From: Vicinamibacterales bacterium
Lineage (GTDB): Bacteria > Acidobacteriota > Vicinamibacteria > Vicinamibacterales > UBA8438
NCBI GenBank assembly: GCA_965263195.1
Contig: OZ253664.1
Span: 3,253,045 to 3,317,044, forward strand
Direction: 5' to 3'
Length of the DNA: 64,000 bases
A program made the translations under genes and the position numbers. The notes under the pieces were generated by a model. That model did not search any database and was not told the origin of the DNA. It saw only the letters and a list, made by a program, of their open reading frames with translations. Positions 1 through 64,000 of this stretch are shown here, one piece after another (within the stretch, counting starts at the first letter, position 1; every line of letters begins with the position of its first letter).

Positions 1-204
1 CGGCCGCGGCCGCGAGGGTCACGATGTAGCGGCGGTTGGTGTTGTTCACGGACAGATGTCGAGGGGCGGAGCCGCCTGGAACGACGATTCCCCGCAGCGG
101 AGACGTGCGCCCACTGCCGCATCCGGCCGCGACCCTGCGGTCGGACCGGACACGGCCGGTTGGAAACGGTGAATGCTACGACAGGCGTGCGGTGCTGTCC
201 GGCG

Positions 205-1947
205 CTATCTTCCGGCTTCCGCGGCAGCCGCGTCCTGGGCGCGCGAGCCGCTCAGGATGTTCGTCATGCCGTAGTTGCCTTCGTGGCAGGCGTACTCGAC
301 CAGCTCGTACTGCTCGTCATCCTTCTCGAACCGGAACATCGCCGTCCACGGCCGGGTCCATACCTGCGGGTCGTCGATGGTGAACTGGTACTCGAGCATG
401 CCCGGGCCGATGCGGCGGTAGCGCTCGATCAACGTCAGGTCCCCGGTGGATCCCCGGTATGACGTCCGGCCGTTGAAGTTGGTGGTCTCGATGACCAGCG
501 TGTCGTCTTCCCAGCGGCCCTGCGGCACGCCGAGCCACAGCGCGAGCCCCGGGCCGGCGTCCGCACGCGGCGTGGTCGGAATGATGCGCGTCTCGTGGAT
601 CATTTCCTTCGTAATGGCGATGTAGCCGGGACCCTGCACGATCTGCAGGCCGTTGTTGTAGACCGACGGCATCATCATCGACGGCAGGCCGCGCGTGATG
701 CAGCGCACGTACGGGGTCAGGTCCTCCGGGCCCGCGGACGGGCCGCGCGTGTACGCCCGGCTCTCGGCCTGCGCCCTCGCCGCCAGCTCCTCGCCCTCGG
801 GCGTCAGCGGCGGGATGCGGCCGTCGGGCGGATCGATCACCATGGCGACCTGCGTGGAAACCGCGGCGTTGCCGTACCCCAGCGTCGTGTCGCGCCACTC
901 CCGATCGTAGCCCCAGATGCTGTTGAGCGTGCCGCCCTCGCGCCGGGCCACTGCCTCCTCGGCCGTCAGCTCTTGGGAGTCCACGTCCTCCGGGCGCTCC
1001 AGCGGGATGCTGTGGGACGAGTTGCTGGTCCAGACACCCTGCAGGTCCGGCTCGCCCCAGGAAGTCCGCGGCGCGTCGAACGGACCCTGGTCCATGGCGA
1101 CCACCGGCGTCAGGTCGACCTCGACACCGGCAAAGCCGGCCTCGACCACCTCGACGAGCACGTTGTCCGGTCCCGCGAGGAACGCCTGCTTTGCGGAGGT
1201 ACGTCCGTTCGCGGGCACCGTCGGCTCCTGATGGAAGCGGATGCCGCGCTGGCGGATGTCGGCGGCCGACGCGTCGAGGTCGTCCACCATGAAGCCGATA
1301 TGGTCGATGGCGCGTCCCTGGGTGGTGGCCGGCGTCGCGCCTTCCGGGTGCGCGGAAAACAGCAGCCAGACGTCGTCGAACAGCAGGCCGTCAAGCATGC
1401 CGCGCATCGAGTCCGGTTCGCCGCCCATCACGTCGCGGTACCAGGCGAGCGTTTCTTCCGGGTTGGTGGCGCTGAGGTGAATGTGGTGGAAGCCGAGGTA
1501 TTCCTGGTCTTCCACGAGCTCGATACGGGTGCCCCAGGGGTCGAAGATGAAGGCAATCTTGAACAGCCCGGGGATGTCGCGCACCATCGAGCCGTCTTCG
1601 AACCGCTGCAGCCTGACGCCCGAGCCGCGGACACCGACCGCTTCGAACTCGGCCATCTTGGCGGTCAGATCGGGAAACGAGAAGCCTATGTGGTTGATGC
1701 CGGTGCCCTGGCTGCCGCCGGTCGTCGCCTGCGGGACGAAGACGATCTCCACGCCGTCGCAGTTCGCGGCGTCGTCGCGGTCGGCCAGCGGCTCGCACTC
1801 CAGGTATTCGGAGTACCACTCGACACCCTTCGCCGGGCTCGACGCGGTGATATGCACATGGTGGTATTCGGCCGCGTGGGCCAGCGCGGGCGCCACGATG
1901 AGCGTCACTGCCGTCAGGAAAGCAAGTGCGATACGGTTCCAGGTCAT
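205..1947 (-). CDS. Secreted fusion protein: two VOC/glyoxalase-like domains plus C-terminal domain of an uncharacterised 'YEYACHEGNYG' family (paralog 1)
   Basis: ORF 205..1989. The ATG at 1947 has a GGAGG 9 nt upstream and opens a signal-like MTWNRIALAFLTAVTLIVAPALAHA. The N-terminal half has duplicated VOC-like segments (..INHIGFSFPD.., ..IDHIGFMVDD..). The C-terminal half aligns with the products of 3897..4886 and 8898..9845. Confidence 0.75.
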   Translation of the reverse strand: MTWNRIALAFLTAVTLIVAPALAHAAEYHHVHITASSPAKGVEWYSEYLECEPLADRDDAANCDGVEIVFVPQATTGGSQGTGINHIGFSFPDLTAKMAEFEAVGVRGSGVRLQRFEDGSMVRDIPGLFKIAFIFDPWGTRIELVEDQEYLGFHHIHLSATNPEETLAWYRDVMGGEPDSMRGMLDGLLFDDVWLLFSAHPEGATPATTQGRAIDHIGFMVDDLDASAADIRQRGIRFHQEPTVPANGRTSAKQAFLAGPDNVLVEVVEAGFAGVEVDLTPVVAMDQGPFDAPRTSWGEPDLQGVWTSNSSHSIPLERPEDVDSQELTAEEAVARREGGTLNSIWGYDREWRDTTLGYGNAAVSTQVAMVIDPPDGRIPPLTPEGEELAARAQAESRAYTRGPSAGPEDLTPYVRCITRGLPSMMMPSVYNNGLQIVQGPGYIAITKEMIHETRIIPTTPRADAGPGLALWLGVPQGRWEDDTLVIETTNFNGRTSYRGSTGDLTLIERYRRIGPGMLEYQFTIDDPQVWTRPWTAMFRFEKDDEQYELVEYACHEGNYGMTNILSGSRAQDAAAAEAGR

Positions 1948-2084
1948 GACGTGATACCTCCTCGGGGTGCGGGGTCTGCGCACGCGCACACGCCTCCGCG
2001 GGCTCGTAGCCCGAGGATATCAGAGACCGCCGCGATCGGCACGGGAAACCGATTACACTGAGCTGCGCAAGGGAGGACGCCACA

Positions 2085-3887
2085 ATGAATGGCTTCTGCG
2101 TGTGCGTATCGTCGGCGCTGCTGCTGCTCCTGGTCTCCGCCGCCGCAGCCGCGGCGGGGGAGAAAAACCGCATCTTCGTGGACCAGTGGAGTCCGACCCG
2201 CTCGGTGCTCTACATCGCCGACGCGGACGGCTCGGATCCGCGCAAGCTGCTGGCCGGCTCCGACCGCGACTACAACGGGTCGTTCTCCCACGACGGCGAG
2301 TGGGTGGTGTTCACGTCCGAGCGCTTCGGCTCGGCCGACATCTTCCGCGTGCGCACCGACGGGCTCGGCCTGGAGCGGCTGACCGACCATCCCGCCTTCG
2401 ACGATCAGGCGGCGTTGTCGCCCGACGGCAGCCGGTTGGCGTTCGTCTCCACGCGTGAGCGCGGCTCCACGGACATTCACATCCTCGACCTGGCCAGCGG
2501 CAAGGTGCGCAACCTTACCGACACGCCCGGCGGCGATTTCCGGCCGAGCTGGTCGCCCGACGGGCGGATGCTGGCCTTCTCCTCGGACCGCGGCGCCGGT
2601 TTCCCGAAGGCGAAGGGGCGTTGGGAGCATGTTCACGCGGCGGGCGTGTACGTCGTCGGCGCGGACGGCGGCGGGCTGCGCAGAATCTCGCAACAGGGCC
2701 GCCTGGGCGGCTCGCCCAAGTGGTCGGCGGACGGCCGCCGCATCCTGTTCTACGAGCTGGACGTAGGCGATACGTTCCGGGCGCGCTGGGTGCCGGAGCA
2801 GCCAGGGGTGCACTCCCGCATCGTGTCAGTCGATGTCGCCACCGGCTTGCGGACCGAGCATGCGGCCGGCCGCGGCCTGAAGCTCTCGCCGCAGTTCCTG
2901 GGATCCGGACGCGTGGGCTATCTCCAGAAATCGGGGCTCCACGCCGCGCTGATGTTCAGCTCCGGCGAGGCGGGCGCCGAAGGAGACATAGGGAACCCGT
3001 CCTGGTCGCCCGACGGGCGCCGGGTGGTGTATCAGCAAGGGCCGATTGCGACGACCGCGGCGCCGCGTGCGCCGGGCGAGGTGCTGGCGGGCAGCGACCC
3101 GCGCTATGAGCTGGTGTATGCGAGCGGCTTTCCGGCCGTATCACCCGATGGCCGGCGGCTCGTCGTGAGCGAGCGGACCGGCCGCGGGCGTCCGGACGAC
3201 CGGACCGGGCTGGCGGTCTGGAATACGGACGGGACGGACCCGCGCCGCATATTCCGCGCGGAAGGTTCCGTGCTCGCGCCGCAGTGGTCGTCCGACGGGG
3301 AGTGGATCGTGTTCGGCGTCGGCAACTACTTCCTGGCGCGGACGCGCCCGGCGCATCTGATGATGGTGCGCGCGGACGGGTCCGGCGGGCGGGTGCTCAC
3401 CACCGGAGAGGGCAACGCCGGTTTCCCGAGCTTCTCGCCCCAGGGCACCGAGGTGGTGTACCGCTTCTGGAGCGACAAGGCGGGCGGCCTGCGCGTCGTC
3501 ACGCTGGCGGACGGCGCGGTGCGCACGCTGACGACCGGCTACGACAACTTTCCCGTCTGGTCGCCGCGGGGCGACCGCATCGTCTTCAGCCGGCTGGCGG
3601 ACGATGACTTCGACATCTATACCATGCGGCCCGACGGCAGCGGTCTGACCCGGCTGACCACCTCGCCGGGCAACGACTCCCACCCGGCCTGGTCGGCCGA
3701 CGGCGCGCACATCCTGTTCAGCAGCTCGCGCTTCGGCTTCAAGGACGAGGCGCCGATGGCCGACATCCCGCAGCCGTACGGCGAGCTGTTCATCATGAAC
3801 GCCGACGGCTCGAAGCAACGGGCGCTGACCGACAACCGCTGGGAGGAAGGCACCCCCGCCTGGCAGCCGGCGGCGCCGGGCAACTAG
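2085..3887 (+). CDS. TolB-like periplasmic beta-propeller protein (PD40/WD40-like repeats)
   Basis: 600-aa ORF with an N-terminal signal peptide. It carries many repeats of the type SPDG..LAF.S.R.G..DI (for example SPDGSRLAFVSTRERGSTDIHILD, SPDGRMLAFSSDR, SADGAHILFSSSRFG). Confidence 0.85.
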   Translation: MNGFCVCVSSALLLLLVSAAAAAAGEKNRIFVDQWSPTRSVLYIADADGSDPRKLLAGSDRDYNGSFSHDGEWVVFTSERFGSADIFRVRTDGLGLERLTDHPAFDDQAALSPDGSRLAFVSTRERGSTDIHILDLASGKVRNLTDTPGGDFRPSWSPDGRMLAFSSDRGAGFPKAKGRWEHVHAAGVYVVGADGGGLRRISQQGRLGGSPKWSADGRRILFYELDVGDTFRARWVPEQPGVHSRIVSVDVATGLRTEHAAGRGLKLSPQFLGSGRVGYLQKSGLHAALMFSSGEAGAEGDIGNPSWSPDGRRVVYQQGPIATTAAPRAPGEVLAGSDPRYELVYASGFPAVSPDGRRLVVSERTGRGRPDDRTGLAVWNTDGTDPRRIFRAEGSVLAPQWSSDGEWIVFGVGNYFLARTRPAHLMMVRADGSGGRVLTTGEGNAGFPSFSPQGTEVVYRFWSDKAGGLRVVTLADGAVRTLTTGYDNFPVWSPRGDRIVFSRLADDDFDIYTMRPDGSGLTRLTTSPGNDSHPAWSADGAHILFSSSRFGFKDEAPMADIPQPYGELFIMNADGSKQRALTDNRWEEGTPAWQPAAPGN

Positions 3888-3896
3888 GCGCCCGGG

Positions 3897-4886
3897 TTAC
3901 CGCGCCGCCGCGTCCTCGGCGCGGCCCGCGCTGAGGCTGTTCACCAGGCCGTAGTTCCCTTCGTGGCAGGCGTACTCGAACATCTGGTACGCGACGTCCC
4001 GGTTCAGGGGCATGGCCACCTTCCACGGACTGGTAAACGAGCCGCTGTCCTCGATCGTCACCTCGTAGTCGATGGTGTCGGGACCGGAAAAGGTGAAGCG
4101 TTCCACCAAGCGCAGCGCCTCGCTCTGCGGGAGGCCCCGAATGGCGCGGGTGGCGATGTTCGTGCCGATCGTGCCCTTGTCGTTGTAGTTCGTCGTCTCG
4201 ACGACCAGCGTGTTGCCCTCCCAGCGGCCGCGCGGGTCGCCGTTCCACTGGCGGATCGTGTCCGAGACGTGCGGGCGGTCCCCCAGCGGGATGATGCGCG
4301 CCTCGTGGATCATCTCATAGTAGAGAACCACGTACCCGGGCGCCTGGAAGATCTGATACCCGGCGCCGTAGCCGGGCGGGAAGATGCCGCCCGGGACGCC
4401 GCGCGTGATGCAGCGCTCCCACGGCGTGTGGTTCTCCCAGGAATCGGTCAGGTGCACCAGGTTGTAGTCGCGCGTCGCCTCGGCTTCCGGGCGCGTCGGC
4501 ACCCGTCCGTTCGGCGGGTCGACGACCATCGAGCGCCGGCTCGCGTTGCGGAGCGCGGCGTGCGGGCCGTCCGCGAACCCGATCCGCTCCGTGATGTCAA
4601 CGTCCCTGGGCCGGGCGGCGGCACTGCGCAAGCGGTCCGGGTCGTTGGTTCCGGGGAACCAGTAGGCGAGCGCCTCGAGACGTTCCACATCCGCGTCGTC
4701 GGGCGCCTCGAATGGGGTGCCGTCGTAGTTGGTCCAGATGCCCTGGATGTCGGGCTGCCCGTCCGGCGTGCGGGGCGGCGTCCATTCGCCGGGTGCACCC
4801 GAACGCTCCTGAGCGGCCGCGGCCGCCCCAAATCCAGCGATGGCCAGTCCTGCCACGAACGCCGCGAGGTGTCGCTTGCCCATCAT
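3897..4886 (-). CDS. Secreted protein of the uncharacterised 'YEYACHEGNYG' family (paralog 2)
   Basis: Internal ATGATG at 4886 with GGAGGA just upstream. Signal peptide MMGKRHLAAFVAGLAIAGFGAAAAAQ. Shared blocks PDIQGIWTN, ERCITRG, EMIHEARIIPL, GRWEGNTLVVETTN, FEYACHEGNYG. The 193 codons upstream in the tracked ORF are Arg/Gly-rich shadow. Confidence 0.8.
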   Translation of the reverse strand: MMGKRHLAAFVAGLAIAGFGAAAAAQERSGAPGEWTPPRTPDGQPDIQGIWTNYDGTPFEAPDDADVERLEALAYWFPGTNDPDRLRSAAARPRDVDITERIGFADGPHAALRNASRRSMVVDPPNGRVPTRPEAEATRDYNLVHLTDSWENHTPWERCITRGVPGGIFPPGYGAGYQIFQAPGYVVLYYEMIHEARIIPLGDRPHVSDTIRQWNGDPRGRWEGNTLVVETTNYNDKGTIGTNIATRAIRGLPQSEALRLVERFTFSGPDTIDYEVTIEDSGSFTSPWKVAMPLNRDVAYQMFEYACHEGNYGLVNSLSAGRAEDAAAR

Positions 4887-4955
4887 GTCCTCCCTGCTCG
4901 TCAGCCGCCCAGTTCCGATGAAAGATGATCGCCTACAATCGCCGCCTGTGCAACC

Positions 4956-5624
4956 ATGAAACCCAATTTCATTCCGCTGCGGTACGAGAAACCGTTGCGC
5001 GCGGACGTCGCGGAGCGGGCGCGCCGCTTCTACGAGGGCATGAACCGGCGCCGCACGGTGCGGGACTTCAGTCCCGAGCCGGTGCCGGCAGGCGTGATGG
5101 AGGATCTCGTGCGCGCCGCATCCACGGCCCCCTCGGGTGCGCACCGGCAGCCGTGGACGTTCGTCGCGGTCTCGGATCCGGAGATCAAGCGCAGCATACG
5201 CATCGCCGCCGAGCGCGAGGAACGGGAGAACTACGGCGGCCGAATGCCCGACGACTGGCTCCGCGCGCTCGAGCCGCTGGGCACCGACGAGCACAAGCCG
5301 TTCCTCGAGATCGCTCCGTGGCTGGTGGTGCTCTTCCGCCAGAACTACGGCGTCGGACAGGGGGGCGAGCACGTCCGCCACTACTACGTGTCCGAGTCCG
5401 TCGGCATCGCGGCCGGCCTGTTCCTGACCGCCGTGCACCAGGCGGGGCTGGTGGCGCTGACGCACACGCCGAGCCCGATGGGGTTCCTCCGCGAGATCCT
5501 CGAGCGGCCCGCCAACGAGACGGCCTGCCTCCTGATGCCGGTGGGTTATCCCGCCGCCGGCGCGCAGGTGCCCGACCTGCGCCGGAAACCGCTCGACGAC
5601 GTCCTGGTCCTGCGGCAGCCGTAA
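4956..5624 (+). CDS. Nitroreductase-superfamily flavoprotein, iodotyrosine deiodinase (IYD)-like
   Basis: The 222-aa product carries RRRTVRDF, APSGAHRQPWTFV, EREERENY, HKPFLEIAPWLVVLF and a C-terminal VPDLRRKPLDDV. These match my memory of the animal/bacterial IYD sequence pattern. Confidence 0.8.
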   Translation: MKPNFIPLRYEKPLRADVAERARRFYEGMNRRRTVRDFSPEPVPAGVMEDLVRAASTAPSGAHRQPWTFVAVSDPEIKRSIRIAAEREERENYGGRMPDDWLRALEPLGTDEHKPFLEIAPWLVVLFRQNYGVGQGGEHVRHYYVSESVGIAAGLFLTAVHQAGLVALTHTPSPMGFLREILERPANETACLLMPVGYPAAGAQVPDLRRKPLDDVLVLRQP

Positions 5625-5664
5625 CGGCCGTGCGGCCGCCAGGCGGCCCGCGGATCGATCCCGG

Positions 5665-6282
5665 TCATTCGCCGACGGTGAAGGGGACGGATGCGACGAC
5701 CCTATCCCAGTGCAGCGCCAGCCGCCCGCCGCCGCCGCTCATGTCGACGAACTGCCAGGAGAGCTGGTCGTACGCGTGGGGCGCCGTCTCGCGCCGCATC
5801 GGTACCCGCACGACGTCCTTGTCGGGCGTGTAGTAGTACGCGCCGAAGAGCGCCGCCTTGTTCTCGTAGTCGTATTCCTGCTGCGCCGGCCAGGTGGAGA
5901 CGACGAACGTCCAGGGATCGGTCGCCAGGTCGATGAAGACCGTGTACTCGCCGGCCGGAATGACCTGCGTGCCGAAGACGAGCGGCAGCTCGGCCAGCAG
6001 CTGGGTCGACTGGTTGGCGCCCGCGCGCCAGACCGGCGCGCCGTCGTTGAGGAACTCCCGGTAGTCGGCCGGGCCGAACAGGTTGCGGCCGCGCTTGATC
6101 GGCCGGCCGTAGCGGATCTCGATCCACCGGCCGCCGACGTACCCCGCGCGCTCGTCATACGTCCCGCCGACCTGCGTGGCGGAGCGGCCCGCCGGGCTGG
6201 CGATGCGCTGCTCCTGTGCTAGCGTGCCGCCACCGATGACACAGACAAGCAGGGCGATCGCTGCGGCGGACGATATCTTCAT
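5665..6282 (-). CDS. DUF2911-like secreted protein
   Basis: ATG at 6282 (MKISSAAAIALLV..) with GGAGG 5 nt upstream. IRYGRPIKRGRNLFG...PVWRAGANQSTQL matches the DUF2911 signature as I recall it. Confidence 0.65.
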   Translation of the reverse strand: MKISSAAAIALLVCVIGGGTLAQEQRIASPAGRSATQVGGTYDERAGYVGGRWIEIRYGRPIKRGRNLFGPADYREFLNDGAPVWRAGANQSTQLLAELPLVFGTQVIPAGEYTVFIDLATDPWTFVVSTWPAQQEYDYENKAALFGAYYYTPDKDVVRVPMRRETAPHAYDQLSWQFVDMSGGGGRLALHWDRVVASVPFTVGE

Positions 6283-6324
6283 GCGGCCTCCACGCACCGA
6301 ATTCTACGGGAGTAAGATAGCGCC

Positions 6325-7512
6325 GTGATGCCCAACAAACCATCGGCGCGAATCGCGGTCGGTCTGTTCATGGTTCTGGTCGGTAGCGCGCTCCTTTGGG
6401 CGCTGCCGGCGGCCCAGGGCGGCGCGGCGCCCAGCTACCGGGTCGACCCGTTCTGGCCCCAGCCGATGCCGGTCGTCACCGGCGCGGACGGGCTGGAGCG
6501 CCAGTGGGTGACCGGCATGGTGGGGGCGAGCTGCGTCGACTCGCGCGACCGGGTCGTCACCGTCAACCGCGGCTTCCTGCCCAACGGCCTCCTCAGCCAG
6601 GAGGGCGATCAGTCGGTTCCGTCGCCGCCCGTGGTCATCTACGACCGCGAGGGGAACGTGGCCGACAGCTGGGGCGACCCCACGCTGACGGACGCCGGCG
6701 CGGCCGCGGTGCTGCCGCACGGCATCCACGGCTGCTTCGTCGACCACATGGACAACATCTGGATCGCCGGGAATTCCGACGGCGTGGTCCAGAAGTGGAC
6801 GAACGACGGCTCGCGGATGCTGCTGCAGATCGGCGCCAAGGGGCTCTGCGACGGTCCGCCCACGCTACGTCCCAACGCGCCCTATCCCACCTGCGGCGAG
6901 CCGGGCAACAACGCCAGCCGCACATTGCTGAACGCCCCGGCCGACATCGCGGTGGACCCCGAGCCCGATCCCGTGACCGGCCAGCGCGGGTCGGTCTACG
7001 TGGCGGACGGCTACGGCAACCACCGCATGGTGGTCTTCGACGCCGAGGGCAACTACCTGCGGCAGTGGGGCTCGGCCGGCAGCGGCCCGGGCGAGTTCGT
7101 GGAGACCGGCGGCGGGCACCCGCACTGCGTGGTGCTCGGCAACGACGGACTGGTCTACGCCTGCGACCGCGGCCAGAACCGCGTGCAGGTGTTCGACCGC
7201 GAAGGCAACCACGTGCGGACCATTCCCATCGACCCGCCGGCGTACGGCGAGGCGACGCTGCGGGCCACCGACATCGAGCTGTCGCGCGACCCCGAGCAGC
7301 GGCACATGTTCGTCGTCGACCTCGGCAGCAACCGCATCTGGATCCTGGAGCGCGAGAGCGGCGACATCGTGGGCAGCTTCGGCCGCTCCGGCCACATGGC
7401 CGGCGAATTCACCTTCGTCCACACGATAGTCGCCGACTCGCACGGCGACCTGTATCTGGCCGAGACGGCCGGCGGCCGGCGCAACCAGAAGTTCACGAAG
7501 ATCGGGAACTGA
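6325..7512 (+). CDS. NHL-repeat six-bladed beta-propeller protein, secreted
   Basis: Signal peptide. Repeated NHL-like units (SVYVADGYGNHRMVVFDAEGNYLRQWG, LVYACDRGQNRVQVFDREGNHVRTI, MFVVDLGSNRIWILE, DLYLAETAGGRRNQKF). Confidence 0.75.
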   Translation: MMPNKPSARIAVGLFMVLVGSALLWALPAAQGGAAPSYRVDPFWPQPMPVVTGADGLERQWVTGMVGASCVDSRDRVVTVNRGFLPNGLLSQEGDQSVPSPPVVIYDREGNVADSWGDPTLTDAGAAAVLPHGIHGCFVDHMDNIWIAGNSDGVVQKWTNDGSRMLLQIGAKGLCDGPPTLRPNAPYPTCGEPGNNASRTLLNAPADIAVDPEPDPVTGQRGSVYVADGYGNHRMVVFDAEGNYLRQWGSAGSGPGEFVETGGGHPHCVVLGNDGLVYACDRGQNRVQVFDREGNHVRTIPIDPPAYGEATLRATDIELSRDPEQRHMFVVDLGSNRIWILERESGDIVGSFGRSGHMAGEFTFVHTIVADSHGDLYLAETAGGRRNQKFTKIGN

Positions 7513-7515
7513 CGG

Positions 7516-8781
7516 GTGGCGGACATGCTGGGCCGCATGATGCGGTCGGTGGTCGCCAACGTCATGCTGGCGTCGGAACGCTGGCGCAACGGCGTCGTGT
7601 ACAACCCGTTCTCGGCCGCCATGGCCCGCAATCCGTACCCCATCTACGCCGAGCTGCGCGCCAGGGCGCCCGTGCACCGCAACCGCCTGCTGGACGCCTG
7701 GGTGCTCAGCCGCCACGCCGACGTGGATGCCGTGCTGCGGGACTTCCGGCGCTTCTCCAACGATCAGCGCAAGCGCGACCCCGTGCGCCGCCGCCGGAGC
7801 ACGCTGCCGCAGATTCCCTACCCGACCATCCTGTTCCTGGATCCGCCGGACCACACGCGGCTGCGTGCGCTCGTCAACAAGGCGTTCACGCCCAAGGCGG
7901 TCGCCGACCTGGAGCCGCGCATCCGCAGAATGACGCGTACGCTGCTCGACGCCGCGGCGGACCCCAACGGATTCGACCTGATGGAGACGCTGGCCAACCC
8001 GCTGCCGGTGATGGTGATCGCCGACATGCTGGGCGTGCCGGTGGAAGACCGCGCGCAGTTCCGGGAATGGTCCAACCGGCGCGCACGCATCCTCGAGCCG
8101 ACGGTGAGCCGCAGGGAATTCAGGATTGCCGAGGAGGCCAGCAAGTCGCTCGACACGTACTTCCTCTCGATCATCAAGGCCCGGCGCATCGTGCCGCGCG
8201 ACGACATCATCAGCGCGCTCATCCAGGTGGAGGAAGCAGGCGACAGGCTGACCGAGGGCGAAATGCTGGGCCTGCTGCGCCTGCTGCTGGTGGCCGGCAA
8301 CGAGACCACCACCAACCTGATCGGCAACGGCATGCTCGCGCTGCTGCGGCATCCGGAGCAGCTCGGCGCCCTGCGCGAGGACCCCGGCCGGATTCCGGCG
8401 GCGGTGGAGGAACTGCTGCGCTTCGACTCGCCCGTGCAGGCGTCGCTGCGGCTGGTGCTGGAAGACTGCGAGGTGAACGGCATTCCGCTGCGGCGCGACG
8501 ACAACGTCCTGCTGCTGAACGGCGCCGCCAACCACGACCCGGCGGTGTTCGACCATCCGGAGCGGCTCGACATCGGGCGCCGTGAGAACAACCACGTGGC
8601 GTTCGGCCGCGGCATCCACTTCTGCCTCGGCGCGCCGCTCGCGCGCCTGGAAGGTCGCATCGCCATCGAGGTGCTGCTGGAGCGCTACCCGTCGCTGCGC
8701 CTTATGTCCGACCGCCCCGCGTTTCGCAACAGCATCGTGCTGCGCGGGCTTAAGGCCCTGCCGGTCCGCGCAGCAGCGTAG
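7516..8781 (+). CDS. Cytochrome P450
   Basis: Heme-ligand loop FGRGIHFCLGAPLARLE, I-helix LLLVAGNETTTN, and an EELLRF (ExxR) motif. GTG start 4 nt after the NHL gene stop. Confidence 0.9.
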   Translation: MADMLGRMMRSVVANVMLASERWRNGVVYNPFSAAMARNPYPIYAELRARAPVHRNRLLDAWVLSRHADVDAVLRDFRRFSNDQRKRDPVRRRRSTLPQIPYPTILFLDPPDHTRLRALVNKAFTPKAVADLEPRIRRMTRTLLDAAADPNGFDLMETLANPLPVMVIADMLGVPVEDRAQFREWSNRRARILEPTVSRREFRIAEEASKSLDTYFLSIIKARRIVPRDDIISALIQVEEAGDRLTEGEMLGLLRLLLVAGNETTTNLIGNGMLALLRHPEQLGALREDPGRIPAAVEELLRFDSPVQASLRLVLEDCEVNGIPLRRDDNVLLLNGAANHDPAVFDHPERLDIGRRENNHVAFGRGIHFCLGAPLARLEGRIAIEVLLERYPSLRLMSDRPAFRNSIVLRGLKALPVRAAA

Positions 8782-8897
8782 CAACTGCGGAACACCGCCG
8801 CGATACCGTCGGCGACCGAACGGGAATCCTTGCGTGCGATCCAGTCCTGATCCATCATCCGTCTGTACGCCCGTGCGGGAACCGCGAGGAGGGGAAG

Positions 8898-9845
8898 ATG
8901 AACCACCGAATTCTCGCAGCGTTGTTTGCCGTGGCGGCGGTCGTGGTACTGATGCCGGTGAGCGTTGCAGGCCAGGCGCCGCCCACGCCGTGGGGCGACC
9001 CCGACCTGCAGGGACTCTGGACGAACTCCACGACGACGCCGTTGGAACGTCCGGACGACGTGTCGGCAGGAGATGTGCTTTCCAACGAGGAACGCGCGGC
9101 CCGGGACGCACAGGCGGACGTCACCCGCGAGGCGCGCGGCATCGAGTCGGGTACTGGCGAAACCGGCTCCTACAACAACTTCTGGGTCGAGCGGGGCGTC
9201 AGGATGGCGCGCGCGTCGCTCATCATCGACCCGCCGGACGGCAGGCTGCCGCTGACGCCAGCGGAGGCGACGCGCCGTGCGGGCCGCGAATCGTATCGGA
9301 ACCAGGCACCGGCCGGTCCCGAGGACCGCAGCGTGTTCGAGCGGTGCATCTCGCGCGGGTTGCCGGGCGCCATGATGCCCGGCTTCTACAACCACAACTA
9401 TCAGATCTTCCAGGTGCCGGGATACGTCGTGATCCTCATCGAGATGATCCACGATGCCCGCATCATTCCCCTGGACGGACGTCCGCACGTCGACCCGCAG
9501 ATTCGGCAGTGGCTCGGGGATTCCCGCGGCCGCTGGGAGGGCGACACGCTGGTGGTTGAGACCACCAATTTCACTCCGATGAACCAGCGGGCGCTTTCCG
9601 TCTTCGGCGGCAACGAGACCATGCAGCTGGTGGAACGGTTCACCCGCATCGACGAGGACAACATCGACTACCAGTACACGGTGACCGATCCGATGGAATA
9701 CACGCGACCGTGGACGGCGTCGACCCCGATGACGAATCTCGACGGCGGGCTGTACGAGTACGCCTGCCACGAGGGGAACTACGGACTGGAGAACATCCTG
9801 GCGGGCGCGCGTGCGCTGGAGCAGGCCGAGGCCGGCAGCCGCTAG
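8898..9845 (+). CDS. Secreted protein of the uncharacterised 'YEYACHEGNYG' family (paralog 3)
   Basis: Signal peptide MNHRILAALFAVAAVVVLMPVSVAGQ. Blocks PDLQGLWTN, ERCISRGLPG, EMIHDARIIPLDGRPH, GRWEGDTLVVETTNF, YEYACHEGNYGLENIL. Confidence 0.8.
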   Translation: MNHRILAALFAVAAVVVLMPVSVAGQAPPTPWGDPDLQGLWTNSTTTPLERPDDVSAGDVLSNEERAARDAQADVTREARGIESGTGETGSYNNFWVERGVRMARASLIIDPPDGRLPLTPAEATRRAGRESYRNQAPAGPEDRSVFERCISRGLPGAMMPGFYNHNYQIFQVPGYVVILIEMIHDARIIPLDGRPHVDPQIRQWLGDSRGRWEGDTLVVETTNFTPMNQRALSVFGGNETMQLVERFTRIDEDNIDYQYTVTDPMEYTRPWTASTPMTNLDGGLYEYACHEGNYGLENILAGARALEQAEAGSR

Positions 9846-9880
9846 CTGGACATCGTGCGAAGTGTGTGAGGAGGGCCGCA

Positions 9881-10312
9881 ATGATGCTGCATCCCGTACG
9901 GAGCCGCTTGCTCGCCCTGTTGGGTCTGGCAGGCTTGTTGGCCGTGGCGCTGCCCGCCGCGGCGCAGACTGAGCGGATGGAAATAGACGAGCTGAAGCAG
10001 CAGCTGGACGCCGGCGCCGAGGTGCTCATGATCGACGTCCGCGAGGACCACGAGGTCGCGAGCGGCTCGATTCCGGGCGCCATCCACATCCCGGTCGGGG
10101 AGCTCGAAGACCGGATGTCCGACATTCCCAAGGACGTGCGCCTCGTCTTCTTTTGAAACGGCGGAGGCCGGGGCTCCCGTGCTGCGGAGCTCTTCAAATC
10201 TCACGGTTACGACGCCGGCGAATTCTGCGCGCTGAACGACTGGAAGGCGAAGGGCTACGAGCTGGGCCAGACGGAGCGGCCGTCCGACGGGCCGATTAGT
10301 CCGGCGCCGTAG
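9881..10312 (+). CDS. Periplasmic single-domain rhodanese with in-frame TGA at the catalytic Cys position (candidate selenocysteine; alternatively a pseudogene)
   Basis: ATG at 9881 after GAGGAGG; signal peptide MMLHPVRSRLLALLGLAGLLAVALPAAAQ. The tracked ORF stops at TGA 10154-10156. The same frame stays open to TAG 10310-10312 and reads ..VRLVFF-[TGA]-NGGGRGSRAAELFKSHGYDAGEFCALNDWKAKGYEL. That is the rhodanese CxxGxR(S) active-site loop plus the normal C-terminal helices. Confidence 0.6.
10170..10193 (+). other. Candidate bacterial SECIS-like hairpin downstream of the in-frame TGA
   Basis: GGGGCUCC (10170-10177) pairs with GGAGCUCU (10186-10193): 8 bp including 2 G-U pairs. The 8-nt loop is CGUGCUGC. 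The loop starts 22 nt after the UGA. Confidence 0.35.
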
Positions 10313-10346
10313 CAGCAACCGCCGCCGCGGCGGCCAGCGTCGACGG

Positions 10347-12329
10347 TTACGGCAGCGCCAGGGCGATCAGCTCGCCCTCGTGGTCGTTGTCGCTGACCGC
10401 CACCACGACGTACTGCCTGCCGTCGTGCAGGTATGTCATCGGTGCGCCGGACGTCCCGGCCGGCAGCTCCGTCTGCCACAGAACGCGGCCGTTCGTCTTG
10501 TCGTAGGCGCGGAACATGCGCCCGCCGCCGTGCGGCGGCACCACCAGCAGCGACGGCGAGCCGTCTCCCAGGAACAGCAGCGTCTTCGTCAGCAGCGGCG
10601 CGGCGCGCCCCGGCGCGCCCAGCCACGGCAGCTCCAGGTCCTGCAGCGCCAGGTCGTCGCGCGGGCCGGGGCCGTTCGGCGTCATCCAGACGTGCTCGCC
10701 CGTGTTGAGATCGATGGCGGTGATGCGGCCCCACGGCGGCTTGACCAGCGGCAGCCCCCGCGGGCCGTCGATGTGCACGTTGCGGTTGCCGCGGATGTAG
10801 CGGAAGTTCGACACCGCCGGGTCCGGCTGCCGCAGCCACACCAGGATGGGCGCCGTGACCGACGGCACGTAGAGCATCTGCGTCTCGGGGTCGTACGCCG
10901 CGCCGTTCCAGTTCGAGCCGCCCACGTAGCTCGGGAGCTGCAGCGTGCCGAGCGTGCCGCCCGGCGACTCGTCGCGCACCGACGGAGGTGTGAACATCGG
11001 CCCCGAGCGGTACTGCCTGAATATCTCCAGCGCCTCGGCCCGCAGCTCCGGCGTGAAGTCGATCAGGTCGTCCTCGGTGATCCCCTGCCGGTCGAACGGC
11101 GCGGGCTTCGTCGGGAACGGCTGCGTCGGCGACAACTTCTCGCCGGGGACGTCGGACGGCGGCACGGGCCGCTCCTCGATCGGCCAGACCGGCTCGCCGG
11201 TGACGCGGTCGAAGACGTACGTGAACGCCTGCTTGCTCACCTGCGCCACCGCCTTGATCGGCCGGCCGTCGACGGTGATGTCGGCCAGGATCGGCGGCGA
11301 GGCGATGTCGTAGTCCCAGACGCCGTGGTGGATGAGCTGGTGGTACCACACCAGCCGTCCCGTGTCGCAGTCGACACAGAGCAGGCTCTCGGCAAACAGG
11401 TTGTCGCCCGGCCGGTGCCCGCCGTACCAGTTGTGGGTCGGCGTGCCGGTGGGGAGGTAGGCGTAGCCGAGCTCCTCGTCGGCGGTCATGACCGACCAGA
11501 CCGTGGCGGCGCCGGTGTACTCCCAGGAGCCGTCCTCCCAGGTCTCGTTGCCCGGCTCTCCCGGTTGCGGCACCGGGTTGAACTGCCACTTCAGCCGGCC
11601 GGTGACCGCGTCGAACCCGCGGATGTAGCCGGGCGCCTGCTCCTTGTTCAGCGGCACGTCGGGGATGGCGACGCCGACGATGACGGTGTCGCGGCAGACC
11701 AGCGGCGGGGCGTTCCACCTGAACTCCTCGAGCCGCGGGATGCCCGACCGCAGGTCGACCTTGCCGCCCTCGCCGAACTCGCCGATCGGGTTGCCCGTTT
11801 TGGCGTCGAGCGCCACCAGCCGCTCGCCGCTCACGACGAAGATGCGCTCGTCGTCGAGCCCCGGGTCGTGCCAGTAGCCGACGCCGCGCGTCGAGCCGCC
11901 GCGCGGCCGGCCGGCGCCGTCGTCCAGCGCGCGGTAGACCCACAGCGTCTCGCCGGTGGCCGGATCAATCGCCGCGGACTGGCCGAGGTTGGTGCTCATG
12001 AACAACCGCCCGCCGACCATCAGCGGCGTCCCGAGCAGCGTGTGGTTGAAGCGCAGGTCCGGGTTGTCGTCGACCAGGTCGTAGTCGACCGACCGCCAGC
12101 GCCAGGCGGTGCGCAGGTCCCCAACGTTCTGCGCGTCGATCTGGTCGAGCGGCGAGTACTTTGCCCCGCGCCCCTGTCCGCCGTACGTGCGCCATTCACC
12201 GTCGCTGCCGGATGGTTGCGCCGCGACCGGCAGGGGACCGGCAAGCAGGATCGCGAGGAGCAGCGCTGCCCAGAATGGATGCTGCGCCGGCCGAACGCGA
12301 CAGGTTGCTTGCCGTGGGCTGTGAGGCAT
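10347..12329 (-). CDS. PQQ-dependent dehydrogenase (8-bladed quinoprotein, glucose/other-substrate clade)
   Basis: ATG at 12329 (MPHSPRQ..) with signal-like FWAALLLAILLAGPLPVAAQ. Quinoprotein blocks WRTYGG..., AIDPATGETLWVY, ALDAKTGNPI, HHGVWDYD, AIDLNTGEHVW. The upstream part of the 850-aa tracked ORF is shadow. Confidence 0.85.
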   Translation of the reverse strand: MPHSPRQATCRVRPAQHPFWAALLLAILLAGPLPVAAQPSGSDGEWRTYGGQGRGAKYSPLDQIDAQNVGDLRTAWRWRSVDYDLVDDNPDLRFNHTLLGTPLMVGGRLFMSTNLGQSAAIDPATGETLWVYRALDDGAGRPRGGSTRGVGYWHDPGLDDERIFVVSGERLVALDAKTGNPIGEFGEGGKVDLRSGIPRLEEFRWNAPPLVCRDTVIVGVAIPDVPLNKEQAPGYIRGFDAVTGRLKWQFNPVPQPGEPGNETWEDGSWEYTGAATVWSVMTADEELGYAYLPTGTPTHNWYGGHRPGDNLFAESLLCVDCDTGRLVWYHQLIHHGVWDYDIASPPILADITVDGRPIKAVAQVSKQAFTYVFDRVTGEPVWPIEERPVPPSDVPGEKLSPTQPFPTKPAPFDRQGITEDDLIDFTPELRAEALEIFRQYRSGPMFTPPSVRDESPGGTLGTLQLPSYVGGSNWNGAAYDPETQMLYVPSVTAPILVWLRQPDPAVSNFRYIRGNRNVHIDGPRGLPLVKPPWGRITAIDLNTGEHVWMTPNGPGPRDDLALQDLELPWLGAPGRAAPLLTKTLLFLGDGSPSLLVVPPHGGGRMFRAYDKTNGRVLWQTELPAGTSGAPMTYLHDGRQYVVVAVSDNDHEGELIALALP

Positions 12330-12368
12330 GCCCGATCTTATCCCCGTAAGGTAAGCTTCATTGTGCGC

Positions 12369-13184
12369 ATGACGTCGCTGTCCGGTTTCCTCCGCATCGT
12401 CGCCTTGACCGTCGCCGGGGTGCTGCTGGCCGCCGCCCCGGCCGCGGCCCAGCGCCCGCTCGCCTCGCTCGACGCCCAGCGCGGCGTCGACACGAATCCG
12501 TACACCTCGGAAGAGGATGTCGCGGTGGGAGAGGAGTTGTTCGCCTCGCGCTGCGTCACTTGCCACGGCGCCGACGGCCGCGGCGACCGCGGGCCCGACC
12601 TGACGCGCGAGGTGTTCCGCCACGGCAACAGCGACCGCGCGATCTTCATGAACATCCTGAGCGGCATCCCGAATACCGGCATGCCGTCGGTGCGCCTGTC
12701 GGACAAGGAGATGTGGCAGATCGTGGCCTTCGTCCGCTCGCTGCGCGCCCCGGCGGAAATGGCCGAGACTGGCGACCCGGACGCCGGCCGGGAGCTGTAC
12801 GCGCGCCATGACTGCGGGCGCTGCCACTTCGTCAACGGCGAGGGCGGGCGGCTGGGGCCGGAGCTGAGCACCATCGGCTGGAGTCGCCCTCCGGTCCACC
12901 TGCGCGCGTCCCTCGTCGATCCGGGCGGCGACATCGAGGACGACTACCGCCAGGTGCGTGTCGCGGGCGCCGGCGGCGCCCCGACGGTGGGCGTGCTGCT
13001 CAACGAGGACGCCTATTCGATCCAGCTGCTCGACATGGCCGGCCGGCTGCGCTCCTTCATGAAGTCCGACGTCGAGGATCTCGAGCGCCCGCAGGCGTCG
13101 CTGATGCCCAGCTTCGCGGGACGCCTCGACGATCCGGAGTTGGACGATCTGGTTGCGTACCTCTCTTCCCTGCGACGGAGATGA
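12369..13184 (+). CDS. Periplasmic c-type cytochrome with two CxxCH motifs
   Basis: ATG at 12369 with a signal peptide. Heme sites CVTCH and CGRCH. The stop overlaps the start of the next gene (ATGA at 13181-13184). Confidence 0.8.
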   Translation: MTSLSGFLRIVALTVAGVLLAAAPAAAQRPLASLDAQRGVDTNPYTSEEDVAVGEELFASRCVTCHGADGRGDRGPDLTREVFRHGNSDRAIFMNILSGIPNTGMPSVRLSDKEMWQIVAFVRSLRAPAEMAETGDPDAGRELYARHDCGRCHFVNGEGGRLGPELSTIGWSRPPVHLRASLVDPGGDIEDDYRQVRVAGAGGAPTVGVLLNEDAYSIQLLDMAGRLRSFMKSDVEDLERPQASLMPSFAGRLDDPELDDLVAYLSSLRRR

Positions 13185-14815
13185 ATCCGAATATGCGAAT
13201 CCAATCCCGCGGGCGAACCGTCTACCTGGCGCTGGTCGCCGTGCTCGCCGCCGCGGCGGTGCTCGGCGCCCAGGGCGGCGGTGTGACGTCCGACCAACTG
13301 GTGCGCGCCGGCGACGATCCCGCCAACTGGATCACGTACTCCGGGCAGTACCACGCTCAGCGCTTCAGCCGCCTCGTGCAGATCGACCGCTCCAACGTCG
13401 GCCGCCTCGAGCTCGCCTGGGTGCGGCAGCTACCCGTCCTCGGTCAGGTGCAGACCTCGCCGCTCGTGGTGGACGGCATCATGTACCTCACCACGCCCGA
13501 GAACGAGGTGTATGCGCTCGACGCCGCCACCGGCAACGAATTCTGGAGCTACCAGCACGACCTCTCCGAGACGCTGACGCTGTGCTGCAGCAAGCAGAGC
13601 CGCGGCGTCGGCATCCTCGGCGACCGGCTCTATCTGACCACGATGGACGCGCACCTGATCGCGCTCGACGCCGCCACCGGCACCGAGCTGTGGGACCGCA
13701 AGATCGCCGACCACCTGGCCGGCTACAGCATGACCGCGGCGCCGCTCGTGGTGAAGGACATGATCGTCACCGGCACCGGCGGCGGCGAGTACGGCATCCG
13801 CGGCTGGGTCGACGCCTACGACGCCGAGACGGGCGAGCGCCGCTGGCGGGCCTACACCGTCCCCGGGCCGGGCGAGCCGGGCAACGACACCTGGGAAGGC
13901 GATTCCTGGAAGACCGGCGGCGCGTCGACCTGGATGACCGGGTCGTACGACCCCGACCTCAACCTTATCTACTGGGGCGTCGGCAACCCCGGCCCCGACT
14001 GGAACGGCGCCGCGCGCGAGGGCGACAACCTCTACTCGGACAGCGTCATCGCGATCGACGCCGACAGCGGCGAGATCAAGTGGCACTTCCAGTTCACGCC
14101 GCACGACATCCACGACTGGGACGCCTGCCAGGTCCCGGTGCTGGTCGACATGGTGATCGGCGGGCGCGAGCGCAAGCTGATGCTGTTCGCCAACCGCAAC
14201 GGCTTCTTCTACGTGCTCGACCGCGAGACCGGCCGCTTCGTGCAGGGGCGGGAATATGCCATGCAGACCTGGGCGCAGGGCCTCGACGACAGCGGGCGCC
14301 CGATCCGCGTGCCCGACATGGAGCCGACGCCGGAGGGCCGGCTGGTGTTTCCCGACGTGAACGGCGCCTCCAACTGGTGGTCGCCCTCCTACAGCCCCGA
14401 CACCGAGCTGTTCTACACGATGGCGTATGACGGCGGGGCGCTGTACTACTCCGCGGAATCCGAGTACGTGCCGGGTCAGTTGTTCCTCGGCGGCAGCCAC
14501 GTGCCGCAGACGCCGCGCGACACCAACGCGAGCGCCGTCCGCGCGATCGACCCGCGGACCGCCCGCGTCGTCTGGGAGCACCGCGTGCAGCCCAAGTCGA
14601 TGTCGGGGGTGATGACCACGGCCGGCGGCCTGGTGTTCGCCGGCACCGTCACCGGCAACTTCATCGCGCTGGACGCCGAAACCGGCGACGACCTGTGGCA
14701 CGCGCGCCTCGGCGGCAACGTGATTGCCGCGCCGATCACCTACCTCGTGAACGGCCGCCAACAGGTGACCATTGCAGCCGGCCAGGCCATCTTCACCTTC
14801 GCGCTCGGAGACTGA
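13181..14815 (+). CDS. PQQ-dependent alcohol dehydrogenase, methanol/ethanol family (XoxF/PedH-like)
   Basis: Signal peptide. Vicinal Cys pair LTLCCSKQ, W-motif propeller repeats, ALDAATG.., PHDIHDWDA (catalytic Asp with a second Asp at +2). Confidence 0.9.
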
Positions 14816-14827
14816 CGGACCACCGCC

Positions 14828-15400
14828 ATGCGTACCGCCATTCTTATCCCGGTCGGCGTTCTGCTCGCCGCCGCGGGCCTGGCCTTTGCGATTGTGGTGG
14901 CCGTACCGCTGGCGCAGGACGCCGTCGGCCCGCAGTCGTTCGTGCACATCCAGACCGCCACCGGCGGCGACGGCGAACCGGTCAACCTGACGCTGCCGTT
15001 CGGCGCCGTAGGCGCGCTGCTGGCCATGGTGCCCGGCGCCATCGCAGAGAACGGGAATATCCGCCTCGGCGAGGGTCAGCACCTGCCCGTGGACACGCTG
15101 CGCAACCTCTGGGCGCAGGTGCAGTCGACGTCCGGTCCCGTCACCGTCGAGCACGAGGGCGCCGTCGTCCGCGTCGAGCAGACCGGCGAGCGGGTCCAGG
15201 TGCACTTCGAGCGGAACGGCGAGGCCACGCAGGCCGAGCTGCCGGCCGCCGTGCTCGACGCCGCGCTGTCGGCCAGCGACGGCGGGCTCGACATCGAGGG
15301 CGCCGTGCAGGCGCTGGAGGCCAGTCCTGGCCAAGACATCCAGGTGACCGGCGACGGCCGCCAGATGCGCGTCTGGATCGACACCGAAGCAGGGCAGTAG
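14828..15400 (+). CDS. Hypothetical membrane-anchored protein
   Basis: 190-aa ORF 13 nt after the dehydrogenase gene. N-terminal hydrophobic helix [22 protein letters not shown]. No motif recognised. Confidence 0.5.
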
Positions 15401-15417
15401 GATCAGGGACGGCGACG

Positions 15418-15927
15418 TTGCCTGCGCGTGCAGCCGCGAGCGACCCCGAGCACGAGCGCTGGATGCGCGCCGCGCTCGACCAGGCGCTGCAAGCCCTGGA
15501 GGCGGACGAGGTTCCTGTCGGCGCCGTGGTCGTGCACGACGGTCGCGTGGCTGGCGCCGGTTTCAATCAGCCGATCCGGACCAACGACCCGACCGCGCAC
15601 GCCGAGATGGTTGCGCTACGATCGGCCGCGCGCGCGCTCGGCAACTACCGCCTGACCGGCGCCGCGCTGTACGTCACCGTTGAGCCGTGCCTCATGTGCG
15701 CCGGCGCGCTCGTGCACGCACGGATCGAAACGCTGGTGTACGGCGCCCCGGAGCCGCGCTCAGGCGCGGTGGAGTCGGTTGCGCAGGCGTTCGACAACCC
15801 CGCGCTCAACCACCGCGTGAGCGCGGTCGGCGGCGTGCTCGAAGCCGAGTGCCGCGAGCTGATGCAGGCGTTCTTCAAGCGCCGCCGCTCGGCCGCGCCG
15901 ACGGACGCGGCCGTCGGCGGAACGTAG
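15418..15927 (+). CDS. tadA: tRNA adenosine(34) deaminase
   Basis: Deaminase zinc motifs HAEMVAL and PCLMCAGAL. The start is uncertain: TTG at 15418 or ATG at 15463. Confidence 0.85.
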
Positions 15928-15971
15928 GGCAGGGACGAGCAGACCACCGAATCCCTGCCGGCCATATATGC

Positions 15972-16062
15972 GGAGAGGTACCGAAGTGGTCGTAACGGGG
16001 GCGCCTCGAAAGCGTCTTGTCGGGAAACCGGCACGTGGGTTCGAATCCCACCCTCTCCGCCA
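15972..16062 (+). tRNA. tRNA-Ser (anticodon CGA), CCA encoded
   Basis: Acceptor stem GGAGAGG/CCTCTCC. Anticodon arm GGCGC-CTCGAAA-GCGTC. Long variable arm. T-arm GTGGG-TTCGAAT-CCCAC. Discriminator G followed by CCA. Confidence 0.9.
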
Positions 16063-16591
16063 CTTGCATCCGCGCCCGAGGCCGGCAGGCCGGAGCGCGA
16101 TCGGATGAAGAATCTGATTAAGGTGGCGGGTTCGGCGTTCAGCGTCCGAACCCATCCGGCCCTGACGGCTTCCGATCAATCCAGGTGGCGTGAGCCAGAC
16201 AGCGCGGAGTGAACGCACACCGCGCCTACCTACCGGGCGCCGTCGGTCATCAGTCAAGCACTGTGGCGTAGGATGGCTATCCGTCGAGCCATCTCATAAG
16301 ATCTGCATCCACACCAACTCTCGTGCTCAACGGAAAAACATACCGCCATAAGTTACCAATGGGCGTGTAGCGACAGGTGAAACCTCCATGAAGATCTACG
16401 ACGCACTTAACAGTATCGGTAAACACGACCTCGTGCTGCCGGAGTTTCAGCGTGAATACGTATGGTCCAAAGAGCAGGCCAAGCAACTCCTTGTGTCCCT
16501 CATCAAGAGTTACCCCGTAGGCGGCATGTTGATTTGGAAAACGGACTCTCCGCCAGAACTCAAGAATATCAACGAGCTACCGGACAAACTA

Positions 16592-17425
16592 GAACCTATC
16601 TCAAAATCGTTTAAACAATATCAGCAGGGATGCGAGCTGCACAAAGCCCAGGAAGTTGTTCGGATAGTACTCCCAGCGCGTCACAATACGGCGCTGCCAT
16701 TGGAGCCAGGCAAAAAAGCGCTCGACCTTCCACCGCCGCGCGTAGCGACGTAAGGGCCGACCGTCCTGTGTCTTGCGCCGCTTCCGATTCTTGCGATGCG
16801 GCGCGATCATCTCGACACCCTCGACCTTCAGTTCAGCGTCCAAGGGGTCACTGTCGTACGCTTTGTCGCCAATCAGGTGCTCCGGCGTCGCCTCAATCAT
16901 GTAGAATTCGAAGCTCAACTGCACCAACGTGACTTCATGATGGTTCGCCGCGTGAGTGCTGACCGAGAGCGGCAGCCCCTCCCGGTCCACGATCCCCATG
17001 ATTTTCACGCCTTTTCCGCGCTTCGTCGGGCCGACCTCCGCGCCACCCCCCTTCGCCGACGAGAACATCGCGTCAATGAAACTCTCCGATTCGTCCAGGC
17101 CGCCCCGCTCGCGGAGCGTATTGGCCACATCCACCAGGATATCCCGGAGCACCTCGTGGCGGCACCACGTCTGAAAGCGGCGATGCACGGTCTTGTAGTT
17201 CGAATAACACTGCGGCAACATATGCCATTGTGCGCCCGTGTTCAGAATCCACAAGACCGCCTCCAGCACCCGACGGGTCGGAATAGGTTTGCGACCCGCT
17301 CGCCCCGGAACACGACGCTCCTCAGGAAAGTGCTCCCGAATCCGTTCCCATTGCTCGTCGGTCAACTTCACCATCACAATAAGATTAACTTAATTCGACC
17401 CCGATCTCAATTTTGAGATAGGTTC
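16592..17425. mobile_element. IS5-family insertion sequence (about 0.83 kb)
   Basis: Perfect 16-bp terminal inverted repeats GAACCTATCTCAAAAT (16592-16607 and reverse complement at 17410-17425). Flanked by TA within a CTAG target (16589-16592 and 17425-17428). Confidence 0.85.
16601..17377 (-). CDS. IS5-family DDE transposase
   Basis: The 258-aa product carries LTDEQWERI, RKPIPTRRVLEAVLWILNTGAQWHMLP, HRRFQTW, DKAYDSD and WKVERFFAWL, typical of IS5/IS427-group transposases. Confidence 0.9.
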   Translation of the reverse strand: MMVKLTDEQWERIREHFPEERRVPGRAGRKPIPTRRVLEAVLWILNTGAQWHMLPQCYSNYKTVHRRFQTWCRHEVLRDILVDVANTLRERGGLDESESFIDAMFSSAKGGGAEVGPTKRGKGVKIMGIVDREGLPLSVSTHAANHHEVTLVQLSFEFYMIEATPEHLIGDKAYDSDPLDAELKVEGVEMIAPHRKNRKRRKTQDGRPLRRYARRWKVERFFAWLQWQRRIVTRWEYYPNNFLGFVQLASLLILFKRF

Positions 17426-19624
17426 TAGGCACCGTCATGGTGCTGCTAGACGGGCAGCAACGCCTAACAACGCTGCATATGCTCCTGACCGGCAAGGTCC
17501 CTGCATTTTACAATGAAGCCGAAATAGAGAACGATCCACGAGACCTTTATTTCAATCTGGAAACAACGAATCTCCAGTATTACCAGCGATCGAAGATGAA
17601 GGACGATCCACTCTGGCAGGGTGTGGTCAAGTGCTTCGACGAAAAATCGATCAACCTGTTTGATATTGTGCAGGCGAAACAGCTTGACGTACAGGCGGCA
17701 TTCGATCTGGCGGATCAGTTGAATACGAATCTTACCACACTTCGGACCGTCCGTCATGCGGACCTACCAGAGCAGATCGTCCCGTCATCCGCGAGCCTTA
17801 CCGATGCGATTGACATTTTCGATCGAGTAAATAGCCAAGGCACGAAGCTGACGGATGCAGAGCTTGCCCTAACGCACGTAACGGCCAACTGGCCGCAGGC
17901 ACGGCGAGTCCTGAAGGCGAAGATTGGTAAGTGTGCGGAGCGCCGCTTCGACTTCACACTTACCTTTATGACCAGAGCTCTAACCACAACGGTAACCCAT
18001 CGAGCATTGTATGAGACGATTCACCCGGTCGACGGTAGCCGCCTCAAGGACGGATGGCGGCGACTGGACAAGCTTCTTGACTACCTGACAACACTCTTGC
18101 CCCAAGAGGCATTCATTCATTCAACGATGGACCTCAATACAACGAACGCGCTGATCCCACTGATCGCCTATTTGGAGGGTCAAGGAGGCAAGTTTCCGAG
18201 TGCTACGTCTGTGCGGCATGCGGTTCATTGGCTGTATGCGGCCTTGATGTGGTCACGATACACCAGCCAGACGGACCAACGGCTCGAGACGGACGTCACG
18301 CTCGTCGCTCGGGAGGCGGAACCGTGGGGCGCGCTTTGCACACATATCGTCGACCAGAGAGGAAGAATCGATGTCGAAGCGGGGGACTTCGCGGGTCGTG
18401 GCACGCCGCACCCGCTTTATCGCGCGGCGTTTATCTTGGCAAAGGCTCACGGGGCGACGGATTGGTTCAATGGCCTGCCATTGTCCCATACGCATGGCGC
18501 TGCGTACGGGTTGCACAGTCATCATATCTTCCCGCAATCACTCCTATACAAGAACGGTCTCAACCAACAGGACTACACGCACCGACAACTTGTGAACGAG
18601 ATAGCGAACCGCGCCTACTTGACGGCTGAAAGCAACATGGGACTTTCCAACAAGGAGCCGGCTGACTATCTGCCCGAAGTGGAGGAGAAATTTCCTGGCG
18701 CGTTGACAAAACAGTTCATCCCAATGGATGCACAACTGTGGAAAGTGGAACGGTACAGGGAGTTCTTGGAGGTTAGGCGTGGGCTGATTGCAAGGAAACT
18801 AAATGAATTCATGCAGAGTCTTGTCGTTGAACCGGAGACGTTACATCACAGACCGGTTGGACAGCTGATAGCACTCGGTGAGAGTTTTACCTTGGAGTTC
18901 AAGAGCAGTCTGCAGTTCGACATGGTCCGTGGCAAGCAGAACACGGCGTTGCGAGGATCCATTCTCAAGACGATCGCGGCATTTTTGAATTCAGAAGGAG
19001 GTACACTGGTGATCGGCGTAGAGGATTTGGGGACCGTGTGCGGTATTGATGCCGACCTTCACCTTGTCGGAAATTCTCGAGATAAGTTCGAGCAACTCGT
19101 TAGTTCTCTGGTAGTTCAATACCTCGGTGTCGGAATCGTACCATATTGCAGGTTTCGATTTGAGGAGGTCGAAGGCCGAACGGTGTACGTCGTTGATGTT
19201 GAGCCTTCCGCCGAGCCAGTTTTTGCAAAGTCTGAGAAAGGCTCAGTCTTTCATGTTCGCATCAGCAATACAACTCGAGCCCTTGATACTGCGGAGGCGC
19301 TACGTTATATCGAATCTCGAGGAATGGGTGCATAATGGATGGTGTCGTTCTTGAGGTGGGCGAGGCGTTCACGGGTGTGGTCGGTGGCGGGCAGCCGCCG
19401 TGTGTCCCGGGATGCGTCGTGTTAGGCAGATCATGGACTGGCCTTGCGCGGGATCCCTAGGGGGGGCAGGATGACCGGAGGGGGGCCAATACGGACTATC
19501 GTCCGAACGGCGCCGCCAGGGTGAGGCCGGCGGCTCCGGCGGCAGCCTTGAGGAGCGCCCGACGCGGGATGGAACTGCCGTATTGTCCCTTTCTTACGCG
19601 CCCGTCCATAGTCGAGACATCTCC

Positions 19625-20416
19625 TCAGTTAATTGTCGTGGTCTCAATGCCTTCGAGGCACACCCTCCACCGATCGGTCGGCCAACCATTGCTCTGCGCC
19701 GCAATGTTTCGGTCGATGTAGAACACGTACAGGTCCCGCACGCGTCCGGCCCTGGTGATCCTGCCGCACTCGGCTATCGCCTCGGCTGAAAGCGTCGCCT
19801 CGCCGTCGTATTCGTTCCACAAGGATGTGTTCTGCAACATGTCCGACACCAGGAGGAACGAATCGATGTCTTCATTTCGCTCAACGAGCGAGGCCATTGT
19901 CTCGACAATCGGCGATACGGTCGCTTCTTCCCGGTCCCGTAGTTCATCGAGTATCCCTCTGAGCCTGTTCAGGAAGGTCGCAAACTCGATTTCGACGACT
20001 CGAGGATTCTCATAGAGGAGATCGGCCATCTCCCCCTGCTTGGGTATGCACCACGAGCGGCCGGATTGGCTCGGATCCTGGTGTTCCGATTCGGGCAGTC
20101 CGTAGATGGACAGCTTTTGCAGGAACAACGTGTCTCTGGTCCACCCTTCAATTCTCTCGAACGCCCTCGCTCCGTCCTCCCCCGATATCTCGTTGGAGGT
20201 GTCAACGAGTATTACCGTGTGACCGGGTATCCGTATTCCTTCGCGGAGTTGCGCTCTTGTACCAGTCGGACAATACCCGTTGGCCTCACGCACCCGAAGT
20301 TGATCGGCGTAGTTCAAGTTGTACCCTACAACGACTACCAGCGCGCTCAGCGCCACGATGACCAGGACGAGTAGTACAACCTTGACGGGGTGGGGCGACT
20401 CGCTGCCGGAGCTCAT
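19625..20416 (-). CDS. Hypothetical N-terminally membrane-anchored protein with degenerate vWA-like motifs (operon gene 4)
   Basis: TM helix VKVVLLVLVIVALSALVVVVG, then VILVDTSNE ... SPIVETM ... FLLVSDM. The start ATG overlaps the upstream stop (ATGA 20413-20416). Confidence 0.65.
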   Translation of the reverse strand: MSSGSESPHPVKVVLLVLVIVALSALVVVVGYNLNYADQLRVREANGYCPTGTRAQLREGIRIPGHTVILVDTSNEISGEDGARAFERIEGWTRDTLFLQKLSIYGLPESEHQDPSQSGRSWCIPKQGEMADLLYENPRVVEIEFATFLNRLRGILDELRDREEATVSPIVETMASLVERNEDIDSFLLVSDMLQNTSLWNEYDGEATLSAEAIAECGRITRAGRVRDLYVFYIDRNIAAQSNGWPTDRWRVCLEGIETTTIN

Positions 20417-21822
20417 CCGGTGCCGGGGCCTCCTCTCCCGGTGGCCGGCCCGAGCACGACGCTTTCATATCGTTCCCACGAATCGGCAACCCTGGCGCAC
20501 TCCCGCTCAACGCTGTCGAAGAACTCCGCCTTCCCCGAATCCCACCACGCGTTTACGATCCTATCCGCCTCGTCCAGGATGCTCCAATCCGAAGGCGTGG
20601 CTGGAAAAGACCAGTCGACGCTGGCGCTCTCTCTGTGCACATTCAACATGCCCCGGTCAATCTTCTCGGCGTTATGCTTGTTGTGCGCTATAATGAAATC
20701 TGATTCTGCGAGATCCAGATAGGACCTTTGTTCCCAGCCCTCCTTGACATCCTCTAGAACGTTCCTCGCACGTCGCCTCTTTTTGTCGAGTTCCTCGATC
20801 CATCCTGCAACGTCGGCCCTGACACCCTTCGTGAGTTTCGTGCGGTAGCGCTCGGACAGGGTTTTGTAGTCTGCCTTGATATCCTTCCATTCGCGGTCCA
20901 GAAGCCTTTCCGCCTTTGCGCGCTTGATCCCGAATCGCACAAAGGTGAATCCCTTGTAGAATCCCACGGCACAGAGCGCCAAACCCAGGACGAGAAAGAG
21001 CAAAGACTCAAGTTCCCACGTCACCGGATTGAACGAGATGCCCGCAGCGAGTTCTCGTACCGATGCCAGGTTGATTTCGGTTGCCTGCAGCGTCTGACGT
21101 TCTCTTTCGTCGATAAGCCTTGCGAAAGCCTCTCGGTGACGTCCCACGATGAGATTCAGAGCCGTAGCGGACAGGAGTAACAGGCCGCAACCTGATAGAA
21201 GCGCCGCCCCTGAGTTCGAGTGGCGACGCACACCGGACAGCAGCAGGCCACCTCCTGCGCCGAGGGCGCCGACGTTGATGGCGGACACGAGTACTGCCGT
21301 GATGAAGGCACCAACCAGTCCGGTCGACAGGGCGCGTGTCAACAGGGTGACATTCGCCATGGCCTCGCCAACGATGCAGACCACGAGCATGGCTATGAGC
21401 TTCAACCACTGGTACCCCGTTGGTGCATCCGTATCGCTCGGCAGCGGCAACTCCGTCCGCGCATTCCGATGCTGCGAGCTACGGTGCTCGAGGACTGTGA
21501 GTTCGTTTTCGGCGTCGATCGTTACCTGCTGAGGCCCCTTTGAGCGTTTGAAATCCCAGCCGTTCAGCGGTTGGCCGATTTCCTTGGCGACGGTATCGAG
21601 GGTGCGGTTGACCAAATCCCGATAGGCCAGTCCGAGAGAGGTGAGAAGCTTGTGGTGGGCCGGCTTCCAGTCTCCGTTGGCGTGGAGGGCGATCTCGGCC
21701 GGGTCGAGGCCCAGCGACCTGGGATCGGTGGGCCAGGAGTTCTTCGAGGTCGGAACCGATGCGGCGGGTTCAGGCAACCTGCTCGACGGTTCCGAAGCAG
21801 TTTGGCTCGTGCCCTCAGTCAT
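20413..21822 (-). CDS. Hypothetical polytopic membrane protein, 469 aa (operon gene 3)
   Basis: About four hydrophobic helices (WLKLIAMLVVCIVGEAMANVTLL, GLVGAFITAVLVSAINVGALG, ALLSGCGLLLLSATALNLIVG, LLFLVLGLALCAVGFYKGF). A charged helical segment lies before the last helix, and there are long soluble termini. No family recognised. Confidence 0.65.
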   Translation of the reverse strand: MTEGTSQTASEPSSRLPEPAASVPTSKNSWPTDPRSLGLDPAEIALHANGDWKPAHHKLLTSLGLAYRDLVNRTLDTVAKEIGQPLNGWDFKRSKGPQQVTIDAENELTVLEHRSSQHRNARTELPLPSDTDAPTGYQWLKLIAMLVVCIVGEAMANVTLLTRALSTGLVGAFITAVLVSAINVGALGAGGGLLLSGVRRHSNSGAALLSGCGLLLLSATALNLIVGRHREAFARLIDERERQTLQATEINLASVRELAAGISFNPVTWELESLLFLVLGLALCAVGFYKGFTFVRFGIKRAKAERLLDREWKDIKADYKTLSERYRTKLTKGVRADVAGWIEELDKKRRRARNVLEDVKEGWEQRSYLDLAESDFIIAHNKHNAEKIDRGMLNVHRESASVDWSFPATPSDWSILDEADRIVNAWWDSGKAEFFDSVERECARVADSWERYESVVLGPATGRGGPGTG

Positions 21823-22298
21823 CAGAAACCCCGTCCTCCGGTTTGATCCTGCAATGTAGCGGCGAATCCGGAGTGTACGGGAAGTCGAAGGCGGTCGTCA
21901 ACGGAGATGGACAGCGCTGCTATTCTCCCTCGTCGCGCCTTGCCAGCGGGGCACCTCGCGACTCTCGATGCTTTCGCGGGGATTCTCCACGGGCTCCTAG
22001 CTGCTATGGCCCCGACGGTAGCGGCCAATTCTGCTTCAAGTCCTTGACGTCGGTCACGCAACGCATCCCTGTTCCGAATCAGCGACTGCCGTACGCGATC
22101 AGCTACGTGCCAGAGAGCGGTGGACGTGGAATGGATCGGTGGGCGAAGCAGGTTGGCAAACGGCGACACAACGACCCAGAGCAGACCGACTGATGCGATC
22201 CATGCAAGTGCACGAAGGCAGTTCTGCCACAGGCTGCTAACCTTGAGTCCAGAAAGGAGCCGGATGCTGACATCCGCCGTGGCATGGGAAATTGACAT
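21822..22298 (-). CDS. Possible small membrane protein (operon gene 2), uncertain
   Basis: ATG at 22298. One hydrophobic helix ALAWIASVGLLWVVVSPFANLL. Its TGA overlaps the ATG of the next gene (TGATG at 21820-21824). It overlaps the 3' end of 22237..23343 by 62 nt, so it may be an artefact. Confidence 0.35.
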   Translation of the reverse strand: MSISHATADVSIRLLSGLKVSSLWQNCLRALAWIASVGLLWVVVSPFANLLRPPIHSTSTALWHVADRVRQSLIRNRDALRDRRQGLEAELAATVGAIAARSPWRIPAKASRVARCPAGKARRGRIAALSISVDDRLRLPVHSGFAATLQDQTGGRGF

Positions 22299-23343
22299 CC
22301 CCGGTGCGAACGTTAGCAAGATGCCATTTCAGGAGGATGTACGCGGCTCGTGCATTACCATACGCACATTCGACTTCGGCGATTCTCCGGTTGGATAGAT
22401 GGCATCCAGGATGTGCCAGGTTGCGAAGGTCCCGCATCATGTCGAGGAGCGGGCGAGAGCGAAGCGTTCCCTCCGCCACTTTAAAATCTGGTAGCCATCC
22501 TGCCTCGCCAGCCACCACCGCGAGCTCATGCAAGCTCCAGCGTTTTGGGTTGGCGCGGTTCGGTCGCTCGCGGGCGGGCAAACGGTTACGCGCGTGTAGA
22601 GCGTCGTCGCGGCGGTTCAAGCAAGCAAACAAGAGGGCAGCCTCAATGGCGGAACCGATCATGACGGCCGCTGCGTGATACGCTCCGCCTTCCGCGCAGA
22701 TTTTGGCCTCAGATTCGAACTGTTTTTGGAGAACGCTCAGTCGTTCCAACTCTGGGACATCATCAAAGGCAAGGCGGCGGCCCTGCTCTCTACGCGCATC
22801 GTACGATTTCCGGTCCACGCGGTAGAGATCGGCGATGTCGTCAAAACCGTATTCACGCAGCGCCTCTTCGAACTTCCTGTCCAGAACATGCGAGTGTTGT
22901 TCGGTCAACTCCTCCCAATCATCCGGCCCTTGCCCGATGGGCCAGAACTCGTCGTCCTTGAGCCGTTCTCGCTGGCGTATGGCGTCCATGCGCGCCGCTA
23001 TGCCCGCGAGGTCGGCATTGTACAAGCCGTCTAGACAGCGCCGCTCATGAACACGTTCGATGGCGGACACCCGCAGTAGGAAGCAATAGGAGGGCGCGAA
23101 CACACTGGCGGCTTCCGCCGACCCAGCTGTGTCGATCCAGGCTCGCGTGGCGGTCTCGATCTCGGACAAGTCGAGCTTCAAGGCGTTCTGTAGTTGGTTG
23201 TCAGTGATACGGCAAAGCTCGTGCGCGTGTTCCTGAAAGTGATACCAGGCTCTGCAACTAGCAAGGATGGCATTTAGGGCTTGCGACACTGGTTCTGAGA
23301 GCCGAGTGCCACCGGTTCGACGGGTCTTTTTCGAATCATTCAT
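22237..23343 (-). CDS. Hypothetical protein with C-terminal HEPN-like helical domain (operon gene 1)
   Basis: ATG at 23343 (MNDSKKTRR..). The C-terminal region GGAYHAAAVMIGSAIEAALLFA ... LLDMMRDLRNLAHPG fits the HEPN helix pattern with an Rx4-6H-type motif. Confidence 0.6.
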   Translation of the reverse strand: MNDSKKTRRTGGTRLSEPVSQALNAILASCRAWYHFQEHAHELCRITDNQLQNALKLDLSEIETATRAWIDTAGSAEAASVFAPSYCFLLRVSAIERVHERRCLDGLYNADLAGIAARMDAIRQRERLKDDEFWPIGQGPDDWEELTEQHSHVLDRKFEEALREYGFDDIADLYRVDRKSYDARREQGRRLAFDDVPELERLSVLQKQFESEAKICAEGGAYHAAAVMIGSAIEAALLFACLNRRDDALHARNRLPARERPNRANPKRWSLHELAVVAGEAGWLPDFKVAEGTLRSRPLLDMMRDLRNLAHPGCHLSNRRIAEVECAYGNARAAYILLKWHLANVRTGDVNFPCHGGCQHPAPFWTQG

Positions 23344-23434
23344 TGTCGATGTGTCTCTCGTGGCGCGCCGAAGGTGGTCGCTGATGGCGTGGGGCCGACG
23401 GACCACATCTGCGCGGACACCCGCGTGGAGTCAA

Positions 23435-23509
23435 GACGACTACCACGCAGACTTCGCCGCGAAAATCAAAGACCAGATCGAGCAGGGCGTGGTGCCGTGG
23501 CATAGGAAA
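23435..23509 (+). pseudogene. Remnant of an ArdC-like (DUF1738 N-terminal domain) antirestriction gene
   Basis: The frame reads DDYHADFAAKIKDQIEQGVVPWHRK. This resembles the ArdC_N opening (..y..v...ii..le.G..PW.k). There is no plausible start and no continuation. Confidence 0.3.
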
Positions 23510-23535
23510 TCATCACCTGATCTTCGATCATTCGA

Positions 23536-24051
23536 TCATTCGCTCAACATTGCCCGCAGGTCCTTCATGAGTAAGAACAGGTGATAGGGATCCGTGGGGC
23601 TCGGCTCGAACTCCAAGGCTTCGTACCAGCCCCGCGCCTCGTCGTCCTTGGCATGGACGAGAAGTGCCCGAATACCGGCGATGTCGGCGGCTGCGGCGGT
23701 TCTGAGCAGTGCGTCCTTGACGAGCGCCTTGCCCAGGCCTCGTCCTTGCCAGGTCAGGTCGACCGCGAGACGGGCAAGGAGCATCACCGGGATCGGGTGC
23801 CGGGCCAGCCCCTTGCCGACCCGGAGAGGTGCGTCGGTATGTTCGACGGCTCCCGCCGCAAGGCTGTAGTAGGCGAGCACCGTCAATCCCCGGCAGGCGA
23901 CATAGGTCCGGGCGCTGTCGGCCTTCTGGTTCGCCAGCGCGAAACGCTTCAGAAAGCGATCGAGTGGCTCTTTCCCGCACTCGAAGGAATCGACATCGTG
24001 CGTTGCGTCGAGCTTCTCGACAGGAGACAACCCCTCCTGTTCCGGCGTCAC
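23536..24051 (-). CDS. GNAT-family acetyltransferase toxin (TacT/KacT-like)
   Basis: GTG at 24051 overlaps the antitoxin stop (GTGA). Motifs FECGKEPLDRFLKR, LLARLAVD..WQGRGLGKALV, ALLVHAKDDEARGWYEALEF. Confidence 0.8.
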   Translation of the reverse strand: MTPEQEGLSPVEKLDATHDVDSFECGKEPLDRFLKRFALANQKADSARTYVACRGLTVLAYYSLAAGAVEHTDAPLRVGKGLARHPIPVMLLARLAVDLTWQGRGLGKALVKDALLRTAAAADIAGIRALLVHAKDDEARGWYEALEFEPSPTDPYHLFLLMKDLRAMLSE

Positions 24052-24323
24052 TCCAGCACGCTCTTCTCCGCAAGCAATCGAGTCAAGCGGGGCTTGTGGG
24101 CGACCGGGCGGTCCAGGATGGCCTGGAAGGCCTGCCACTGGCGATCGTCGAGGCGGAAAATCCGCCGGTCGACCAGGGCGTCCTCAGCGGCGTTGATCCC
24201 TGCCTCGAGCAGAAACTCCGTGACGTTCTTGTGTGACGAGGCCGCAGCCCGCTGAAGCAACGCCTTCATGTTCGGGGTCGTCCGAACCTCAATGCGTTCC
24301 GACTTGTTTTCGGCGATGGCCAT
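24048..24323 (-). CDS. DUF1778 (TacA-like) antitoxin
   Basis: ATG at 24323 with GGAGG upstream. The 91-aa product reads MAIAENKSERIEVRTTPNMKALLQRAAASSHKNVTEFLLEAG..., the RHH-type DUF1778 pattern. Confidence 0.8.
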   Translation of the reverse strand: MAIAENKSERIEVRTTPNMKALLQRAAASSHKNVTEFLLEAGINAAEDALVDRRIFRLDDRQWQAFQAILDRPVAHKPRLTRLLAEKSVLE

Positions 24324-24549
24324 GAATGTTCCTCCGGTTGGATCCACCGACATTCTGTCATACGGATAGTGTACGGACAAGAACGCATCGACAGGCACGC
24401 TACCGTGCCTCACATCCTCCTGTGAGGGCCCGCTCGTTCCGCGTCTGGGATGAGGTGACCTCTGCCCACTGAGCCCGGGCGATGTCGGCGAGCGCGGAAG
24501 AGACTCGGCCCAAGTTCGCAAACTTGACAGTGCCGCTGGCCGACATATC

Positions 24550-25506
24550 ATGGCCGCCGTGGACGGAACGGTTGCCATTACCGATCACGGCTGGTACGAA
24601 TGCCTGCTGGCGCAGGACCGCCTCGACGAGATCAACTTCTGGACGCCGTCTGCCCACTGGGCCTTTCGAGGTGAGATCGGAGCGCCCTTCTTTTTCAAGC
24701 TGAAGGGACGCTACGACCACGCGATCTGTGGGTTCGCCTATTTCGCTCGCTACACTCGACTGCCGGACTGGCTCGCATGGGAGACCTTCGGCATCAAGAA
24801 TGGTTGCCAGACCCTCGACGCGATGCGCGACCGGATCGGTGGCATTCGAGCTCGGATCGACTACCGCGCCGCCTCGCCGTCGAATCAGATCGGCTGCATT
24901 CTCCTGTCCCAGCCGACGTTCTTTCCTCAAGACGCGTGGATTCAGGGGCCCAGGGATTGGCCACCCACGAACATGCGACCCAAACGGTACGACCTGACCG
25001 TGGGAGAAGGCCTGCGCATCTGGGAGGAATGTCGTGCCCAAGCCGCGACCGTTGGCGTGACTGCATCAATCGGTCGGCTGCCCCTGGTTCTTGAAGCGGC
25101 ACCGCGCTACGGGGCGCCCCAACTGGTTCAGCCGCGCCTCGGCCAGGGTATCTTCCGTGTGGCAGTCATGGATGCCTATTCCCGAGCCTGCGCCGTGACG
25201 CACGAGCATTCCCTGCCGGCGCTGGAAGCGTCCCATCTCCAGCCATATGCGAAGAACGGCCCACATGAAGTCCGCAACGGGGTTCTCCTCAGGGCTGACC
25301 TGCACCGACTGTTCGATCAGGGCTACGTCACCGTCACGCCAGAGTACCGAGTCGAAGTGAGTCCGCGGCTGAAGCTCGATTACGATAACGGCCACAGCTA
25401 CTACCCCCTGCACGGTTCCCGCGTGTCCCTGCCCAAAGCGTCCGAGGACGCGCCGGGCCCGGACTACCTGCGCTGGCACAACGAGCAGGTGTACCGAGCC
25501 TCCTGA
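24550..25506 (+). CDS. HNH nuclease (HNH_2-type) with N-terminal PUA/EVE-like domain; candidate modification-dependent restriction enzyme
   Basis: C-terminal CAVT....LEASHLQPY...GPHEVRNGVLLRADLHRLFDQGYVTV. N-terminal VAITDHGWYECL...EINFWTPS...PFFFKLKG..ICGFAYF. Confidence 0.7.
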   Translation: MAAVDGTVAITDHGWYECLLAQDRLDEINFWTPSAHWAFRGEIGAPFFFKLKGRYDHAICGFAYFARYTRLPDWLAWETFGIKNGCQTLDAMRDRIGGIRARIDYRAASPSNQIGCILLSQPTFFPQDAWIQGPRDWPPTNMRPKRYDLTVGEGLRIWEECRAQAATVGVTASIGRLPLVLEAAPRYGAPQLVQPRLGQGIFRVAVMDAYSRACAVTHEHSLPALEASHLQPYAKNGPHEVRNGVLLRADLHRLFDQGYVTVTPEYRVEVSPRLKLDYDNGHSYYPLHGSRVSLPKASEDAPGPDYLRWHNEQVYRAS

Positions 25507-25520
25507 TCGACAGGCCGACG

Positions 25521-26462
25521 ATGCGGTACTGGTGGGTGAATCAGAATCAGACGTATCGGGCCGAGGTGCGCGGCAGCTTCATGTGGTCGCCGAAGCGGAA
25601 CGCGAACGGTGCGCGCAATCAGTTCTACCAGAACATGCGATCCGTGGCGCCCGGTGACGTCATCTTTTCGTTCTGCGACACTCGCATCAAGGCGATCGGC
25701 GTCGTCACGGGCCCCGCCGAGACCGGCCCCAAGCCGGACTTCGGTTCAGTGGGCGTGAACTGGTCCAAGGAGGGCTGGTTTGTTCCCGTCGACTACTGTG
25801 CGTTGGAACACCGAGTTCGCCCGAAGGACCACATCGGCATCCTCCGGCCGTTTCTGCCTGCGAAGTACTCACCACTCCAATCGAACGGTGACGGCCTCCA
25901 GTCTGTGTATCTCGCCGAGCTACCTGAACCACTGGCGCAAGCGCTCATCGGTCTCATCGGCCAGGCGTTCTTGGACGCCTTCGCGACGATCGCTGACTAC
26001 CAGACGGCCTTTGATTCGTCCGAGCCAGACCAGAACATCATCGAGCGCGGCATCGTTGGTCCTACCTTCAGAGATCAAGTTGTGAAGTCGCGGCGTGGTC
26101 AAGGTGTCTACAGGGCGAATGTTCTGCTCCGGGAGTCGTCGTGCCGGGTCACTCGGGTGGACGATTCCAGACATCTCAAGGCCAGCCACATCAAGCCGTG
26201 GCGTGACGCGACCGATGCCGAACGCCTCGATGGGTCGAACGGGCTGCTGCTATCGCCGCATATCGATCACTTGTTCGACGGAGGCTACATCACGTTCTCG
26301 ACCGATCAGTCGCTCGTCATCGTTCCAGAGGTCCGAGACAGTTTGCTCGACGCCTGGGGAATCGACGCTGGCGTCCGTGTGGGCGATTTTTCCCGGGAGC
26401 AGAACGCCTACCTCGACTATCACCGCGCCAACGTGTTCAAGGACGCCCTCATGAAGACGTAA
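25521..26462 (+). CDS. Second HNH nuclease (HNH_2-type) with a different N-terminal PUA/EVE-like domain
   Basis: N-terminal MRYWWVNQNQTYRAEVRGSFMWSPK...APGDVIFSF..TRIKAIGVV. C-terminal CRVT....LKASHIKPW......NGLLLSPHIDHLFDGGYITF. Starts 14 nt after the previous gene. Confidence 0.7.
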   Translation: MRYWWVNQNQTYRAEVRGSFMWSPKRNANGARNQFYQNMRSVAPGDVIFSFCDTRIKAIGVVTGPAETGPKPDFGSVGVNWSKEGWFVPVDYCALEHRVRPKDHIGILRPFLPAKYSPLQSNGDGLQSVYLAELPEPLAQALIGLIGQAFLDAFATIADYQTAFDSSEPDQNIIERGIVGPTFRDQVVKSRRGQGVYRANVLLRESSCRVTRVDDSRHLKASHIKPWRDATDAERLDGSNGLLLSPHIDHLFDGGYITFSTDQSLVIVPEVRDSLLDAWGIDAGVRVGDFSREQNAYLDYHRANVFKDALMKT

Positions 26463-26489
26463 CGCCGACGCGGTTCCACCGGGGCCATA

Positions 26490-27158
26490 ATGACGCTCAA
26501 TACCGCCAGAGTGCGCGAAACCCTTGAACACGCGGACCGCTTTTACGCCGCATTTCACGCAGCGGAAACCTTCGGCGGCCCAAGCCTCTACTTCCATCGC
26601 CGGGCGCTCGAGACGAGGCACGCTCCGGCTTCGCCGCAGCACCTCGAATACGTTTACGCAACCCTCGCTTCGTGGGGAATGCACCGCATGGGCGCCGGCG
26701 GCTCAAAGATGCGCACGTTCGAAGAGTTCCGCGCCAGCGTCGAGCCCCTCGAGCACCAGATCGCCCAGGCGCAGGGTTTCGGCCCTGGCGCGATGAGCGA
26801 GGCAGACTGGTCCACCCTGCGGCAAATATTTTTCGGCCTGAAGATCATGGCGAGCAGCACGAGTCTGGTCGGCAACTCGAAGGTGATGCACCACATGCTG
26901 CCGAACATCGTGCCGCCTATCGACCGCGAGTACACGCTGCGCTATCTGTACGGCGCCACGACGATCGCCAACAACGTCGACAAGGAGTGGCGGAGGATGA
27001 GGGAGATCATGTCCGGCTTCTTCATCCCTGTCGCAAGCGACACGGCATTCGCCGCGAGGGCAGACAAGTGGATCGCGCTGCAGCGTCCATGGGACACCTC
27101 CGTCATGAAGGTGATCGACAACCTGCTCATAGGCAGTCGCAAGTCTGAGACAGTCTGA
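26490..27158 (+). CDS. Hypothetical protein, third gene of the HNH operon
   Basis: 222-aa ORF 27 nt after the second HNH gene. No motif recognised (..LVGNSKVMHHMLPNIVPPIDREYT..). Confidence 0.5.
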   Translation: MTLNTARVRETLEHADRFYAAFHAAETFGGPSLYFHRRALETRHAPASPQHLEYVYATLASWGMHRMGAGGSKMRTFEEFRASVEPLEHQIAQAQGFGPGAMSEADWSTLRQIFFGLKIMASSTSLVGNSKVMHHMLPNIVPPIDREYTLRYLYGATTIANNVDKEWRRMREIMSGFFIPVASDTAFAARADKWIALQRPWDTSVMKVIDNLLIGSRKSETV

Positions 27159-27259
27159 TAGTCCGCTCGACATGACTGGAACCTTCAGACTTCGGCTCGG
27201 AAGGCGGGACATCGGGAACTGGAGTGCCGGCACTGGAATACGGAGCGGAGAACCAAGAA

Positions 27260-27655
27260 GCCCCTCCAGGTCCTCCAGGTCCACGGCTTGCTCGGCCTTG
27301 TGCGCCAAGCGGGTCCTCTCGTCCTTCATCTTCGTGATCTTCGCGTCCGGGTCCTGCGGATGCGTCCAATCGTCATTGAAATCCTTCTTCGGGCGCTTGC
27401 GGTCCCTGCGGGCCAGTTCGGCGCGCGTCGGCGTGGCGATGCCCGCCGCCGCCGCCAGTCGTTGTAGGAACGTCTCGTAACCCGCGCCGGTATCCCACCG
27501 TACGATGCGTGCAACGCCGCATTGGCTTCCGGCGTCGTCGCGTCGATGCCGACCGTCTGGCCCCGGAGCAGACGCCTTGTAGCTTCCGATCTGGCGAGGC
27601 AATGCGCAACCGCGAACTTGTGGGACGGATTCGTCCCGCCGACTTCAGAAGGCAA
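27260..27655 (-). pseudogene. Truncated, frameshifted IS1182/IS5-family transposase remnant
   Basis: Two frames carry consecutive transposase blocks. One has LLRGQTVGIDATTPEANAAL. The other has IVRWDTGAGYETFLQRLAAAAGIATPTRAELARRDRKRPKKDFNDDWTHPQDPDAKITKMKDERTRLAHKAEQAVDLE. The N- and C-terminal parts are missing. Confidence 0.7.
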
Positions 27656-28262
27656 CCCCCTGCGAATCCGCCGAGTAGTCGGGGACGTTCCGCTGGAATA
27701 CGCGCCAGTAGTGCATGACGGCTGTGACGCGCTCCTGTCCGTCCGGCCCGCGCTCGACCGTTACGGGGTTTCTGCCCATCACCCCCGCGACCTCGTCGCG
27801 GTCGGTCATCAGTGCGACGGTCGCCTCGTAGATCTTGTCGTCTATCTTCAGGCGTACGCGCGGGTCGCGGGACACGTTCTGGGTCCAGTACTTGTCGTTC
27901 GGGAAGGGCGTCTGCATGCGGCGCTCGTCCGAGCGGGCGTGGATGTAGAGCTTGTCACCGCGCCCGACGATGCCGATGGTGACCGAGTGGGGAATGCCGT
28001 ACCACGTGCGGGTCTCGAGCATGACGGTGTCGCGGCGCTCCGGGTCGTTGAGGTTGTTGACGAAGTCCCAGTTCGTGACGAGCTCCCGGGACACGTTGCC
28101 CGTGAGCCACAGCCCGGGTCTGGCGATCCGGTTGTTGTTGGCGAATTCCTCGCCGCTGGGATCCAGGTATTGGGGCTCGTAACCCACCAGGCGCAACGTG
28201 AGGAGCGCCAGCACGAAGACACCCACTACTAGCGCGCCGCCGATCTTGACCGTTCTCGTCAT
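27645..28262 (-). CDS. Hypothetical membrane-anchored protein (weak resemblance to split-barrel/PNPOx-like folds)
   Basis: ATG at 28262 (MTRTVKIGGALVVGVFVLALLTL..), followed by a beta-rich region ..KLYIHARSD..WTQNVSRDPRVRLKIDDKIYEATV... The functional guess is weak. Confidence 0.45.
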   Translation of the reverse strand: MTRTVKIGGALVVGVFVLALLTLRLVGYEPQYLDPSGEEFANNNRIARPGLWLTGNVSRELVTNWDFVNNLNDPERRDTVMLETRTWYGIPHSVTIGIVGRGDKLYIHARSDERRMQTPFPNDKYWTQNVSRDPRVRLKIDDKIYEATVALMTDRDEVAGVMGRNPVTVERGPDGQERVTAVMHYWRVFQRNVPDYSADSQGVAF

Positions 28263-28387
28263 GGTCGTCCCCCCGGCGGCGACCGCCCGCTGAACGCGGG
28301 CATCGATCGGCCCCAGAGTATCACTCCGGTGGCCCACGACAAGTCAGCCCAACGGCGGACGTTCAGCCGCGGCACGATGCCCGATCG

Positions 28388-29227
28388 TTACGGATGCGCA
28401 GCAAGGAAACTGCGGAGATGGTCCGTCAGGACCTCCGGCTGATCGATCGGGACTAGCGTCCGGCTATCGTCGACCCACACCAACTGCGAGTTCTCGAAGT
28501 GCTCGGCCAGTCGGTTGGCGTGGGCGGCCGGCATCAGCTTGTCCTCCCGCGCCCAGACAATAAGGACCGGCCCGCGGAACGAGCGCTGTTGCTCGGCCCA
28601 CTCGAGTAACTGCTTCTTCTTCGGCACGTTTCGAAGGTACTTGTTCAGGTCGCGACGGACCTTCGGGTTGTGGCGCGCGGGATGGATCCAGCTCATGAAG
28701 AGGTCGTTCGGAACCCGCTTCTTCGACATGCCGCCGAAGGTCAAGGGGAGATGTCGAATCCAGCGAGGCCTCAACAATTGAACCGACATGAATGTGCCGC
28801 CTGGCAGGGAAGCGTTGAGGCATAACAGCCGGCCAGGCAGGCCCGGTGGGTAGTTGTCGAACGCTTCGCAGGAGATGAGCACGAGGTTCGCGACACGATC
28901 GGATCCTCCGGGGCTGATGACGAGCTGCGCGCCACCCCAATCGTTGCAGACGAGCGTGACGTCGTGCAGGTCGAGCTCCACGAGGAATTCGGCAACCATG
29001 CTTGCTATCGATTCAAGGGTGAGGTCGGCATCGTCCGGCATCGGCGTGTGGTGTGCGCCAAACGGCAGCTCCGGGACGATGCAGCGGTAGCGATCTCGCA
29101 AGCCGTCCACGACGCCATTCCACAGGCTGCCGTTCATTAGCACCCCGTGGAGCAGCACGATGACCGGTCCGTCGCCGCCGGTGTCCGAGTACTGGAAGCC
29201 GGCAGTCGTCGGTTGACCGGTTCGCAT
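28388..29227 (-). CDS. Alpha/beta-hydrolase fold protein with Asp-type nucleophile elbow (haloalkane dehalogenase/epoxide hydrolase-like)
   Basis: ATG at 29227. HG box VIVLLHGVLMNG, nucleophile elbow LVCNDWGG, C-terminal VLIVWAREDKLMP. The 203 upstream codons of the tracked ORF are shadow. Confidence 0.8.
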   Translation of the reverse strand: MRTGQPTTAGFQYSDTGGDGPVIVLLHGVLMNGSLWNGVVDGLRDRYRCIVPELPFGAHHTPMPDDADLTLESIASMVAEFLVELDLHDVTLVCNDWGGAQLVISPGGSDRVANLVLISCEAFDNYPPGLPGRLLCLNASLPGGTFMSVQLLRPRWIRHLPLTFGGMSKKRVPNDLFMSWIHPARHNPKVRRDLNKYLRNVPKKKQLLEWAEQQRSFRGPVLIVWAREDKLMPAAHANRLAEHFENSQLVWVDDSRTLVPIDQPEVLTDHLRSFLAAHP

Positions 29228-29345
29228 CTGGGGACCTCTTCGCGGGTGGGTATCAAGAGAGGTTCGTCTTCGACACGGTGTCGCGTGGACAAGATACCTC
29301 GTTCCGAAGATGGAGCCTCCAGGAAACCCGGTACTGTTCACAGCC

Positions 29346-30101
29346 TCATGAGTCCGGGCTCCGTTTCGCCTGCCAGTCCGTCGCGTGGGCCAGGCCGTGC
29401 AGCATCCCGAAATCAAACCGGGAAACGGGATTGAGGGACTCGCGCAGACCCTTGAGCGCTGCGGGCTGCTCGCCGATTTGCACACCGATGGCGCCGAGCA
29501 TGCCGCGCACGCGCGGCGGTTCGCTTGCCGCGACGTTGAGCAGCCGCTGGAAGCGATTCTCCTCACGGCACAGCGCCAACGTGCGCTTGACGGTTTCGTC
29601 GGGCGAGAGTTCGCTCGTCCTGCCGGCGCGTCGCAGGAAGTCGAGCAGCGCGGCGTCGGTTTCGGACAGCTCCTTCCAGGCTTCGGGTCTGCGGGTATGG
29701 ACCACCGTGTCGCTGCCCAGAAGCTTGCGCGGTAGCCGGAAGCCGCGTGTTGCCACTTCGGCGCGGCCGGCGCTTTGCGTCGTGAATCCGAGGAGGTTCG
29801 CTGCCGCGATGCCTGCGGGGAAGACAGACGTGTCACGCGAGGTCGCTAGCTTGCGGATGGCGGCCGGGTTCGGCCGGCTCTTCCCCAGAGCGGTCTGCCG
29901 GGCGCGGTAGTAGACGCCCTTGCTCAACCGTTCCAGTTTCCCTTCGCGGGCCAGCCTTGAAAGGGCCTGCGCCAGGGCGGAGGGAGAGGCGCCGGGGAAG
30001 TTGTCGAAGCGCCACAGGCGCTCTCCTCCCTGTTCGATCTGCTGGCGAACCCAGCGGGCGACCTGTCGTGTTCCGGTGGGAGGGTTGGTGCACCCAGCCA
30101 T
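29346..30101 (-). CDS. AbiEi/DUF6088-like antitoxin-type protein, orphan (no AbiEii partner)
   Basis: ..ALSRLAREGKLERLSKGVYYRA... and ..AANLLGFTTQ.. parallel the product of 51549..52145, which sits beside an AbiEii gene. Confidence 0.55.
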   Translation of the reverse strand: MAGCTNPPTGTRQVARWVRQQIEQGGERLWRFDNFPGASPSALAQALSRLAREGKLERLSKGVYYRARQTALGKSRPNPAAIRKLATSRDTSVFPAGIAAANLLGFTTQSAGRAEVATRGFRLPRKLLGSDTVVHTRRPEAWKELSETDAALLDFLRRAGRTSELSPDETVKRTLALCREENRFQRLLNVAASEPPRVRGMLGAIGVQIGEQPAALKGLRESLNPVSRFDFGMLHGLAHATDWQAKRSPDS

Positions 30102-30449
30102 GCCTCCACTCTGGGCATGACGTGGCGTTATGTCAAGTTTTTAAGCAAAAAAACGTGACGATATGGCACTCGAAGCGCTGAAGGATCTGCCGCGGATCGA
30201 CAAGAGCCACGCGCAGACGGCCCCGCCTGAGGCAATGGCTCGGCTTTTTCGGGTTGACTCTAGTAAACGCCGGGCGTAGCCTGCCGTCAGGTTGCATGGT
30301 ACCCGCCTAGACCCCTCTTGCGCAGGTAGACGCAGTTCCGATCCACGAGACATCGTAGGGCCGCACGGAGGACTTCCCATGAGCCGCCACCAAGCTGCCA
30401 CGCAGGCGTCTGATGATCCACTTGACCGTGAGATCCGCGCCTTCGAACG

Positions 30450-32556
30450 CCTCAAGGCTAGCCCAAGTTTACCAACCACAAGACTAACCCAATTTAGAAT
30501 CAGTGGTTTACGGCGACAGAAATGCCCGAGTGGCACTACAAACGCGCACAAACCGGGGAAATCGGTGGGTCAGACGAGCGTCTTGCGGAGGCCGCCGGGG
30601 TGTGGGTCGACGCCGAGCGCGTCGTAGATGGCCCGCTGATCGGGTTCGGCTTGGGTGGCCGTGCGCACATGCAGCGTGCGTCCATCGGGGCGGCGGAAGG
30701 TGGCGGTGACGCGCTGCTGGCCTTCCAGGATGCGGCGTAGCGTGGTCCAACTGGCGTGTTCGCCGTGCGCGCGCAGCCGCGTGCGGATGACCTGCACGAG
30801 CTGGTAGGCGATGACGGTGATGAACAGGTGGCCGTCGGCTCGCGCCGGCTTGCGGTGGTAGATCGGGCGCAGGCCGAGCTCGGATTTGAGCGAGCGGAAG
30901 ACGGCCTCGACGTCGGTGAGCGTGGTGTAGGTGCGCCACAAGGCGTCTTCGTCCCAGTCGGTCTCGCTGCTGCGCAGGCAGTAGACGCCCGGATGGGTAA
31001 CCATCGAGCCGTCCTGGGGGCGGCGAGTCCAGGTGACGGCGACGGCTTGGTCGCCGGCCTCGTTGGCGGTGACGGCGACCTGGTAGTGCGAGGCGACGCG
31101 GGAATGCTTGGTCTTCAATCGCCCGATGCGCTGCCAGACCTGGTCGAGGCGCTTGTGCGCGCGGGGGCGCGACAGCCCGTCGTTGAGCTTCGTCAGGGCG
31201 GTCTCGAAGCGGGCGGCGAAACGCTCGACGATGCCCCGCTCCTTCTCGGCCCGCTCCTCGGAGTAGCACTGCAGGCGCACTTCGTCGGGATCGGTCGAGA
31301 CCACCTTGTGCATGTGCACGGTCTGGTCCGACTGCGTCTGGAGCGACACGGCGGCAGCGGCATCGAAGCGGCGGTGGCGTTCGCGGCTGACCACCAGATA
31401 GCGGTAGCCGTTGTCGCGCAACCAAGTCACACAAGCGTCGGTGGCGACGCCGCGGTCCATCACCACCAGGGCGCCGACCGGCGCCTCCAGTGCTTCGAGC
31501 ATCCCGGCCAGCGTCCGGTGTTCCCGGACGTTGCCGGCGAAGACCTTCGAGCGGCGCACGAAGCCGCTGGCATCGAGCATCAGGCCCAGGGTCAGCAGCG
31601 GGCAGTCGCTGCGCTTCTCCTTCGAGTGCCCGCGTTGCGCCTGCGGCTGGTCGCTCGCCGCGCCCTCGAAGTAGGTGTTGGTCAGGTCGTAGAGCGTCAC
31701 CGTCGGCTGCAGGTCGAACAGCCCCATCGCGCGGTCGAACAGCTGCGCCTCGATCGCCTCGCGATGCTTCACCAGCACGTCCGAGGCGCGGTAGAGCTGC
31801 ATCGCACCGACGGTCTCGAAGTCGACACCGAGCAACTCCCCGAGACCGCTACGCGCCTGCAGCCAGCGGTGCGTCGCGCGCTCCGAGGCGGGCGCGGCCA
31901 GACGCCCGACGAGGGCGCCGGTGGCCGCGCTGCGCAGGGCGCCGTTGACGCCCAACCGGGTCAGCAGCGCCGGCAGGTCCAGTTGCTCGAGCGCCCACAG
32001 GCCGACCTGCTCCACGCCGACGCTGCGGGGGCGGACCAGCCGCAACGAGTCGACATCGACCGGCTGCACATCGGTCGGTCCTCCGGTCGGCGCGGCCGGG
32101 CCGCGGGCGATCAACTGCGCCGCGACCCGTTGCGCTTCCTCGTCCACGGCAGGCGGGCAATCGGCCACCAGCGGCGCCTGACCGCTCAACGCATCGTTGA
32201 TGCGAGCGCACAGCAGCGGCCAGTCCGCCTGGGGAATATGGAAGTGGCGACCGAGGTTGAGGAGGGTGCGCTGGCGCACGGTGCTGCCGAGGCGTTCGGC
32301 GTGCACCAGGCGATGAGAGAAGTAGGGCTTTCCGTCCTCTGTCCGCCGGGTTTGGGTGCGCCGAATGAACATGGTGCCCACCATAGCGGACGTACCTTGT
32401 CCCAGGCAACCCATATTATAATATTATGGCACTACATTCTACTCTTCCAAAACCCGATCCTTTGTAATCAATAAGTTGCAGGAATACCACTCCCCGAAAA
32501 CCGCCTAAATCCGCAAAATGACCGGCAATCTTGGTAAAGATGGGCTAGCCTTGAGG
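30450..32556. mobile_element. IS1634/IS4-family insertion sequence (about 2.1 kb)
   Basis: Terminal inverted repeats CCTCAAGGCTAGCCCAAGTTTACCAA (30450-30475) and the reverse complement of 32531-32556 (CCTCAAGGCTAGCCCATCTTTACCAA), 24/26 identical. They enclose one transposase gene. Confidence 0.8.
30570..32372 (-). CDS. IS1634-family (IS4-like) DDE transposase
   Basis: The product starts MFIRRTQTRRTEDGKPYFSHRLV... as IS1634-type transposases do. Later blocks YDLTNTYFEG, VVMDRGVAT..N, YRYLV and FRSLKSELGLRPIYH. Confidence 0.85.
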   Translation of the reverse strand: MFIRRTQTRRTEDGKPYFSHRLVHAERLGSTVRQRTLLNLGRHFHIPQADWPLLCARINDALSGQAPLVADCPPAVDEEAQRVAAQLIARGPAAPTGGPTDVQPVDVDSLRLVRPRSVGVEQVGLWALEQLDLPALLTRLGVNGALRSAATGALVGRLAAPASERATHRWLQARSGLGELLGVDFETVGAMQLYRASDVLVKHREAIEAQLFDRAMGLFDLQPTVTLYDLTNTYFEGAASDQPQAQRGHSKEKRSDCPLLTLGLMLDASGFVRRSKVFAGNVREHRTLAGMLEALEAPVGALVVMDRGVATDACVTWLRDNGYRYLVVSRERHRRFDAAAAVSLQTQSDQTVHMHKVVSTDPDEVRLQCYSEERAEKERGIVERFAARFETALTKLNDGLSRPRAHKRLDQVWQRIGRLKTKHSRVASHYQVAVTANEAGDQAVAVTWTRRPQDGSMVTHPGVYCLRSSETDWDEDALWRTYTTLTDVEAVFRSLKSELGLRPIYHRKPARADGHLFITVIAYQLVQVIRTRLRAHGEHASWTTLRRILEGQQRVTATFRRPDGRTLHVRTATQAEPDQRAIYDALGVDPHPGGLRKTLV

Positions 32557-32788
32557 CCGAGCATCTCCGTAAATGGGTCGTGTTCTCCGAAGGCAAGCTA
32601 TGGGGGACGTTCGACACCTGTCAGGAAGCGGCGATCGACGCTCGCAGAGAGCTTGGCGAGAAGGTGGTTCTGATCCGCCAAGTTGGGGTGCCAACGACGA
32701 TATCGTTACCAAGATCCCTGTTGGTCGAGCGGCCCTATGCCCCATGAGGTGGGCCGACCGAGTCCCTTCGATCTCCTCCAGTTCGGCC

Positions 32789-32827
32789 CTGCCAGTCCGC
32801 CGCGTGAGCCAGCCCGCGCAGCATCCC
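32789..32827 (-). pseudogene. 3'-terminal remnant of a second AbiEi-like gene
   Basis: 35/39 nt identical to 29370-29408, in the same orientation. Encodes GMLRGLAHAADWQ versus GMLHGLAHATDWQ in 29346..30101. Confidence 0.45.
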
Positions 32828-32943
32828 GCTCTCTGTTGACAGTGCCTCGAGCCCGGCTCCCGACGGCGGCAGGTTCGCGTAGACGCGCTACACGGCAGGC
32901 GGGTAAAATTCCCGGATACGATCTTCTTACCGGGGGAGGCACG

Positions 32944-33657
32944 ATGGCCATAATGCGAAACCAACGATTGACACTCGTCGTGCTCGCCGTAGTGCTTGCG
33001 GGAGCTTTCCACTTCGTGCTTGCGCAGCAAGCCCCGCCGGGGCCGATGTCGTTCTTTGTCACCAGTGTGGGCAAAGGCGATGGCGCCAACCTTGGCGGCC
33101 TTGCGGGCGCCGACGCGCACTGCCAGTCGCTGGCCTCGGCCGCGGGACGTGGTGAATTGACTTGGCGTGCCTATCTCAGCACGCAGGGGCCGAACGCGGT
33201 GAACGCACGAGACCGTGTCGGCAGCGGTCCCTGGTACGCGCACGGTGGGCGGCGGCGCGTCGCGCTCGACGTCGCTGAGCTCCACGGCGCCGACCCGGGT
33301 AGTCGCCGACGTACACTGCCCGCCGGCAGCGACGGGCAGGCCCTGCTCGGCAACGCGCTCGGCAAGATGATTTCATTGACGGAGAAAGGGACGGTGGTCA
33401 ACGGCGTCGGAGACTCGCCGAACCAACACGACATCCTGACCGGTACTCGGCCCGATGGCAGCGCGTTTACCGACGGGATGGACCATACCTGCGCCAATTG
33501 GACGAGCAACGGCGGCGGGTCAGCGCAGCTTGGTCATTCGGACAAACAGGGCGGGAACGGATCGTGGAATTCAGCGCACGCCAGCCGCGGCTGCAGCCAA
33601 GAGGACCTGGTGGCCACGGGCGGTGCTGGTCTGTTCTACTGCTTCGCCAGCAACTAG
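32944..33657 (+). CDS. Secreted protein with endostatin/C-type-lectin-like domain (DUF1554-like)
   Basis: ATG at 32944 after GGGAGG, with a signal peptide. GADAHCQSLASAAGRGELTWRAYLST, HTCANWTSNGG and GLFYCFA parallel the collagen XVIII endostatin blocks [33 protein letters not shown] and YIVLCIE as I recall them. Confidence 0.55.
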   Translation: MAIMRNQRLTLVVLAVVLAGAFHFVLAQQAPPGPMSFFVTSVGKGDGANLGGLAGADAHCQSLASAAGRGELTWRAYLSTQGPNAVNARDRVGSGPWYAHGGRRRVALDVAELHGADPGSRRRTLPAGSDGQALLGNALGKMISLTEKGTVVNGVGDSPNQHDILTGTRPDGSAFTDGMDHTCANWTSNGGGSAQLGHSDKQGGNGSWNSAHASRGCSQEDLVATGGAGLFYCFASN

Positions 33658-33660
33658 CCC

Positions 33661-34893
33661 TCAGACCGGTTCAGCGATGGGTTCGAGCCTCAGAAGCATA
33701 CCCTCGGCCTCGTCAGTCAGCAGATAGATGAGACCGTCCGGGCCCTGCTTGACGTCTCGGATCCGCTGCTTGAGCTCCATGAGCAACGATTCGTGACGGA
33801 CCGGCAGCCCTCTGTCGTTCAGGATCACGCGCTGCAGTTGGGCGCCGCGCAGCGCGCCTACAAAGATGTTCCCCTTCCAGGCCGGAAACTCGTCCCCGGT
33901 GTAGAAGATCAATCCCGAGGCCGCGATTGACGGGTTCCAGAAGAAGAAGGGTTGCTCCATACCCGGCGCGCACGGCTCGGGCAGGGTCGGACCGGAATCT
34001 GTGCCGGTGCGGTCTCCCGAGTAGGCGCGGCCATAGGAGATGACAGGCCAGCCGTAGTTCAAGCCCGGTCTGATGATGTTGATCTCGTCACCACCCTGAG
34101 GACCATTCTCAATCTCCCAGAGCTCGCCCGTCTCTGAATGAAACACCAGGCCCAGGGAGTTGCGAATGCCCATTGCGTAGATCTCCGGCCGGTAGTCGGT
34201 CTGGCCGACAAACGGGTTGTCGTCCGGGGCTGTCCCGTCGTCGTTGAGCCGTAGCACCTTGCCGGCATGGTCCGCTGGGTCCTGGGCGCTTTCCGCCGAC
34301 CCGATCGGATATCGCAGCGGGAGCCCAACCGACATATACAGCTTGCCGTCCGGGCCAAACACGATGCGTGACGCTTGTGCTCCACTGGTGACGGCATCCG
34401 CCTCGAACAGGTCGCGCACTTCCATCAGGGCAGAGCCGCCGTCGAAGCGCCCACGGGCCAGCGTGGCGGTCGCCGCGCGCCGGTCATCCAGCTTCGGTTT
34501 GGAGTAGGTGAAATAGACGAACTGGTTCTCCGCAAAGCGCGGGTGCAACGCGATATCCATCAGCCCTTTGAGCCGCACGGTGTTGACCTCGGGCATTCCG
34601 GCGATCGGGTCGGGGTCGAGCACACCGTTCCTGACGATTCGGAGACGACCGGACCGCTCGGTGATCAGCATGTCGCCGTTGGGCAGGAATGCGAGCGCCC
34701 AGGGGTGGGAGAGCCCCTTGAGCGGGACAACTCGGAACTGCAGCTCCCTGCTGGTGAACGTCTGCGGCTCGTCCAGTAGGGAGATTCGCTGGGTTGGGCT
34801 GGGCGCTTGTTGCGCGCTGCCGGCAACGACCAGCATGAGCGTCAGTGCCACGAGGACGGCTGCGGATGAATGTCTGGGTGCTATTAGGTGCAT
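33661..34893 (-). CDS. PQQ-dependent sugar dehydrogenase (soluble aldose/sorbosone dehydrogenase family)
   Basis: ATG at 34893 with a signal peptide. PWALAFLPNGDMLITERSGRLRIV, DNPF, IYAMGIRNSLGLVFH..TGELWEIENGPQGGDEINIIRPGLNYGWP. Confidence 0.85.
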   Translation of the reverse strand: MHLIAPRHSSAAVLVALTLMLVVAGSAQQAPSPTQRISLLDEPQTFTSRELQFRVVPLKGLSHPWALAFLPNGDMLITERSGRLRIVRNGVLDPDPIAGMPEVNTVRLKGLMDIALHPRFAENQFVYFTYSKPKLDDRRAATATLARGRFDGGSALMEVRDLFEADAVTSGAQASRIVFGPDGKLYMSVGLPLRYPIGSAESAQDPADHAGKVLRLNDDGTAPDDNPFVGQTDYRPEIYAMGIRNSLGLVFHSETGELWEIENGPQGGDEINIIRPGLNYGWPVISYGRAYSGDRTGTDSGPTLPEPCAPGMEQPFFFWNPSIAASGLIFYTGDEFPAWKGNIFVGALRGAQLQRVILNDRGLPVRHESLLMELKQRIRDVKQGPDGLIYLLTDEAEGMLLRLEPIAEPV

Positions 34894-35172
34894 CAGATTG
34901 GCCCTCCGACTCCGACAAAGCCTGATGAGGGGCATTCCCCACAAGGCCATACTGTACCTGATCCTTCAGTTCCCCACCGCTGTCACCGACACCGGGTTGC
35001 TGGCCCCGGCTACTCCTGCAGCGCCTGGCTCAGGTCGGCAGCGTGCGGAACGGACGGACCCAGAGCAGTTGCGCCTTACGCCTCAGCCGCAGCACCCGAG
35101 CCTTGGTGGTGCGGAGGCCGGTGGTCCGGAGGCGTGCCCGGAGCTTCCGACTTGATAGGGCGAGGCGGATTC

Positions 35173-36156
35173 ATGAGAGTATCGCGTTCGAGGAGCCGTC
35201 CGATGTGCAGACATCCCCGTGTCGTCGTCCCAGGACTTGCCGCGCTCTGCATGGCGATCGTCGCCGTCAGCGCCGGAGGACAGAATCAGGCTGACCGGTT
35301 CGCGGGCGTCGAGTTGACGACCGTGCCCGTGGCGGGCCAGGTCCACATGGTCCAGCGCCCGGGCGGAGGCGGCAACGTCGGCGTCTTCGCCGGGCCGGAC
35401 GGTGTACTGCTCGTTGATTCTCTGTTCGCGCCGCTGGCCGAGCGGCTGGTCGCCGCGGTGCGGCGTGTGTCGGACGGCGAGATCCGCTTCCTGATCAACA
35501 CGCACGTGCACCCGGACCACATCGGCGGCAACGAGCCGCTCGCCGGGATGGACGTCCTGGTCTTGGCCCATGACAACGTCCGGGTGCGGGCGCTGGAGCA
35601 GCTGCGGACCCCGCGCCGGGGAGGGCGCTTCTCGCCGCAACCGCCGGCCGGGGCGCGGCCGGTCGTGACCTACGACTCCGCGGCGAGCTTTCACTTCAAC
35701 GGCGAGCAGGTGCGGGCCTTTCTCGCGCCGGCGGCCCACACCGACGGCGACACTTTCGTCCACTTCCCGGACTCGGACGTGCTGCACCTGGGCGATGTCT
35801 TCCGCACCACGAGCTATCCAATCGTCGACGTCTACAACGGCGGGACGGTGGCGGGCACGATCGAGGCGCTCGAGACGGCGATCGCCATGGCGGGACCCCG
35901 GACCCGGGTGATTCCCGGTCACGGCCTGCACCTGGTGGGTCGTGACGCCCTCGTCGAGTTCCTCGACATGACCGTCGACATCCGCGACCAGGTGCGGGCA
36001 CTGATCTCCGAGGGCCGCACCCTGGAAGAGGTGATGGCCGCGGAGCCGACGGCCGCCTACGACGCCCAGTGGGGGCAGGAGGCGACGTGGACCGCGAACG
36101 ACTTCGTGCCGATCGTCTTCCATGAGCTCGGCGGCGGGTCGCTCTTCGTCCGCTGA
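35173..36156 (+). CDS. MBL-fold metallo-hydrolase, secreted
   Basis: HxHxDH motif (NTHVHPDHIGGN) and later HTDGD. N-terminal hydrophobic segment. The start is ATG 35173 or 35203. Confidence 0.8.
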   Translation: MRVSRSRSRPMCRHPRVVVPGLAALCMAIVAVSAGGQNQADRFAGVELTTVPVAGQVHMVQRPGGGGNVGVFAGPDGVLLVDSLFAPLAERLVAAVRRVSDGEIRFLINTHVHPDHIGGNEPLAGMDVLVLAHDNVRVRALEQLRTPRRGGRFSPQPPAGARPVVTYDSAASFHFNGEQVRAFLAPAAHTDGDTFVHFPDSDVLHLGDVFRTTSYPIVDVYNGGTVAGTIEALETAIAMAGPRTRVIPGHGLHLVGRDALVEFLDMTVDIRDQVRALISEGRTLEEVMAAEPTAAYDAQWGQEATWTANDFVPIVFHELGGGSLFVR

Positions 36157-36177
36157 CAGCGCCCGGCTGCGTCTGGC

Positions 36178-37452
36178 CTACCGCGGGGCGGTGAGCGTCG
36201 CCTCCGCCAGGGCGGCAATCGCCGCCAGCGTCGTCTGCGCGGCGTTCAGTCCCAACCGGAAGTCGTCGTCGGTGTACGTCCGGTAGAGGTCGGTGGGCTG
36301 GTGCCAGTGGGGGTTCCAGCCGGCGCCGATGTGCATGCCGCGCTCGTTCTCCCGCAGGCTGATCGACGGCGTGAGGTTCATGAAGGGGGTCGAGTCGGTG
36401 TTGGTCATGTGGGGTCCGACCGCCGCCGGGTAGTCGGTGGCGTACGCGTCGTTGGCGGCCTTGAAGCGGAAGGCGAGGTCGCGGGACTCGTCGGCCAGGT
36501 CGGAGCTCGACTGGAACTCGATGTTGATGTCCGCCTCGCGCCGCTGGTTCGGGCTGACCTCGCCGTCCGGTCCCGGCGCCCCGTGGTCGAACAGCATCAT
36601 GTCGTGCTGGATCATCCCCAGCCAGCGCGGCTCGGGGTAGCGGCCGGAACCGGGCGGGTCTTCCAGGCCCTGCCGCTCGCGGCGCTGCTCGACGTAGGCG
36701 CGGCTGCCGTTGAGTCCGGTCTCCTCGTTGTTCCAGAGCGCGAAGCGGATCGACACGGCGGTCTCGACGTCCGGCGCGCTGAGAATGCGCGCCAGCTCCA
36801 TCACCAGCGCGGTGCCCGACGCGTCGTCGTCGGCGGCTTCGCCGAACCCGTGGCCGTCCATGTGCGCGCCGAGGATGTACATCGCGTCGGGGCGTGTGGC
36901 GCCGACCTTGGTGCAGTAGACCTGCGACCGTTCTCCATTGGTCGGTTCCTCGAGGTTCAGCGCGCGCAGCGCCGCGTCCGGCTGGGTCAGGGGATCGCGG
37001 ACGACGCCGGTGCGCCGCCGAAAGCCGAAGATGGAGCTGCCGCCCGGACCGCTGCCGTTGCGTCCTATGCGTCCGCCCGTGGGAGTCGGCTCCGTCGGGT
37101 TCGGAGGGCCATCGCCCGCGCCGCGGGGTCCAGCGCGGTCGCCGCGCGGCCGCGGCGGCGGATCGTAGGTGTAGTGAAACCGCTCGGTGGGACAGCCGGC
37201 CGCCTCGAGTTGCGCCTCGATCCAGTCGACGGCTGCGCGGTTGCGGGCGGTGCCCTGCCGGCGGTCACCGAATTGCGTCAGATCCTTGATGACGGCCTTG
37301 TAGCGTTCCGGATCGAGCCGGCCGACCAGCTCCGCGATCGGGTCGTCCGCTCCGCCCGCGGGCGCTTGCTGCTGGCCGGAGACTTCGCGCCCGTTACCCG
37401 ATCCGCAGGCCACAAGCAGAGCCACCGCCGTTCCCGCCAACGTCGCACGCAT
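36178..37452 (-). CDS. M28-family metallopeptidase lipoprotein
   Basis: ATG at 37452. Lipobox LLVACGS. ILGAHMDGHG, DDASGTALVMELARIL, FALWNNEETGLNGSRAY, HQPTD. Only the last 424 aa of the 1521-aa tracked ORF are credible. Confidence 0.8.
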   Translation of the reverse strand: MRATLAGTAVALLVACGSGNGREVSGQQQAPAGGADDPIAELVGRLDPERYKAVIKDLTQFGDRRQGTARNRAAVDWIEAQLEAAGCPTERFHYTYDPPPRPRGDRAGPRGAGDGPPNPTEPTPTGGRIGRNGSGPGGSSIFGFRRRTGVVRDPLTQPDAALRALNLEEPTNGERSQVYCTKVGATRPDAMYILGAHMDGHGFGEAADDDASGTALVMELARILSAPDVETAVSIRFALWNNEETGLNGSRAYVEQRRERQGLEDPPGSGRYPEPRWLGMIQHDMMLFDHGAPGPDGEVSPNQRREADINIEFQSSSDLADESRDLAFRFKAANDAYATDYPAAVGPHMTNTDSTPFMNLTPSISLRENERGMHIGAGWNPHWHQPTDLYRTYTDDDFRLGLNAAQTTLAAIAALAEATLTAPR

Positions 37453-37463
37453 CGGTTGCTGCC

Positions 37464-40400
37464 CTACTGCCGCTCGGATAACTGCCAGCCGCGCCAGATG
37501 CTGTAGACGGCGGGGAACACCAGGAGCACGACGATCGCGGTTGCCACGACGCCGCCCACCATCGGCGCGGCGATCCGCTTCATCACGTCGGCGCCGGTGC
37601 CTTCGCTCCACATGATGGGCAGCAGGCCGAGGGTGGTGGTGGCGCTCAGCATGACCACGGGCCGGAGGCGGCGGGTGGCGCCGTCGAACACGGCCTGACG
37701 GAGCTCGGCGAGCGTCCGCAGGCGGCCTTCCTCGCGGGCCGTGTCGCAGGCGCGGTCGAGGTAGAGCAGCATCACCACGCCGGTCTCCGCGCTCAGGCCC
37801 GCCAGCGCGATGATGCCCACCCATACCGCGATGCTCAGGTTGTAGTCGAGCGCGTACAGCAGCCAGAACGTGCCGATCAGCGACAGCGGTACGGCAGACA
37901 GCACGATGAGGGTCCGGGCCACCGATCGGGTGCTGGCGTAGATGGTCAGGAAGATCAGCAGCAGGGTGATCGGCACGACGAGCTGCATGCGCTCCTGCGC
38001 GCGCACCATGTACTCGTATTGCCCGCTCCAGCCGAGGCTGTAGCCGGTGGGGATCTCCACCTGCGCGGCGACCGCCTCCCGGGCACGCTCGACGTAGGTC
38101 CCGATGTCGACGTCCTCGATGTCCACGTAGACCCAGGCGTTGGGACGCGCCTGCTCGCTCTTGATGGCCGGCGGTCCCTTGACGAACGACATGGTCGTCA
38201 GGTGGCCGAGCGGAATCTGCTGCCGGGTCGGGGTCTGGACGAGGATGTCCCGCAGGGCGGCGGGGTTGTCGCGCAGGTCGCGGCTGTAGCGCAGGTTGAC
38301 GGGGTAGCGTTCGAGCCCCTCCACCGTCGTCGTGATGTTCATGCCGCCGATCGCCGTCTGGATGACGTCCTGCACGTCGCCGACGGTCAACCCGTAGCGG
38401 GCTATCTCGTCCCGCCGGACCGCGAAGTTCAGGTAATTCCCGCCCATGACCCGCTCGGCGTACGCCGAGCGCGTGCCGGGCACCTGCCGCACCACGGCCT
38501 CGACGTCCCGGCCGACCTCCTCGAGGACCGTCAGGTCGGGGCCGGAGATCTTGATGCCCACCGGGGTCTTGATGCCGGTCGAGAGCATATCGATACGCGT
38601 CTTGATCGGCATCGTCCAGGCATTGGTGACGCCCGGGAAGCGGATGGCGCGGTTCATCTCGTCGGTCAGCCGCTCGGGGGTCATCCCCGGCCGCCATTCG
38701 TCTTCCGGCTTGAGCGTGATCGTCGTCTCGATCATGCTCAGCGGCGCCGGGTCGGTCGCGGTGTCGGCGCGGCCCACCTTGCCGAACACCTGTTCCACCT
38801 CCGGGAACGTGCGCAGGATCCGGTCGGTCTGCTGCAGGATCTCGCGGGCCTTGGTGATCGAGATGCCCGGCAGGGTCGTCGGCATGTAGAGCAGGTCGCC
38901 CTCCCAGAGCGGCGGCATGAACTCGGAGCCGAGCCGCGAGACAGTCGGCGCGGTGGCGCCCAGCGCCGCCAGGGTCAGGGCGACCACCGCCCAGCGCCAG
39001 GCCAGCACCAGCCGCAGCAGCGGCCTGTACACCGCCATCAGCAGGCGTGTGATCGGGTTGGCCTGCGCCGGCAGGATGCGGCCGCGAATCCAGTAGCCGA
39101 CCAGCACCGGCACGAGGGTTACCGAGAGCAGGGCGGAGGCGGCCATGGCGTAGGTCTTGGTGAACGCGAGCGGCTTGAACAGCCGGCCTTCCTGCGCCTC
39201 CAGGGTGAAGATCGGCGCGAAGGAGATGGTGATCACCAGCAGCGCGAAGAACAGCGTGGGGCCGACCTCGGTCGCGGCGCGGGTGACGATCTGCCAGTGG
39301 GGCAGGCGGCCGCGGTCGCGCTCCAGGTGCCGGTGCGCGTTCTCCACCATCACGATCGCGGCGTCCACCATCGCGCCGATGGCGATGGCGATGCCCCCCA
39401 GCGACATGATGTTGGCGTTGATGCCCTGCAGGTACATGACGATGACGGCCATCAGCACCGCCAGCGGCAGGGTCAGCACCGCCACCAGCGCCGAGCGTAG
39501 GTGCAGCAGGAAGAGGGCGCAGACCAGCGCGACGATCGCCATCTCTTCGAGCAGCTTCTCCTGCAGCGTGTCGATCGACCGTTCGATCAGCGACGTCCGG
39601 TCGTAGACCGGGACGACCTCGACCCCTTCCGGCAGCCCCGACTGCAGTTCCCCGAGCCGCGCCTTGACCCGCTCGACGACGTCGTACACGTTCGCGCCGT
39701 AGCGCACCACTACGATGCCGCCGACCACCTCGCCGTCGCCGTTCAGCTCGGCCAGCCCGCGGCGCATGTCCGGGCCGATCTGCACCGTGGCGACGTCCTG
39801 CACCGAGATCGGCGTGCCGGACTCGTCCACCCCCAGCGCGACGCGCCGCACGTCGTCGATACCCTGGATGTAGCCCTCTCCGCGCACCATGAACTCGGCC
39901 TCGGACATCTCCAGCACCCGCCCGCCGACGTCGTTGTTGCTGCGCTGCACGGCGGTCCGGATGCGCGACAGCGAAATGTCGTAGGCGCGCAGGCGGTTCG
40001 GGTCGACGGTGATCTGGTACTGCTTGACGAAGCCTCCGATGCTGGCGACCTCGGACACCCCCTGAACCGCGGTCAGCTCGTACTTGAGGAACCAGTCCTG
40101 CAGAGACCGCAACTCGGCGAGGTCGACGTCGTCGGAGCGGAGCGCGTACATGTAGGCCCAGCCGACGCCGGTGGCGTCCGGGCCGAGGGTCGGCGACACG
40201 CCCGCGGGCAGGCGCCCGCTGACGTAGTTGAGGTACTCCAGGACCCGGCTGCGCGCCCAGTACAGGTCGGTGCCGTCCTCGAATATCACGTAGACGAACG
40301 AGAAGCCGAAGAACGAGTAGCCGCGGACCACGGTGGCGGAGGGGACGGCCAGCATCTGGGTGGTGATGGGGTAGGTCACCTGGTCCTCGACGACCTGCGG

Positions 40401-40571
40401 GGCCTGACCGGGGTAGTCGGTGAAGATGATCACCTGCGCGTCCGAGAGGTCCGGCAACGCATCGAGGGGCATCGCCCGCAGCGCGTAGATGCCGCCGAGC
40501 GCGATGGCTAGCGCGCCGAGGACGACGAAGAAGCGGTTGCTGATCGACCACTCGATGACTTTGGCCAGCAT
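37464..40571 (-). CDS. cusA: Heavy-metal efflux RND permease, CusA-like (Cu/Ag type)
   Basis: 1035 aa with 12-TM RND architecture. The block GGIAIAIGAMVDAAIVMVENAHRHLE is typical of CusA-type pumps. Confidence 0.85.
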   Translation of the reverse strand: MLAKVIEWSISNRFFVVLGALAIALGGIYALRAMPLDALPDLSDAQVIIFTDYPGQAPQVVEDQVTYPITTQMLAVPSATVVRGYSFFGFSFVYVIFEDGTDLYWARSRVLEYLNYVSGRLPAGVSPTLGPDATGVGWAYMYALRSDDVDLAELRSLQDWFLKYELTAVQGVSEVASIGGFVKQYQITVDPNRLRAYDISLSRIRTAVQRSNNDVGGRVLEMSEAEFMVRGEGYIQGIDDVRRVALGVDESGTPISVQDVATVQIGPDMRRGLAELNGDGEVVGGIVVVRYGANVYDVVERVKARLGELQSGLPEGVEVVPVYDRTSLIERSIDTLQEKLLEEMAIVALVCALFLLHLRSALVAVLTLPLAVLMAVIVMYLQGINANIMSLGGIAIAIGAMVDAAIVMVENAHRHLERDRGRLPHWQIVTRAATEVGPTLFFALLVITISFAPIFTLEAQEGRLFKPLAFTKTYAMAASALLSVTLVPVLVGYWIRGRILPAQANPITRLLMAVYRPLLRLVLAWRWAVVALTLAALGATAPTVSRLGSEFMPPLWEGDLLYMPTTLPGISITKAREILQQTDRILRTFPEVEQVFGKVGRADTATDPAPLSMIETTITLKPEDEWRPGMTPERLTDEMNRAIRFPGVTNAWTMPIKTRIDMLSTGIKTPVGIKISGPDLTVLEEVGRDVEAVVRQVPGTRSAYAERVMGGNYLNFAVRRDEIARYGLTVGDVQDVIQTAIGGMNITTTVEGLERYPVNLRYSRDLRDNPAALRDILVQTPTRQQIPLGHLTTMSFVKGPPAIKSEQARPNAWVYVDIEDVDIGTYVERAREAVAAQVEIPTGYSLGWSGQYEYMVRAQERMQLVVPITLLLIFLTIYASTRSVARTLIVLSAVPLSLIGTFWLLYALDYNLSIAVWVGIIALAGLSAETGVVMLLYLDRACDTAREEGRLRTLAELRQAVFDGATRRLRPVVMLSATTTLGLLPIMWSEGTGADVMKRIAAPMVGGVVATAIVVLLVFPAVYSIWRGWQLSERQ

Positions 40572-40592
40572 CGGTGCTCTCCCGTCCCGTCG

Positions 40593-41945
40593 TCAGCGGC
40601 TCCGGTCGGCCGGCATGTCCGGCATGTTCGGCCCCGCATCGAGGCTGCGGATCGCCTGGGTGAGGTTGCTCTCGGAGTCGATGAGGAACTGCGCCGACAC
40701 GACGATCGTGTCCCCGTCGGCGACGCCGCCCAGCACCTCCCACACGCCGTCGCCCTCGCGGCCAAGGGTGACGGCGGCGACCTGGAACGTGCCGGGAGCG
40801 CGTTCGAGGACCACCAGATCGCGGGTGCCGCCGCGGATCACGGCCTCTTCCGGCACCGCCAGCGCGCCGCGCGCCACCGGCACGTCGAAGGTGACGTTGG
40901 CATACATCCCGGCGCGCAGCGACAGGTCGGGATTCTCCAGCTCGATGGAGACGGTCATCGTGCGCGTCTGCTTATCGAAGTGCGGATACAGGTAGCGGAC
41001 GAATCCCGTGTACGGCCGTCCGGGCAGGTAGGGCAGCTCCACGAGCGCCCGCTGGCCGACGCGCATCGCCTCGACCTGATGCTCGAACACTTCGACGTCG
41101 ACCCAGATCGTCGTCAGGTCGGCCATCTTGTATAGGTTCATGCCGGCCTCGACGTACATCCCGTCGAGCGCCTGATCCATCTTCTCGACGACGACGCCGG
41201 TGACCGGAGACTGGACCGACAGCGTGCGGCGCGGCGTCCGCTCGCGCTCCAGTGTCTCGATCTGCTCGTCGGTGATGTCCCAGTATTGGAGCCGCGCGCG
41301 CGAGGAAGCGACGAGCGAACGCGCCCGCTCGGCAATCGCCGGGTACTCCGACGTCTCGAGCCGCGCCGCGTAGTCGATCGCCTGCAGGTACTCCATCTGG
41401 GTGGTCACCAGCCGCGGGCTGTAGATATCGAACAGGATCTGTCCCTCCTCGACCGTCTCGCCGAGGTAGTTCACCGCCACGTTCTCGATCCAACCGTCGT
41501 ACTTGGTGTTGACCCAGGCGATCTGCCGGTCGTTGTGGGCGAGGGTGCCGACGGTGCGGATGGTCTGGGCGATGTCGCGGCGGGCGACCGGCTCGGTGCG
41601 CACGCCGATGCTCTGCACGAAGCCCGGGTCGATGCGTACCGTGCCCGGCGGCAGGCTGTCGGCGTCGCTCGCGTAGACGGGCACCAGGTCCATGCCCATC
41701 GGCGACTTGCCCGGCCGGTCCGACGTGAAGGTGGGGTCCATCGGCGCGCGCCAGTGGAGCACCTCGCGCTCGCTGCCGGCGGGCGGCGCGTCGGCCGGCG
41801 TTGCGGCAGCGGGCGCGGCAGTGTCACCGAAGGCGGAGAAGAGGAGCGCCGGCCACAGCCAGCCGGCGGGATTGACGGCCACCAGCGCCGTCAGCGCGAT
41901 GCCCAACCCGAAGCTCACGACGCCGGTTGCGGTCGCTTTCGTCAT
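40593..41945 (-). CDS. cusB: RND periplasmic adaptor, CusB-like
   Basis: HWRAPMDPTFTSDRPGKSPMGMDLVPVY metal-adaptor signature. Lipoyl/beta-barrel MFP core. Overlaps the upstream gene by 4 nt. Confidence 0.8.
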   Translation of the reverse strand: MTKATATGVVSFGLGIALTALVAVNPAGWLWPALLFSAFGDTAAPAAATPADAPPAGSEREVLHWRAPMDPTFTSDRPGKSPMGMDLVPVYASDADSLPPGTVRIDPGFVQSIGVRTEPVARRDIAQTIRTVGTLAHNDRQIAWVNTKYDGWIENVAVNYLGETVEEGQILFDIYSPRLVTTQMEYLQAIDYAARLETSEYPAIAERARSLVASSRARLQYWDITDEQIETLERERTPRRTLSVQSPVTGVVVEKMDQALDGMYVEAGMNLYKMADLTTIWVDVEVFEHQVEAMRVGQRALVELPYLPGRPYTGFVRYLYPHFDKQTRTMTVSIELENPDLSLRAGMYANVTFDVPVARGALAVPEEAVIRGGTRDLVVLERAPGTFQVAAVTLGREGDGVWEVLGGVADGDTIVVSAQFLIDSESNLTQAIRSLDAGPNMPDMPADRSR

Positions 41946-43276
41946 GGCGTCCTCCCGGTCCGGGGCACGCTCGTGCCGATCGCCCGTTCGAGGGCGGTCA
42001 GCGCGTTGAGGAGATCGGAGAGGTAGCGCGCGCGCATGGAGCGCACGTCGATCACCGTCCGCTCGCTGTCGAGCAGTTCCAGCACGCCGAGCTCGCCCGT
42101 CTCGTACGCGGTCTCCGTGGCGCGCAGCGCCTCCTCGGTCTGTGGAATCAGCACGGTGTCGAGCAGGTCGATCTGCCGGTCCAGGGTCTCCATGCGCACG
42201 ACCGCCTCCTGAACCTCCATCTCCATGGCGTTGCGCGCGGCCGACCGGCGCTGCGTATTCGCGCGCAGCTCCGCGTTCGCCTGCTCGACGCCGCCGCGGT
42301 ACTTCGCGCCCCAGATTGGCAGCGAGATCCCCAGCGAGACGGAGAGCGCGTTCCTGCCGTCGTCCGGCGGCAGGGGCAGGCCGGCCGCTTCGTTCCGCCG
42401 GCCGACGTTGGTCAGCCCGAGGCTCGCGGTGAAGTCCGGACGGGCGCTCTTCCTGGCCAGCTCGATGGAGCGCTCGCTGCCCTCGATGAGCGCGCTCGCG
42501 GCCTGCAGCTCGTGGCGGTACGCCTCGCCCAGGCGGTAGAGCTGTTGGCGATCGATGGCGGCCGCGGGCCGCATCAGCGGCGGCACGGCCGGCAGCGGCT
42601 CCTCCGGGGGGCGGTCGCGCAGCGTGTTGAGGTACGCCGCGAGCGTCGCGCGCTGCCGCTCCAGCAGGTGCCGCCGGTCGACGACCCGGGTGATCTCCGC
42701 CTGCAGCCGGATCACCGCCTGCTGCAGGCCCTGGCCCGTGGCATAGCGCGCCCGGGCCAGCGTCTCGTAGTGCTCCAGCAGCGACTGCTCCTCGCCGGCG
42801 AGACCGAGCGCGGCGTCAATGTAGCCGAGGTCGTAGTACGTCTCCTTGACCTGCGCGATGACGTCCCGCCGGGCCGCCTGGTACAGGTGGTGCAGCGCCG
42901 TCGCCTCCATCAGCACGACCCGGCCCTGCAGCTCCAGCGTGCCGAACCAGGGAAAGCTCTGGCTCAGCGTGACGCTGTTGAGCTGCGGGCCGACGCGCGT
43001 CTCCACGCTGCGCAACGCCTGCGTGAAGCTCACCACCGGGTCGGGCAACGCGGTGACCTGCGGCACCCGCTGCCGGGCCGCCGCGAAACGCGCCTGCGAT
43101 TCGAGCACCGCCGGATTGCGTTCCACCGCCGCGTCGATGTAGGCGCGCAGATCCGGCTCGGCGGCGTGGAAGTCGAGCGCGTCGTCCGGCGCCGCCGGTT
43201 GAGCGGCGGCGCACGTCGCCACGAGGCTCGCGGCGGCCATTCCGGCGGCGCAGCGCCGAGCGAGTGATGCATGCAT
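41942..43276 (-). CDS. cusC: TolC-family outer-membrane factor of the Cus-like pump
   Basis: Signal peptide, then two OEP-like repeats rich in coiled-coil heptads. First gene of the cusCBA-like order. Confidence 0.7.
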   Translation of the reverse strand: MHASLARRCAAGMAAASLVATCAAAQPAAPDDALDFHAAEPDLRAYIDAAVERNPAVLESQARFAAARQRVPQVTALPDPVVSFTQALRSVETRVGPQLNSVTLSQSFPWFGTLELQGRVVLMEATALHHLYQAARRDVIAQVKETYYDLGYIDAALGLAGEEQSLLEHYETLARARYATGQGLQQAVIRLQAEITRVVDRRHLLERQRATLAAYLNTLRDRPPEEPLPAVPPLMRPAAAIDRQQLYRLGEAYRHELQAASALIEGSERSIELARKSARPDFTASLGLTNVGRRNEAAGLPLPPDDGRNALSVSLGISLPIWGAKYRGGVEQANAELRANTQRRSAARNAMEMEVQEAVVRMETLDRQIDLLDTVLIPQTEEALRATETAYETGELGVLELLDSERTVIDVRSMRARYLSDLLNALTALERAIGTSVPRTGRTP

Positions 43277-43434
43277 GTGATCGTCCCTCTGTTCCATTCC
43301 GTGCGAGGCGACGTGCGTCCTCCGCCCCGTGCGGACCCCGAGGCGCCACTGGCGTGCGGGACGAGCGGCTCAGATGCGCGTCCCGAACCCCGGGGCTCAG
43401 GCGGAGAGACGACGACCGTGACGGAGGAGGACGA

Positions 43435-43785
43435 TCAGATCAGCAGGGCGGCGTGCCGCACGAACAGCGGCGGCGGCGCGGAGCGGGGACGGGGGTGGTC
43501 GGCGTGCAGCGGCGTGTGCTGCGGCGCGTGCTGCCCGCGGTCGACGGTGGGCGGCAATGCGTGACCCACATCCGGGGCGTGCGTTGCCGACGTCGCCGCC
43601 GCGGCGATAGCGCAGCAGGTGACCGCGGTCGAGGTGTCGCCGTGCTGCTCGGGAGCCGGCCGGTCGTGGCAGCTCGGCGCGGCGGGCGTCGCCGCCGCGG
43701 TGGCCATCAGGGGGCACACCACGAGGGCTGCCATCAGGGTCGAGCCGATGGCGGCTACGAGAGACCGGCGCCGCGCCAGCATCAT
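43435..43785 (-). CDS. Possible small secreted His/Cys-rich protein upstream of the Cus-like operon
   Basis: MMLARRRSLVAAIGSTLMAALVV.. is followed by SCHDRPAPEQHGD..CC..THAPDVGH..HAPQHTPLHADHP. Coding status is uncertain in this high-G+C context. Confidence 0.3.
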   Translation of the reverse strand: MMLARRRSLVAAIGSTLMAALVVCPLMATAAATPAAPSCHDRPAPEQHGDTSTAVTCCAIAAAATSATHAPDVGHALPPTVDRGQHAPQHTPLHADHPRPRSAPPPLFVRHAALLI

Positions 43786-43902
43786 GAGCCCATGGTTGCA
43801 CAATCCGGCCGCGTTTGCACGCGCTGCGATCGCGGTGCAGGCCACAGCCGCCGAGGGAGCCGCCGCGTGGATGACGATGCGCCAACACCGGGCGGCGCGG
43901 CG

Positions 43903-44037
43903 CTCGTTCTGGAGGAGCGCTTCACGCGGATCGCGGGTGACACGCTCACCTACGAATTCACGATGAACGACCCGGCTTGGTATTCGGTGCCGTGGACCGC
44001 CCGGCGCGCCGAGCAACTCCCCGCGCAGAGCCGCTAG
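43903..44037 (+). pseudogene. C-terminal remnant of a fourth 'YEYACHEGNYG'-family gene
   Basis: The frame reads LVLEERFTRIAGDTLTYEFTMNDPAWYSVPWTA. This aligns with LVERFTRIDEDNIDYQYTVTDPMEYTRPWTA of 8898..9845. There is no N-terminal part and the terminal CHEGNYG block is missing. Confidence 0.5.
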
Positions 44038-44234
44038 CGAAGGTACTGGCGAGCGGAGTCGGCGTCCGCAGGCTCCCGGGCGCCGAGAATCGAGAGCGGG
44101 CTATCTCGCGGCGTCCTCCGCGGCGCGTTCCTTGGCATTCTTGTGGATGTCCACTCGATCCTCCTTCCGGGAAACGGTTGCCTTGACAACGTCAGTTTCC
44201 TCGGTCGGGGTCGAGTGGGCACCCTGTCGAAAGA

Positions 44235-44525
44235 TCACGCCTGGCCGGCGGACAGCAATGCACGTTTGACCGCCTCCGGTTCGCGTTCGATTACACGCAG
44301 CAGAGTTGCGGCGGGGCCGCTGACCCGGCGTGCCCCCTGTTCCCATTTCCGGTAGCCGGAAAGGCTCATGCCCATCAGCGGCGCCATCTGTGCCTGCGTG
44401 AGGTTCGCATGCTTCCGAACCTCGCGCGGGGTCACGGGAGCGTGGACGATGGCGGGACCGTCGCCCCGTGCGTGAGCAAGAGCCTCATTGAGAGACTGGA
44501 TCAGATCGTCGCCCAAAGTGCTCAT
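44235..44525 (-). CDS. XRE-family HTH protein, antitoxin-like (COG2944-type)
   Basis: ATG at 44525. ..TPREVRKHANLTQAQMAPLMGMSLSGYRKWEQGARRVSGPAATLLRVIEREPEAV. No recognisable toxin gene lies beside it. Confidence 0.7.
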   Translation of the reverse strand: MSTLGDDLIQSLNEALAHARGDGPAIVHAPVTPREVRKHANLTQAQMAPLMGMSLSGYRKWEQGARRVSGPAATLLRVIEREPEAVKRALLSAGQA

Positions 44526-44583
44526 TTCGTTTCCTTCCGTGTGGCCCTGAGCGCGGATGCGGATACCAAGGCCTGCGCCGCGG

Positions 44584-44934
44584 TCACCCGGTGCTGCCGC
44601 GCTTGTCCTCTTCCTCCTCCCTCCGCGCCTGTGCAAGCGCGGACGCGAAGCTCCCGGCGGGAGCGGCAACTAGGCCGAGCCCAACGAGCAGAATGAGGAC
44701 CGTGAAGATCCGGCCGCCAAGCGTAATTGGATACATGTCGCCGTAGCCGACTGTCGTCAAGGTGACGAATGCCCACCAGAGGCTGTGAAACACCGACGCG
44801 AACAGCTCGGGCTGGCTGTCCTTCTCGAAGTAGTAGATCCCGACCGCGGCCAGGAAGATCAGGACGATCGCCACGCTGAGAAACAGGATCAGCTCCTCGC
44901 GCATGATGAGCAGCGCGCGGCGCAGCCGGAGCAT
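44584..44934 (-). CDS. Minimal two-TM potassium channel (pore-only)
   Basis: 116 aa with two hydrophobic helices flanking the selectivity filter TLTTVGYGD. Confidence 0.8.
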   Translation of the reverse strand: MLRLRRALLIMREELILFLSVAIVLIFLAAVGIYYFEKDSQPELFASVFHSLWWAFVTLTTVGYGDMYPITLGGRIFTVLILLVGLGLVAAPAGSFASALAQARREEEEDKRGSTG

Positions 44935-45057
44935 GACGCGGCCGTAGCGTGTCAGTGTCCTCCACCATGCGTTTGAAGTCCATGCCGCATCATCCCGCAG
45001 GCCCCCGGCAGGTTGCAGCCGGGCCTCCAGCGGTAACCGCGGCTTCCGACCCGCGGC

Positions 45058-45233
45058 CTAGGAGCCCGTGGTGAAACCCCGCGTCGCACAGAGAGCGGCC
45101 GTATCAATGCCGCGTCCGGCCAGTACAAGGCGTGAGGAGCGAGCATATTCCCAATATGTGAGCGACGAGCAACGCAGCTCAGGCGGGATGCATCGCGGTC
45201 GCATGCAGCGGGGGTTTCACCACGGGCTCCTAG
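45058..45233. mobile_element. MITE-like non-coding element (176 bp) with perfect 23-bp terminal inverted repeats
   Basis: CTAGGAGCCCGTGGTGAAACCCC (45058-45080) is the exact reverse complement of 45211-45233. The arms are 130 bp apart. The ends sit in CTAG, like the IS5 element at 16.6 kb. Confidence 0.5.
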
Positions 45234-45251
45234 AGCGTGGCGGCGGCTCGT

Positions 45252-45548
45252 TCAAGCGGGTGGGCGCTGGACGAACTGAAGCTTTACGCCGCAGGCGGCG
45301 GCAATCTTGGTCACGGTTCCCAGCCGGGGATCTCTATTGCCTGAGAGGCCGCGCGAGAGACCGACACGATCGATGTCGGCGCGACGTGCGATCACGGACA
45401 CGCCCCCCAGGGCCTCCGCGACGTTTCTGAACGCCTTCATGACCAATCGAGGGTCGCCGTCGGCGTCGTCGATCGCGGCGTTCAGATACGCGGCGATGTC
45501 TTCCGGCGTGTTCAGGTATTCGCTGGCCCTATGGGCTCTGACTGGCAT
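45252..45548 (-). CDS. HigA-family addiction-module antidote protein
   Basis: ATG at 45548. ..SEYLNTPEDIAAYLNAAIDDADGDPRLVMKAFRNVAEALGGVSVIARRADIDRVGLSRGLSGNRDPRLGTVTKIAAACGVKL matches the antidote family pattern. Confidence 0.75.
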   Translation of the reverse strand: MPVRAHRASEYLNTPEDIAAYLNAAIDDADGDPRLVMKAFRNVAEALGGVSVIARRADIDRVGLSRGLSGNRDPRLGTVTKIAAACGVKLQFVQRPPA

Positions 45549-45629
45549 GACGTTTCTCCCGGGTGTACGCCCTCCAAGAAGCCTGCGCTGCGGCAATGTC
45601 TCTGGCTTGACGTTTCTTCGTGCCGCCAG

Positions 45630-45710
45630 TTAGGAGGACGACGAGGTCCGAAACCACGTGTCAAAGGCGTCCGCACCGTCTTCCGAGACGTAGCGAACGA
45701 TCCTGATCAC
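45630..45710 (-). pseudogene. Decayed N-terminal stub of the cognate RelE/HigB-like killer gene
   Basis: GTG at 45710 opens VIRIVRYVSEDGADAFDTWFRTSSSS-stop. The ..Y.sedG..aF..Wf.. part resembles the start of addiction-module killer proteins. The remaining ~80 nt before the antidote gene do not continue the family in frame. Confidence 0.4.
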
Positions 45711-45742
45711 GATGAAGTGTAGCCAATTGGCTACACTTCATC
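45711..45742. promoter_or_regulatory. 32-bp perfect palindrome, probable operator of the HigBA-like module
   Basis: GATGAAGTGTAGCCAATTGGCTACACTTCATC is exactly self-complementary. It abuts the toxin-stub start codon. Confidence 0.45.
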
Positions 45743-45920
45743 AAGTCTGGTCGCTGGCCGGTGTCACGACGTCGGCTGACCGGCGCCGCGGTCTCCGCCG
45801 TGCGGCGCGCGCATAGCGCGGAAGCAATATGCTGGACAGCAGGGGGGAAGCTACTCCGGTCGCGCGCGGCACGCACGCCCTGCCGGCCGCCGCGGTCCGC
45901 GCTGAGGGGGGCGCCATCTG

Positions 45921-46643
45921 ATGCACCGGCTGCTGAGGATCGAGTGGGATGCCATCGCCGGCGTCGTGGCCGCCATCGCCGCGATCGTCCTGCATTTCCT
46001 CCACGTCATCGACACCGAAGTGTTGGCGGTCATCACGCTCGTGTTGATCGCCGCGATGTTCCTCAGACTGCTCAGGTCGGAGCACGGACAACGCAGGGTC
46101 GCGGCCGGCGTGGAGCGCGGCGAGCGCCTACTGGGTCAACTTGTGCGGGGCACGAAGCCGCCGGACGTGCTCGTCATCGGTCCGCGAGAGATAGGCGCAG
46201 CGAGCACAGAATTCTCGCGCGGGGCGGCCGGCGAGATGGTGTGGTTCAACGTCTGCCTGTCGATGTTCGAGCGGCAGCCGCTCTTCGACGCGCTGCTGCG
46301 GCCGGCCATCGAGAATCCGGCCGTGACCGCCGTCACCTTCGTTCTGGACGAGCGGCAGCGCGAACGATGGGACCGCGACGTCTGGCCGAAGGTGGCGGCT
46401 TGCGGTGGCGCCGGCAAGGTCGCTCCGCCGCACTGGTGCAAGCTGCAAGAGGACGTCTCGTTCATTCTGGCGGACAGGCTGGCTACCGGAACCCCGGAGT
46501 GCCTGCTCAGCTTTTGGGGCGAACCATTCATGTCACGGCACGTTGGCCGCGACGTGCCGCGCTACATCTTCCACGTGACCGGGCACTCGGAGCTGGTCGA
46601 GCGCCTCGCGGACGTCGACCGCGAGCACCGGCTGTCGCGATAA
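45921..46643 (+). CDS. Hypothetical membrane protein
   Basis: 240-aa ORF. Two N-terminal hydrophobic helices (AIAGVVAAIAAIVLHFLHV, VLAVITLVLIAAMFLRLL). No motif recognised. Confidence 0.5.
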   Translation: MHRLLRIEWDAIAGVVAAIAAIVLHFLHVIDTEVLAVITLVLIAAMFLRLLRSEHGQRRVAAGVERGERLLGQLVRGTKPPDVLVIGPREIGAASTEFSRGAAGEMVWFNVCLSMFERQPLFDALLRPAIENPAVTAVTFVLDERQRERWDRDVWPKVAACGGAGKVAPPHWCKLQEDVSFILADRLATGTPECLLSFWGEPFMSRHVGRDVPRYIFHVTGHSELVERLADVDREHRLSR

Positions 46644-46873
46644 GAGCGGGGCGCGCCGCCGTTTCGCAACGCCGACCAGCTTGTTCCAGCCGCGCACATC
46701 ACCGCTGCGGACCACGCGGAAAAACCTGCTCTTCGCTCCGCAGGAAAACCTACTAACCGCGCAACTCGATAACCTGCTAAACGTACAGCGCTACGCCCTG
46801 GAAGCAGCGCCGTGTCGCGATCAGGTTCCGCGACAAGACGGCCGGGAGCGGCGCGCGTGAACCGCTCTACTTG

Positions 46874-47614
46874 CTAGCGGTAGAGCACGGTCTTGAAGCG
46901 CCGGAGCAGGAACGCGATCAAGACCGACTGGTACGCCAGGCCGATGAGAAAGTAGAGCCACACGCGCGGCTCGCCGGCTTCCAGCATCCAGAACAGCTTG
47001 AGCGGCCAGTACAGCGGGTCGAGTCCGAACGCTACCTGCCAGTCCGAGGTGACGAACCAGGCGAGTACGGGCGGCCACGCCAACACGCCCACAGCCTTCA
47101 GCAGGGCGAATCCCTGCACCTTGTTCGCTGCGAACGTGCCGACGAAGAGCGCATAGAGCGGCGCCGTGGGAGCGGCCTGGACGGCGGCGGCGAGCGCCGG
47201 GAGGAACCCCATCTCCACCAGATCCGCGATCGCGATGCTCGCCATCATCACCGGTACGCTCACCAGGATCGGGACCGCAATGCGGTAGGTCAGATAGCCC
47301 TCGACGGTGAGCGGCGTGACCTGCAGCGCGTTGAGCGTGCGATCGTCCCGTTGATCGAGAAGCAGGAACCCGACGACCGAGCCCATGAGCGTCGGGACCA
47401 TCAGGACGAGGAAGCTGGTCAGCAGCGGGTAGTACGGGATCAGGTCGAACGCGTATCGCTCGGCGAGCACTTCGCGGACGACGGGGACGCCCCAGCGGAA
47501 AGCCAGGGCGATGACGATCGGCATGCCGATCAGCCAGCGCAGCATGCTGTCCCGGGCGACGCTCTTGACGTCGATCGGACCGAGCGCCCGGACCACGGCG
47601 GTCGCCGTCGGCAT
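46874..47614 (-). CDS. ABC-2-type exporter permease
   Basis: ATG at 47614 overlaps the upstream stop (ATGA). Multi-pass hydrophobic protein downstream of an ABC ATPase gene. Confidence 0.65.
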   Translation of the reverse strand: MPTATAVVRALGPIDVKSVARDSMLRWLIGMPIVIALAFRWGVPVVREVLAERYAFDLIPYYPLLTSFLVLMVPTLMGSVVGFLLLDQRDDRTLNALQVTPLTVEGYLTYRIAVPILVSVPVMMASIAIADLVEMGFLPALAAAVQAAPTAPLYALFVGTFAANKVQGFALLKAVGVLAWPPVLAWFVTSDWQVAFGLDPLYWPLKLFWMLEAGEPRVWLYFLIGLAYQSVLIAFLLRRFKTVLYR

Positions 47615-48318
47615 CAGTGGCCCGCCTCCCGCTCGACGATGAAACGGTCGAACGCCCGCCTGCCGGCGAGCAGCAGCAGCCCGGCCCAGGCGACGGAGTA
47701 GAGCACGCCGTAGGCCCACTGCCACGGGGGCATCGGCCCGAACGCCCCGGCCAGCAGCACGAGCGGCGCCGTGAACGGATGGAGATAGAGGACCCCGCTG
47801 TCCCAGAGGCCGAAGTAGTGAAGCATCGGGAGCGAGAGCACGGCCGTGAAGAGGACGGAGGGAAACAGGAACTCGTTGATCGACCGATAGCGGGCGACGA
47901 GCAGAAATCCGGCCAGGGTGTACAGAACCGCCGCCAGCACGATGCCGCCGATCAACGGGCCTGCCGCGAAGCCGCCGCCGTGCGCCGACCAGACGATGAT
48001 GAGCTGCTCGACCAGCGAGAGTGCAGCCAGCGTCACCGCCTTCGAGGCCAGATACTCCCAGTCGGCGAGCGGTGTCACCACCTGGGCTTCGAGCGTCCCC
48101 TCGCTCTTCTCGAGCAATACGAGGCCGGCCACGAAGTAGAAGTTGACCATGACCAGGTTGCCGAACACGAAGGCGGGCAGCACGTAGCCCCAGTCGATCT
48201 CGGGGAGGCGGGTGAGCAGGACCAACCAGCAGACCAGCACGAACGCCACGGCGTAGTAGAAGCCGTTCCGCATCTGGAGCCGGAGATCCAGGCGAATGGT
48301 CGCGGCCAGCCTGTGCAT
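47614..48318 (-). CDS. ABC-2-type exporter permease
   Basis: ATG at 48318 (MHRLAATIRLDLRLQMRNGFYY..). Six predicted hydrophobic helices. Starts 4 nt after the ATPase stop. Confidence 0.65.
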   Translation of the reverse strand: MHRLAATIRLDLRLQMRNGFYYAVAFVLVCWLVLLTRLPEIDWGYVLPAFVFGNLVMVNFYFVAGLVLLEKSEGTLEAQVVTPLADWEYLASKAVTLAALSLVEQLIIVWSAHGGGFAAGPLIGGIVLAAVLYTLAGFLLVARYRSINEFLFPSVLFTAVLSLPMLHYFGLWDSGVLYLHPFTAPLVLLAGAFGPMPPWQWAYGVLYSVAWAGLLLLAGRRAFDRFIVEREAGH

Positions 48319-48322
48319 CGGT

Positions 48323-49252
48323 TCACTGCAGGCTGTAGCCCGTGACGCGGATGAAGACGTCCTCGAGGGTTGCCTCCTGGGTGTGGAGCGTATGGACGTC
48401 GCCGTCCCGCAGCAGGGCCAGGAAGTCGGCGTTCGCACCGAGACCGTCGAGGGGGAACTCCCGGCGCCCGGGCCGACCGTCGAGGTCGTACTCCATCACG
48501 ATCGACCGCGCGCCGTGGGCGAGCTTCAGATCGTGCGGCGAGTCGACGAGCCGGATCTCCCCGCCGACGATGAAGGCCACGCGGTCGCACAGCTCGTCGG
48601 CCACCGTCATGTCGTGCGTCGTCAGGAACACGGTGCGCCCGGCCTGCTTCTGCTCGCGGATGATGCCCTTGATGCGCCGCGCGTTGCCGGGGTCGAGCCC
48701 CACCGTCGGCTCGTCCAGGAAGATCAGCCGCGGGTCGTTGAGCAGGGCGCGCGCCACGCCGAGCCGCGTCTTCATCCCCTTGGAGTACTGCGAGACGAGA
48801 CGCTCGCCGTCGGCGGCCAGTCCCACCATCTCGAGCAGCGCTTCCGGCCGGCGGGTCTCCCCGCGATACAGCGCGCGGAAGTAGCTCAGGTTCTCCACGC
48901 CGGTCAGCCGGAGATAGTGGTTCGGCAGCTCGAACGAAACGCCGATCTGCTCGTAGTAGTCGGCGCCCCAGGCGGCCAGGTCCCGGCCCAGCACGGAGAC
49001 GGAGCCGCGGTAGCGCGGCAGCAGCCCGGTCAGCACCTTCTGGGTGGTGGACTTGCCCGCGCCGCTCGGTCCGAGAAACCCGAATACCTCGCCGGAGTCG
49101 ATGCGGAACGACAGGTTTCTGACCGCCGGGCTCTTCGCCGCCGCGTACGTGAATTCGAGCCCGCCGACTTCGACGACCGCTGTTGGTCCCGTGGTTGTCG
49201 ACCCTTCATGAAACGGCGACCGGCTGGTCGAAGACGAGCTATTTCGCGGCAT
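48323..49252 (-). CDS. ABC transporter ATP-binding protein
   Basis: Walker A GPSGAGKST, signature YSKGMKTRL, Walker B LIFLDEPTVGLD. The start is taken at ATG 49252. Confidence 0.85.
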   Translation of the reverse strand: MPRNSSSSTSRSPFHEGSTTTGPTAVVEVGGLEFTYAAAKSPAVRNLSFRIDSGEVFGFLGPSGAGKSTTQKVLTGLLPRYRGSVSVLGRDLAAWGADYYEQIGVSFELPNHYLRLTGVENLSYFRALYRGETRRPEALLEMVGLAADGERLVSQYSKGMKTRLGVARALLNDPRLIFLDEPTVGLDPGNARRIKGIIREQKQAGRTVFLTTHDMTVADELCDRVAFIVGGEIRLVDSPHDLKLAHGARSIVMEYDLDGRPGRREFPLDGLGANADFLALLRDGDVHTLHTQEATLEDVFIRVTGYSLQ

Positions 49253-49466
49253 CCTGCGCGGCGGCGAGTGCGGCGCCGTTACGAACAACCGAAGGGAGAT
49301 GGCGCATGCGGTACCCCCACGAAACGCCCGAGTTGCTCGCCCATTCTGGCACACTCGCGGCGAACCGGAACGCCGCGCTCAGACGGAGGCGGGGAAGGGT
49401 GACGATAGCAAGGAAAATCCTTGCAATGTCAGGAGCGGTATCCCGGAACCAACCGAGGTGAGCTCC

Positions 49467-49685
49467 ATGATCATCAGCAAGCTGACTTCCAAGGCCCAGA
49501 CCACCATCCCGCAGCCGGTCCGCGCGGCGCTCGGTCTGCAGCCCGGGGACGAGATCCTGTACGAGATCGACGATGGGCGAGTGACGCTCGCCAAGGCGCG
49601 GCGACAGATCATGACGGACGACCCGTTCCGCACATTCGAAGAATGGCGCTCGGAAGCGGATACCAAGGCCTATGCCGACCTTTGA
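49467..49685 (+). CDS. AbrB/MazE/SpoVT-family antitoxin
   Basis: MIISKLTSKAQTTIPQPVRAALGLQPGDEILYEIDDGRVTL is a swapped-hairpin SpoVT/AbrB motif. Overlaps the toxin gene by 14 nt. Confidence 0.8.
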   Translation: MIISKLTSKAQTTIPQPVRAALGLQPGDEILYEIDDGRVTLAKARRQIMTDDPFRTFEEWRSEADTKAYADL

Positions 49686-49965
49686 CCAAGGTGACGTGAT
49701 CAAGGTGCCGTTCCCGTACACGGATGGCGCAACGCGTCAGTCACGACCCGCCCTGGTGGTTTCGACGGCACGACTCGAGGAGCTGCACGGCTTGTTGTGG
49801 GTCGTCATGATTACCAGCGCCGAGAACCGCGGCTGGCCCGACGATGTACCGGTCGCCAACCCGAAGATGGCGGGCCTGCCCGTCCCATCTCTCATCCGCT
49901 GCGCCAAGATTGTGACGATCGACGCGTCTCACGCCTCGAAGCTGGGGCGGGTGCCGGCGGCCTGA
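49672..49965 (+). CDS. MazF/PemK-family toxin (mRNA interferase)
   Basis: ..GDVIKVPFPYTDGATRQSRPALVVS......WVVMITS......VPSLIRCAKIVTID is a PemK-like pattern. Confidence 0.8.
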   Translation: MPTFDQGDVIKVPFPYTDGATRQSRPALVVSTARLEELHGLLWVVMITSAENRGWPDDVPVANPKMAGLPVPSLIRCAKIVTIDASHASKLGRVPAA

Positions 49966-50139
49966 TCGTCGTGGTCGGCCTGTTCGTCGGGTCCGTCGCG
50001 CGCGAAGCGGCATCCGCGGCCGGATAGCGGCGTTCACGAGGACGACCGTCGTCGTCGCCACCCCCGACGCACAGGCGCACGTGCCCGGCCGGATGTTCAG
50101 CGACCAGGTCACGGAGCTGCCGGCCGCGGAGGAGTGAGT

Positions 50140-50853
50140 ATGGAGGTCGACCGCATTCTCGCGGACGCCTTCCTTGCCGGTCACCCGGCCGAGGCGGCGC
50201 GCGAAATCGAATGCCATCCGCTGTCGGCAGCCGCCGCGAGCGTGGTGCTGCGGCGCGTCAACGCGGACTTGCGCGGCTTGATTCTGGAGCGCAGGCAGCC
50301 GGGCCCGGCCGCCCGCATCCGCATGCGGCTGCAGTATCCAGCCGGTACCGCCGGCGCACTGCTGGATCCGGCCGTACTGACCGCGCCGCCGGACCTGACC
50401 GTCGCTGATGCGCTGCAACGCCTGGGGCGTGCCGACCTGCGGGCCCATTCGTATCTCTTCGTCGTGGATGCGGATGGCGTCCTGGCCGGCGTCATCGGTC
50501 TCGGCGAGTTGCTGAATGCGGCGCGGGACGCGCGCGTGGGTGCGATTGCCCGACGGGAATTCGAAGTGATGCATGCAAGCGCCGGTCGCGATGCCATCCT
50601 GACGCATCCTGCGTGGCGCGACCTGCAGACGCCGCCGGTCGTCGACGCCTCCGGCCGCTTGCTCGGTGTCATGCGGTACGCGATGGTACGCACGCTCGCG
50701 GCGGAGTCGTCGCAGCCGCTCGGGACGACCGTCGCCGCCGCGGCGCTCGAATTCGGCGAGCTGGCCTGCGAGGCCGGCAGCGACGTGGCAGGTGAGCTGG
50801 CCGGCGCGTTCGCCGCGCACGCGGGCGCCGGGAAGGAGCCTGCCGGCAATTGA
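50140..50853 (+). CDS. CBS-pair protein related to the MgtE cytosolic region, no membrane domain
   Basis: ATG at 50140 after GGAGGAG. CBS-like segments ..TVADALQRL....YLFVVDADGVLAGVIGLGELL.. and ..PVVDASGRLLGVMRY... Confidence 0.6.
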   Translation: MEVDRILADAFLAGHPAEAAREIECHPLSAAAASVVLRRVNADLRGLILERRQPGPAARIRMRLQYPAGTAGALLDPAVLTAPPDLTVADALQRLGRADLRAHSYLFVVDADGVLAGVIGLGELLNAARDARVGAIARREFEVMHASAGRDAILTHPAWRDLQTPPVVDASGRLLGVMRYAMVRTLAAESSQPLGTTVAAAALEFGELACEAGSDVAGELAGAFAAHAGAGKEPAGN

Positions 50854-51509
50854 CGGACGCGGCAGCGGTACGCGCGGCGCTGGCTGGTGACTACGTTCGG
50901 CGCCACGCCGACGAGGTGGCCGTACTCCTGGAGGATTGGAGCACCGGCGAAGGCGCCGGGATGCTGGAACGCGCGCCGCTGGCTTCGGCGTCGCCGGTCT
51001 TTGCGGCGCTTACGCCTGGCCTCGCCGCCGGTGTCATGTACGGGTTGTCCGACGACCGGTCCGCCGGGCTGCTGCGCGCCCTCGATCCCGCGCAGGCCGC
51101 TGTCGTGTGCTCTCGGCTGGCGCCTGGCAGTCTGCAGCGGTTGCTCGGCGAGTTGACGCAGGCCGAGGCCCGCGAGCTGCGCGAGTTGATGGTGTACCCG
51201 CCGAATTCCGCCGCGGCCCTCATGACGGCGCGCGTGGAGACGTTTCGGCCCGATACCCCCGCGGGCCGGATACTGGAGCGCCTGCGCGCCGCTCGCGCCG
51301 AGGGCGTAACCGAGGTGGCCCTGGTAGGCGCCGGCGGACAGTTGGTCGGGGTGGCCGCCGTGGCGGCGCTGGCGGCGGCAGAGCCGGCGACGCCGGCGGC
51401 GCAGCTCGTCCACCGGGAGCACGTGGCCGTGCACGCCATGGCGCCGCGCGAGGTGCGGCTGCGGCACTGGCGCCGAGGGTTCCGCCGCCCTTGCGTTTTG
51501 TCAATATAA
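50850..51509 (+). CDS. MgtE_N-like plus CBS protein, no membrane domain
   Basis: TTG start overlaps the previous stop. A helical repeat region (..AGVMYGLSDDRSAGLLRALDPAQAAVVCSRL..) is followed by ..MTARVETFRPDTPAGRILERLR... Confidence 0.55.
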   Translation: MTDAAAVRAALAGDYVRRHADEVAVLLEDWSTGEGAGMLERAPLASASPVFAALTPGLAAGVMYGLSDDRSAGLLRALDPAQAAVVCSRLAPGSLQRLLGELTQAEARELRELMVYPPNSAAALMTARVETFRPDTPAGRILERLRAARAEGVTEVALVGAGGQLVGVAAVAALAAAEPATPAAQLVHREHVAVHAMAPREVRLRHWRRGFRRPCVLSI

Positions 51510-51548
51510 AGACTAAATTTCTGACAAGAGCTACGTAAGGAAACCACC

Positions 51549-52145
51549 GTGCCCAGCCTGTCGAGCCGCATCGTGCAGAACGCCTCGACCCTTCCCGAGG
51601 CGGCGCCGTTGTGTCCGAGCGCCCTGCTCCATCTGGGAAGCCGGACGGCGGTCGATCAGGCGCTGTCCAGGCTCGCCCGCTCCGGGCAGCTCATGCGGAT
51701 CTGCCACGGCGTCTACATGCGGCCCGTCAAGACCCGCTTCGGCCCCTGCGCGCCCTCGGTCGACAAAGCGATTGCGGCACTCTCGAGGTTGTGGGGCGAG
51801 ACCATCGTCCCCTGCGGCGGGGCCGCCGCCAACGTTCTCGGCCTCACCACCCAGAACCCGGTGCGGCCCGTCTATCTGACTTCCGGTCCCAATCGCCGGC
51901 TGCACTTCCAGGCATTGACCGTGCAATTGCGCCATGCCCCGCGCTGGCAACTGGCGGCGGCGCACCGCAGGGCCGGCGATGTCATCCGCGCTCTCGCCTG
52001 GCTCGGTCCGCGGGAAGTCGAAGTCGGCCTCGAAGCGGTCATGCCCAGGCTGTCTGCCGAGGACCTCGACGAGCTCGCCGCCGCGCGCGCAACCATGCCG
52101 CTATGGATGGCGGAACCCCTGAGTGCGCTGATCGCGGATGGTTGA
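51549..52145 (+). CDS. AbiEi/DUF6088-family type IV antitoxin
   Basis: ..ALSRLARSGQLMRICHGVYMRP.. and ..AANVLGLTTQNP... GTG start. The stop overlaps the AbiEii start by 8 nt. Confidence 0.7.
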   Translation: MPSLSSRIVQNASTLPEAAPLCPSALLHLGSRTAVDQALSRLARSGQLMRICHGVYMRPVKTRFGPCAPSVDKAIAALSRLWGETIVPCGGAAANVLGLTTQNPVRPVYLTSGPNRRLHFQALTVQLRHAPRWQLAAAHRRAGDVIRALAWLGPREVEVGLEAVMPRLSAEDLDELAAARATMPLWMAEPLSALIADG

Positions 52146-53154
52146 CGCCGCGTTCCAGGACCTTTCGGCGGAAGACAAACGCTATGCGCTGAGGACCGCC
52201 CAGGGACTGAGCGGCCGCAGAGCGCATCTGCTGGAAAAGGACATCCGGGTCGTCCAGACGCTGGGCGTCCTGTTCGAAGCACCCTTCGGGAGTGACTTGG
52301 TGTTCAAGGGCGGTACGTCCCTGTCGAAGGGGTACCAGGTGATCCGCCGCTTCTCGGAGAACGTCGACATTACCTACGACATTCGCGCCTTCGTGCCGGA
52401 TCTGGCCGCTGCAGCCGGCGAGGAGGCGCTGCCTTCCACACGCAGCCAGGAGCAGCACTGGTCGAAGGTCATTCGGATGCGGCTCGCGACATGGGTCCGC
52501 GAACGGGCTCGGCCGATAGTCGCAGAGGGTCTCGGCCGCGCTGGCTGCGCCGCGCGGGTCCGGGCCGACCAGCAGCGGCTCCATATCGACTACGATCCCC
52601 TGCTCGGCGGCTACGGCTTCGTCAGACCCGAGGTGATGGTGGAATTCGGTGCGCGCTCGACGGGAGAGCCTCGCGAACTTCGACCGGTCATGTGCGATGC
52701 GGCGGCCTGCCTGCCGGACCTGACGTTTCCGGCGGCCCGTCCGTCCGTCATGCTGGCCGCGCGCACGTTTTGGGAGAAGGCCACAGCCGTGCATGTATAT
52801 TGCCGGCAGGAGCGTCGCAAGGGCGAGCGCCTGTCGAGGCATTGGCACGATCTGGTCCGGCTGGACGACGCCAACATCGCAGCAACAGCGTTGGCGGACC
52901 GCGCCCTCGCACGTTCGGTCGCGCGTCACAAGGCGATGTTCTTTCCGGAGAAGGACACCGCCGGGATCCGGATCGACTATGAAGCGGCGGTTTCCGGCCG
53001 CCTGCAACTGGTGCCCAGCGGTCCCGCGCGCGATGTGCTTGCAGACGATTACAACCGGATGCTCGGCGACGGCATGCTGCCGGCCGACGAGGAGCCGTTC
53101 GACGATCTCATCGAACGATGCTCCGAGATCGAGGCTAGAGCCAACAATGTCTGA
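52138..53154 (+). CDS. abiEii: AbiEii/AbiGii-family nucleotidyltransferase toxin
   Basis: LVFKGGTSLSKGYQVIRRFSENVDITYD is the characteristic NTase motif of this family. Confidence 0.85.
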   Translation: MVDAAFQDLSAEDKRYALRTAQGLSGRRAHLLEKDIRVVQTLGVLFEAPFGSDLVFKGGTSLSKGYQVIRRFSENVDITYDIRAFVPDLAAAAGEEALPSTRSQEQHWSKVIRMRLATWVRERARPIVAEGLGRAGCAARVRADQQRLHIDYDPLLGGYGFVRPEVMVEFGARSTGEPRELRPVMCDAAACLPDLTFPAARPSVMLAARTFWEKATAVHVYCRQERRKGERLSRHWHDLVRLDDANIAATALADRALARSVARHKAMFFPEKDTAGIRIDYEAAVSGRLQLVPSGPARDVLADDYNRMLGDGMLPADEEPFDDLIERCSEIEARANNV

Positions 53155-54100
53155 CTGCTTGCCGTTCGACGGCCGGCCGGCCGGCAACGAGACCCGCCGC
53201 CGCCGGTTCCGTCGCGTGGCAGCCGTGGCGGCGCTGGTCGTGATGGCCGCTGCCGGATCGGCCGGCTGCGCCGCGCGCTCGCGGACCGCGATTGAGAATG
53301 CCCAGACGGCGGTGCGCGTAAAGACGGCGCTGGTCAACGACGTCGAGCTCGGCACGCTGCCGATCGATGTGGAGGCGGCCGGCGGCGTGGTGACGCTCGA
53401 GGGGATCGTCCGGACGTCCGCGCAGATCGACCGGGCGCTGGATGTGGCGCGCCGTGTTCAGGGGGTTGCGCGCGTCGAGTCGGCGCTGGTAGTCGGCGAT
53501 CCCGACCCGCCGGTGGCCCGGCCGGTCCCGCCGCTGCCCGCCCTGGCGCCGCGCCCGCGCGAGGGGCCGCTCCGCCTGATTGGAGCGGGCGCTTCGGTGC
53601 GCCTCAACAACCCGGCCGGCGATGCGCTGGCCCAGGAGCTGGACATCGGGCCGATCCTGCGGCTGCGCTCCGGCAACGGCCTCGGGCCGACCATCGCCTT
53701 CAACTGGACCAATGCCGAGATCGAGGCCAGCCCGACCGGGCTTCCGGCGCTGGCCAGGGTGCGGATCCGGCCGGTGATGGCGGGCGTGCAGTACGGCTTC
53801 ACGCGCGGGCGATTGGGGGCCGGGGCGTCGGTCGTGGCGGGATATGCGTTCAACAACCTCGACATCGACAAGGCGGTGGCCGGGTCCGGCCGCGCCGTCG
53901 ACGTGAGCAACAGCTTCGTCTGGCGACCGGGCGTGACGCTCTGGTACGACGTAACGCAGCGGATCGGGATCAACGTGTTCGGCGGCTACCTGTTCACGCG
54001 CCCCGAGGTGACGTTCGTGTCCGATACGGAGGTCGTCACGCACCGCCTGCGTGCCAACGCGGTCGTCATCAGCGTGGGGATGGCGTATTGGATCTTCTAG
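53147..54100 (+). CDS. BON-domain protein with C-terminal beta-barrel-like region ending in F
   Basis: Possible lipobox AGSAGC. BON segment VRVKTALVNDVELGTLPIDVEAAGGVVTLEGIV.S..Q...A..VAR.V.GV..V. C-terminal alternating hydrophobic pattern ending ..GMAYWIF. The start is uncertain (ATG 53147 or a later GTG). Confidence 0.65.
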   Translation: MSDCLPFDGRPAGNETRRRRFRRVAAVAALVVMAAAGSAGCAARSRTAIENAQTAVRVKTALVNDVELGTLPIDVEAAGGVVTLEGIVRTSAQIDRALDVARRVQGVARVESALVVGDPDPPVARPVPPLPALAPRPREGPLRLIGAGASVRLNNPAGDALAQELDIGPILRLRSGNGLGPTIAFNWTNAEIEASPTGLPALARVRIRPVMAGVQYGFTRGRLGAGASVVAGYAFNNLDIDKAVAGSGRAVDVSNSFVWRPGVTLWYDVTQRIGINVFGGYLFTRPEVTFVSDTEVVTHRLRANAVVISVGMAYWIF

Positions 54101-54870
54101 TCCGCTTCATCGTGGCGCCGCTATCCAGCGCGGGGTACGCCGTGGCGTTCGGGGCGCGCGCCATCCGCGAGATGTTCCTGCCGCCGTACGAGATCAAGGA
54201 AACCGCGCGCCAGTTGTACGAGGTGGGCTGGCGCTCGCTGCCGTTGATCGCGGTGGCCGGTTTCGCCGTCGGCATCGTGCTGTCGATGCACACGCGCGCG
54301 TCGCTGGAGCGGTTCGGCGCCGAGGCGTTGATCCCGGCGGCGCTGATGCTGGCGCTGGTGCGCGAGACCGGTCCGCTCGTGGTCGGACTGCTGGTGGCCG
54401 GGCGGGTCGGCGCGGGCTTCGGCGCCGAGCTGGGCGCCATGAAGGTGACCGAGCAGATCGATGCGCTGGAGGCGGTCGCCGTCGATTCCTTCAAGTTCCT
54501 GGTCGTCACGCGGACGATTGCCTGCATGCTGGCGATGCCCATCCTGACCACGGTGATGAACTTCACCGGCATCATCGGCGGCTGGGTGGCGGAAACGGCC
54601 GTCTCGGGCATGAGCTTCGAGGCCTACTTCCGGTCCGCCTTCTCGGTGGTCGGGTTTGCCGACTACGTGCCGGGCACTATCAAGACGATGGTGTTCGGCT
54701 TCATCATCGCTATCACCGCGTGCTATCTCGGCGTCCACACGCGCGGCGGGACGCAGGGCGTCGGCTACTCGGCGACGCGCAGCGTGGTGACGGCGTCGAT
54801 CCTGCTGATCACGGCCAACGTGGTGCTCGTGCGCCTCATCTTCTTCCTCTTCCCGGAGACCACGGGGTGA
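54088..54870 (+). CDS. mlaE: MlaE-family ABC permease
   Basis: 260 aa, ..QLYEVGWRSLPLIAVAGFAVGIVLSMH...GAELGAMKVTEQIDALE.. is typical MlaE/YrbE. TTG start. Confidence 0.85.
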   Translation: MDLLVRFIVAPLSSAGYAVAFGARAIREMFLPPYEIKETARQLYEVGWRSLPLIAVAGFAVGIVLSMHTRASLERFGAEALIPAALMLALVRETGPLVVGLLVAGRVGAGFGAELGAMKVTEQIDALEAVAVDSFKFLVVTRTIACMLAMPILTTVMNFTGIIGGWVAETAVSGMSFEAYFRSAFSVVGFADYVPGTIKTMVFGFIIAITACYLGVHTRGGTQGVGYSATRSVVTASILLITANVVLVRLIFFLFPETTG

Positions 54871-55625
54871 GCGCCGGCGCCCCCGCCGCCACGGGTGTCC
54901 GGCTGGAGCACGTCTCGAAGGCGTTCGGCGCGTTGCGCGTGCTCGACGATGTCTCGCTGGAGATCCCGGCGGGCGAGGCGACCGTGGTGCTGGGCCGCAG
55001 CGGCACCGGCAAGAGCGTGCTGCTGAAGCACATCGTCGGGCTGCTGGACCCGGACGCGGGCCATGTGTTCCTGGGAGACCAGGACATCACGGCGCTGACG
55101 CCCGCGGCGCTGGCGATCGCGCGCCGGCAGATCGGTTTCCTGTTCCAGAACGCCGCGCTGTTCGACTCGATCACGGTCGGCGACAACGTGGCGTTTCCGC
55201 TGCGCCGCCATACGCGGCTCCCGGAGGCGGAGGTTCGCGCCCGTGTGGAGGAGAAGCTCGCGGCGGTCGGCCTGGCGGACGCCGTGGCCCGCATGCCGGC
55301 CGCGCTCTCGGGCGGCATGCGCAAGCGCGCGGGCCTGGCGCGCGCCATGGCGCTCGATCCGTCGGTGCTGCTGGTCGACGAGCCGAGCGCCGGGCTCGAC
55401 CCGGTCACCTCGGAAGAGATCGACGACCTGCTCGTGCGGGTCAAGCGCGAGCGCGGCACCACGCTGGTGGTGGTGACGCACAACATCCCGAGCGCCCGGC
55501 GCATCGGGGACACGCTGCTGTTCCTGCACGAGGGCCGGGTGCTGGCCCGCGGGACGGCCGCGGAGCTCGAGCGCAGCGATCACGAGTTGGTGCGGCAGTT
55601 CATGCATTCGGAGGCGGGCGGCTAG
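54867..55625 (+). CDS. mlaF: MlaF-family ABC ATP-binding protein
   Basis: GTG overlaps the mlaE stop (GTGA). Walker A GRSGTGKS, signature LSGGMRKRAGLARA, Walker B LLVDEPSAGLD. Confidence 0.9.
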   Translation: MSAGAPAATGVRLEHVSKAFGALRVLDDVSLEIPAGEATVVLGRSGTGKSVLLKHIVGLLDPDAGHVFLGDQDITALTPAALAIARRQIGFLFQNAALFDSITVGDNVAFPLRRHTRLPEAEVRARVEEKLAAVGLADAVARMPAALSGGMRKRAGLARAMALDPSVLLVDEPSAGLDPVTSEEIDDLLVRVKRERGTTLVVVTHNIPSARRIGDTLLFLHEGRVLARGTAAELERSDHELVRQFMHSEAGG

Positions 55626-55774
55626 GAGCCGCCGGTGGAATTTTGGAGGGGACGGCGGACGCGCACGTGCCCGTCCCCAAGCCGCGCACGGCGCGGCTCG
55701 GCAGGCGCGGCGCGGGGCTATGGGGTCCCCGCTAGCGTCTGCCGGGGGTTTGGGGCGCAGCCCCAAGGAGGAAA

Positions 55775-57172
55775 ATGATGGGTTCCCCACGCCTGGCGCT
55801 GGTCGGTGCGTTCGTGGTCGGCGGACTGCTGCTGTTCGCGGTCGGGTTGTTCATGATCGGCGACCGGCGGCAGCTGTTCACCGAGCATTTCGAAGTGGTG
55901 GCCGACTTCGGCAACGTCACAGGCGTGCAGGTGGGCACCGACGTCCGCCTGTCCGGCCTGCCGGCCGGCGAGGTGACCGACATCGTCATCCCACCGGCGC
56001 CGGGCGGGCGCTTCCAGGTGCGGATGCGCGTTCGCGAAGACCTGCACTCGCTGGTGCGGACCGACTCCGTGGCGGCGGTGCTGACCGACGGGCTGCTCGG
56101 CTCCGCCTTCCTCCAGATCCGCGCCGGCACCGAGTCGGCGCCGGAGGTCGCCCACGGCGGCATACTGGCCGGCGCCGACGCCGTGCAGATAGCGGACCTG
56201 ATCGAAGAAGGGCGCGAGACGTTCCGGGTGGTCGCCGACGAGTTCGTGGGGCTCCGCGAGCAGATGGCGGAGACGTTCTCCGGCCTCGGCGAGACGGTCG
56301 AGACCACGACCCTGCTGATCAACGACGTCGGCAACGACGTCCGCGAAGTGACCACCGTCAGCGCGCTGTTCATGGACGCCGCCCGCGGCGTCATGGAGGA
56401 CACGCGCGGCATCGTGCAAGGGGTCGCCGCCGGCGAGGGTACCGCCGGCAAGCTGCTCACCGATGACGCGCTCTACACGCACATGACCGGTCTCGCCGGC
56501 GAGGTCGAAGCGACGATGCGGTCGGTGCGCGGCAGCGCCGAGCAGTTCGAGCAGATAGTCGGCGGCCTGCAGGGACCCGAGAGCGCCGCGCAGCGCCTGC
56601 TGGTGGATGCCGGCGACGTCGTCACGTCCGCGCGCGACGCCATGGCGGACCTCGCCGAGAACACGGAGGCGATGAAGCGCAACTGGCTGCTGCGCGGCTT
56701 CTTCTCCGACCGTGGCTTCTACAACCTCGACGAGTTGACCGTGGACGAGTACCGCGAGCTGCTGCGCGACGAACGCTACGCGCCGCTACGCATCTGGCTC
56801 GGCGCGGACGTGCTGTTCGAGAACGATGAGGACGGCAGCGTGACGTTGGCCGACGGGGCGGAGGAGCGCATCGAGGAGGCGATGGGCGAGCTGCTGCAGT
56901 ACCCGCGCAACAGCCCGCTGGTCGTCGAGGGGTACGCCACCGCCGGCGGCCCCGGCCAGCAGTTCATCGCGGCCGACGCCCGCTCCTCGGCCGTCCAGGA
57001 CCACCTGGTCCGCACCTTCCGCCGCGCGGCCGAGCTGACCGGCACGATGCCGATCGGTCCGGAGGCGGAAGACAGCCCGTCCGGCGACGGCCGCTGGGAC
57101 GGCGTGGCGCTGACGCTGTTCGCCGACCCCGACCTGATCGGACGCGACCCGGCCGCCGCGGCTGGCCCCTGA
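55775..57172 (+). CDS. mlaD: MlaD/MCE-domain protein with extended C-terminal region
   Basis: N-terminal TM helix, then the MCE core ..VADFGNVTGVQVGTDVRLSGLPAGEVTDI... The long helical middle ends in an OmpA-C-like stretch ..SPLVVEGYATAGG... Confidence 0.75.
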   Translation: MMGSPRLALVGAFVVGGLLLFAVGLFMIGDRRQLFTEHFEVVADFGNVTGVQVGTDVRLSGLPAGEVTDIVIPPAPGGRFQVRMRVREDLHSLVRTDSVAAVLTDGLLGSAFLQIRAGTESAPEVAHGGILAGADAVQIADLIEEGRETFRVVADEFVGLREQMAETFSGLGETVETTTLLINDVGNDVREVTTVSALFMDAARGVMEDTRGIVQGVAAGEGTAGKLLTDDALYTHMTGLAGEVEATMRSVRGSAEQFEQIVGGLQGPESAAQRLLVDAGDVVTSARDAMADLAENTEAMKRNWLLRGFFSDRGFYNLDELTVDEYRELLRDERYAPLRIWLGADVLFENDEDGSVTLADGAEERIEEAMGELLQYPRNSPLVVEGYATAGGPGQQFIAADARSSAVQDHLVRTFRRAAELTGTMPIGPEAEDSPSGDGRWDGVALTLFADPDLIGRDPAAAAGP

Positions 57173-57269
57173 GGAACGTGTTTATTGGAGAATTTGACTA
57201 CCGAACTGACGAAATTTACGTAAATTCGTTCAGATTGCGGCCGCGCCGGCCGCCACCAGGAGGAATTAC

Positions 57270-57692
57270 ATGTCGTTGAGTACGTATCTGACGTTCGATG
57301 GCAACTGCCGCGAGGCGTTCGAGTTCTACCGGTCCGTCTTCGGGGGCGAATTCGCCGTGTTGCAGACGTTCGCGGACGGGCCGCCCGACATGTCGATGCC
57401 TGACGGCGCGGAGGACCTCGTCATGCACGTCTCCCTGCCGGTCGGGTCGAGCGTCCTGATGGGGAGCGACAGGGGTCCGGGCTTCGGTCCCGAGTTGGTC
57501 GCCGGCAACAACTTTTCCATCTCCATCCAAGGCAAGAGCCGCGAGCATTGCGACGAGGTGTTCGCAAGGCTGTCGGCGGGCGGCAAGGCGACGATGCCGC
57601 TGCAGGAGATGTTCTGGGGCGCGTACTACGGAATGTGCACCGACAGGTTCGGCATCAACTGGATGATCAACTACGAGCTGCCCCGGGAGTGA
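57270..57692 (+). CDS. VOC-family protein (PhnB-like)
   Basis: MSLSTYLTFDGNCREAFEFYRSVFG...MHVSL...LMGSD......FWGAYYGMCTDRFGINWMIN matches the PhnB/glyoxalase-like pattern. Confidence 0.8.
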   Translation: MSLSTYLTFDGNCREAFEFYRSVFGGEFAVLQTFADGPPDMSMPDGAEDLVMHVSLPVGSSVLMGSDRGPGFGPELVAGNNFSISIQGKSREHCDEVFARLSAGGKATMPLQEMFWGAYYGMCTDRFGINWMINYELPRE

Positions 57693-57781
57693 GGGGTATT
57701 CGTCGACTCGACGCCGCGCCGGTTCGGCTGAATCTACCCGGCGCGGCGTCTTAGGTTGTAGTCTACGGTACGGGTTCGAAC

Positions 57782-59008
57782 ATGGTCTCCAGATACCTTG
57801 CCGCACTCCTTCTCGTGGCCGTGGGCGCCGCCGGGGTGCTCGTCTATCAGCGTGTGGCGCCCGTGGCCCCGGAGGCCCGGGCGGGACCGGGCGGCGGTCC
57901 CGGCGGCGGCCGTCCGGGCGCGGGGCGGGGCGGGTTCGGCGCGCAGCCGATGCTGGTGGAGGCGGCGCCCGTCGTGCGCGCGGACCTCGCTGAACAGCTC
58001 CAGATCGTGGGGAATCTCGTCGGCGCCGCGACCGTCGAGGTGGCGCCGAAGGTCGATGGTCGTCTGAGACAAATCGATGTGCGTCTCGGCGATCGCGTGT
58101 CGCGCGGACAGGAAGTGGGCCGGGTCGAGGACGATGAACTGCAGCAGCAGTTGAGCCAGCGGGCGGCCTCGTACGAGGTCGCGCGGGCGACCGTCAGGCA
58201 GAGGGATGCCGATCTCCTCCTGGCGGAGACGAGCCGCGAGCGGTCGCGGAACCTGTTTGCCAACGAGCTCGTGTCGCATCAGGAGCTCGATGACGCCGAG
58301 GCCCGCTACCAGGCGGCGAATGCGCAGGCCGACCTGGCGCGCGCCCAGTTCGATGAGGCCGGCGCCCGGCTCGAGGAGCTGCGCATCAACCTCGAGAACA
58401 CCGTCATGGTCTCACCGGTCGACGGCTTCATCGGCCGCCGGTATCTCGATCCGGGGGCGTACGTCACGTCGAACACGGCGATCGTGTCGGTAGTCGATAT
58501 CAGTCTGGTCAGACTGGTGGCCAACCTTGTCGAACGCGACCTGCGGCTCGTGCGCCCGGGTTCGGAGGCGCGCATCGAGGTTGATGCGTATCCGTCCGAG
58601 TCGTTCAGCGGTCTCGTCGCGCGTATCGCCCCGGTGCTCGACCCGGCTACGCGCACCGCCGAAATCGAAATCGAGATCGCGAACCCCGATTTCCGCCTCA
58701 AGCCCGGGATGTACGCCCGCGTCAGCCTCGGCGTCGGCAGCAAGAGCCAGGCGCTCGTGGTTCCCCGCGAGGCCGTAGTGATCCGTACCAGCGCCCGCGG
58801 GGTGTTCCTGGTGGACGCCGCCGGTGGATCGCCGAGTGCCCGGTTCGTCTCCCTGGCCACCGGGTTGGAGGACGACCGCTACGTCGAGGTCATCGACGGC
58901 GTGTCGGAGGGTGACCGCGTCGTGACCACCGGCGCCGCGGGGCTGCAACACGGCGATCCGATTCTGCTGTTCGGATCCGACCCGGGCGCCCGCGCCGTGC
59001 CTCGCTGA
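57782..59008 (+). CDS. RND efflux periplasmic adaptor subunit
   Basis: N-terminal anchor, Gly/Pro-rich linker, coiled-coil hairpin, and beta-barrel blocks ..VSPVDGFIGRR....PGMYARVSL... Confidence 0.85.
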   Translation: MVSRYLAALLLVAVGAAGVLVYQRVAPVAPEARAGPGGGPGGGRPGAGRGGFGAQPMLVEAAPVVRADLAEQLQIVGNLVGAATVEVAPKVDGRLRQIDVRLGDRVSRGQEVGRVEDDELQQQLSQRAASYEVARATVRQRDADLLLAETSRERSRNLFANELVSHQELDDAEARYQAANAQADLARAQFDEAGARLEELRINLENTVMVSPVDGFIGRRYLDPGAYVTSNTAIVSVVDISLVRLVANLVERDLRLVRPGSEARIEVDAYPSESFSGLVARIAPVLDPATRTAEIEIEIANPDFRLKPGMYARVSLGVGSKSQALVVPREAVVIRTSARGVFLVDAAGGSPSARFVSLATGLEDDRYVEVIDGVSEGDRVVTTGAAGLQHGDPILLFGSDPGARAVPR

Positions 59009-59044
59009 TCGCCGAAGAGCCACCCGCGCCTGAATGGAGTCAGC

Positions 59045-62000
59045 ATGAGTCTCCCCCGCCTTGCCGTCCGCCGCCCGGTGACGATGTCGATGATCAGCGG
59101 CGTTGTCGTCCTGCTGGGGGCGGTCGCGCTGTTCCGCCTGCCGGTCGACCTGATGCCGGATGTGACGTTCCCGAGCCTCACGGTGACCGTCAGTTATCCC
59201 GACGTCGGTCCACTCGAAATGGAGGAATTGGTCACGCGGCCGCTGGAGCAGTCCGTGGCGGCGATCGCGGGCCTCGAGGAGGTGACCTCGACCTCCCAGG
59301 AGGGCACCAGCCAGATCCGTCTGAGCTTCGGCTGGGGGACCGACCTGAACGAGGCCTCCGACGATCTCCGCTCGCGGCTCGACCGGATGCGGGGGCGGCT
59401 GCCGGAAGACGCCGAGCCGCCGGTCATCTTCAAATTCGATGCGGCGAACGCCCCCATCATGTTTCTCGGGCTCGAGGGCGACGTCGAGCCGGTAGTGCTG
59501 CGGGAAATGGCCGAGAACGACCTCGGGCCGCGTCTGGAGCGGGTGCCGGGCGTCGCCACGGTGACGGTCAGGGGAGGGCTTCGACGACAGATCCGGGTCG
59601 AGCTCGCCAAGGACAAGATAACGGCGCTCGACTTGTCGGTGAACGAGATCATCACGCTGCTGAGCACGGAAAACCGGAACGTGCCGATCGGGCAGCTCGA
59701 TGACGGCGACATGACGTATCTGCTCCGCAGCCCCGGGCAGTTCACGAGCCTTGATGACATCCGCAACATCGTGGTCATGACCCGCGGCGGGGTGCCGGTC
59801 TACATGCGCGACCTCGCGGAGGTGACCGACGGCACGGAGGACCAGGAGGACCTGGTCCGCATCAATGGTCGGACGGCCGTCCAGATCGCGGTCAGCAAGC
59901 AGTCGGGACGCAACACGGTGTCCGTGGCCCGGGGGGTACGCGACGAGATCGACCGGATCAACACGGAGATGCCGGCCGTCAGGCTGAGCACGCGGATGGA
60001 CTCGGCGATTTTCGTCGAGCGGTCGATCAACGCCGTGCGCAACGTCGTGCTGTGGGGCGCCATGCTCGTGGTGGTGGTGCTGTTCGCCTTCCTGCGCAAC
60101 ATACGGACGACGCTCATCGTCTGCACGGCGATCCCGATCTCGATCATCGGCACGTTCGCGATGATCTACTTCGCCGGCTTCACCCTCAACACGCTGACGT
60201 TCGGGGGACTGGCGCTCGGCGTCGGGATGATTGTCGACGCCTCGATTGTCGTGCTCGAAAACACCTTCCGCCACATGGAGGGCGGCAAGGACCGCATGAC
60301 CGCGAGCGTGGACGGCGCCGAGGAGGTGGGCGGGGCGATCGTCGCGTCGACCCTGACGCAGATGGCGGTCTTTCTCCCACTGCTGTTTCTGACCGGGATG
60401 GCGAGCATCATCTTCGGCCAGTTGGCCGTGGTGGTGATGATCTCGCTCGGGATGTCGCTGTTCGTCGCCGTGACGCTGGTGCCGGTGCTGACGTCGCGGC
60501 TGCTGCGGCTGCCGACGCCGGCGGACCAGCGCCGGGGCATCCTCGGCCGGTTCCTGACAGTCAGCGAACGCGGGCTGCAACGGCTCGATGAGATCTATCA
60601 GGCGGCGATTCACGCGGCGCTGGCCCACCGGCCCACCGTGCTCCTCGCCGCCGCCGGGCTTGTCTGGGTCACGCTGCTGCTTGCGCCGACCATTGGGGTC
60701 GAGTTGACGCCGGAGGTGGACGAAGGCGAAGTGCGCATCAGCGCGCAGCTGCCCATCGGGACGCGCTTCGAGCGCACCCGGAACGTGATGATCCAGTTGG
60801 AAGAGATGGTGCGCGCGGACGTGCCGGAGTCGGTCAACGTCACCACGCAGGTCGGCGGCGGGCGCGGACCGTTCGGCGGTGCGTCCAGCCATCGCGGTTC
60901 GATGACCGTCACACTCGTGGAGAAGGGCGAACGGGAGCGGACGAGCAACCAGATTGCCATGGCGCTGCGCCGCTCGCTGAACCGGCTGCCCGGCGTCGTC
61001 GTCAGGGCGCGCGCCTCCGGCGGGAACCGGATGATGACCCGGCTGATGCGGAGCGGCGGCGGCGATGACGCCCGGCTGGCGCTGGAGATCCGGGGCCACG
61101 ACCTGGAGGACGCCCGCCGCGTCTCGGAGCGGGCCATGGGCGTCATGAACAGCACCGACGGGATAGCCGACGCGGAGATGGGGACCGAGCAGAGCCGTCC
61201 GGAGCTTGCTATCGACGTCGATCGTTCCAAGGCCGCGCTCCTCGGCCTGCGCGTCTCCGAGGTCGCCGCTGCCCTGCGGACCAGCGTGGCTGGCACCGAG
61301 GCTGCCTTCTACCGCGAACGGGGCGACGAATACCCGATCGTCGTCCGTCTGCGCGAGGATGACCGGTTGCGCACCGCGGACATCAACGACATGCCGCTGA
61401 GCACGCCGTCGGGCCTGGTCATCCCGGCGCGCAACCTGATCACCGTGCGGCCGGACTCCGGTCCGGAACAGATCGAACGCAAGAACCAGGAACGCATCGT
61501 GCGCGTGAACGCCGAGATCGAAACGACGCTCAGCGAGGCGGTCAACGCCGTCACGCAGCGCATCCCCGAAATCGACGCGCCGACCGATTTCTCGGTCGGC
61601 TTCGGCGCCGAAGTCGAGGAGCAGGCGCGGTCGTTCGGCCAACTGCAGATGATCCTCATCCTCGCCCTGGTCCTCGTCTATGCCGTGATGGCGGCGCAGT
61701 TCGAGTCGCTGCGCGACCCGTTCATCATCCTGCTCTCGATTCCCCTCGCCGGGATCGGCATCGTCGGCGCGTTGCTCCTGACCGGGACGCCGTTCAGCCT
61801 CCAGGCCTTCATGGGGGTCATCGTGCTCGGCGGTCTCGTCGTCAACAACGCCATCCTGCTGGTGGACTACACCAACATCCTGCGGCGCCGCGACGGTGTG
61901 CCGCTGCGCGAAGCGGTGGCGCGGGCCGGCCGGACGCGGCTGCGGCCGATCCTGATGACCACCACGACCACGCTGCTCGGCATGCTCCCCATGGCGCTCG

Positions 62001-62176
62001 GTCTCGGCGAAGGCTCGGAGCTGCAGGCGCCGCTCGCCCGCGTGATCATCGGCGGGCTGTTGTCCTCGACGCTGGTGACGCTGATCGTCGTGCCGGTCGT
62101 CTATACGCTGTTCGAAGAGGGCCTGCAGGGGCTGCGGCGCCGGCCACAGGAACCGGCGGTCCAGGTGTCCGGCTGA
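59045..62176 (+). CDS. RND efflux permease (AcrB/HAE-type)
   Basis: 1043 aa with 12-TM RND architecture. ..GGLALGVGMIVDASIVVLEN.. and the duplicated half ..GVIVLGGLVVNNAILLVDY... Confidence 0.9.
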   Translation: MSLPRLAVRRPVTMSMISGVVVLLGAVALFRLPVDLMPDVTFPSLTVTVSYPDVGPLEMEELVTRPLEQSVAAIAGLEEVTSTSQEGTSQIRLSFGWGTDLNEASDDLRSRLDRMRGRLPEDAEPPVIFKFDAANAPIMFLGLEGDVEPVVLREMAENDLGPRLERVPGVATVTVRGGLRRQIRVELAKDKITALDLSVNEIITLLSTENRNVPIGQLDDGDMTYLLRSPGQFTSLDDIRNIVVMTRGGVPVYMRDLAEVTDGTEDQEDLVRINGRTAVQIAVSKQSGRNTVSVARGVRDEIDRINTEMPAVRLSTRMDSAIFVERSINAVRNVVLWGAMLVVVVLFAFLRNIRTTLIVCTAIPISIIGTFAMIYFAGFTLNTLTFGGLALGVGMIVDASIVVLENTFRHMEGGKDRMTASVDGAEEVGGAIVASTLTQMAVFLPLLFLTGMASIIFGQLAVVVMISLGMSLFVAVTLVPVLTSRLLRLPTPADQRRGILGRFLTVSERGLQRLDEIYQAAIHAALAHRPTVLLAAAGLVWVTLLLAPTIGVELTPEVDEGEVRISAQLPIGTRFERTRNVMIQLEEMVRADVPESVNVTTQVGGGRGPFGGASSHRGSMTVTLVEKGERERTSNQIAMALRRSLNRLPGVVVRARASGGNRMMTRLMRSGGGDDARLALEIRGHDLEDARRVSERAMGVMNSTDGIADAEMGTEQSRPELAIDVDRSKAALLGLRVSEVAAALRTSVAGTEAAFYRERGDEYPIVVRLREDDRLRTADINDMPLSTPSGLVIPARNLITVRPDSGPEQIERKNQERIVRVNAEIETTLSEAVNAVTQRIPEIDAPTDFSVGFGAEVEEQARSFGQLQMILILALVLVYAVMAAQFESLRDPFIILLSIPLAGIGIVGALLLTGTPFSLQAFMGVIVLGGLVVNNAILLVDYTNILRRRDGVPLREAVARAGRTRLRPILMTTTTTLLGMLPMALGLGEGSELQAPLARVIIGGLLSSTLVTLIVVPVVYTLFEEGLQGLRRRPQEPAVQVSG

Positions 62177-62235
62177 ACCGGCTTCAGCACCAGCCGCCGG
62201 CCGGGTCTGGAGCGTGCCGGTCCCGCCATCGGACG

Positions 62236-62967
62236 CTACGGTTCTCCGGCGTCGTAGACGCGGCGGAGCTCCCGGTCGCCGTCGCGGCGGGAGCGGCCGC
62301 CCTCGACGTGTGAGGTCACGATCAGCTGCCGTCCGCCGTCCGGGCCGTCCTGCACCTCGTAGGTCTGGCGCATGGTGAACTTGCGCCGCGACTGCAGCTC
62401 GATCTCGGCCTCCAGCGTTTCACCCTTCCACTGCGTGGTGCGCTTGACCTGCGCGCTGGATCCGGCGATGCCCGCGTGCTCGCGGCCGTCGGGAATCAGC
62501 CGCACGACGCGGCCATCATAGGTAAGCACGACCTCGGACCGATCGCCCGTAATCGTCATGCGGCGCGCTGCGCTCAGCAGGTCGCGCATCGCCTCCCGCA
62601 CGCCCGCCATCCGCTCGGGGTCGGGTCGATCGCCGTCCCGCCCGCCCGGGCCGCCGCCGAATCCACCACGCCCTCCGAATCCGCCAGGGCCGCGCCCGCC
62701 AAATCCACCGGGGCCGCCGAAACCACCGGGGCCGCCGCCGAACCCTCCCGGCCCGCCGGGCCGCCGCGCGCGGTCGTCATCGCGTTCGCCGACTCGGCCG
62801 CGCGGGTTGTCGCTCAGCTCGTCGTTGAGCACCCAGCTTCCCGCGAGAATGAGTTCCGTGTCTTGCCGGGAACCGGCTTCGGCCGCCGCCGCCCCACCCA
62901 GGCTGAGGCCCAGCACGAGGCCGACGATTGTCAGGGTCATGACACTCCGCACGTTGATCCGGTGCAT
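62236..62967 (-). CDS. Secreted protein with Gly-rich GGFGG/RGG low-complexity repeat
   Basis: ATG at 62967 after AAGGAG, with a signal peptide. The central stretch is RRPGGPGGFGGGPGGFGGPGGFGGRGPGGFGGRGGFGGGPGGRDGD. An ordered C-terminal domain follows. Confidence 0.6.
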   Translation of the reverse strand: MHRINVRSVMTLTIVGLVLGLSLGGAAAAEAGSRQDTELILAGSWVLNDELSDNPRGRVGERDDDRARRPGGPGGFGGGPGGFGGPGGFGGRGPGGFGGRGGFGGGPGGRDGDRPDPERMAGVREAMRDLLSAARRMTITGDRSEVVLTYDGRVVRLIPDGREHAGIAGSSAQVKRTTQWKGETLEAEIELQSRRKFTMRQTYEVQDGPDGGRQLIVTSHVEGGRSRRDGDRELRRVYDAGEP

Positions 62968-63064
62968 GTGATCGCTCCTTGCTGGTGGTACTGACCTCGC
63001 AGAGCGTCGCATTATTTCCGCACGAGGTCGGTCCCAACCAACGGCAAGGCCCCGCTACGACCCG

Positions 63065-64000
63065 CTAGAGCGTGCCATCGAAGCGGGGGGATACGGGCGA
63101 GCTGTCCGGGACAAGCAGGCCCACCTGGGCAATCCGCGGCGAACCCGCGGCGGCGGTCGCGACGTACTTGTACATGGCGCCGTCCGACGCGCGCGGCGCC
63201 GTAGGCCGGTCCAGGGCTTGTTCCGAGCCATCTTTCAGCGGCTCAAGGTCACCGGCATCCGGCAGCTCCTCCGGGATCGGCTGCAGGCTGGTGTAGAGCA
63301 CGCGGCCGTCGCGACCGACGATGTGAATCTCGCCGATGGGGGTGGAGCGCACGATGCGCCGCAGACGGCCGTTGATCCCGTCGGTCGACCACCCGGCCTC
63401 CTCGGCGGCGGCGGCGAAGCGCTCAACGAGCGTCGCCTGCACGATCATCTGCCGGCCAAGGATCTCCTCGAATATGGGCCGGATCTCGTCGTACTCGCTG
63501 GTGTAGGTGTCGCTCAGCAGCTCCGGCACGTCGAACGCCGCCAGCACCGAGGTCATGACGGGCGAGGTGTAGGCGTTGCTCTGGCTCACCTGCTCCTCGA
63601 AGGCGAGGCCGTTGCCGACCTGCACGATCCGCTGCCGGTCGACGCCGGAGACCCCCGTGTACTTGTACACCCCGTGATCGATCTCCCGCACCTGCGCTTC
63701 CTGCGTGACGGCGTCGTCGCTGTCGATGGAGGATGCCAGCAGGACGTGAAACGCCGAGGCCTGCGGCTGTACGGCGGGATCGGGATCGAACCGGAACGGT
63801 ACCAGCGCACCGCTCTCATCGCGGACGGTGGTGAGGTAGGCGACGCCCTGCTCGTCGGTGATCCAGAACTCGTCGACCACCGTGTTCGCGGCGACGTCGT
63901 CGAGCGTCCCAATCAGGCGCGCCGCGTCGTGCCCGGCGGCCTCCGCCGCGGCAACCAGATGCGCGGCGATGCGCGCCTGCGCTGTCATCTGGCTGTCGAT
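63065..64000 (-). CDS. Hypothetical protein, 5'-partial at window edge
   Basis: The frame stays open through 64000 upstream of the first Met (63988). No motif recognised. Confidence 0.45.
   Translation of the reverse strand: MDSQMTAQARIAAHLVAAAEAAGHDAARLIGTLDDVAANTVVDEFWITDEQGVAYLTTVRDESGALVPFRFDPDPAVQPQASAFHVLLASSIDSDDAVTQEAQVREIDHGVYKYTGVSGVDRQRIVQVGNGLAFEEQVSQSNAYTSPVMTSVLAAFDVPELLSDTYTSEYDEIRPIFEEILGRQMIVQATLVERFAAAAEEAGWSTDGINGRLRRIVRSTPIGEIHIVGRDGRVLYTSLQPIPEELPDAGDLEPLKDGSEQALDRPTAPRASDGAMYKYVATAAAGSPRIAQVGLLVPDSSPVSPRFDGTL

Follow-up and report, generated by a model that had tools for sequence, protein, structure and literature searches.

A probable selenoprotein gene in Vicinamibacterales: an exported single-domain rhodanese with an in-frame UGA in place of the catalytic cysteine codon

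The plus-strand segment 9881-10312 of a 64,000-nt stretch of DNA from a Vicinamibacterales bacterium (GCA_965263195.1 OZ253664.1:3253045-3317044; G+C 69%; hereafter, the window) is most probably an intact selenoprotein gene. We put the probability at about 0.88 that it encodes a 143-aa exported single-domain rhodanese in which selenocysteine (Sec, U) replaces the catalytic cysteine. An earlier note on this DNA had put the gene forward as a candidate selenoprotein, and the proposal is now supported by the conservation of the TGA, by homologues that carry Cys at this position, by selection on the frame downstream and by a hairpin that follows the UGA. The features of the gene are listed in Table 1.

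Table 1. Features of the putative selenoprotein gene, in coordinates of the window.
Feature	Position	Strand	Basis
Shine-Dalgarno-like GGAGG, 6 nt upstream of the ATG	9870-9874	+	Sequence read directly
Start codon ATG (9881) and Sec-pathway-type signal peptide, ~28 codons	9881-9964	+	Translation; pattern shared with homologues
Mature rhodanese domain, N-terminal part, ending in ...DIPKDVRLVFF	9965-10153	+	Pfam PF00581; G+C by codon position
UGA, probable Sec, residue 92; opens the active-site loop U-N-G-G-G-R	10154-10156	+	Alignment to catalytic Cys
Rhodanese C-terminal 51 codons	10157-10309	+	Protein conservation in relatives; pN/pS; GC3
SECIS-like hairpin within the coding sequence	10170-10193	+	Fold; comparative pairing; frozen stem codons
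TGC, Cys116, second cysteine, motif F-C-A/G-L/I	10226-10228	+	Invariant in the family
True stop TAG	10310-10312	+	Translation; ends of relatives fall within a few codons

Past the TGA, the frame stays open for 51 codons up to the TAG, as described in the earlier note, whose coordinates for it all check. The read-through product is MMLHPVRSRLLALLGLAGLLAVALPAAAQTERMEIDELKQQLDAGAEVLMIDVREDHEVASGSIPGAIHIPVGELEDRMSDIPKDVRLVFF-U-NGGGRGSRAAELFKSHGYDAGEFCALNDWKAKGYELGQTERPSDGPISPAP, with U at residue 92. Its C-terminal 51 residues comprise the remainder of the active-site loop, a helix, strand beta5, another helix and a conserved tail (TERPSDGPISPAP in the window protein; RPxxGxIxP family-wide). G+C at the three codon positions was 0.74/0.36/0.88 upstream of the TGA (from 9965 to 10153), and GC3 was 0.82 downstream compared with 0.88 upstream, which is coding-type on both sides. 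The open frame alone is not beyond chance, because at least 51 stop-free codons follow 429 of the 1444 TGAs (30%; any frame) in this 69% G+C window; its significance comes from the homology across the TGA, the coding-type GC3 downstream and the comparative data. Many genes in the window end at an ordinary TGA stop, which shows the genetic code to be the standard one.

Alignments placed the TGA exactly on the catalytic Cys of the solved rhodaneses 6mxv (FYCGGGFRS) and 4ocg (IIFCQVGLRG), of which 6mxv was the best sequence match among solved structures (E = 1.5e-21). A protein search returned dozens of short homologues (82-95 aa, 67-97% identical); all 16 whose sequences were read end in ...RLVFF and are therefore cut at the same codon as the window gene. 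The same search returned full-length homologues of 130-149 aa (~50% identity) with Cys in the TGA column and the same C-terminal half, including the motifs xRAAELF, FCALxDWKAK and RPxxGPIxP. Cys occupies this column in nine proteins (P0021, P0023, P0026, P0029, P0030, P0042, P0045, P0066, P0109) and at two loci (L068 and L091). The earlier note had assigned the TGA to the position of the persulfide-forming Cys and had suggested an alignment with Cys-containing orthologues as a check; the two solved structures and the nine Cys homologues bear out the assignment, and the C-terminal half is conserved past the TGA.

We then used a genome scan, with one genome per species, that gave 80 loci. Loci L001-L037 are nearly all from Vicinamibacterales or Vicinamibacteria MAGs, complete chromosomes included, and L038-L071 are from Terriglobia and other Acidobacteriota plus one Binatia MAG. 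The TGA gene is present on complete Vicinamibacterales chromosomes (e.g., OY760136.1 and OZ220728.1), and the window protein is 93-95% identical to those of L001, L002 and L087. The catalytic column of 70 family genes from genomes, the window gene included, contained 69 TGA, one TGC and no TAA or TAG; in metagenome contigs from soil, sediment and marine sources it contained 27 TGA and one TGC. About 96% of the family members keep UGA. Pairwise protein identity among the Sec forms goes down to 31%, so the TGA has survived deep divergence. Every TGA gene has a frame that runs on past this codon, with protein conservation up to a shared end point. The pN/pS ratio was 0.28-0.35 downstream of the TGA versus 0.19-0.27 upstream, which indicates that the downstream part is translated and under selection. 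Orthologues that simply ended at the TGA would have spoken against a selenoprotein, as the earlier note had pointed out; instead, their downstream frame is conserved and selected. The family is overwhelmingly Sec-encoding across Acidobacteriota (Vicinamibacterales and Terriglobia), with the Cys forms nested inside the TGA group; 85% identity to a Sec form is reached by three of them.

The window and the 80 loci (1.3 Mb) were also scanned for TGA codons aligned to Cys, and the rhodanese gene was the only consistent column. Other in-frame TGAs in the flanks were rejected: they aligned to Arg or Gly, not Cys, in wrong-frame or antisense ORFs. No other selenoprotein gene was found in the 64-kb window, where the candidates were only adjacent genes or antisense frames.

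The product with Cys at the TGA position matched the Pfam family Rhodanese (PF00581) with 54.5 bits (cut-off 22.2; E = 1.7e-14) over residues 36-111, a match that spans the TGA. The loop fits the six-residue C-x-x-G-x-R/T active-site loop after strand beta4, with Sec replacing Cys. The signal peptide consists of an n-region (MMLHPVRSR), a 15-residue hydrophobic core (LLALLGLAGLLAVAL) and a c-region (PAAA/Q, with the cleavage site placed by reading rather than by a prediction tool); homologues share this N-terminal pattern, and reading of the N-terminus revealed neither a twin-arginine motif nor a lipobox. Given such a Sec-pathway signal peptide, the mature protein of ~115 aa should be periplasmic.

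The fold was assessed on P0021, a Cys form 54% identical to the window protein, as modelled by AlphaFold2. The mean pLDDT of the model was 82.6; the domain, including the C-terminal tail, exceeded 90, and the segment equivalent to the signal peptide was below 50 (disordered). Foldseek matched the model to 3gk5 with a TM score of 0.86 and an rmsd of 1.7 A, and the top matches listed were rhodanese-type domains. The description in the earlier note of a complete single-domain periplasmic rhodanese is thus supported by PF00581 across the TGA, by the fold of P0021 and by the signal peptide as read. A second Cys (Cys116 in the window protein) is present in 99 of 99 family members, Sec and Cys forms alike. 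In the P0021 model, Cys94 (Sec92 in the window protein) is the first residue past strand 89-93, and Cys118 (Cys116) is the first residue past strand 113-117. In the rhodanese fold, the strands before the catalytic Cys and before the second Cys adjoin in a parallel sheet. As these two strands are neighbours, Sec92 and Cys116 could be close enough for a selenenylsulfide.

Directly downstream of the UGA, folding revealed a hairpin with a 7-8 bp stem (arms 10170-10177 and 10186-10193) and an 8-nt loop (10178-10185, CGUGCUGC). The spacing between the UGA and the loop is 21 nt, that is, the loop begins at the 22nd nucleotide past the UGA, and both arms and loop agree with those given in the earlier note. 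The bSECISearch paper reportedly describes a stem with a small G-containing loop at its apex, some 16-37 nt away from the UGA, and the window stem-loop is of this type. Hairpins 17-21 nt past the UGA were found in 79 of 79 distinct TGA forms, with energies of -9.1 to -14.5 kcal/mol in a fixed-window fold. The same fold gave -2.5 to -12.8 kcal/mol in eight Cys forms (p = 5.5e-5 versus the Sec forms; this and the other p-values for the hairpin are indicative only, because the sequences are phylogenetically related and not independent samples), and the hairpin was weak or absent in most Cys forms. The family contains two different hairpin types at the same place, one per clade.

In clade 1 (39 distinct sequences, window included), the pairing of the named hairpin was present in 90.6% of cells (29 distinct sequences), compared with 32-59% when the hairpin was slid. 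The stem codons (+6 AGC, +7 UCC, +10 GCG, +11 GAG, +12 CUC) had a synonymous entropy of 0-0.17, and the loop codons ranged from 1.0 to 1.6 (+8 CGN, 1.0; +9 GCN, 1.57); four- and six-fold codons elsewhere in the gene had a median of 1.12 (Mann-Whitney, indicative p = 0.0012). Even amino-acid changes (R to L, A to V, A to K) keep the pairing third-position G. Part of the pairing potential in this clade is due to conservation of the peptide Ser-Ser...Ala-Glu-Leu, and covariation is nearly nil, with two G-C to A-U double changes (L029 and L088). All 36 of the 36 relatives with Phe before the UGA use UUU (TTT) for it, whereas the rest of the gene favours TTC as the Phe codon; right after the UGA, clade 1 always has AAC.

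In clade 2 (26 sequences, Terriglobia type), the UGA is followed by GGG CGC GCG NNG CGY GCY. The codons GGG, CGC and GCG are frozen, and the two Y positions, which lie in the 3' arm, hold only C or U opposite G (indicative p = 0.0034). RNAalifold gave a 7-bp stem with 7 of 7 pairs intact in 26 of 26 sequences. In clade 1, the CGA-GCC variants are shifted in register by one nucleotide, which led RNAalifold to another, weak structure, and the named hairpin was then counted explicitly. In both clades, synonymous divergence is lowered over the first 13 codons past the UGA.

In the Cys form L068, the peptide GGRASRAA is the same, but its codons AGA GCC UCG CGA do not pair. The Cys form L085, which is 85% identical to the Sec form L096, retains the clade-1 hairpin and has lost both loop arginines; it looks like a recent switch from Sec to Cys.

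Shuffle tests gave no signal. The energy of the window hairpin was not exceptional against dinucleotide shuffles (z = 0.06), and the 51 nt after the UGA in 66 Sec genes folded no better than synonymous-codon shuffles (mean z ~0.07; the shuffled set was 73 family genes, 66 Sec and 7 Cys forms). Because any 50 nt at ~70% G+C folds well, these tests were replaced by synonymous entropy and by comparing, at a fixed position, the hairpins of Sec and Cys forms. A scan with Rfam covariance models, of the kind that the earlier note had recommended around the TGA, matched no SECIS family, either in 9800-10400 up to E = 10 or window-wide at the gathering score. The note's view of the hairpin as compatible with a SECIS is nonetheless upheld by its presence in all of the TGA forms, by stems that are synonymously frozen and by its mostly weak or absent state in the Cys forms. 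The comparative evidence for a putative bacterial SECIS is good though indirect.

The E. coli fdhF SECIS is likewise an in-coding stem-loop, whose apical loop lies ~20 nt past the UGA and has a G (and U) towards its 5' side; a further likeness is the C that would bulge from the stem in the clade-1 variant CGA-GCC-UCC. The family has two unrelated hairpins, with an 8-nt and a 3-nt loop; there is no sequence similarity to the fdhF SECIS, and SelB binding is putative.

Neither tRNA-Sec (ARAGORN) nor selA, selB or selD (tblastn) was found in the window or in 166 related loci (~1.8 Mb), where the sole match was a weak P-loop; the E. coli SelA, SelB and SelD queries scored 621-920 bits against NCBIfam models. 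For the 64 kb of the window, this agrees with the earlier note, which had listed no selA, selB, selC or selD gene there. Lack of the machinery from the window and the related flanks would also fit a recoded UGA at which a suppressor inserts Cys or another residue, either a SelC* tRNA(Cys) acting with SelB and the hairpin or an allo-tRNA (UCA). SelC* tRNA(Cys) mimic tRNA(Sec) and may read UGA as Cys, and Acidobacteria have allo-tRNAs able to act as nonsense suppressors (PMC5389517). We consider this reading quite improbable. The SelC* tRNAs reported so far belong to anaerobic Firmicutes, Thermodesulfobacteria, Nitrospirae and Proteobacteria rather than Acidobacteria (PMC5389517), and neither an allo-tRNA nor a tRNA(UCA) was found in the loci. 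Insertion of Cys would give a UGA with a hairpin no advantage over TGC, yet the great majority of the family keeps UGA. Moreover, selenoproteins are typically recognised by just such a UGA, placed exactly where orthologues have a catalytic redox Cys.

A TGA that acts as a real stop, whether in a pseudogene, through a sequencing or assembly error or at the end of a 91-aa fragment, with the downstream frame open by chance, is less probable still. Chance openness is common enough in this window, at 30% of its TGAs, and the public gene calls all terminate at the TGA, in keeping with the earlier note's remark that ORF calling had missed the gene. But the same TGA occurs in ~95 independent genome and metagenome sequences from various assemblies and technologies, and the frame beyond it is under purifying selection and ends in frame. 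A pseudogene would gather TAA or TAG codons and frameshifts, and none were seen; a 91-aa product would be without the catalytic residue, the last strand and helices of the fold. Equally remote is a pair of products, with termination at the UGA and the 51 codons separately re-initiated or conserved through an opposite-strand gene: long minus-strand ORFs do cover the region (9842-10318 and 9640-10197), but DNA with 69% G+C commonly has ORFs this long, codon-position G+C fits the plus-strand frame on both sides of the UGA, neither a start codon nor a ribosome-binding site is conserved past the UGA, and the two halves form one rhodanese domain that is one uninterrupted ORF in the Cys forms. On these comparisons of sequence, we regard a pseudogene, a sequencing error and two separate products as effectively excluded.

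Under the selenoprotein reading, a ribosome arriving at the UGA would not terminate, as the hairpin, acting as a bacterial SECIS, would recruit SelB with Sec-tRNA(Sec), and Sec92 would be inserted. Guided by the signal peptide, the chain would cross the Sec translocon unfolded and reach the periplasm, leaving the mature ~115-aa protein there. By homology, Sec92 would act as the nucleophile that takes sulfane sulfur (or selenium) from a thiosulfate or persulfide donor, giving a Se-S intermediate, which would then be handed to an acceptor as by the Cys of PspE and GlpE. Cys116, which follows the adjacent strand, may conceivably resolve or protect the selenol via a selenenylsulfide.

Rhodaneses with Sec are already on record, and the earlier note was right that they had been predicted in metagenomic surveys. 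The Sargasso Sea yielded three such sequences (PMC1088965), and the Olavius symbionts have eight Sec genes for a "rhodanese-related sulfurtransferase" as well as separate COG2897 and COG0607 sulfurtransferase entries (PMC1976440). A 2026 review of selenoproteomes distinguishes five rhodanese-like forms, two of which (2 and 4) are PF00581 proteins with UxxG (PMC13188914). The window protein shares PF00581, Sec at the catalytic position, a SECIS-like hairpin right after the UGA and Cys homologues with these published Sec rhodaneses. As far as motif and domain go, its U-N-G-G fits the UxxG of forms 2 and 4, which are represented by MBM9537886.1 and MCY3690685.1. The earlier Sec rhodaneses are mostly from Deltaproteobacteria or marine metagenomes, whereas the present clade is acidobacterial and has features of its own, namely the signal peptide, the invariant second Cys, the RPxxGxIxP tail and Sec encoded in ~96% of members. 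Sec use is documented in Acidobacteriota (PMC1794560, PMC12013277), and we found no literature on Sec use in Vicinamibacterales. Sec rhodaneses have been known since 2004-2005; the window gene adds an exported member from Acidobacteriota to this group and points to no novel mechanism.

E. coli PspE, like the window protein, is periplasmic, with a signal peptide and one small rhodanese domain whose nucleophile opens a six-residue loop (PMC2593051). By analogy, its double-displacement persulfide mechanism may serve as a working model, here via Se-S (PMC2593051). PspE differs by its lone Cys and lack of Sec, and it is shorter than the window protein, which has an additional Cys and a C-terminal tail. 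An orthologue of PspE was rejected as an identification, with scores of 23.1 against a cut-off of 102 for NF007627 and 20.3 against 126.3 for TIGR02981. The solved single-domain rhodaneses 3gk5 (Thermoplasma), 3foj and 3iwh (Staphylococcus) and 6mxv (Francisella) have the same fold, all with an active-site Cys; in the first domain alignment, 6mxv has the first Gly of a Gly-Gly turn after strand beta5 where the family has the invariant Cys116. NF041203 (rhodanese_LYCAU, form 3) is also a small rhodanese-type selenoprotein family, with a curated model, but its Sec lies two residues past a Cys (C-A-U, CxU), whereas the window motif is F-F-U, without such a Cys two residues before U, and its Sec is at the canonical catalytic position. 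The window protein scored 39.7 bits against the NF041203 cut-off of 115 and does not belong to the same family, and no NCBIfam model reached its cut-off for the window protein.

The neighbouring genes in the window encode a P450, two PQQ dehydrogenases and a secreted protein of unknown type. Synteny extends no further than close relatives, and the surroundings gave no clue to substrate or role; the neighbour clusters were unrelated (class-III aminotransferase, FG-GAP/ASPIC, alpha/beta hydrolase and TPR). About 100 public copies of the gene are called as proteins of ~90 aa, and relatives of 86-90 aa in NCBI (MDE2904525.1, MCY4598773.1) are named "rhodanese-like domain-containing protein". The C-terminal 51 residues matched only one 44-aa fragment in a collection of 5.8 billion proteins.

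A bolder reading, which we hold to be unlikely, is that the family is a periplasmic Sec92/Cys116 selenenylsulfide redox module rather than a plain sulfurtransferase, and that the order as a whole depends on selenium. If this were true, the rhodanese scaffold would carry an over-oxidation-resistant enzyme handling persulfides, peroxide or disulfides. It would also mean, as the gene is in all 30-odd Vicinamibacterales genomes retrieved, that an abundant aerobic soil order has a selenium requirement so far unremarked. Recognition of the selenoprotein gene itself would correct the truncated annotations, extend the Sec-rhodanese group by an exported clade from Acidobacteriota and flag the soil-abundant Vicinamibacterales and Terriglobia as probable selenium users.

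The SECIS-like hairpin of the window rhodanese (the clade-1 type, with stem codons AGC UCC ... GCG GAG CUC) was also kept in family members with an altered active-site loop. Two loci from metagenome contigs, L110 and L112, form a divergent Sec clade, in which the active-site loop reads U-T-A/S-G-F-L, without arginine, and S-S-C takes the place of E-F-C ahead of the second Cys; the hairpin nucleotides were retained despite the changed encoded residues. The hairpin was also kept (AGC UCC ... GCG GAG CUC, -12.8 kcal/mol) in L085, a locus that carries a Cys codon at the catalytic column and is 85% identical to the Sec form L096. Both arginines of the active-site loop are gone from L085, whose loop is C-N-G-G-E-L-S-S-W. 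The L085 hairpin may be a fossil SECIS left by a recent Sec-to-Cys change, with function altered too.

Some Acidobacteriota harbor two Sec-rhodanese paralogues per genome: L042 and L047 lie on the same contig (CBDBKE010000004.1), and the pairs L052/L054 and L063/L070 each come from one MAG. The L070 frame contains an extra stop immediately upstream of the LLIDVRED motif, and this copy may be N-terminally truncated or have a later start. The conserved C-terminal tail RPxxGxIxP is found past the Pfam rhodanese match in the window protein and at equivalent positions in all family loci, and its pLDDT exceeded 90 in the AlphaFold2 model of a Cys-form homologue (P0021).

The window rhodanese is flanked by genes for a cytochrome P450, a 315-aa signal-peptide protein and two PQQ beta-propeller dehydrogenases. 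The 315-aa protein had no match in Pfam. In many Vicinamibacterales loci a homologue of it is encoded no more than 10 kb from the rhodanese gene, but neither the spacing nor the orientation is constant. After the tRNA-Ser(CGA) gene, G+C falls to 0.56-0.66 over window positions from about 16100 to 36000, against 0.69-0.70 in the surroundings. This stretch contains two DDE transposase genes as well as genes for a GmrSD_N plus Schlafen AlbA_2 protein and an HNH_2 protein, and it resembles an island, mobile or defensive, that was inserted at a tRNA gene.

Features of the window and of locus L085
Feature	Position	Strand
Cytochrome P450	window 7516-8781	
Signal-peptide protein, 315 aa	window 8898-9845	
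RPxxGxIxP tail	window 10277-10309	
PQQ beta-propeller dehydrogenase	window 10347-12461	minus
PQQ beta-propeller dehydrogenase	window 13181-14815	
tRNA-Ser(CGA)	window 15972-16062	
DDE transposase	window 16601-17377	minus
GmrSD_N + Schlafen AlbA_2 protein	window 17437-19335	
HNH_2 protein	window 24454-25506	
DDE transposase	window 30570-32423	minus
Cys-form rhodanese P0045	L085:1001-1423	

Chromate-transporter (PF02417) genes are located a few genes downstream of the Cys-form rhodanese in two unrelated loci, L081 and L085. In L081, an RND efflux operon is also close by, as is a gene of the low-molecular-weight phosphatase/ArsC type. Such a neighbourhood was not seen at the Sec-form loci. The neighbours in L081 and L085 give a weak hint that the Cys-form rhodanese is tied to oxyanion stress.

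Follow-up and report, generated by a model that had tools for sequence, protein, structure and literature searches.

A putative DUF262-DUF1524-Schlafen defence gene beside a tRNA-Ser gene, interrupted by a recent IS5-family insertion in a Vicinamibacterales bacterium

The window analysed here, i.e. the whole stretch of 64,000 nucleotides, very probably carries a horizontally acquired single-gene anti-phage enzyme of the DUF262-DUF1524-Schlafen class, whose gene became a pseudogene when an active IS5-family element recently inserted into it. Members of this class, which corresponds to the 'DUF262-Slfn' group of PMC13056530, are built on a GmrSD scaffold like that of BrxU and end in a prokaryotic Schlafen domain. 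The features of the locus are the following.

15972-16062, plus strand: tRNA-Ser(CGA), left edge of a low-GC accessory island (ARAGORN)
16388-16591, plus strand: 5' fragment of the defence gene, codons 1-68 (GmrSD_N, 48.7 bits for the fragment alone, Pfam)
16590-16591, no strand: left copy of the TA target-site duplication, target CTAG (from the sequence)
16592-17425, minus strand: IS5-family insertion sequence of 834 bp with perfect 16-bp terminal inverted repeats (16592-16607 and 17410-17425)
16601-17377, minus strand: IS transposase of 258 aa in a single intact frame (DUF4096 and DDE_Tnp_1; NCBIfam NF033580, transpos_IS5_3)
17426-17427, no strand: right copy of the TA target-site duplication (from the sequence)
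17428-19335, plus strand: 3' fragment of the defence gene, codons 69-703 and stop, 90% of the joined protein
17449-17463, plus strand: DGQQR motif of the DUF262 NTPase domain, residues 76-80
18514-18654, plus strand: divergent DUF1524 His-Me (HNH-type) motif HSHHIFPQ ... NEIAN ... SN, residues 431-477
18880-19284, plus strand: Schlafen/AlbA_2 domain, residues 553-687 (SLFN_AlbA_2, Pfam)

The excised ORF was reconstructed, as the initial annotation had suggested. Joining 16388-16591 to 17428-19335 yields a single frame without internal stops, 703 codons long and closed by a stop codon, in which all motifs named in that annotation lie at the positions given for them. The 5' fragment is the beginning of the DUF262/GmrSD_N domain, holds LPEFQREYVW (16436-16465) as well as the conserved Ser37, and aligns with residues 11-58 of BrxU. 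The 3' fragment aligns end to end with intact homologs and is called by gene callers as an ORF of 632 aa with its start at ATG 17437.

The intervening element was confirmed in every detail claimed for it, from its length and position to the inverted repeats and the TA duplication inside CTAG. The two ends, GAACCTATCTCAAAAT and ATTTTGAGATAGGTTC, match exactly as reverse complements over 16 bp, and the junctions read C-TA-[IS]-TA-G. The insertion point is a CTAG site at codon 68/69, within the DUF262 NTPase domain. The transposase scored 218.8 bits against NF033580 (IS5_3; cut-off 110), while the Pfam scores were 82 bits for DUF4096 and 52.8 bits for DDE_Tnp_1. Eight full copies and one fragment of the element were counted genome-wide. 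The transposase frame is intact in all eight full copies, seven of which have TA..TA flanks, and the copy described here is 100% identical to two others (three identical copies in the genome). Another copy of the same element splits a type I hsdS gene.

The G + C content drops directly 3' of the tRNA-Ser gene, from about 0.70 to 0.52-0.60. The value of the interrupted gene itself is 0.53; window and genome lie at 0.67-0.68, and the DNA directly upstream at about 0.70. The best relatives from the same genus are merely 37-40% identical, no orthologue was found in relatives, and occurrence in the phylum is patchy (7 of 301 genomes). Judged by its low G + C content, its adjacency to tRNA-Ser and the low identity of the same-genus relatives, the gene is horizontally acquired. 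The search for the island border found no same-strand direct repeat of at least 15 bp matching the 3' end of tRNA-Ser, and no integrase was present among the ORFs scanned. Intact homologs either directly adjoin DISARM-like helicase, MZB, methylase and PLD genes or lie near other nuclease and toxin-antitoxin genes. These neighbourhoods and the patchy distribution, supported by the result for EcoSlfn7 given below, suggest a role of the family in defence.

At the N-terminus of the joined protein, residues 5-216 match GmrSD_N/DUF262 (PF03235) with 105.5 bits (Pfam cut-off 33.2), and the domain ends near position 17871. Its motifs LPEFQREYVW and DGQQR are invariant in 28 close homologs, as is S37, and the element separates the two motifs in this genome. 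Of 30 divergent members of the family, 28-29 also have DGQQR. The assignment of the central region to DUF1524, likewise made in the initial annotation, stands in a restricted sense. With 22.0 bits, the protein of the window itself remains below the curated Pfam cut-off of 23 for GmrSD_C/DUF1524 (PF07510), but 18 of the 28 close homologs match this model at E ≤ 0.01 (best value 5.7e-6). H433, H434, N458 and N462 are invariant in all 28, and HMMER aligns HHIFP (HSHHIFPQ, 18514-18537) with DHIYP of BrxU. This HH..N..N pattern, the matching homologs and the BrxU fold support a divergent member of DUF1524. Among the 30 divergent members, the His-Me histidine is kept in 24 and lost in six; the catalytic residues of the Schlafen domain are more strictly kept (28-29 of 30).

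BrxU (7P9K) was both the best sequence match in the PDB (E 7.8e-12) and the best fold match found with Foldseek (E 3.9e-7, about 620 columns, including the His-Me region). The model used for the fold search was the AlphaFold2 prediction of an intact homolog (P0002). Residues 1-106 of this model are poor (pLDDT < 50), and for this reason the model does not fix the arrangement of the domains. HEC-05, which corresponds to BrxU, was the best PADLOC model (E 8.5e-46), and the NCBIfam search returned no model for the defence protein.

For the C-terminal domain, the initial annotation had proposed a Schlafen/AlbA_2 module. SLFN_AlbA_2 (PF04326) matches residues 553-687 with 66.6 bits (Pfam cut-off 25.3), and all 28 close homologs match as well. 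Together with the 105.5 bits for DUF262, this value bears out the proposed identity as a GmrSD/BrxU-like protein with a C-terminal Schlafen/AlbA_2 domain. The Schlafen catalytic motif is defined as Ex4(E/D)xK with a downstream Asp (PMC13056530), and here it is E553-SFTL-E558-F-K560 plus D601. The stretch ESFTLEFK...GGTLVIGVED begins at 18880; in the alignment to Slfn13 (5YD0), ESFTLEFK falls on ESASIEFK and GGTLVIGVED on GGYLLFGVDD. E553, E558, K560 and D601 are invariant in the 28 close homologs. The Schlafen domain of the P0002 model has pLDDT values of about 80-90, and Foldseek matched it to 3LMM, SAMD9 (7KSP, 9O0D), SLFN13, SLFN14, SLFN12, SLFN5 and SLFN11 at probabilities of at least 0.9. 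Among the structures matched by the C-terminal domain of this model is DIP2311.

It is unlikely that AlbA_2 serves the intact family as a nucleic-acid-binding module for targeting or sensing instead of as an RNase, in which case the protein would be a type IV restriction enzyme of the ordinary kind, extended by a DNA-binding domain. Such a role would agree with the original description of AlbA_2, also for DUF1524 proteins, as DNA/RNA-binding (PMC5714182), and with the Foldseek match to 7KSP, a structure of the SAMD9 DNA-binding domain. However, the Ex4ExK motif and Asp do not vary among the close homologs, and the motif is present in 28-29 of the 30 divergent members, compared to 24 for the His-Me histidine. 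Moreover, this same motif is needed for tRNA cleavage by SLFN11 and by the prokaryotic Schlafen RorSlfn5 (PMC13056530).

In the intact protein, the DUF262 ParB/Srx-type NTPase (QREYVW, DGQQR) would act as a nucleotide-dependent sensor or switch. The His-Me finger would cleave invading DNA, by analogy with BrxU and GmrSD, and the Schlafen domain (Ex4ExK and D) would be the tRNA- or RNA-cleaving effector that stops translation. In this genome, DUF262 is split, with the QREYVW half on a stub of 68 codons and the remainder on a remnant of 632 codons. No convincing promoter was found for the remnant, and there is no sigma-70-like one between the end of the element and the ATG. With DUF262 split and no evident promoter in front of the remnant, the defence function has most likely been lost.

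We consider it quite improbable that the remnant (17437-19335) still works as an N-truncated protein. It would be transcribed from a promoter inside the element or at its end, and the product would retain the His-Me finger and the Schlafen domain but not the complete DUF262 switch. The in-frame ATG of the remnant lies 10 nt past the end of the element, a weak AGG is located 7 nt upstream of this ATG, the frame has no lesions and gene callers annotate it as a protein. However, the remnant lacks 71 residues, among which are two elements of the ParB/Srx-like fold, S37 and the invariant PEFQREYVW block, and mutations in DUF262 abolish defence by BrxU and HEC-06. The missing sigma-70-like promoter also speaks against expression, and a very recent insertion accounts for the intact frame just as well, given an element 100% identical to two other copies.

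The initial annotation had described a clean and recent insertion of an IS5-family element that inactivated the gene, and our results agree with it. The insertion is regarded as recent because the element is identical to two other copies and because neither fragment carries any further damage. An assembly artefact was rejected: a contig of an independent assembly (L018) has the same right-hand junction between element and gene, with 99.96% identity, and the target-site duplication and inverted repeats are intact. That both fragments belong to one gene in relatives, as had been assumed, is confirmed by intact homologs of 697-709 aa (up to 77% identity), which span 99-100% of the joined protein. 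Two independent genes were rejected on the basis of the 120 best homologs, all of them single proteins of about 700 aa that extend across both fragments, and of the length of 703 aa after excision, which equals that of the closest intact homologs. With such homologs, the restored length, the junction in the second assembly and duplications and inverted repeats at the genomic copies of the element (TA..TA in 7 of 8) against it, and no support found beyond ORFs called apart solely owing to the element, the explanation by separate genes or an artefact can be dismissed. For annotation, the stub of 68 codons and the 'DUF262 protein' of 632 aa form a single pseudogene.

Two wider proposals can be made, which in combination we regard as possible but rather unlikely. 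The first is a two-pronged defence in a single polypeptide, in which a BrxU-like NTPase switch may govern a His-Me finger that cuts DNA as well as a Schlafen effector that cuts tRNA. The Schlafen RNase is proposed as the indispensable arm because its triad is kept in 28-29 of the 30 divergent members, while six have lost the His-Me histidine. Independently of this, selection may have favoured the loss of defence through the element. At least two defence genes of this genome, the present gene and the type I hsdS gene, are disrupted by one active element, which has probably cost the strain this defence and the type I restriction specificity subunit. This double knockout could reflect selection to shed costly or autoimmune defences and not just a target bias towards CTAG or low G + C content. 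The position of a His-Me nuclease between DUF262 and Schlafen, together with its weaker conservation relative to the active site of Schlafen, provides a testable hypothesis on the effector module. Current understanding is not challenged by these results.

The initial annotation had suggested that the three-part layout is unusual, which does not hold. More than 120 clusters of intact proteins of about 700 aa share this architecture at 57-77% identity. The family is a large one, with about 130 clusters when the contiguous DUF1524-Slfn part is grouped at 50% identity, and the layout has been published (PMC5714182, PMC13056530). The DUF262-DUF1524-Schlafen layout is therefore real, but common and previously described, and the case presented here is an ordinary, recent gene loss.

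Compared to IS5 elements with a single-ORF DDE transposase, the inserted element is typical in its length of about 0.83 kb, its 16-bp inverted repeats, its DUF4096 and DDE_Tnp_1 domains and its TA duplication at CTAG or YTAR targets. Among annotated elements, the closest are ISDds9-like ones of Deinococcus and IS5 elements of Leptospira, with about 50-55% amino acid identity. The transposase frame found here is continuous, while the tblastn matches to these relatives are split into two pieces.

With regard to the defence protein, AlbA_2 was reported as a usual C-terminal addition to DUF1524 proteins (His-Me finger group 3; Jablonska et al., NAR 2017, PMC5714182). The domain combination is the same, although it was mentioned there on a bioinformatic basis only and AlbA_2 was read as DNA/RNA-binding and not as a nuclease. 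DUF262-Slfn fusions account for 1.8% of prokaryotic Schlafens (Perez Taboada et al., Nat Microbiol 2026, PMC13056530). They share the N-terminal DUF262, the Schlafen domain (PF04326) with Ex4ExK, the single-gene organisation and the location in defence neighbourhoods with the protein of the window. EcoSlfn7 of E. coli UC4224 is the sole protein of this group that was tested in that study, for plating efficiency only; it was shown there to protect E. coli against phages and reduced the plating of T7 about 540-fold. The likeness of the window protein to EcoSlfn7 is one of described domain layout; blastn in distant mode with this gene and a gammaproteobacterial homolog gave no match in all complete E. 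coli genomes. Unlike the members of the published group, the copy in the window is broken by the element, and the middle DUF1524 His-Me module of the family is not mentioned in PMC13056530. BrxU (PDB 7P9K), a BREX-associated type IV restriction enzyme of the GmrSD family, shares QRExVW, the conserved Ser and DGQQR of DUF262, as well as the helical linker and the DUF1524 His-Me finger. It differs in its length of about 580 aa, in having no Schlafen domain and in its nuclease motif (DHIYP instead of HHIFP), and its identity to the window protein is about 19-20%.

Re-reading of the sequence confirmed the initial annotation of an IS5-family element with regard to its coordinates, its perfect 16-bp inverted repeats (GAACCTATCTCAAAAT and ATTTTGAGATAGGTTC at the ends) and the TA duplication within a CTAG target. 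The empty site before insertion reads ...AAAC-TA-GGCA....

Features of the interrupted locus (window positions) and of the joined protein (residues)
15972-16062, tRNA-Ser(CGA), with the defence gene starting 325 bp further on
16388-16591 and 17428-19335, plus strand, the two parts of the defence gene
16590-91 and 17426-27, TA flanks of the element (sequence)
16592-17425, IS5-family element, 834 bp (sequence reading)
16601-17377, minus strand, IS5-family DDE transposase ORF, 258 aa (NCBIfam IS5_3, Pfam DUF4096 and DDE_Tnp_1)
Residues 5-216, GmrSD_N/DUF262 (Pfam, 105.5 bits)
Residues 432-484, GmrSD_C/DUF1524 (Pfam, 22.0 bits, just below the cut-off of 23)
Residues 553-687, SLFN_AlbA_2 (Pfam, 66.6 bits)

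The transposase scored 218.8 bits against NCBIfam IS5_3 (cut-off 110). Its nearest annotated relatives, from plasmid records, are IS5-family elements of Deinococcus (ISDds9-like) and Leptospira with amino acid identities of ~50-55%. A second, independent assembly (ENA ERZ25068811, contig_63; locus L018) spans window positions 16793-19490 at 99.96% identity and therefore contains the same junction between element and gene. Eight full-length copies, along with a fragment of 142 bp, are present in the genome of the window (5.04 Mb, contig GC 0.67-0.69). The transposase frame is intact in all eight copies and TA is found on both flanks of seven. Three copies, including that of the window, are mutually identical and interrupt a CTA/TAG site in every case. 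The element is genuine and active.

When joined, the two parts of the gene form a single open frame of 703 codons (junction between codons 68 and 69), and the predicted restoration of the frame by deletion of the element was thus borne out. The insertion is recent: no differences separate the window copy from its two sister copies, its target duplication is undamaged and both gene fragments are free of secondary lesions. The element parts the invariant PEFQREYVW/S37 block from DGQQR inside one ParB/Srx-like domain. The 5' stub runs on into the element as a 121-aa ORF; the 632-codon remnant starts with ATG, and no recognisable promoter was found for it. With the DUF262 domain split, the protein has most probably lost its function, in line with the proposed inactivation.

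The joined protein contains the motifs LPEFQREYVW, DGQQR, HSHHIFPQ and ESFTLEFK...GGTLVIGVED. Of the three domains initially assigned, DUF262 and AlbA_2 are well supported, while DUF1524 scored below the cut-off. Judged by conservation, the DUF1524 assignment may be considered rescued at the family level, as 18 of 28 close homologs match the profile at E ≤ 0.01 (best 5.7e-6) and H433, H434, N458 and N462 are invariant among the 28. The Ex4ExK motif plus Asp, which define the Schlafen RNase active site (PMC13056530), are also present, with E553, E558, K560 and D601 invariant in the same homologs.

A search of 5.8 billion proteins with the joined protein yielded 1,829 matches, of which the top 120 clusters were examined. 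Apart from the window's own fragment, these best 120 are all 697-709 aa in length; each has PF03235 and PF04326, and some have PF07510 as well. At identities of 57-77%, they align with 99-100% of the joined protein, which refutes a reading of the fragments as two independent genes and marks the three-part layout as that of a conserved family. When residues 400-703 (the DUF1524-Slfn part) were searched against 1.84 billion 50%-identity representatives, 132 were obtained at E ≤ 1e-30, many of them ~700 aa long and matched at the C-terminus. The architecture is hence not unusual, contrary to what had been suspected. Jablonska et al. 2017 (PMC5714182) already name AlbA_2 among the customary C-terminal additions of DUF1524 proteins. 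Full-length homologs at 37-39% identity occur on haloarchaeal and Sinorhizobium plasmids, and Schlafen-less versions matching residues 1-534 were found in cyanobacteria and elsewhere.

At the tRNA gene, the GC content drops from ~0.70 to 0.52-0.60 and stays low until roughly 31 kb (defence gene 0.53). No orthologue was found among 40 relatives, the best same-genus matches being 37-40% identical with equal overall length. Strong homologs are present in 7 of 301 genomes of the phylum (6 of 185 genera), among them an intact 702-aa copy with 56% identity and the truncated copy described below. Several intact homologs lie directly downstream of DISARM-like sets of SNF2 helicase, MZB/DUF1998, N6_Mtase-Eco57I and PLD (PLDc_2) genes (loci L019 and L022/L023; JGI contig of homolog P0007). 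Others are solitary, next to PD-(D/E)XK, Mrr-methylase or toxin-antitoxin genes. An anti-phage role fits the scattered occurrence of the gene, its position in an island and the defence genes near its homologs.

The island also contains two adjoining genes at 24550-26462, encoding proteins of 318 and 313 aa. Both proteins have a C-terminal HNH_2 (PF13391) nuclease domain behind an unassigned N-terminal part and probably represent additional modification-dependent nucleases; in Bradyrhizobium, an HNH_2 nuclease is the next gene after an intact homolog. Close to the right-hand border of the island is an unrelated DDE_Tnp_1 transposase of 614 aa (30570-32414, minus strand). In a gammaproteobacterial MAG (L031), a duplicated Trm112p/adenylosuccinate-synthetase 3' segment (5419-5924 and 8720-10230) flanks an intact homolog and a toxin-antitoxin cluster, suggesting a small island inserted at the purA end. 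In another genome of the phylum (G164:C15:1728681-1730033; L027 1501-2853), the homolog ends right after HSHHIFPQ (450 aa), followed by unrelated sequence, and is a second example of decay in this family. A further Schlafen/AlbA_2 domain (38% identical to that of the joined protein) is encoded elsewhere in the genome, outside the window (G000:C1:2892714-2893232), where it forms one terminus of a 1,362-aa frame; several relatives have similar proteins of ~1,200-1,360 aa.

Outside the window, a type I restriction-modification specificity gene (hsdS) is interrupted by another copy of the element (98.7% identical; G000:C1:1083415-1084248; L006 1501-2334), and the ORF ahead of this gene has an HsdM-like end. 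In-silico deletion of this copy and one TA restores a 412-aa specificity subunit with two Methylase_S stretches. Therefore, at least two defence genes of this genome are disrupted by one type of element. Two more copies lie within long frames (G000:C1:4035462-4036295 and 2520580-2521413; L007, L004). One of these frames codes for a metalloprotease that is reprolysin-like and has Ig domains (Pfam). The other, a 294-aa ORF, contains a PD-(D/E)XK-like 'D..VEVK' stretch and had no match in a Pfam search. CTAG is a rare site in the genome as a whole (0.41 per kb) and reaches 0.92 per kb in the low-GC island (16063-31000; ~2.3x), which could steer the element towards horizontally acquired DNA, defence genes included. 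Several copies also sit in DNA of lower GC, and target bias is thus a sufficient explanation for insertions in defence genes.

BrxU (PDB 7P9K), a type IV restriction enzyme of the GmrSD family, and HEC-06 no longer confer defence when DGQQR or the His-Me motif is mutated (Payne et al.). By analogy with both, the DUF262 NTPase (DGQQR) would be essential and would regulate the enzyme; the Schlafen domain, once activated, would cleave tRNA as in SLFN11 and RorSlfn5. Among 30 divergent full-length members (24-50% identity), DGQQR and the Schlafen E/E/K/D residues are each kept in 28-29, and the catalytic histidine of the His-Me finger in 24 (R, Y or Q in six). DGQQR is retained in all six members without this histidine and an intact Schlafen Ex4ExK/D in five; homolog P0189 has neither nuclease site. 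This pattern suggests that NTPase and Schlafen RNase may form the core sensor-effector pair, with the DNA nuclease as an extra arm losable in some lineages. Both nuclease sites are invariant within the window's lineage. It is this family-level hypothesis, of which module is the effector, that is of modest interest.

BrxU is the best PDB sequence match of the joined protein (E 7.8e-12), with HHIFP opposite DHIYP, the nuclease motif of BrxU. Among PADLOC models, HEC-05 ranks first (E 8.5e-46), which is BrxU according to Payne et al. For the closest intact homolog (P0002, 77% identical, 703 aa), an AlphaFold2 model (mean pLDDT 71, residues 1-106 poor) matches BrxU across ~620 columns (E 3.9e-7). 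The C-terminal domain of the model resembles DIP2311 (3LMM), the SAMD9 tRNase/DNA-binding domain and SLFN13, 14, 12, 5 and 11. In the HMMER alignment with Slfn13 (5YD0), ESFTLEFK falls opposite ESASIEFK, and GGTLVIGVED opposite GGYLLFGVDD. Perez Taboada et al. 2026 (PMC13056530) classified 5,930 prokaryotic Schlafens, 1.8% of which are DUF262 fusions. With one DUF262-Slfn protein, EcoSlfn7 of E. coli UC4224, a wide variety of phages plated less efficiently, and the effect was largest for T7 (~540-fold); its mechanism lay outside the scope of that study, which does not mention a DUF1524 module. When complete E. coli genomes were searched by blastn, neither the defence gene nor a gammaproteobacterial homolog had a match at the DNA level, and EcoSlfn7 is likened to the window protein by its published domain description (DUF262-Slfn). 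Taken together, the gene is an ordinary, IS-broken new member of a known and partly characterised defence family.

Follow-up and report, generated by a model that had tools for sequence, protein, structure and literature searches.

Within a 64,000-nt stretch of contig OZ253664.1 from a Vicinamibacterales bacterium (the window), four open reading frames (ORFs) follow each other head-to-tail on the minus strand: ORF1 (22237..23343), ORF2 (21822..22298), ORF3 (20413..21822) and ORF4 (19625..20416). The products of ORF1, ORF3 and ORF4 are called p1, p3 and p4. ORF1 and ORF2 both start with ATG, and their longest forms begin at GTG 23406 and TTG 22319, respectively. The two overlap by 62 nt, the ORF2/ORF3 junction reads TGATG (21820-21824) and the ORF3/ORF4 junction ATGA (20413-20416). 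These coordinates and junctions, described in an earlier note on this DNA, were reproduced exactly, and the peptide motifs quoted there are found in the translations.

The genes for p1, p3 and p4 and a spacer lie in an island with a G+C content of 0.55-0.64 in comparison to about 0.70, which begins directly after tRNA-Ser(cga) (15972..16062, plus strand). A direct repeat of this tRNA of at least 16 nt was not found elsewhere in the window. The flanking genes were identified as GmrSD, TacA with a GNAT toxin and two HNH_2 genes, which bears out the restriction, TA and HNH neighbourhood seen before. The setting of the four ORFs is thus a defence- and TA-rich island. None of the products matches a named defence family, and here the PADLOC, Pfam and NCBIfam searches agree with the first reading of the sequence.

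The spacer and the 5' region of p3-p4

ORF2 had been taken as the gene of a membrane protein belonging to the module, which could not be upheld. The 20-kb stretch analysed has 125 ORFs that reach 60 aa or more, and against this background ORF2 is not above chance. Its G+C per codon position is flat (0.64/0.57/0.59) in comparison to about 0.6/0.45/0.7 in ORFs 1, 3 and 4, tblastn revealed no relatives among the fetched loci, and gene calling left it out in L023 and L024, two near-identical contigs. Furthermore, ORF2 contains a solo MITE-like terminal repeat, CTAGGAGCCCGTGGAGAATCCCC (21978..22000, minus strand), which is present in three copies in the window where none is expected; the others form an inverted pair (45058-45080/45211-45233). 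ORF2 also encloses the conserved promoter-like site of ORF3. Judged from these sequence features, ORF2 is probably not a gene. Its bulk is a lineage-specific and probably non-coding spacer (21906..22236) that has no homologue and no match in Rfam. Taken as a whole, the ~415 nt following p1, with ORF2 inside, are probably non-coding and include mobile-element debris. The 62-nt overlap of ORF1 and ORF2 exists because p1 carries a C-terminal tail of ~20 residues, which is absent from its homologues. A hairpin downstream of p1 is no better than chance.

Next to the spacer lies the 5' region of p3-p4 (21823..21905, minus strand), recognized by its similarity to the regions upstream of p3 homologues. 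It is 76% identical to ~80 nt upstream of the homologues in four loci (L018-L021) and 78% identical over 46 nt in L033. The region contains a sigma-70-like promoter (TTGACG-18 nt-TACACT, 21901-21872) as well as a GGAGGA ribosome-binding site, and both hexamers are kept in the window, L018 and L033. A promoter scan alone gave a result not above chance. Based on this conservation, the p3-p4 unit is predicted to have its own promoter.

The HEPN-like protein p1

p1 is a soluble, all-helical protein of 368 aa (AF2 model, mean pLDDT 84), whose homologues form 66 clusters without any Pfam domain. Residues 198-345 (22309..22752, minus strand) constitute a C-terminal HEPN-like domain of ~150 residues, as detected by Foldseek and HMM searches. 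The top-probability Foldseek matches of this domain are the HEPN structures 2hsb (probability 0.98, TMt 0.68) and 1wol (0.93, 0.60), followed by 2q00, 1ufb, 4nqf and Csm6; despite the high probabilities, all E-values are at least 0.4. No curated HEPN model matched the p1 family above threshold (best E 0.0016 against a 23-bit cut-off), and the sole recurrent HMM match was DUF4145, found below threshold in 6 of 18 family members. The HEPN assignment of p1 is thus a prediction, which builds on these sub-threshold matches and on the Foldseek probabilities.

The predicted RNase active site is the motif R307-N308-L-A-H311 (22411..22425, minus strand), identified by conservation and from the AF2 model. 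Among 32 close and 18 wide-range sequences, the R, N and H of the RNxxHP motif show no variation, and P312 hardly any. The earlier note had described a HEPN-like end with an Rx4-6H motif. The HEPN-like end is supported by the invariant motif and by HEPN structures as best fold matches, and the HEPN-type R and H are present; the true form, however, is RNxxH, with three residues between R307 and H311, whereas 4-6 is canonical in the family (PMC3710099). An Rx6H reading was rejected, as it needs R304, which the wider family does not conserve. In the model, the motif spans the transition from helix 296-308 into the next loop, which is the place a HEPN motif normally occupies (PMC3710099).

The N-terminal helical domain (residues 17-192; 22768..23295, minus strand) is conserved within the family, and neither fold nor profile searches gave a match. 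It is swapped for other N-termini in two loci (L015, L017) and missing in four (L011-L013, L016), so that the HEPN-like domain also stands alone or carries other N-termini in relatives.

These properties resemble the DUF4145-like branch of the HEPN superfamily (PF13643), which has been linked to restriction-modification systems (Anantharaman et al., 2013, PMC3710099). Here, p1 shares the all-helical domain, a helix 3 that closes with an R, a polar N and then an H, a helix 2 with a conserved Glu, and a family that occurs alone or with varied N-termini beside, or in an operon with, a restriction-modification enzyme. In contrast, the R-to-H spacing, the lack of a curated model above threshold, the family-specific N-terminal helical domain of 175 residues and the lack of a restriction-modification partner in the window set p1 apart.

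The partner in question is a Type IIG restriction-methyltransferase of ~1130 aa with N6_Mtase and Type_ISP_C domains (PADLOC REase_MTase_IIG, E = 0), the gene of which adjoins the p1 homologue in 8 of 9 full-length genome loci (L001-L005, L007-L009). The p1 family is normally the immediate neighbour of this enzyme, and in several phyla the two share an operon. No published description of this pairing was found. Beside the Type IIG enzyme, the p1-family protein is probably an auxiliary or back-up toxic effector. Since a Type IIG gene was not found in the window, p1 is here an orphan copy, a stand-alone HEPN-superfamily protein predicted to act as a metal-independent RNase using R307, N308 and H311 together with E234 of the neighbouring helix. 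A defence role for p1 is plausible.

The membrane proteins p3 and p4

p3 is a polytopic inner-membrane protein of 469 aa, as judged from hydropathy and homologue conservation, with 32 close clusters and 461 representatives at E<=1e-3. The proposal of about four hydrophobic helices with soluble ends agrees with its hydropathy and charge pattern: the membrane core (residues 141-291; 20950..21402, minus strand) fits four TM helices in an N-in/C-in arrangement, which would place a variable N-terminal domain and a C-terminal helical domain in the cytoplasm. Within the core, all 43 sequences compared, from both clades, keep the polar residues E153, N157, N183, N223 and R230 (GRHRE motif). Such an invariant polar network resembles a path for ions or protons more than a simple anchor. 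Searches against Pfam, NCBIfam, PADLOC, PHROG and PDB sequences gave no match for p3; hhalign probabilities to TolQ and ZorA were below 1%, and the MotA_ExbB Pfam model was not matched.

p4 (263 aa) is a single-pass protein with a TM helix at ~11-32 and a vWA-fold domain at ~60-263. Although no match was obtained in Pfam (including the VWA models), NCBIfam, PADLOC or PHROG, the earlier suggestion of an N-terminally anchored vWA protein with a degenerate MIDAS is confirmed at the level of the fold by the AF2 model (pLDDT 89.6, pTM 0.83) and Foldseek. Out of 42 PDB matches at E<=1e-3, the top ~30 are of the vWA type (best E about 1e-5), among them 4jdu, ITIH1, RGLG1, Sec23/24, vWF A3, TRAP, CMG2 and factor B. 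C49 and C123 are universal, while C217 and C253 are conserved within the close clade, distant members having lost both at once. This cysteine pattern, together with the weak bias from a net positive charge in the N-terminal tail, suggests that the domain faces the periplasm. It would be stabilised by disulfides and retain a modified MIDAS pocket formed by D72, S/T74, S168, E172 and D192.

In structure, the p4 model comes closest to a BatA/BatB-type protein of the Bacteroides aerotolerance operon (4jdu, E 1.5e-5), likewise a bacterial membrane-anchored vWA domain. However, the sequence identity is 14%, the MIDAS of p4 lacks the third Ser and has the S168/E172 motif in place of the Thr, and the p4 loci examined have no MoxR ATPase, DUF58 or TPR partners nearby.

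Independent units and their possible roles

The earlier note had combined the four ORFs to one abortive-infection design, a nuclease sensor or effector with three membrane proteins. Such a new operon is suggested by same-strand, head-to-tail ORFs whose stop and start codons overlap or abut, by the defence- and TA-rich island, and by the adjacency of p1, p3 and p4 in L023 and L024, the closest contigs. These contigs share ~99% identity with the window, so that the common gene order carries no independent weight. A tblastn search of p1-p4 over all fetched loci placed p1 in 18 and p3 in 18 loci with zero overlap, p4 accompanying every p3. The nearest relative of p1 (74%, L113) is without p3-p4, and an 81% relative of p3 (L114) is without p1. 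Thus, the order is absent outside this lineage among the loci compared. Regarding the translational coupling proposed for all four ORFs, the ORF3/ORF4 overlap is conserved but the other junctions are not. With ORF2 showing no sign of a gene, a conserved promoter predicted for p3-p4 alone and a different, consistent partner of the p1 family, a single operon is largely refuted by the comparative data and is highly improbable. Instead, the region is likely a mosaic junction in a variable tRNA-Ser island, at which a HEPN unit and a p3-p4 unit meet, and not one system. In this strain, p1 may nevertheless be co-transcribed with p3-p4.

p3-p4 is a conserved two-gene membrane module with a predicted periplasmic vWA domain. 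Among 50 metagenome loci that extend far enough upstream, the genes are adjacent in 49, and in 27 of the 49 pairs they overlap by 4 or 1 nt. The pair was found in L018-L022, L027-L029, L031, L032, L114, L116 and L118, and the insertion sites vary among related genomes: ilvC/dinB (L018), dnaE/DUF3224 gene (L118) or two moaC fragments (L027). Together with its promoter it forms an autonomous cassette of ~2.3 kb.

A two-gene anti-phage or anti-plasmid module, in which the periplasmic vWA domain senses damage to the envelope or a component of an incoming phage, while p3 opens an ion path and depolarises the cell as a mechanism of abortive infection, is an unlikely function for this cassette. The close clade is patchy among phyla and moves as a cassette, often near mobile or defence genes. 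Besides the TA and defence island of the window, a complete Zorya II lies directly beside the L028 copy, a HinfI R-M and Bro-N near L029, genes for a TIR protein, an integrase, IS110 and Mob near L032, TA genes and an integrase near L022, and transposases near L114; a channel would also be compatible with the invariant polar TM network. Against this stand the lack of a PADLOC match, of relatives in IMG/VR and of a nuclease, NTPase or NADase domain in the pair. Defence genes occur within ~5 kb in just ~4-6 of 11 distinct close or distant contexts. Zorya resembles the pair in its architecture, p3 being polytopic with a long cytoplasmic helical tail like ZorA and p4 single-pass with a periplasmic domain like ZorB. 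In contrast to Zorya and other membrane-embedded defence modules, p3-p4 is unrelated in sequence and has no peptidoglycan-binding domain and no nuclease or helicase effector. Furthermore, a large marine clade of p3-p4 sits in conserved housekeeping synteny with GST, amidase, RsmB, thiolase, PEP carboxylase and ThiF, which weakens a defence role; this role is unproven.

The same synteny, kept across marine relatives that are >30% diverged, points to a non-immune module for envelope maintenance or coupled to transport, which would be core in some marine lineages and passive in islands, with p1 as a decaying orphan toxin gene. We give this combined view somewhat less than an even chance. The contexts of the close-clade loci L027, L116 and L118 are likewise housekeeping. 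In addition, membrane-tethered periplasmic vWA proteins have been proposed to transduce force in the envelope together with TolQ-like inner-membrane proteins (PMC12204202, Mol Biol Evol 2025). p3-p4 has a similar layout of a polytopic and a single-pass protein, the latter with a C-terminal vWA domain, and a tight co-occurrence. However, p3 does not resemble TolQ or ZorA in sequence, a conserved Asp and an SHLS/His motif are both missing from the TM helix of p4, the conserved membrane acid is E153 in p3, and there is a single vWA gene instead of a heterologous pair. The mobility of the close clade and its frequent island location would also have to be explained. For p1, the missing Type IIG partner and the aberrant 3' extension would fit to a decay. 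This is argued against by the invariant residues, all of which are kept, and by a conservation of 99-100% over four contigs.

For the p3-p4 module itself, one working model is the most likely. Here, p4 would bind a ligand of the envelope or the periplasm in a manner that depends on metal, and p3 would couple this binding to an ion flux or a cytoplasmic signal.

Juxtaposed ORFs in the low-G+C island

The four-gene system proposed for the lower-G+C island is a juxtaposition of an orphan HEPN-like gene, a probably non-coding spacer that holds debris of mobile elements, and p3-p4, a widespread gene pair that is autonomous. The earlier note had described four minus-strand ORFs as one candidate defence module, in which a HEPN-like protein is combined with three membrane proteins, one of them vWA-like. 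These ORFs were re-found exactly, at 22237..23343 (p1), 21822..22298 (ORF2), 20413..21822 (p3) and 19625..20416 (p4), and the junctions are as claimed, with a 62-nt overlap of p1 and ORF2 followed by a TGATG and an ATGA. The drop in G+C was likewise found (0.55–0.64 vs. ~0.70), and the island starts directly after tRNA-Ser(cga) (15972-16062). An island-boundary search in the window found no direct repeat of the tRNA-Ser end of at least 16 nt.

The flanking genes named in the earlier note were also borne out by Pfam. At 16388-19335 lies a GmrSD type IV restriction gene interrupted by an IS5-like transposase, at 23536-24578 a TacA antitoxin with a GNAT toxin, and at 24550-26462 a pair of HNH_2 genes; the island flank further includes an AbiEi-like gene and a DDE transposase. 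The GmrSD gene is apparently split into an N-terminal fragment (16388-16753) and a remainder (17437-19335), the latter with a Schlafen/AlbA_2 domain at its C-terminus, and the IS5-family transposase lies between the two parts on the opposite strand (16601-17377).

The idea that the four ORFs form one module did not survive the comparison with other genomes, where the gene set and order are not conserved and only p3-p4 is kept (49 of 50 loci). The p1 family comprises 66 clusters, and a scan of 185,579 species genomes yielded 17 loci, none of which holds a relative of ORF2, p3 or p4. When all loci are pooled, p1 relatives occur in 18 and p3 relatives in 18, with zero shared, and p4 is present in every p3 locus. 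Accordingly, p3-p4 is absent near the closest p1 relative outside the lineage (74%, locus L113), and p1 is absent at the locus of an 81% p3 relative (L114). The p1/p3/p4 arrangement is common only to two loci that are ~99% identical to the window (L023 and L024), in which the remaining island genes differ.

As the earlier note had stated, none of the products can be assigned to a named defence family, and scans of all four against Pfam, NCBIfam, PADLOC and PHROG gave no usable match. Here, PADLOC-DB 2.0 returned only a spurious LmuB fragment match for p1 (E 0.008, 53 residues) and no match for the ORF2 product, p3 and p4.

The second product had been taken for a protein with a single hydrophobic helix, and this reading gained no support. 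The 415-nt gap between p1 and p3 is left empty by the gene callers in L023 and L024, and the G+C of ORF2 by codon position is flat (0.64/0.57/0.59), whereas p1, p3 and p4 display the usual pattern, low at position 2 and high at position 3. No relatives of ORF2 were found in any locus, and chance ORFs of such a size are frequent here, where 20 kb hold 125 ORFs of 60 aa or more. Furthermore, the last ~80 nt of ORF2 coincide with the conserved p3 leader, and within the spacer part of ORF2 there is one isolated copy (21978-22000) of a 23-nt terminal repeat that is present three times in the window vs. 0 expected. For these reasons ORF2 is most probably not a gene. Its overlap with p1 rests on a C-terminal tail of p1 of ~20 residues, which is missing from the p1 homologues.

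The other two window copies of the repeat, CTAGGAGCCCGTGGTGAAACCCC, are the inverted ends of a MITE-like element of ~176 bp at 45058-45233. A degraded gene was considered as well for the spacer; blastn and tblastx against all loci returned nothing beyond the leader of p3, the MITE repeat and some weak matches by tblastx (E 0.002–0.003) to an upstream region of L018-L021, which were judged spurious. An Rfam scan of 19000-24000 revealed no RNA family in the spacer.

The p1 family and Type IIG restriction-methyltransferases

The AlphaFold2 model of p1, built from a 32-sequence alignment, is all-helical (mean pLDDT 84) and displays an N-terminal domain (17-192) and a helical C-terminal domain (198-345), which is also found stand-alone (170–220 aa) and fused to other N-termini. 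The Foldseek matches of highest probability are all HEPN proteins, namely 2hsb (0.98, TM-score 0.68 on the target), 1wol (0.93), 2q00, 1ufb, 4nqf and Csm6. Their E-values are all at least 0.4, since the whole two-domain model served as query. DUF4145, a family of the HEPN clan, is the only family recurring among p1-family members, with sub-threshold matches in six of 18 (best E 0.0016, 18.9 bits vs. a cut-off of 23.1). For the p1 of the window itself, no curated HEPN-clan profile gave a significant or even a sub-threshold match. Profile searches of PDB sequences with the p1 and p1 C-domain alignments produced only chance matches, which in these searches as well as in those with p3 and p4 were ferritin, FtsZ and spike HR1.

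For p1 an Rx4-6H HEPN motif had been claimed, and this claim holds in part. R307-N308-x-x-H311 is invariant in the close and the wide alignments and lies at the end of helix 296-308; within the wide C-domain set an A, R307, N308 and H311 are the only invariant residues, and P312 is nearly invariant. This placement is HEPN-like, but the R-to-H spacing is 3 vs. 4–6 in HEPN, and the alternative reading R304-x6-H311 fits the spacing rule in the close clade only. A conserved acid is present in the second helix (222-243) with E234, invariant in the 32 sequences and nearly so in the wide alignment. The motif at the helix end and the Glu in helix 2 agree with how the active site of HEPN proteins has been described (PMC3710099). 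The HEPN guess for this product was a good one. Because of the spacing of 3, p1 is called only HEPN-like, with moderate confidence.

In the window lineage, p1 carries a C-terminal extension of ~20 residues (VRTGDVNFPCHGGCQHPAPFWTQG, 22237-22308) that is missing in all homologues. Within this extension, a T-rich tail follows a hairpin (22276-22251), which suggests that the ancestral stop codon has been lost.

A p1 homologue adjoins a Type IIG restriction-methyltransferase gene in eight of nine full-length genome loci (L001-L005 and L007-L009), which belong to Latescibacterota, Gemmatimonadota and Acidobacteriota. The enzyme has ~1130 aa with N6_Mtase and Type_ISP_C domains and is identified by PADLOC as Type IIG restriction-methyltransferase (E = 0). 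In several loci both genes are co-directional with gaps of 8–110 nt; an example of such a two-gene cassette is L009:6610-11017. Using two of these enzymes as tblastn queries, none was found in the 64-kb window, and for this reason the p1 of the window is an orphan copy.

DUF4145 in operons with restriction-modification genes is on record (PMC3710099), and in BREX-type loci, where the systems are methyltransferase-based, neighbouring stand-alone HEPN genes have been described as effectors with an auxiliary or back-up role (PMC12839542). No description of the p1 cassette turned up in a literature search on Type IIG enzymes combined with HEPN. The Type IIG-HEPN association is modestly novel and can be tested directly.

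At L113:755-4506, the closest relative of p1 from outside the lineage has genes for a 480-aa Metallophos protein and a 770-aa HATPase_c_3 protein in its vicinity. These two genes give weak PADLOC matches to PDC-S60 and TmtA and may be another defence pair. An IMG/VR scan revealed no relatives of p1, nor of p4, so a phage origin of these genes is not supported; Foldseek of p1 against viral structures gave nothing meaningful.

The p3-p4 pair

The p3 and p4 families co-occur everywhere. Their genes are adjacent in L018-L022, L027, L028, L029, L031, L032, L114, L116 and L118, where the upstream partners of p4 were verified with a p3 HMM, including those with shortened or extended N-termini. The metagenome scan gave 276 loci with p4 relatives, and pairing was counted in those 50 of the kept loci that extend 1.3 kb or more upstream of p4. 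A same-strand ORF of 304–485 aa ends between -60 and +400 nt relative to p4 in 49 of them, with an overlap of 4 or 1 nt in 27 of these.

The ~80 nt upstream of p3 are conserved (76% identity) in loci with different upstream genes and include the promoter-like TTGACG-18 nt-TACACT (21901-21872). Since this leader is kept while the genes before it differ, the pair is predicted to carry its own promoter.

The insertion sites differ between related genomes. In L018 the cassette lies between ilvC and a Y-family polymerase gene, and in L118 between dnaE and a DUF3224 gene; this same junction is intact in L018. Comparing L118:4236-10709 with L018:1-517, the cassette of L018 is 6.5 kb away from the intact dnaE/DUF3224 junction, and no recombinase belongs to the cassette. 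In L027 (4981-8599) it lies between two moaC fragments of 62 and 174 aa and looks as if it had inserted into or beside moaC. The p3 of this locus is short, 351 aa without the N-terminal domain.

From hydropathy and charge distribution, p3 is predicted to have an N-in, C-in topology and to cross the membrane with four TM helices; its N-terminal domain is variable, and its C-terminal domain of ~170 residues is helical. E153, N157, N183, N223, R230 (GRHRE motif) and several glycines are kept in 43/43 sequences of both the close clade, which is nearer to the window copy, and a large distant marine clade. A profile search of 1.84 billion representatives yielded at least 461 relatives (representatives at 50% identity) at E≤1e-3, and ten distant relatives tested contained no Pfam domain. 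The profile search of PDB sequences with the p3 alignment gave chance matches only.

In the AlphaFold2 model of p4 (pLDDT 89.6, pTM 0.83), a TM helix at the N-terminus leads into an alpha/beta domain. The model has 42 PDB matches at E≤1e-3 with a Foldseek probability of ~1.0; the top ~30 are all vWA-type, the first being the BatA-like protein 4jdu (E 1.5e-5), and target-normalised TM-scores are 0.4–0.55. The vWA guess is therefore confirmed at the level of the Rossmann-like alpha/beta fold. No Pfam or NCBIfam vWA profile matched p4 at E≤1, and the profile search of PDB sequences with its alignment gave no vWA protein.

The MIDAS, the metal site of vWA domains, is incomplete in p4. Its two Asp residues, D72 and D192, are universal, and position 74 is a conserved S/T. 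The third Ser is lost, with E, R, K or T at this position, and in place of the Thr there is a universal S168-P-x-x-E172 motif. The alignment thus agrees with the degenerate MIDAS suspected before and points to a modified but strongly conserved site. C49 and C123 are universal, while C217 and C253 are kept in the close clade and lost together in distant members. Taken with the positive tail at the N-terminus, this cysteine pattern suggests that p4 contains disulfides and is periplasmic.

Comparison with known machines and a possible role

The nearest published analogy is given by membrane-tethered periplasmic vWA proteins that occur with TolQ-like proteins and were proposed as force transducers (PMC12204202). 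In contrast to these, p3 is not TolQ-like and the TM helix of p4 lacks the conserved Asp, so that p3-p4 misses both defining features and the resemblance is architectural only. The 5:2 motors (MotAB, ExbBD, TolQR, ZorAB) also differ from the pair, since p3 has no homology to their polytopic subunit and p4 has no Asp in its single-pass TM helix. As a relative of MotA, TolQ or ZorA, p3 was rejected (hhalign probability 0.5% vs. ZorA2 and 0.1% vs. E. coli TolQ; no Pfam or PADLOC match). A TolR-like stator was rejected for p4, whose TM segment 11-32 has no acidic residue in 34/34 aligned sequences (hhalign probability vs. TolR 1%). Unlike the Bat aerotolerance system, MoxR ATPase, DUF58 and TPR neighbours are absent among the called genes of all p3-p4 loci examined (L018-L022, L027-L029, L031/L032, L114, L116, L118).

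A defence role for the pair is unlikely. In its favor, several members of the close clade have defence or mobile genes close by, in this island, L028, L032 (TIR protein, integrase, IS110 and Mob genes), L022 (TA genes and an integrase) and L114 (transposases), and the distant locus L029 is near HinfI R-M and Bro-N. On the other side, the chromosomal surroundings in L027, L116 and L118 are ordinary ones. The marine clade (L038-L051, L058, L062, L065, L088, L091; contigs up to 2 Mb) encodes p3-like proteins of ~340–400 aa and p4-like proteins of 262–270 aa with 30–35% identity to those of the window. Its pairs keep a conserved syntenic setting of housekeeping genes, in which GST and amidase are encoded upstream, and RsmB, thiolase, PEP carboxylase, ThiF and an O-methyltransferase close by. 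Guilt by association fails family-wide because of these ordinary and housekeeping contexts and the lack of IMG/VR relatives.

Within the single loci, a complete type II Zorya system (ZorA2, ZorB2, ZorE2; PADLOC E 1e-88 to 1e-157) at L028:7935-11150 is convergent to the adjoining p3-p4, and the p3 encoded there is extended at its N-terminus to 616 aa. At L116:878-2614, six tandem ORFs of nearly equal size (93 aa) follow a 1133-aa Big_12 protein, ~5 kb upstream of the pair.

A bolder reading, which we regard as quite improbable, would see in p3-p4 an unrecognised class of ion-coupled inner-membrane machine and in the p1 family a new kind of HEPN effector that is accessory to Type IIG enzymes. 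Here, the pair would be a non-homologous analogue of 5:2 stator-type complexes, with E153 of the polytopic subunit p3 as putative proton-binding acid and the periplasmic MIDAS-type vWA domain of p4 as output or sensor. The clade of mobile cassettes, including the window copy, would then have been recruited for envelope-level anti-phage defence or abortive infection. A literature search on vWA plus membrane anti-phage systems found no description of p3-p4.

The apparent four-gene system is now broken into testable pieces. It also calls for caution, since close ORF junctions in a defence island can come from juxtaposed cargo and spurious ORFs in G+C-rich DNA. The p3-p4 pair, an uncharacterised four-TM protein with a vWA protein, is modestly novel and directly testable. 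It represents a widespread two-gene membrane module not covered by any curated library scanned, and the universal residues E153, N157, N183, N223 and R230 of p3 as well as D72, S168, E172 and D192 of p4 make direct mutational tests possible. For the p1 family, the steady Type IIG-HEPN neighbourhood in several phyla suggests a predicted, so far unreported RNase back-up layer for single-polypeptide restriction-modification enzymes.
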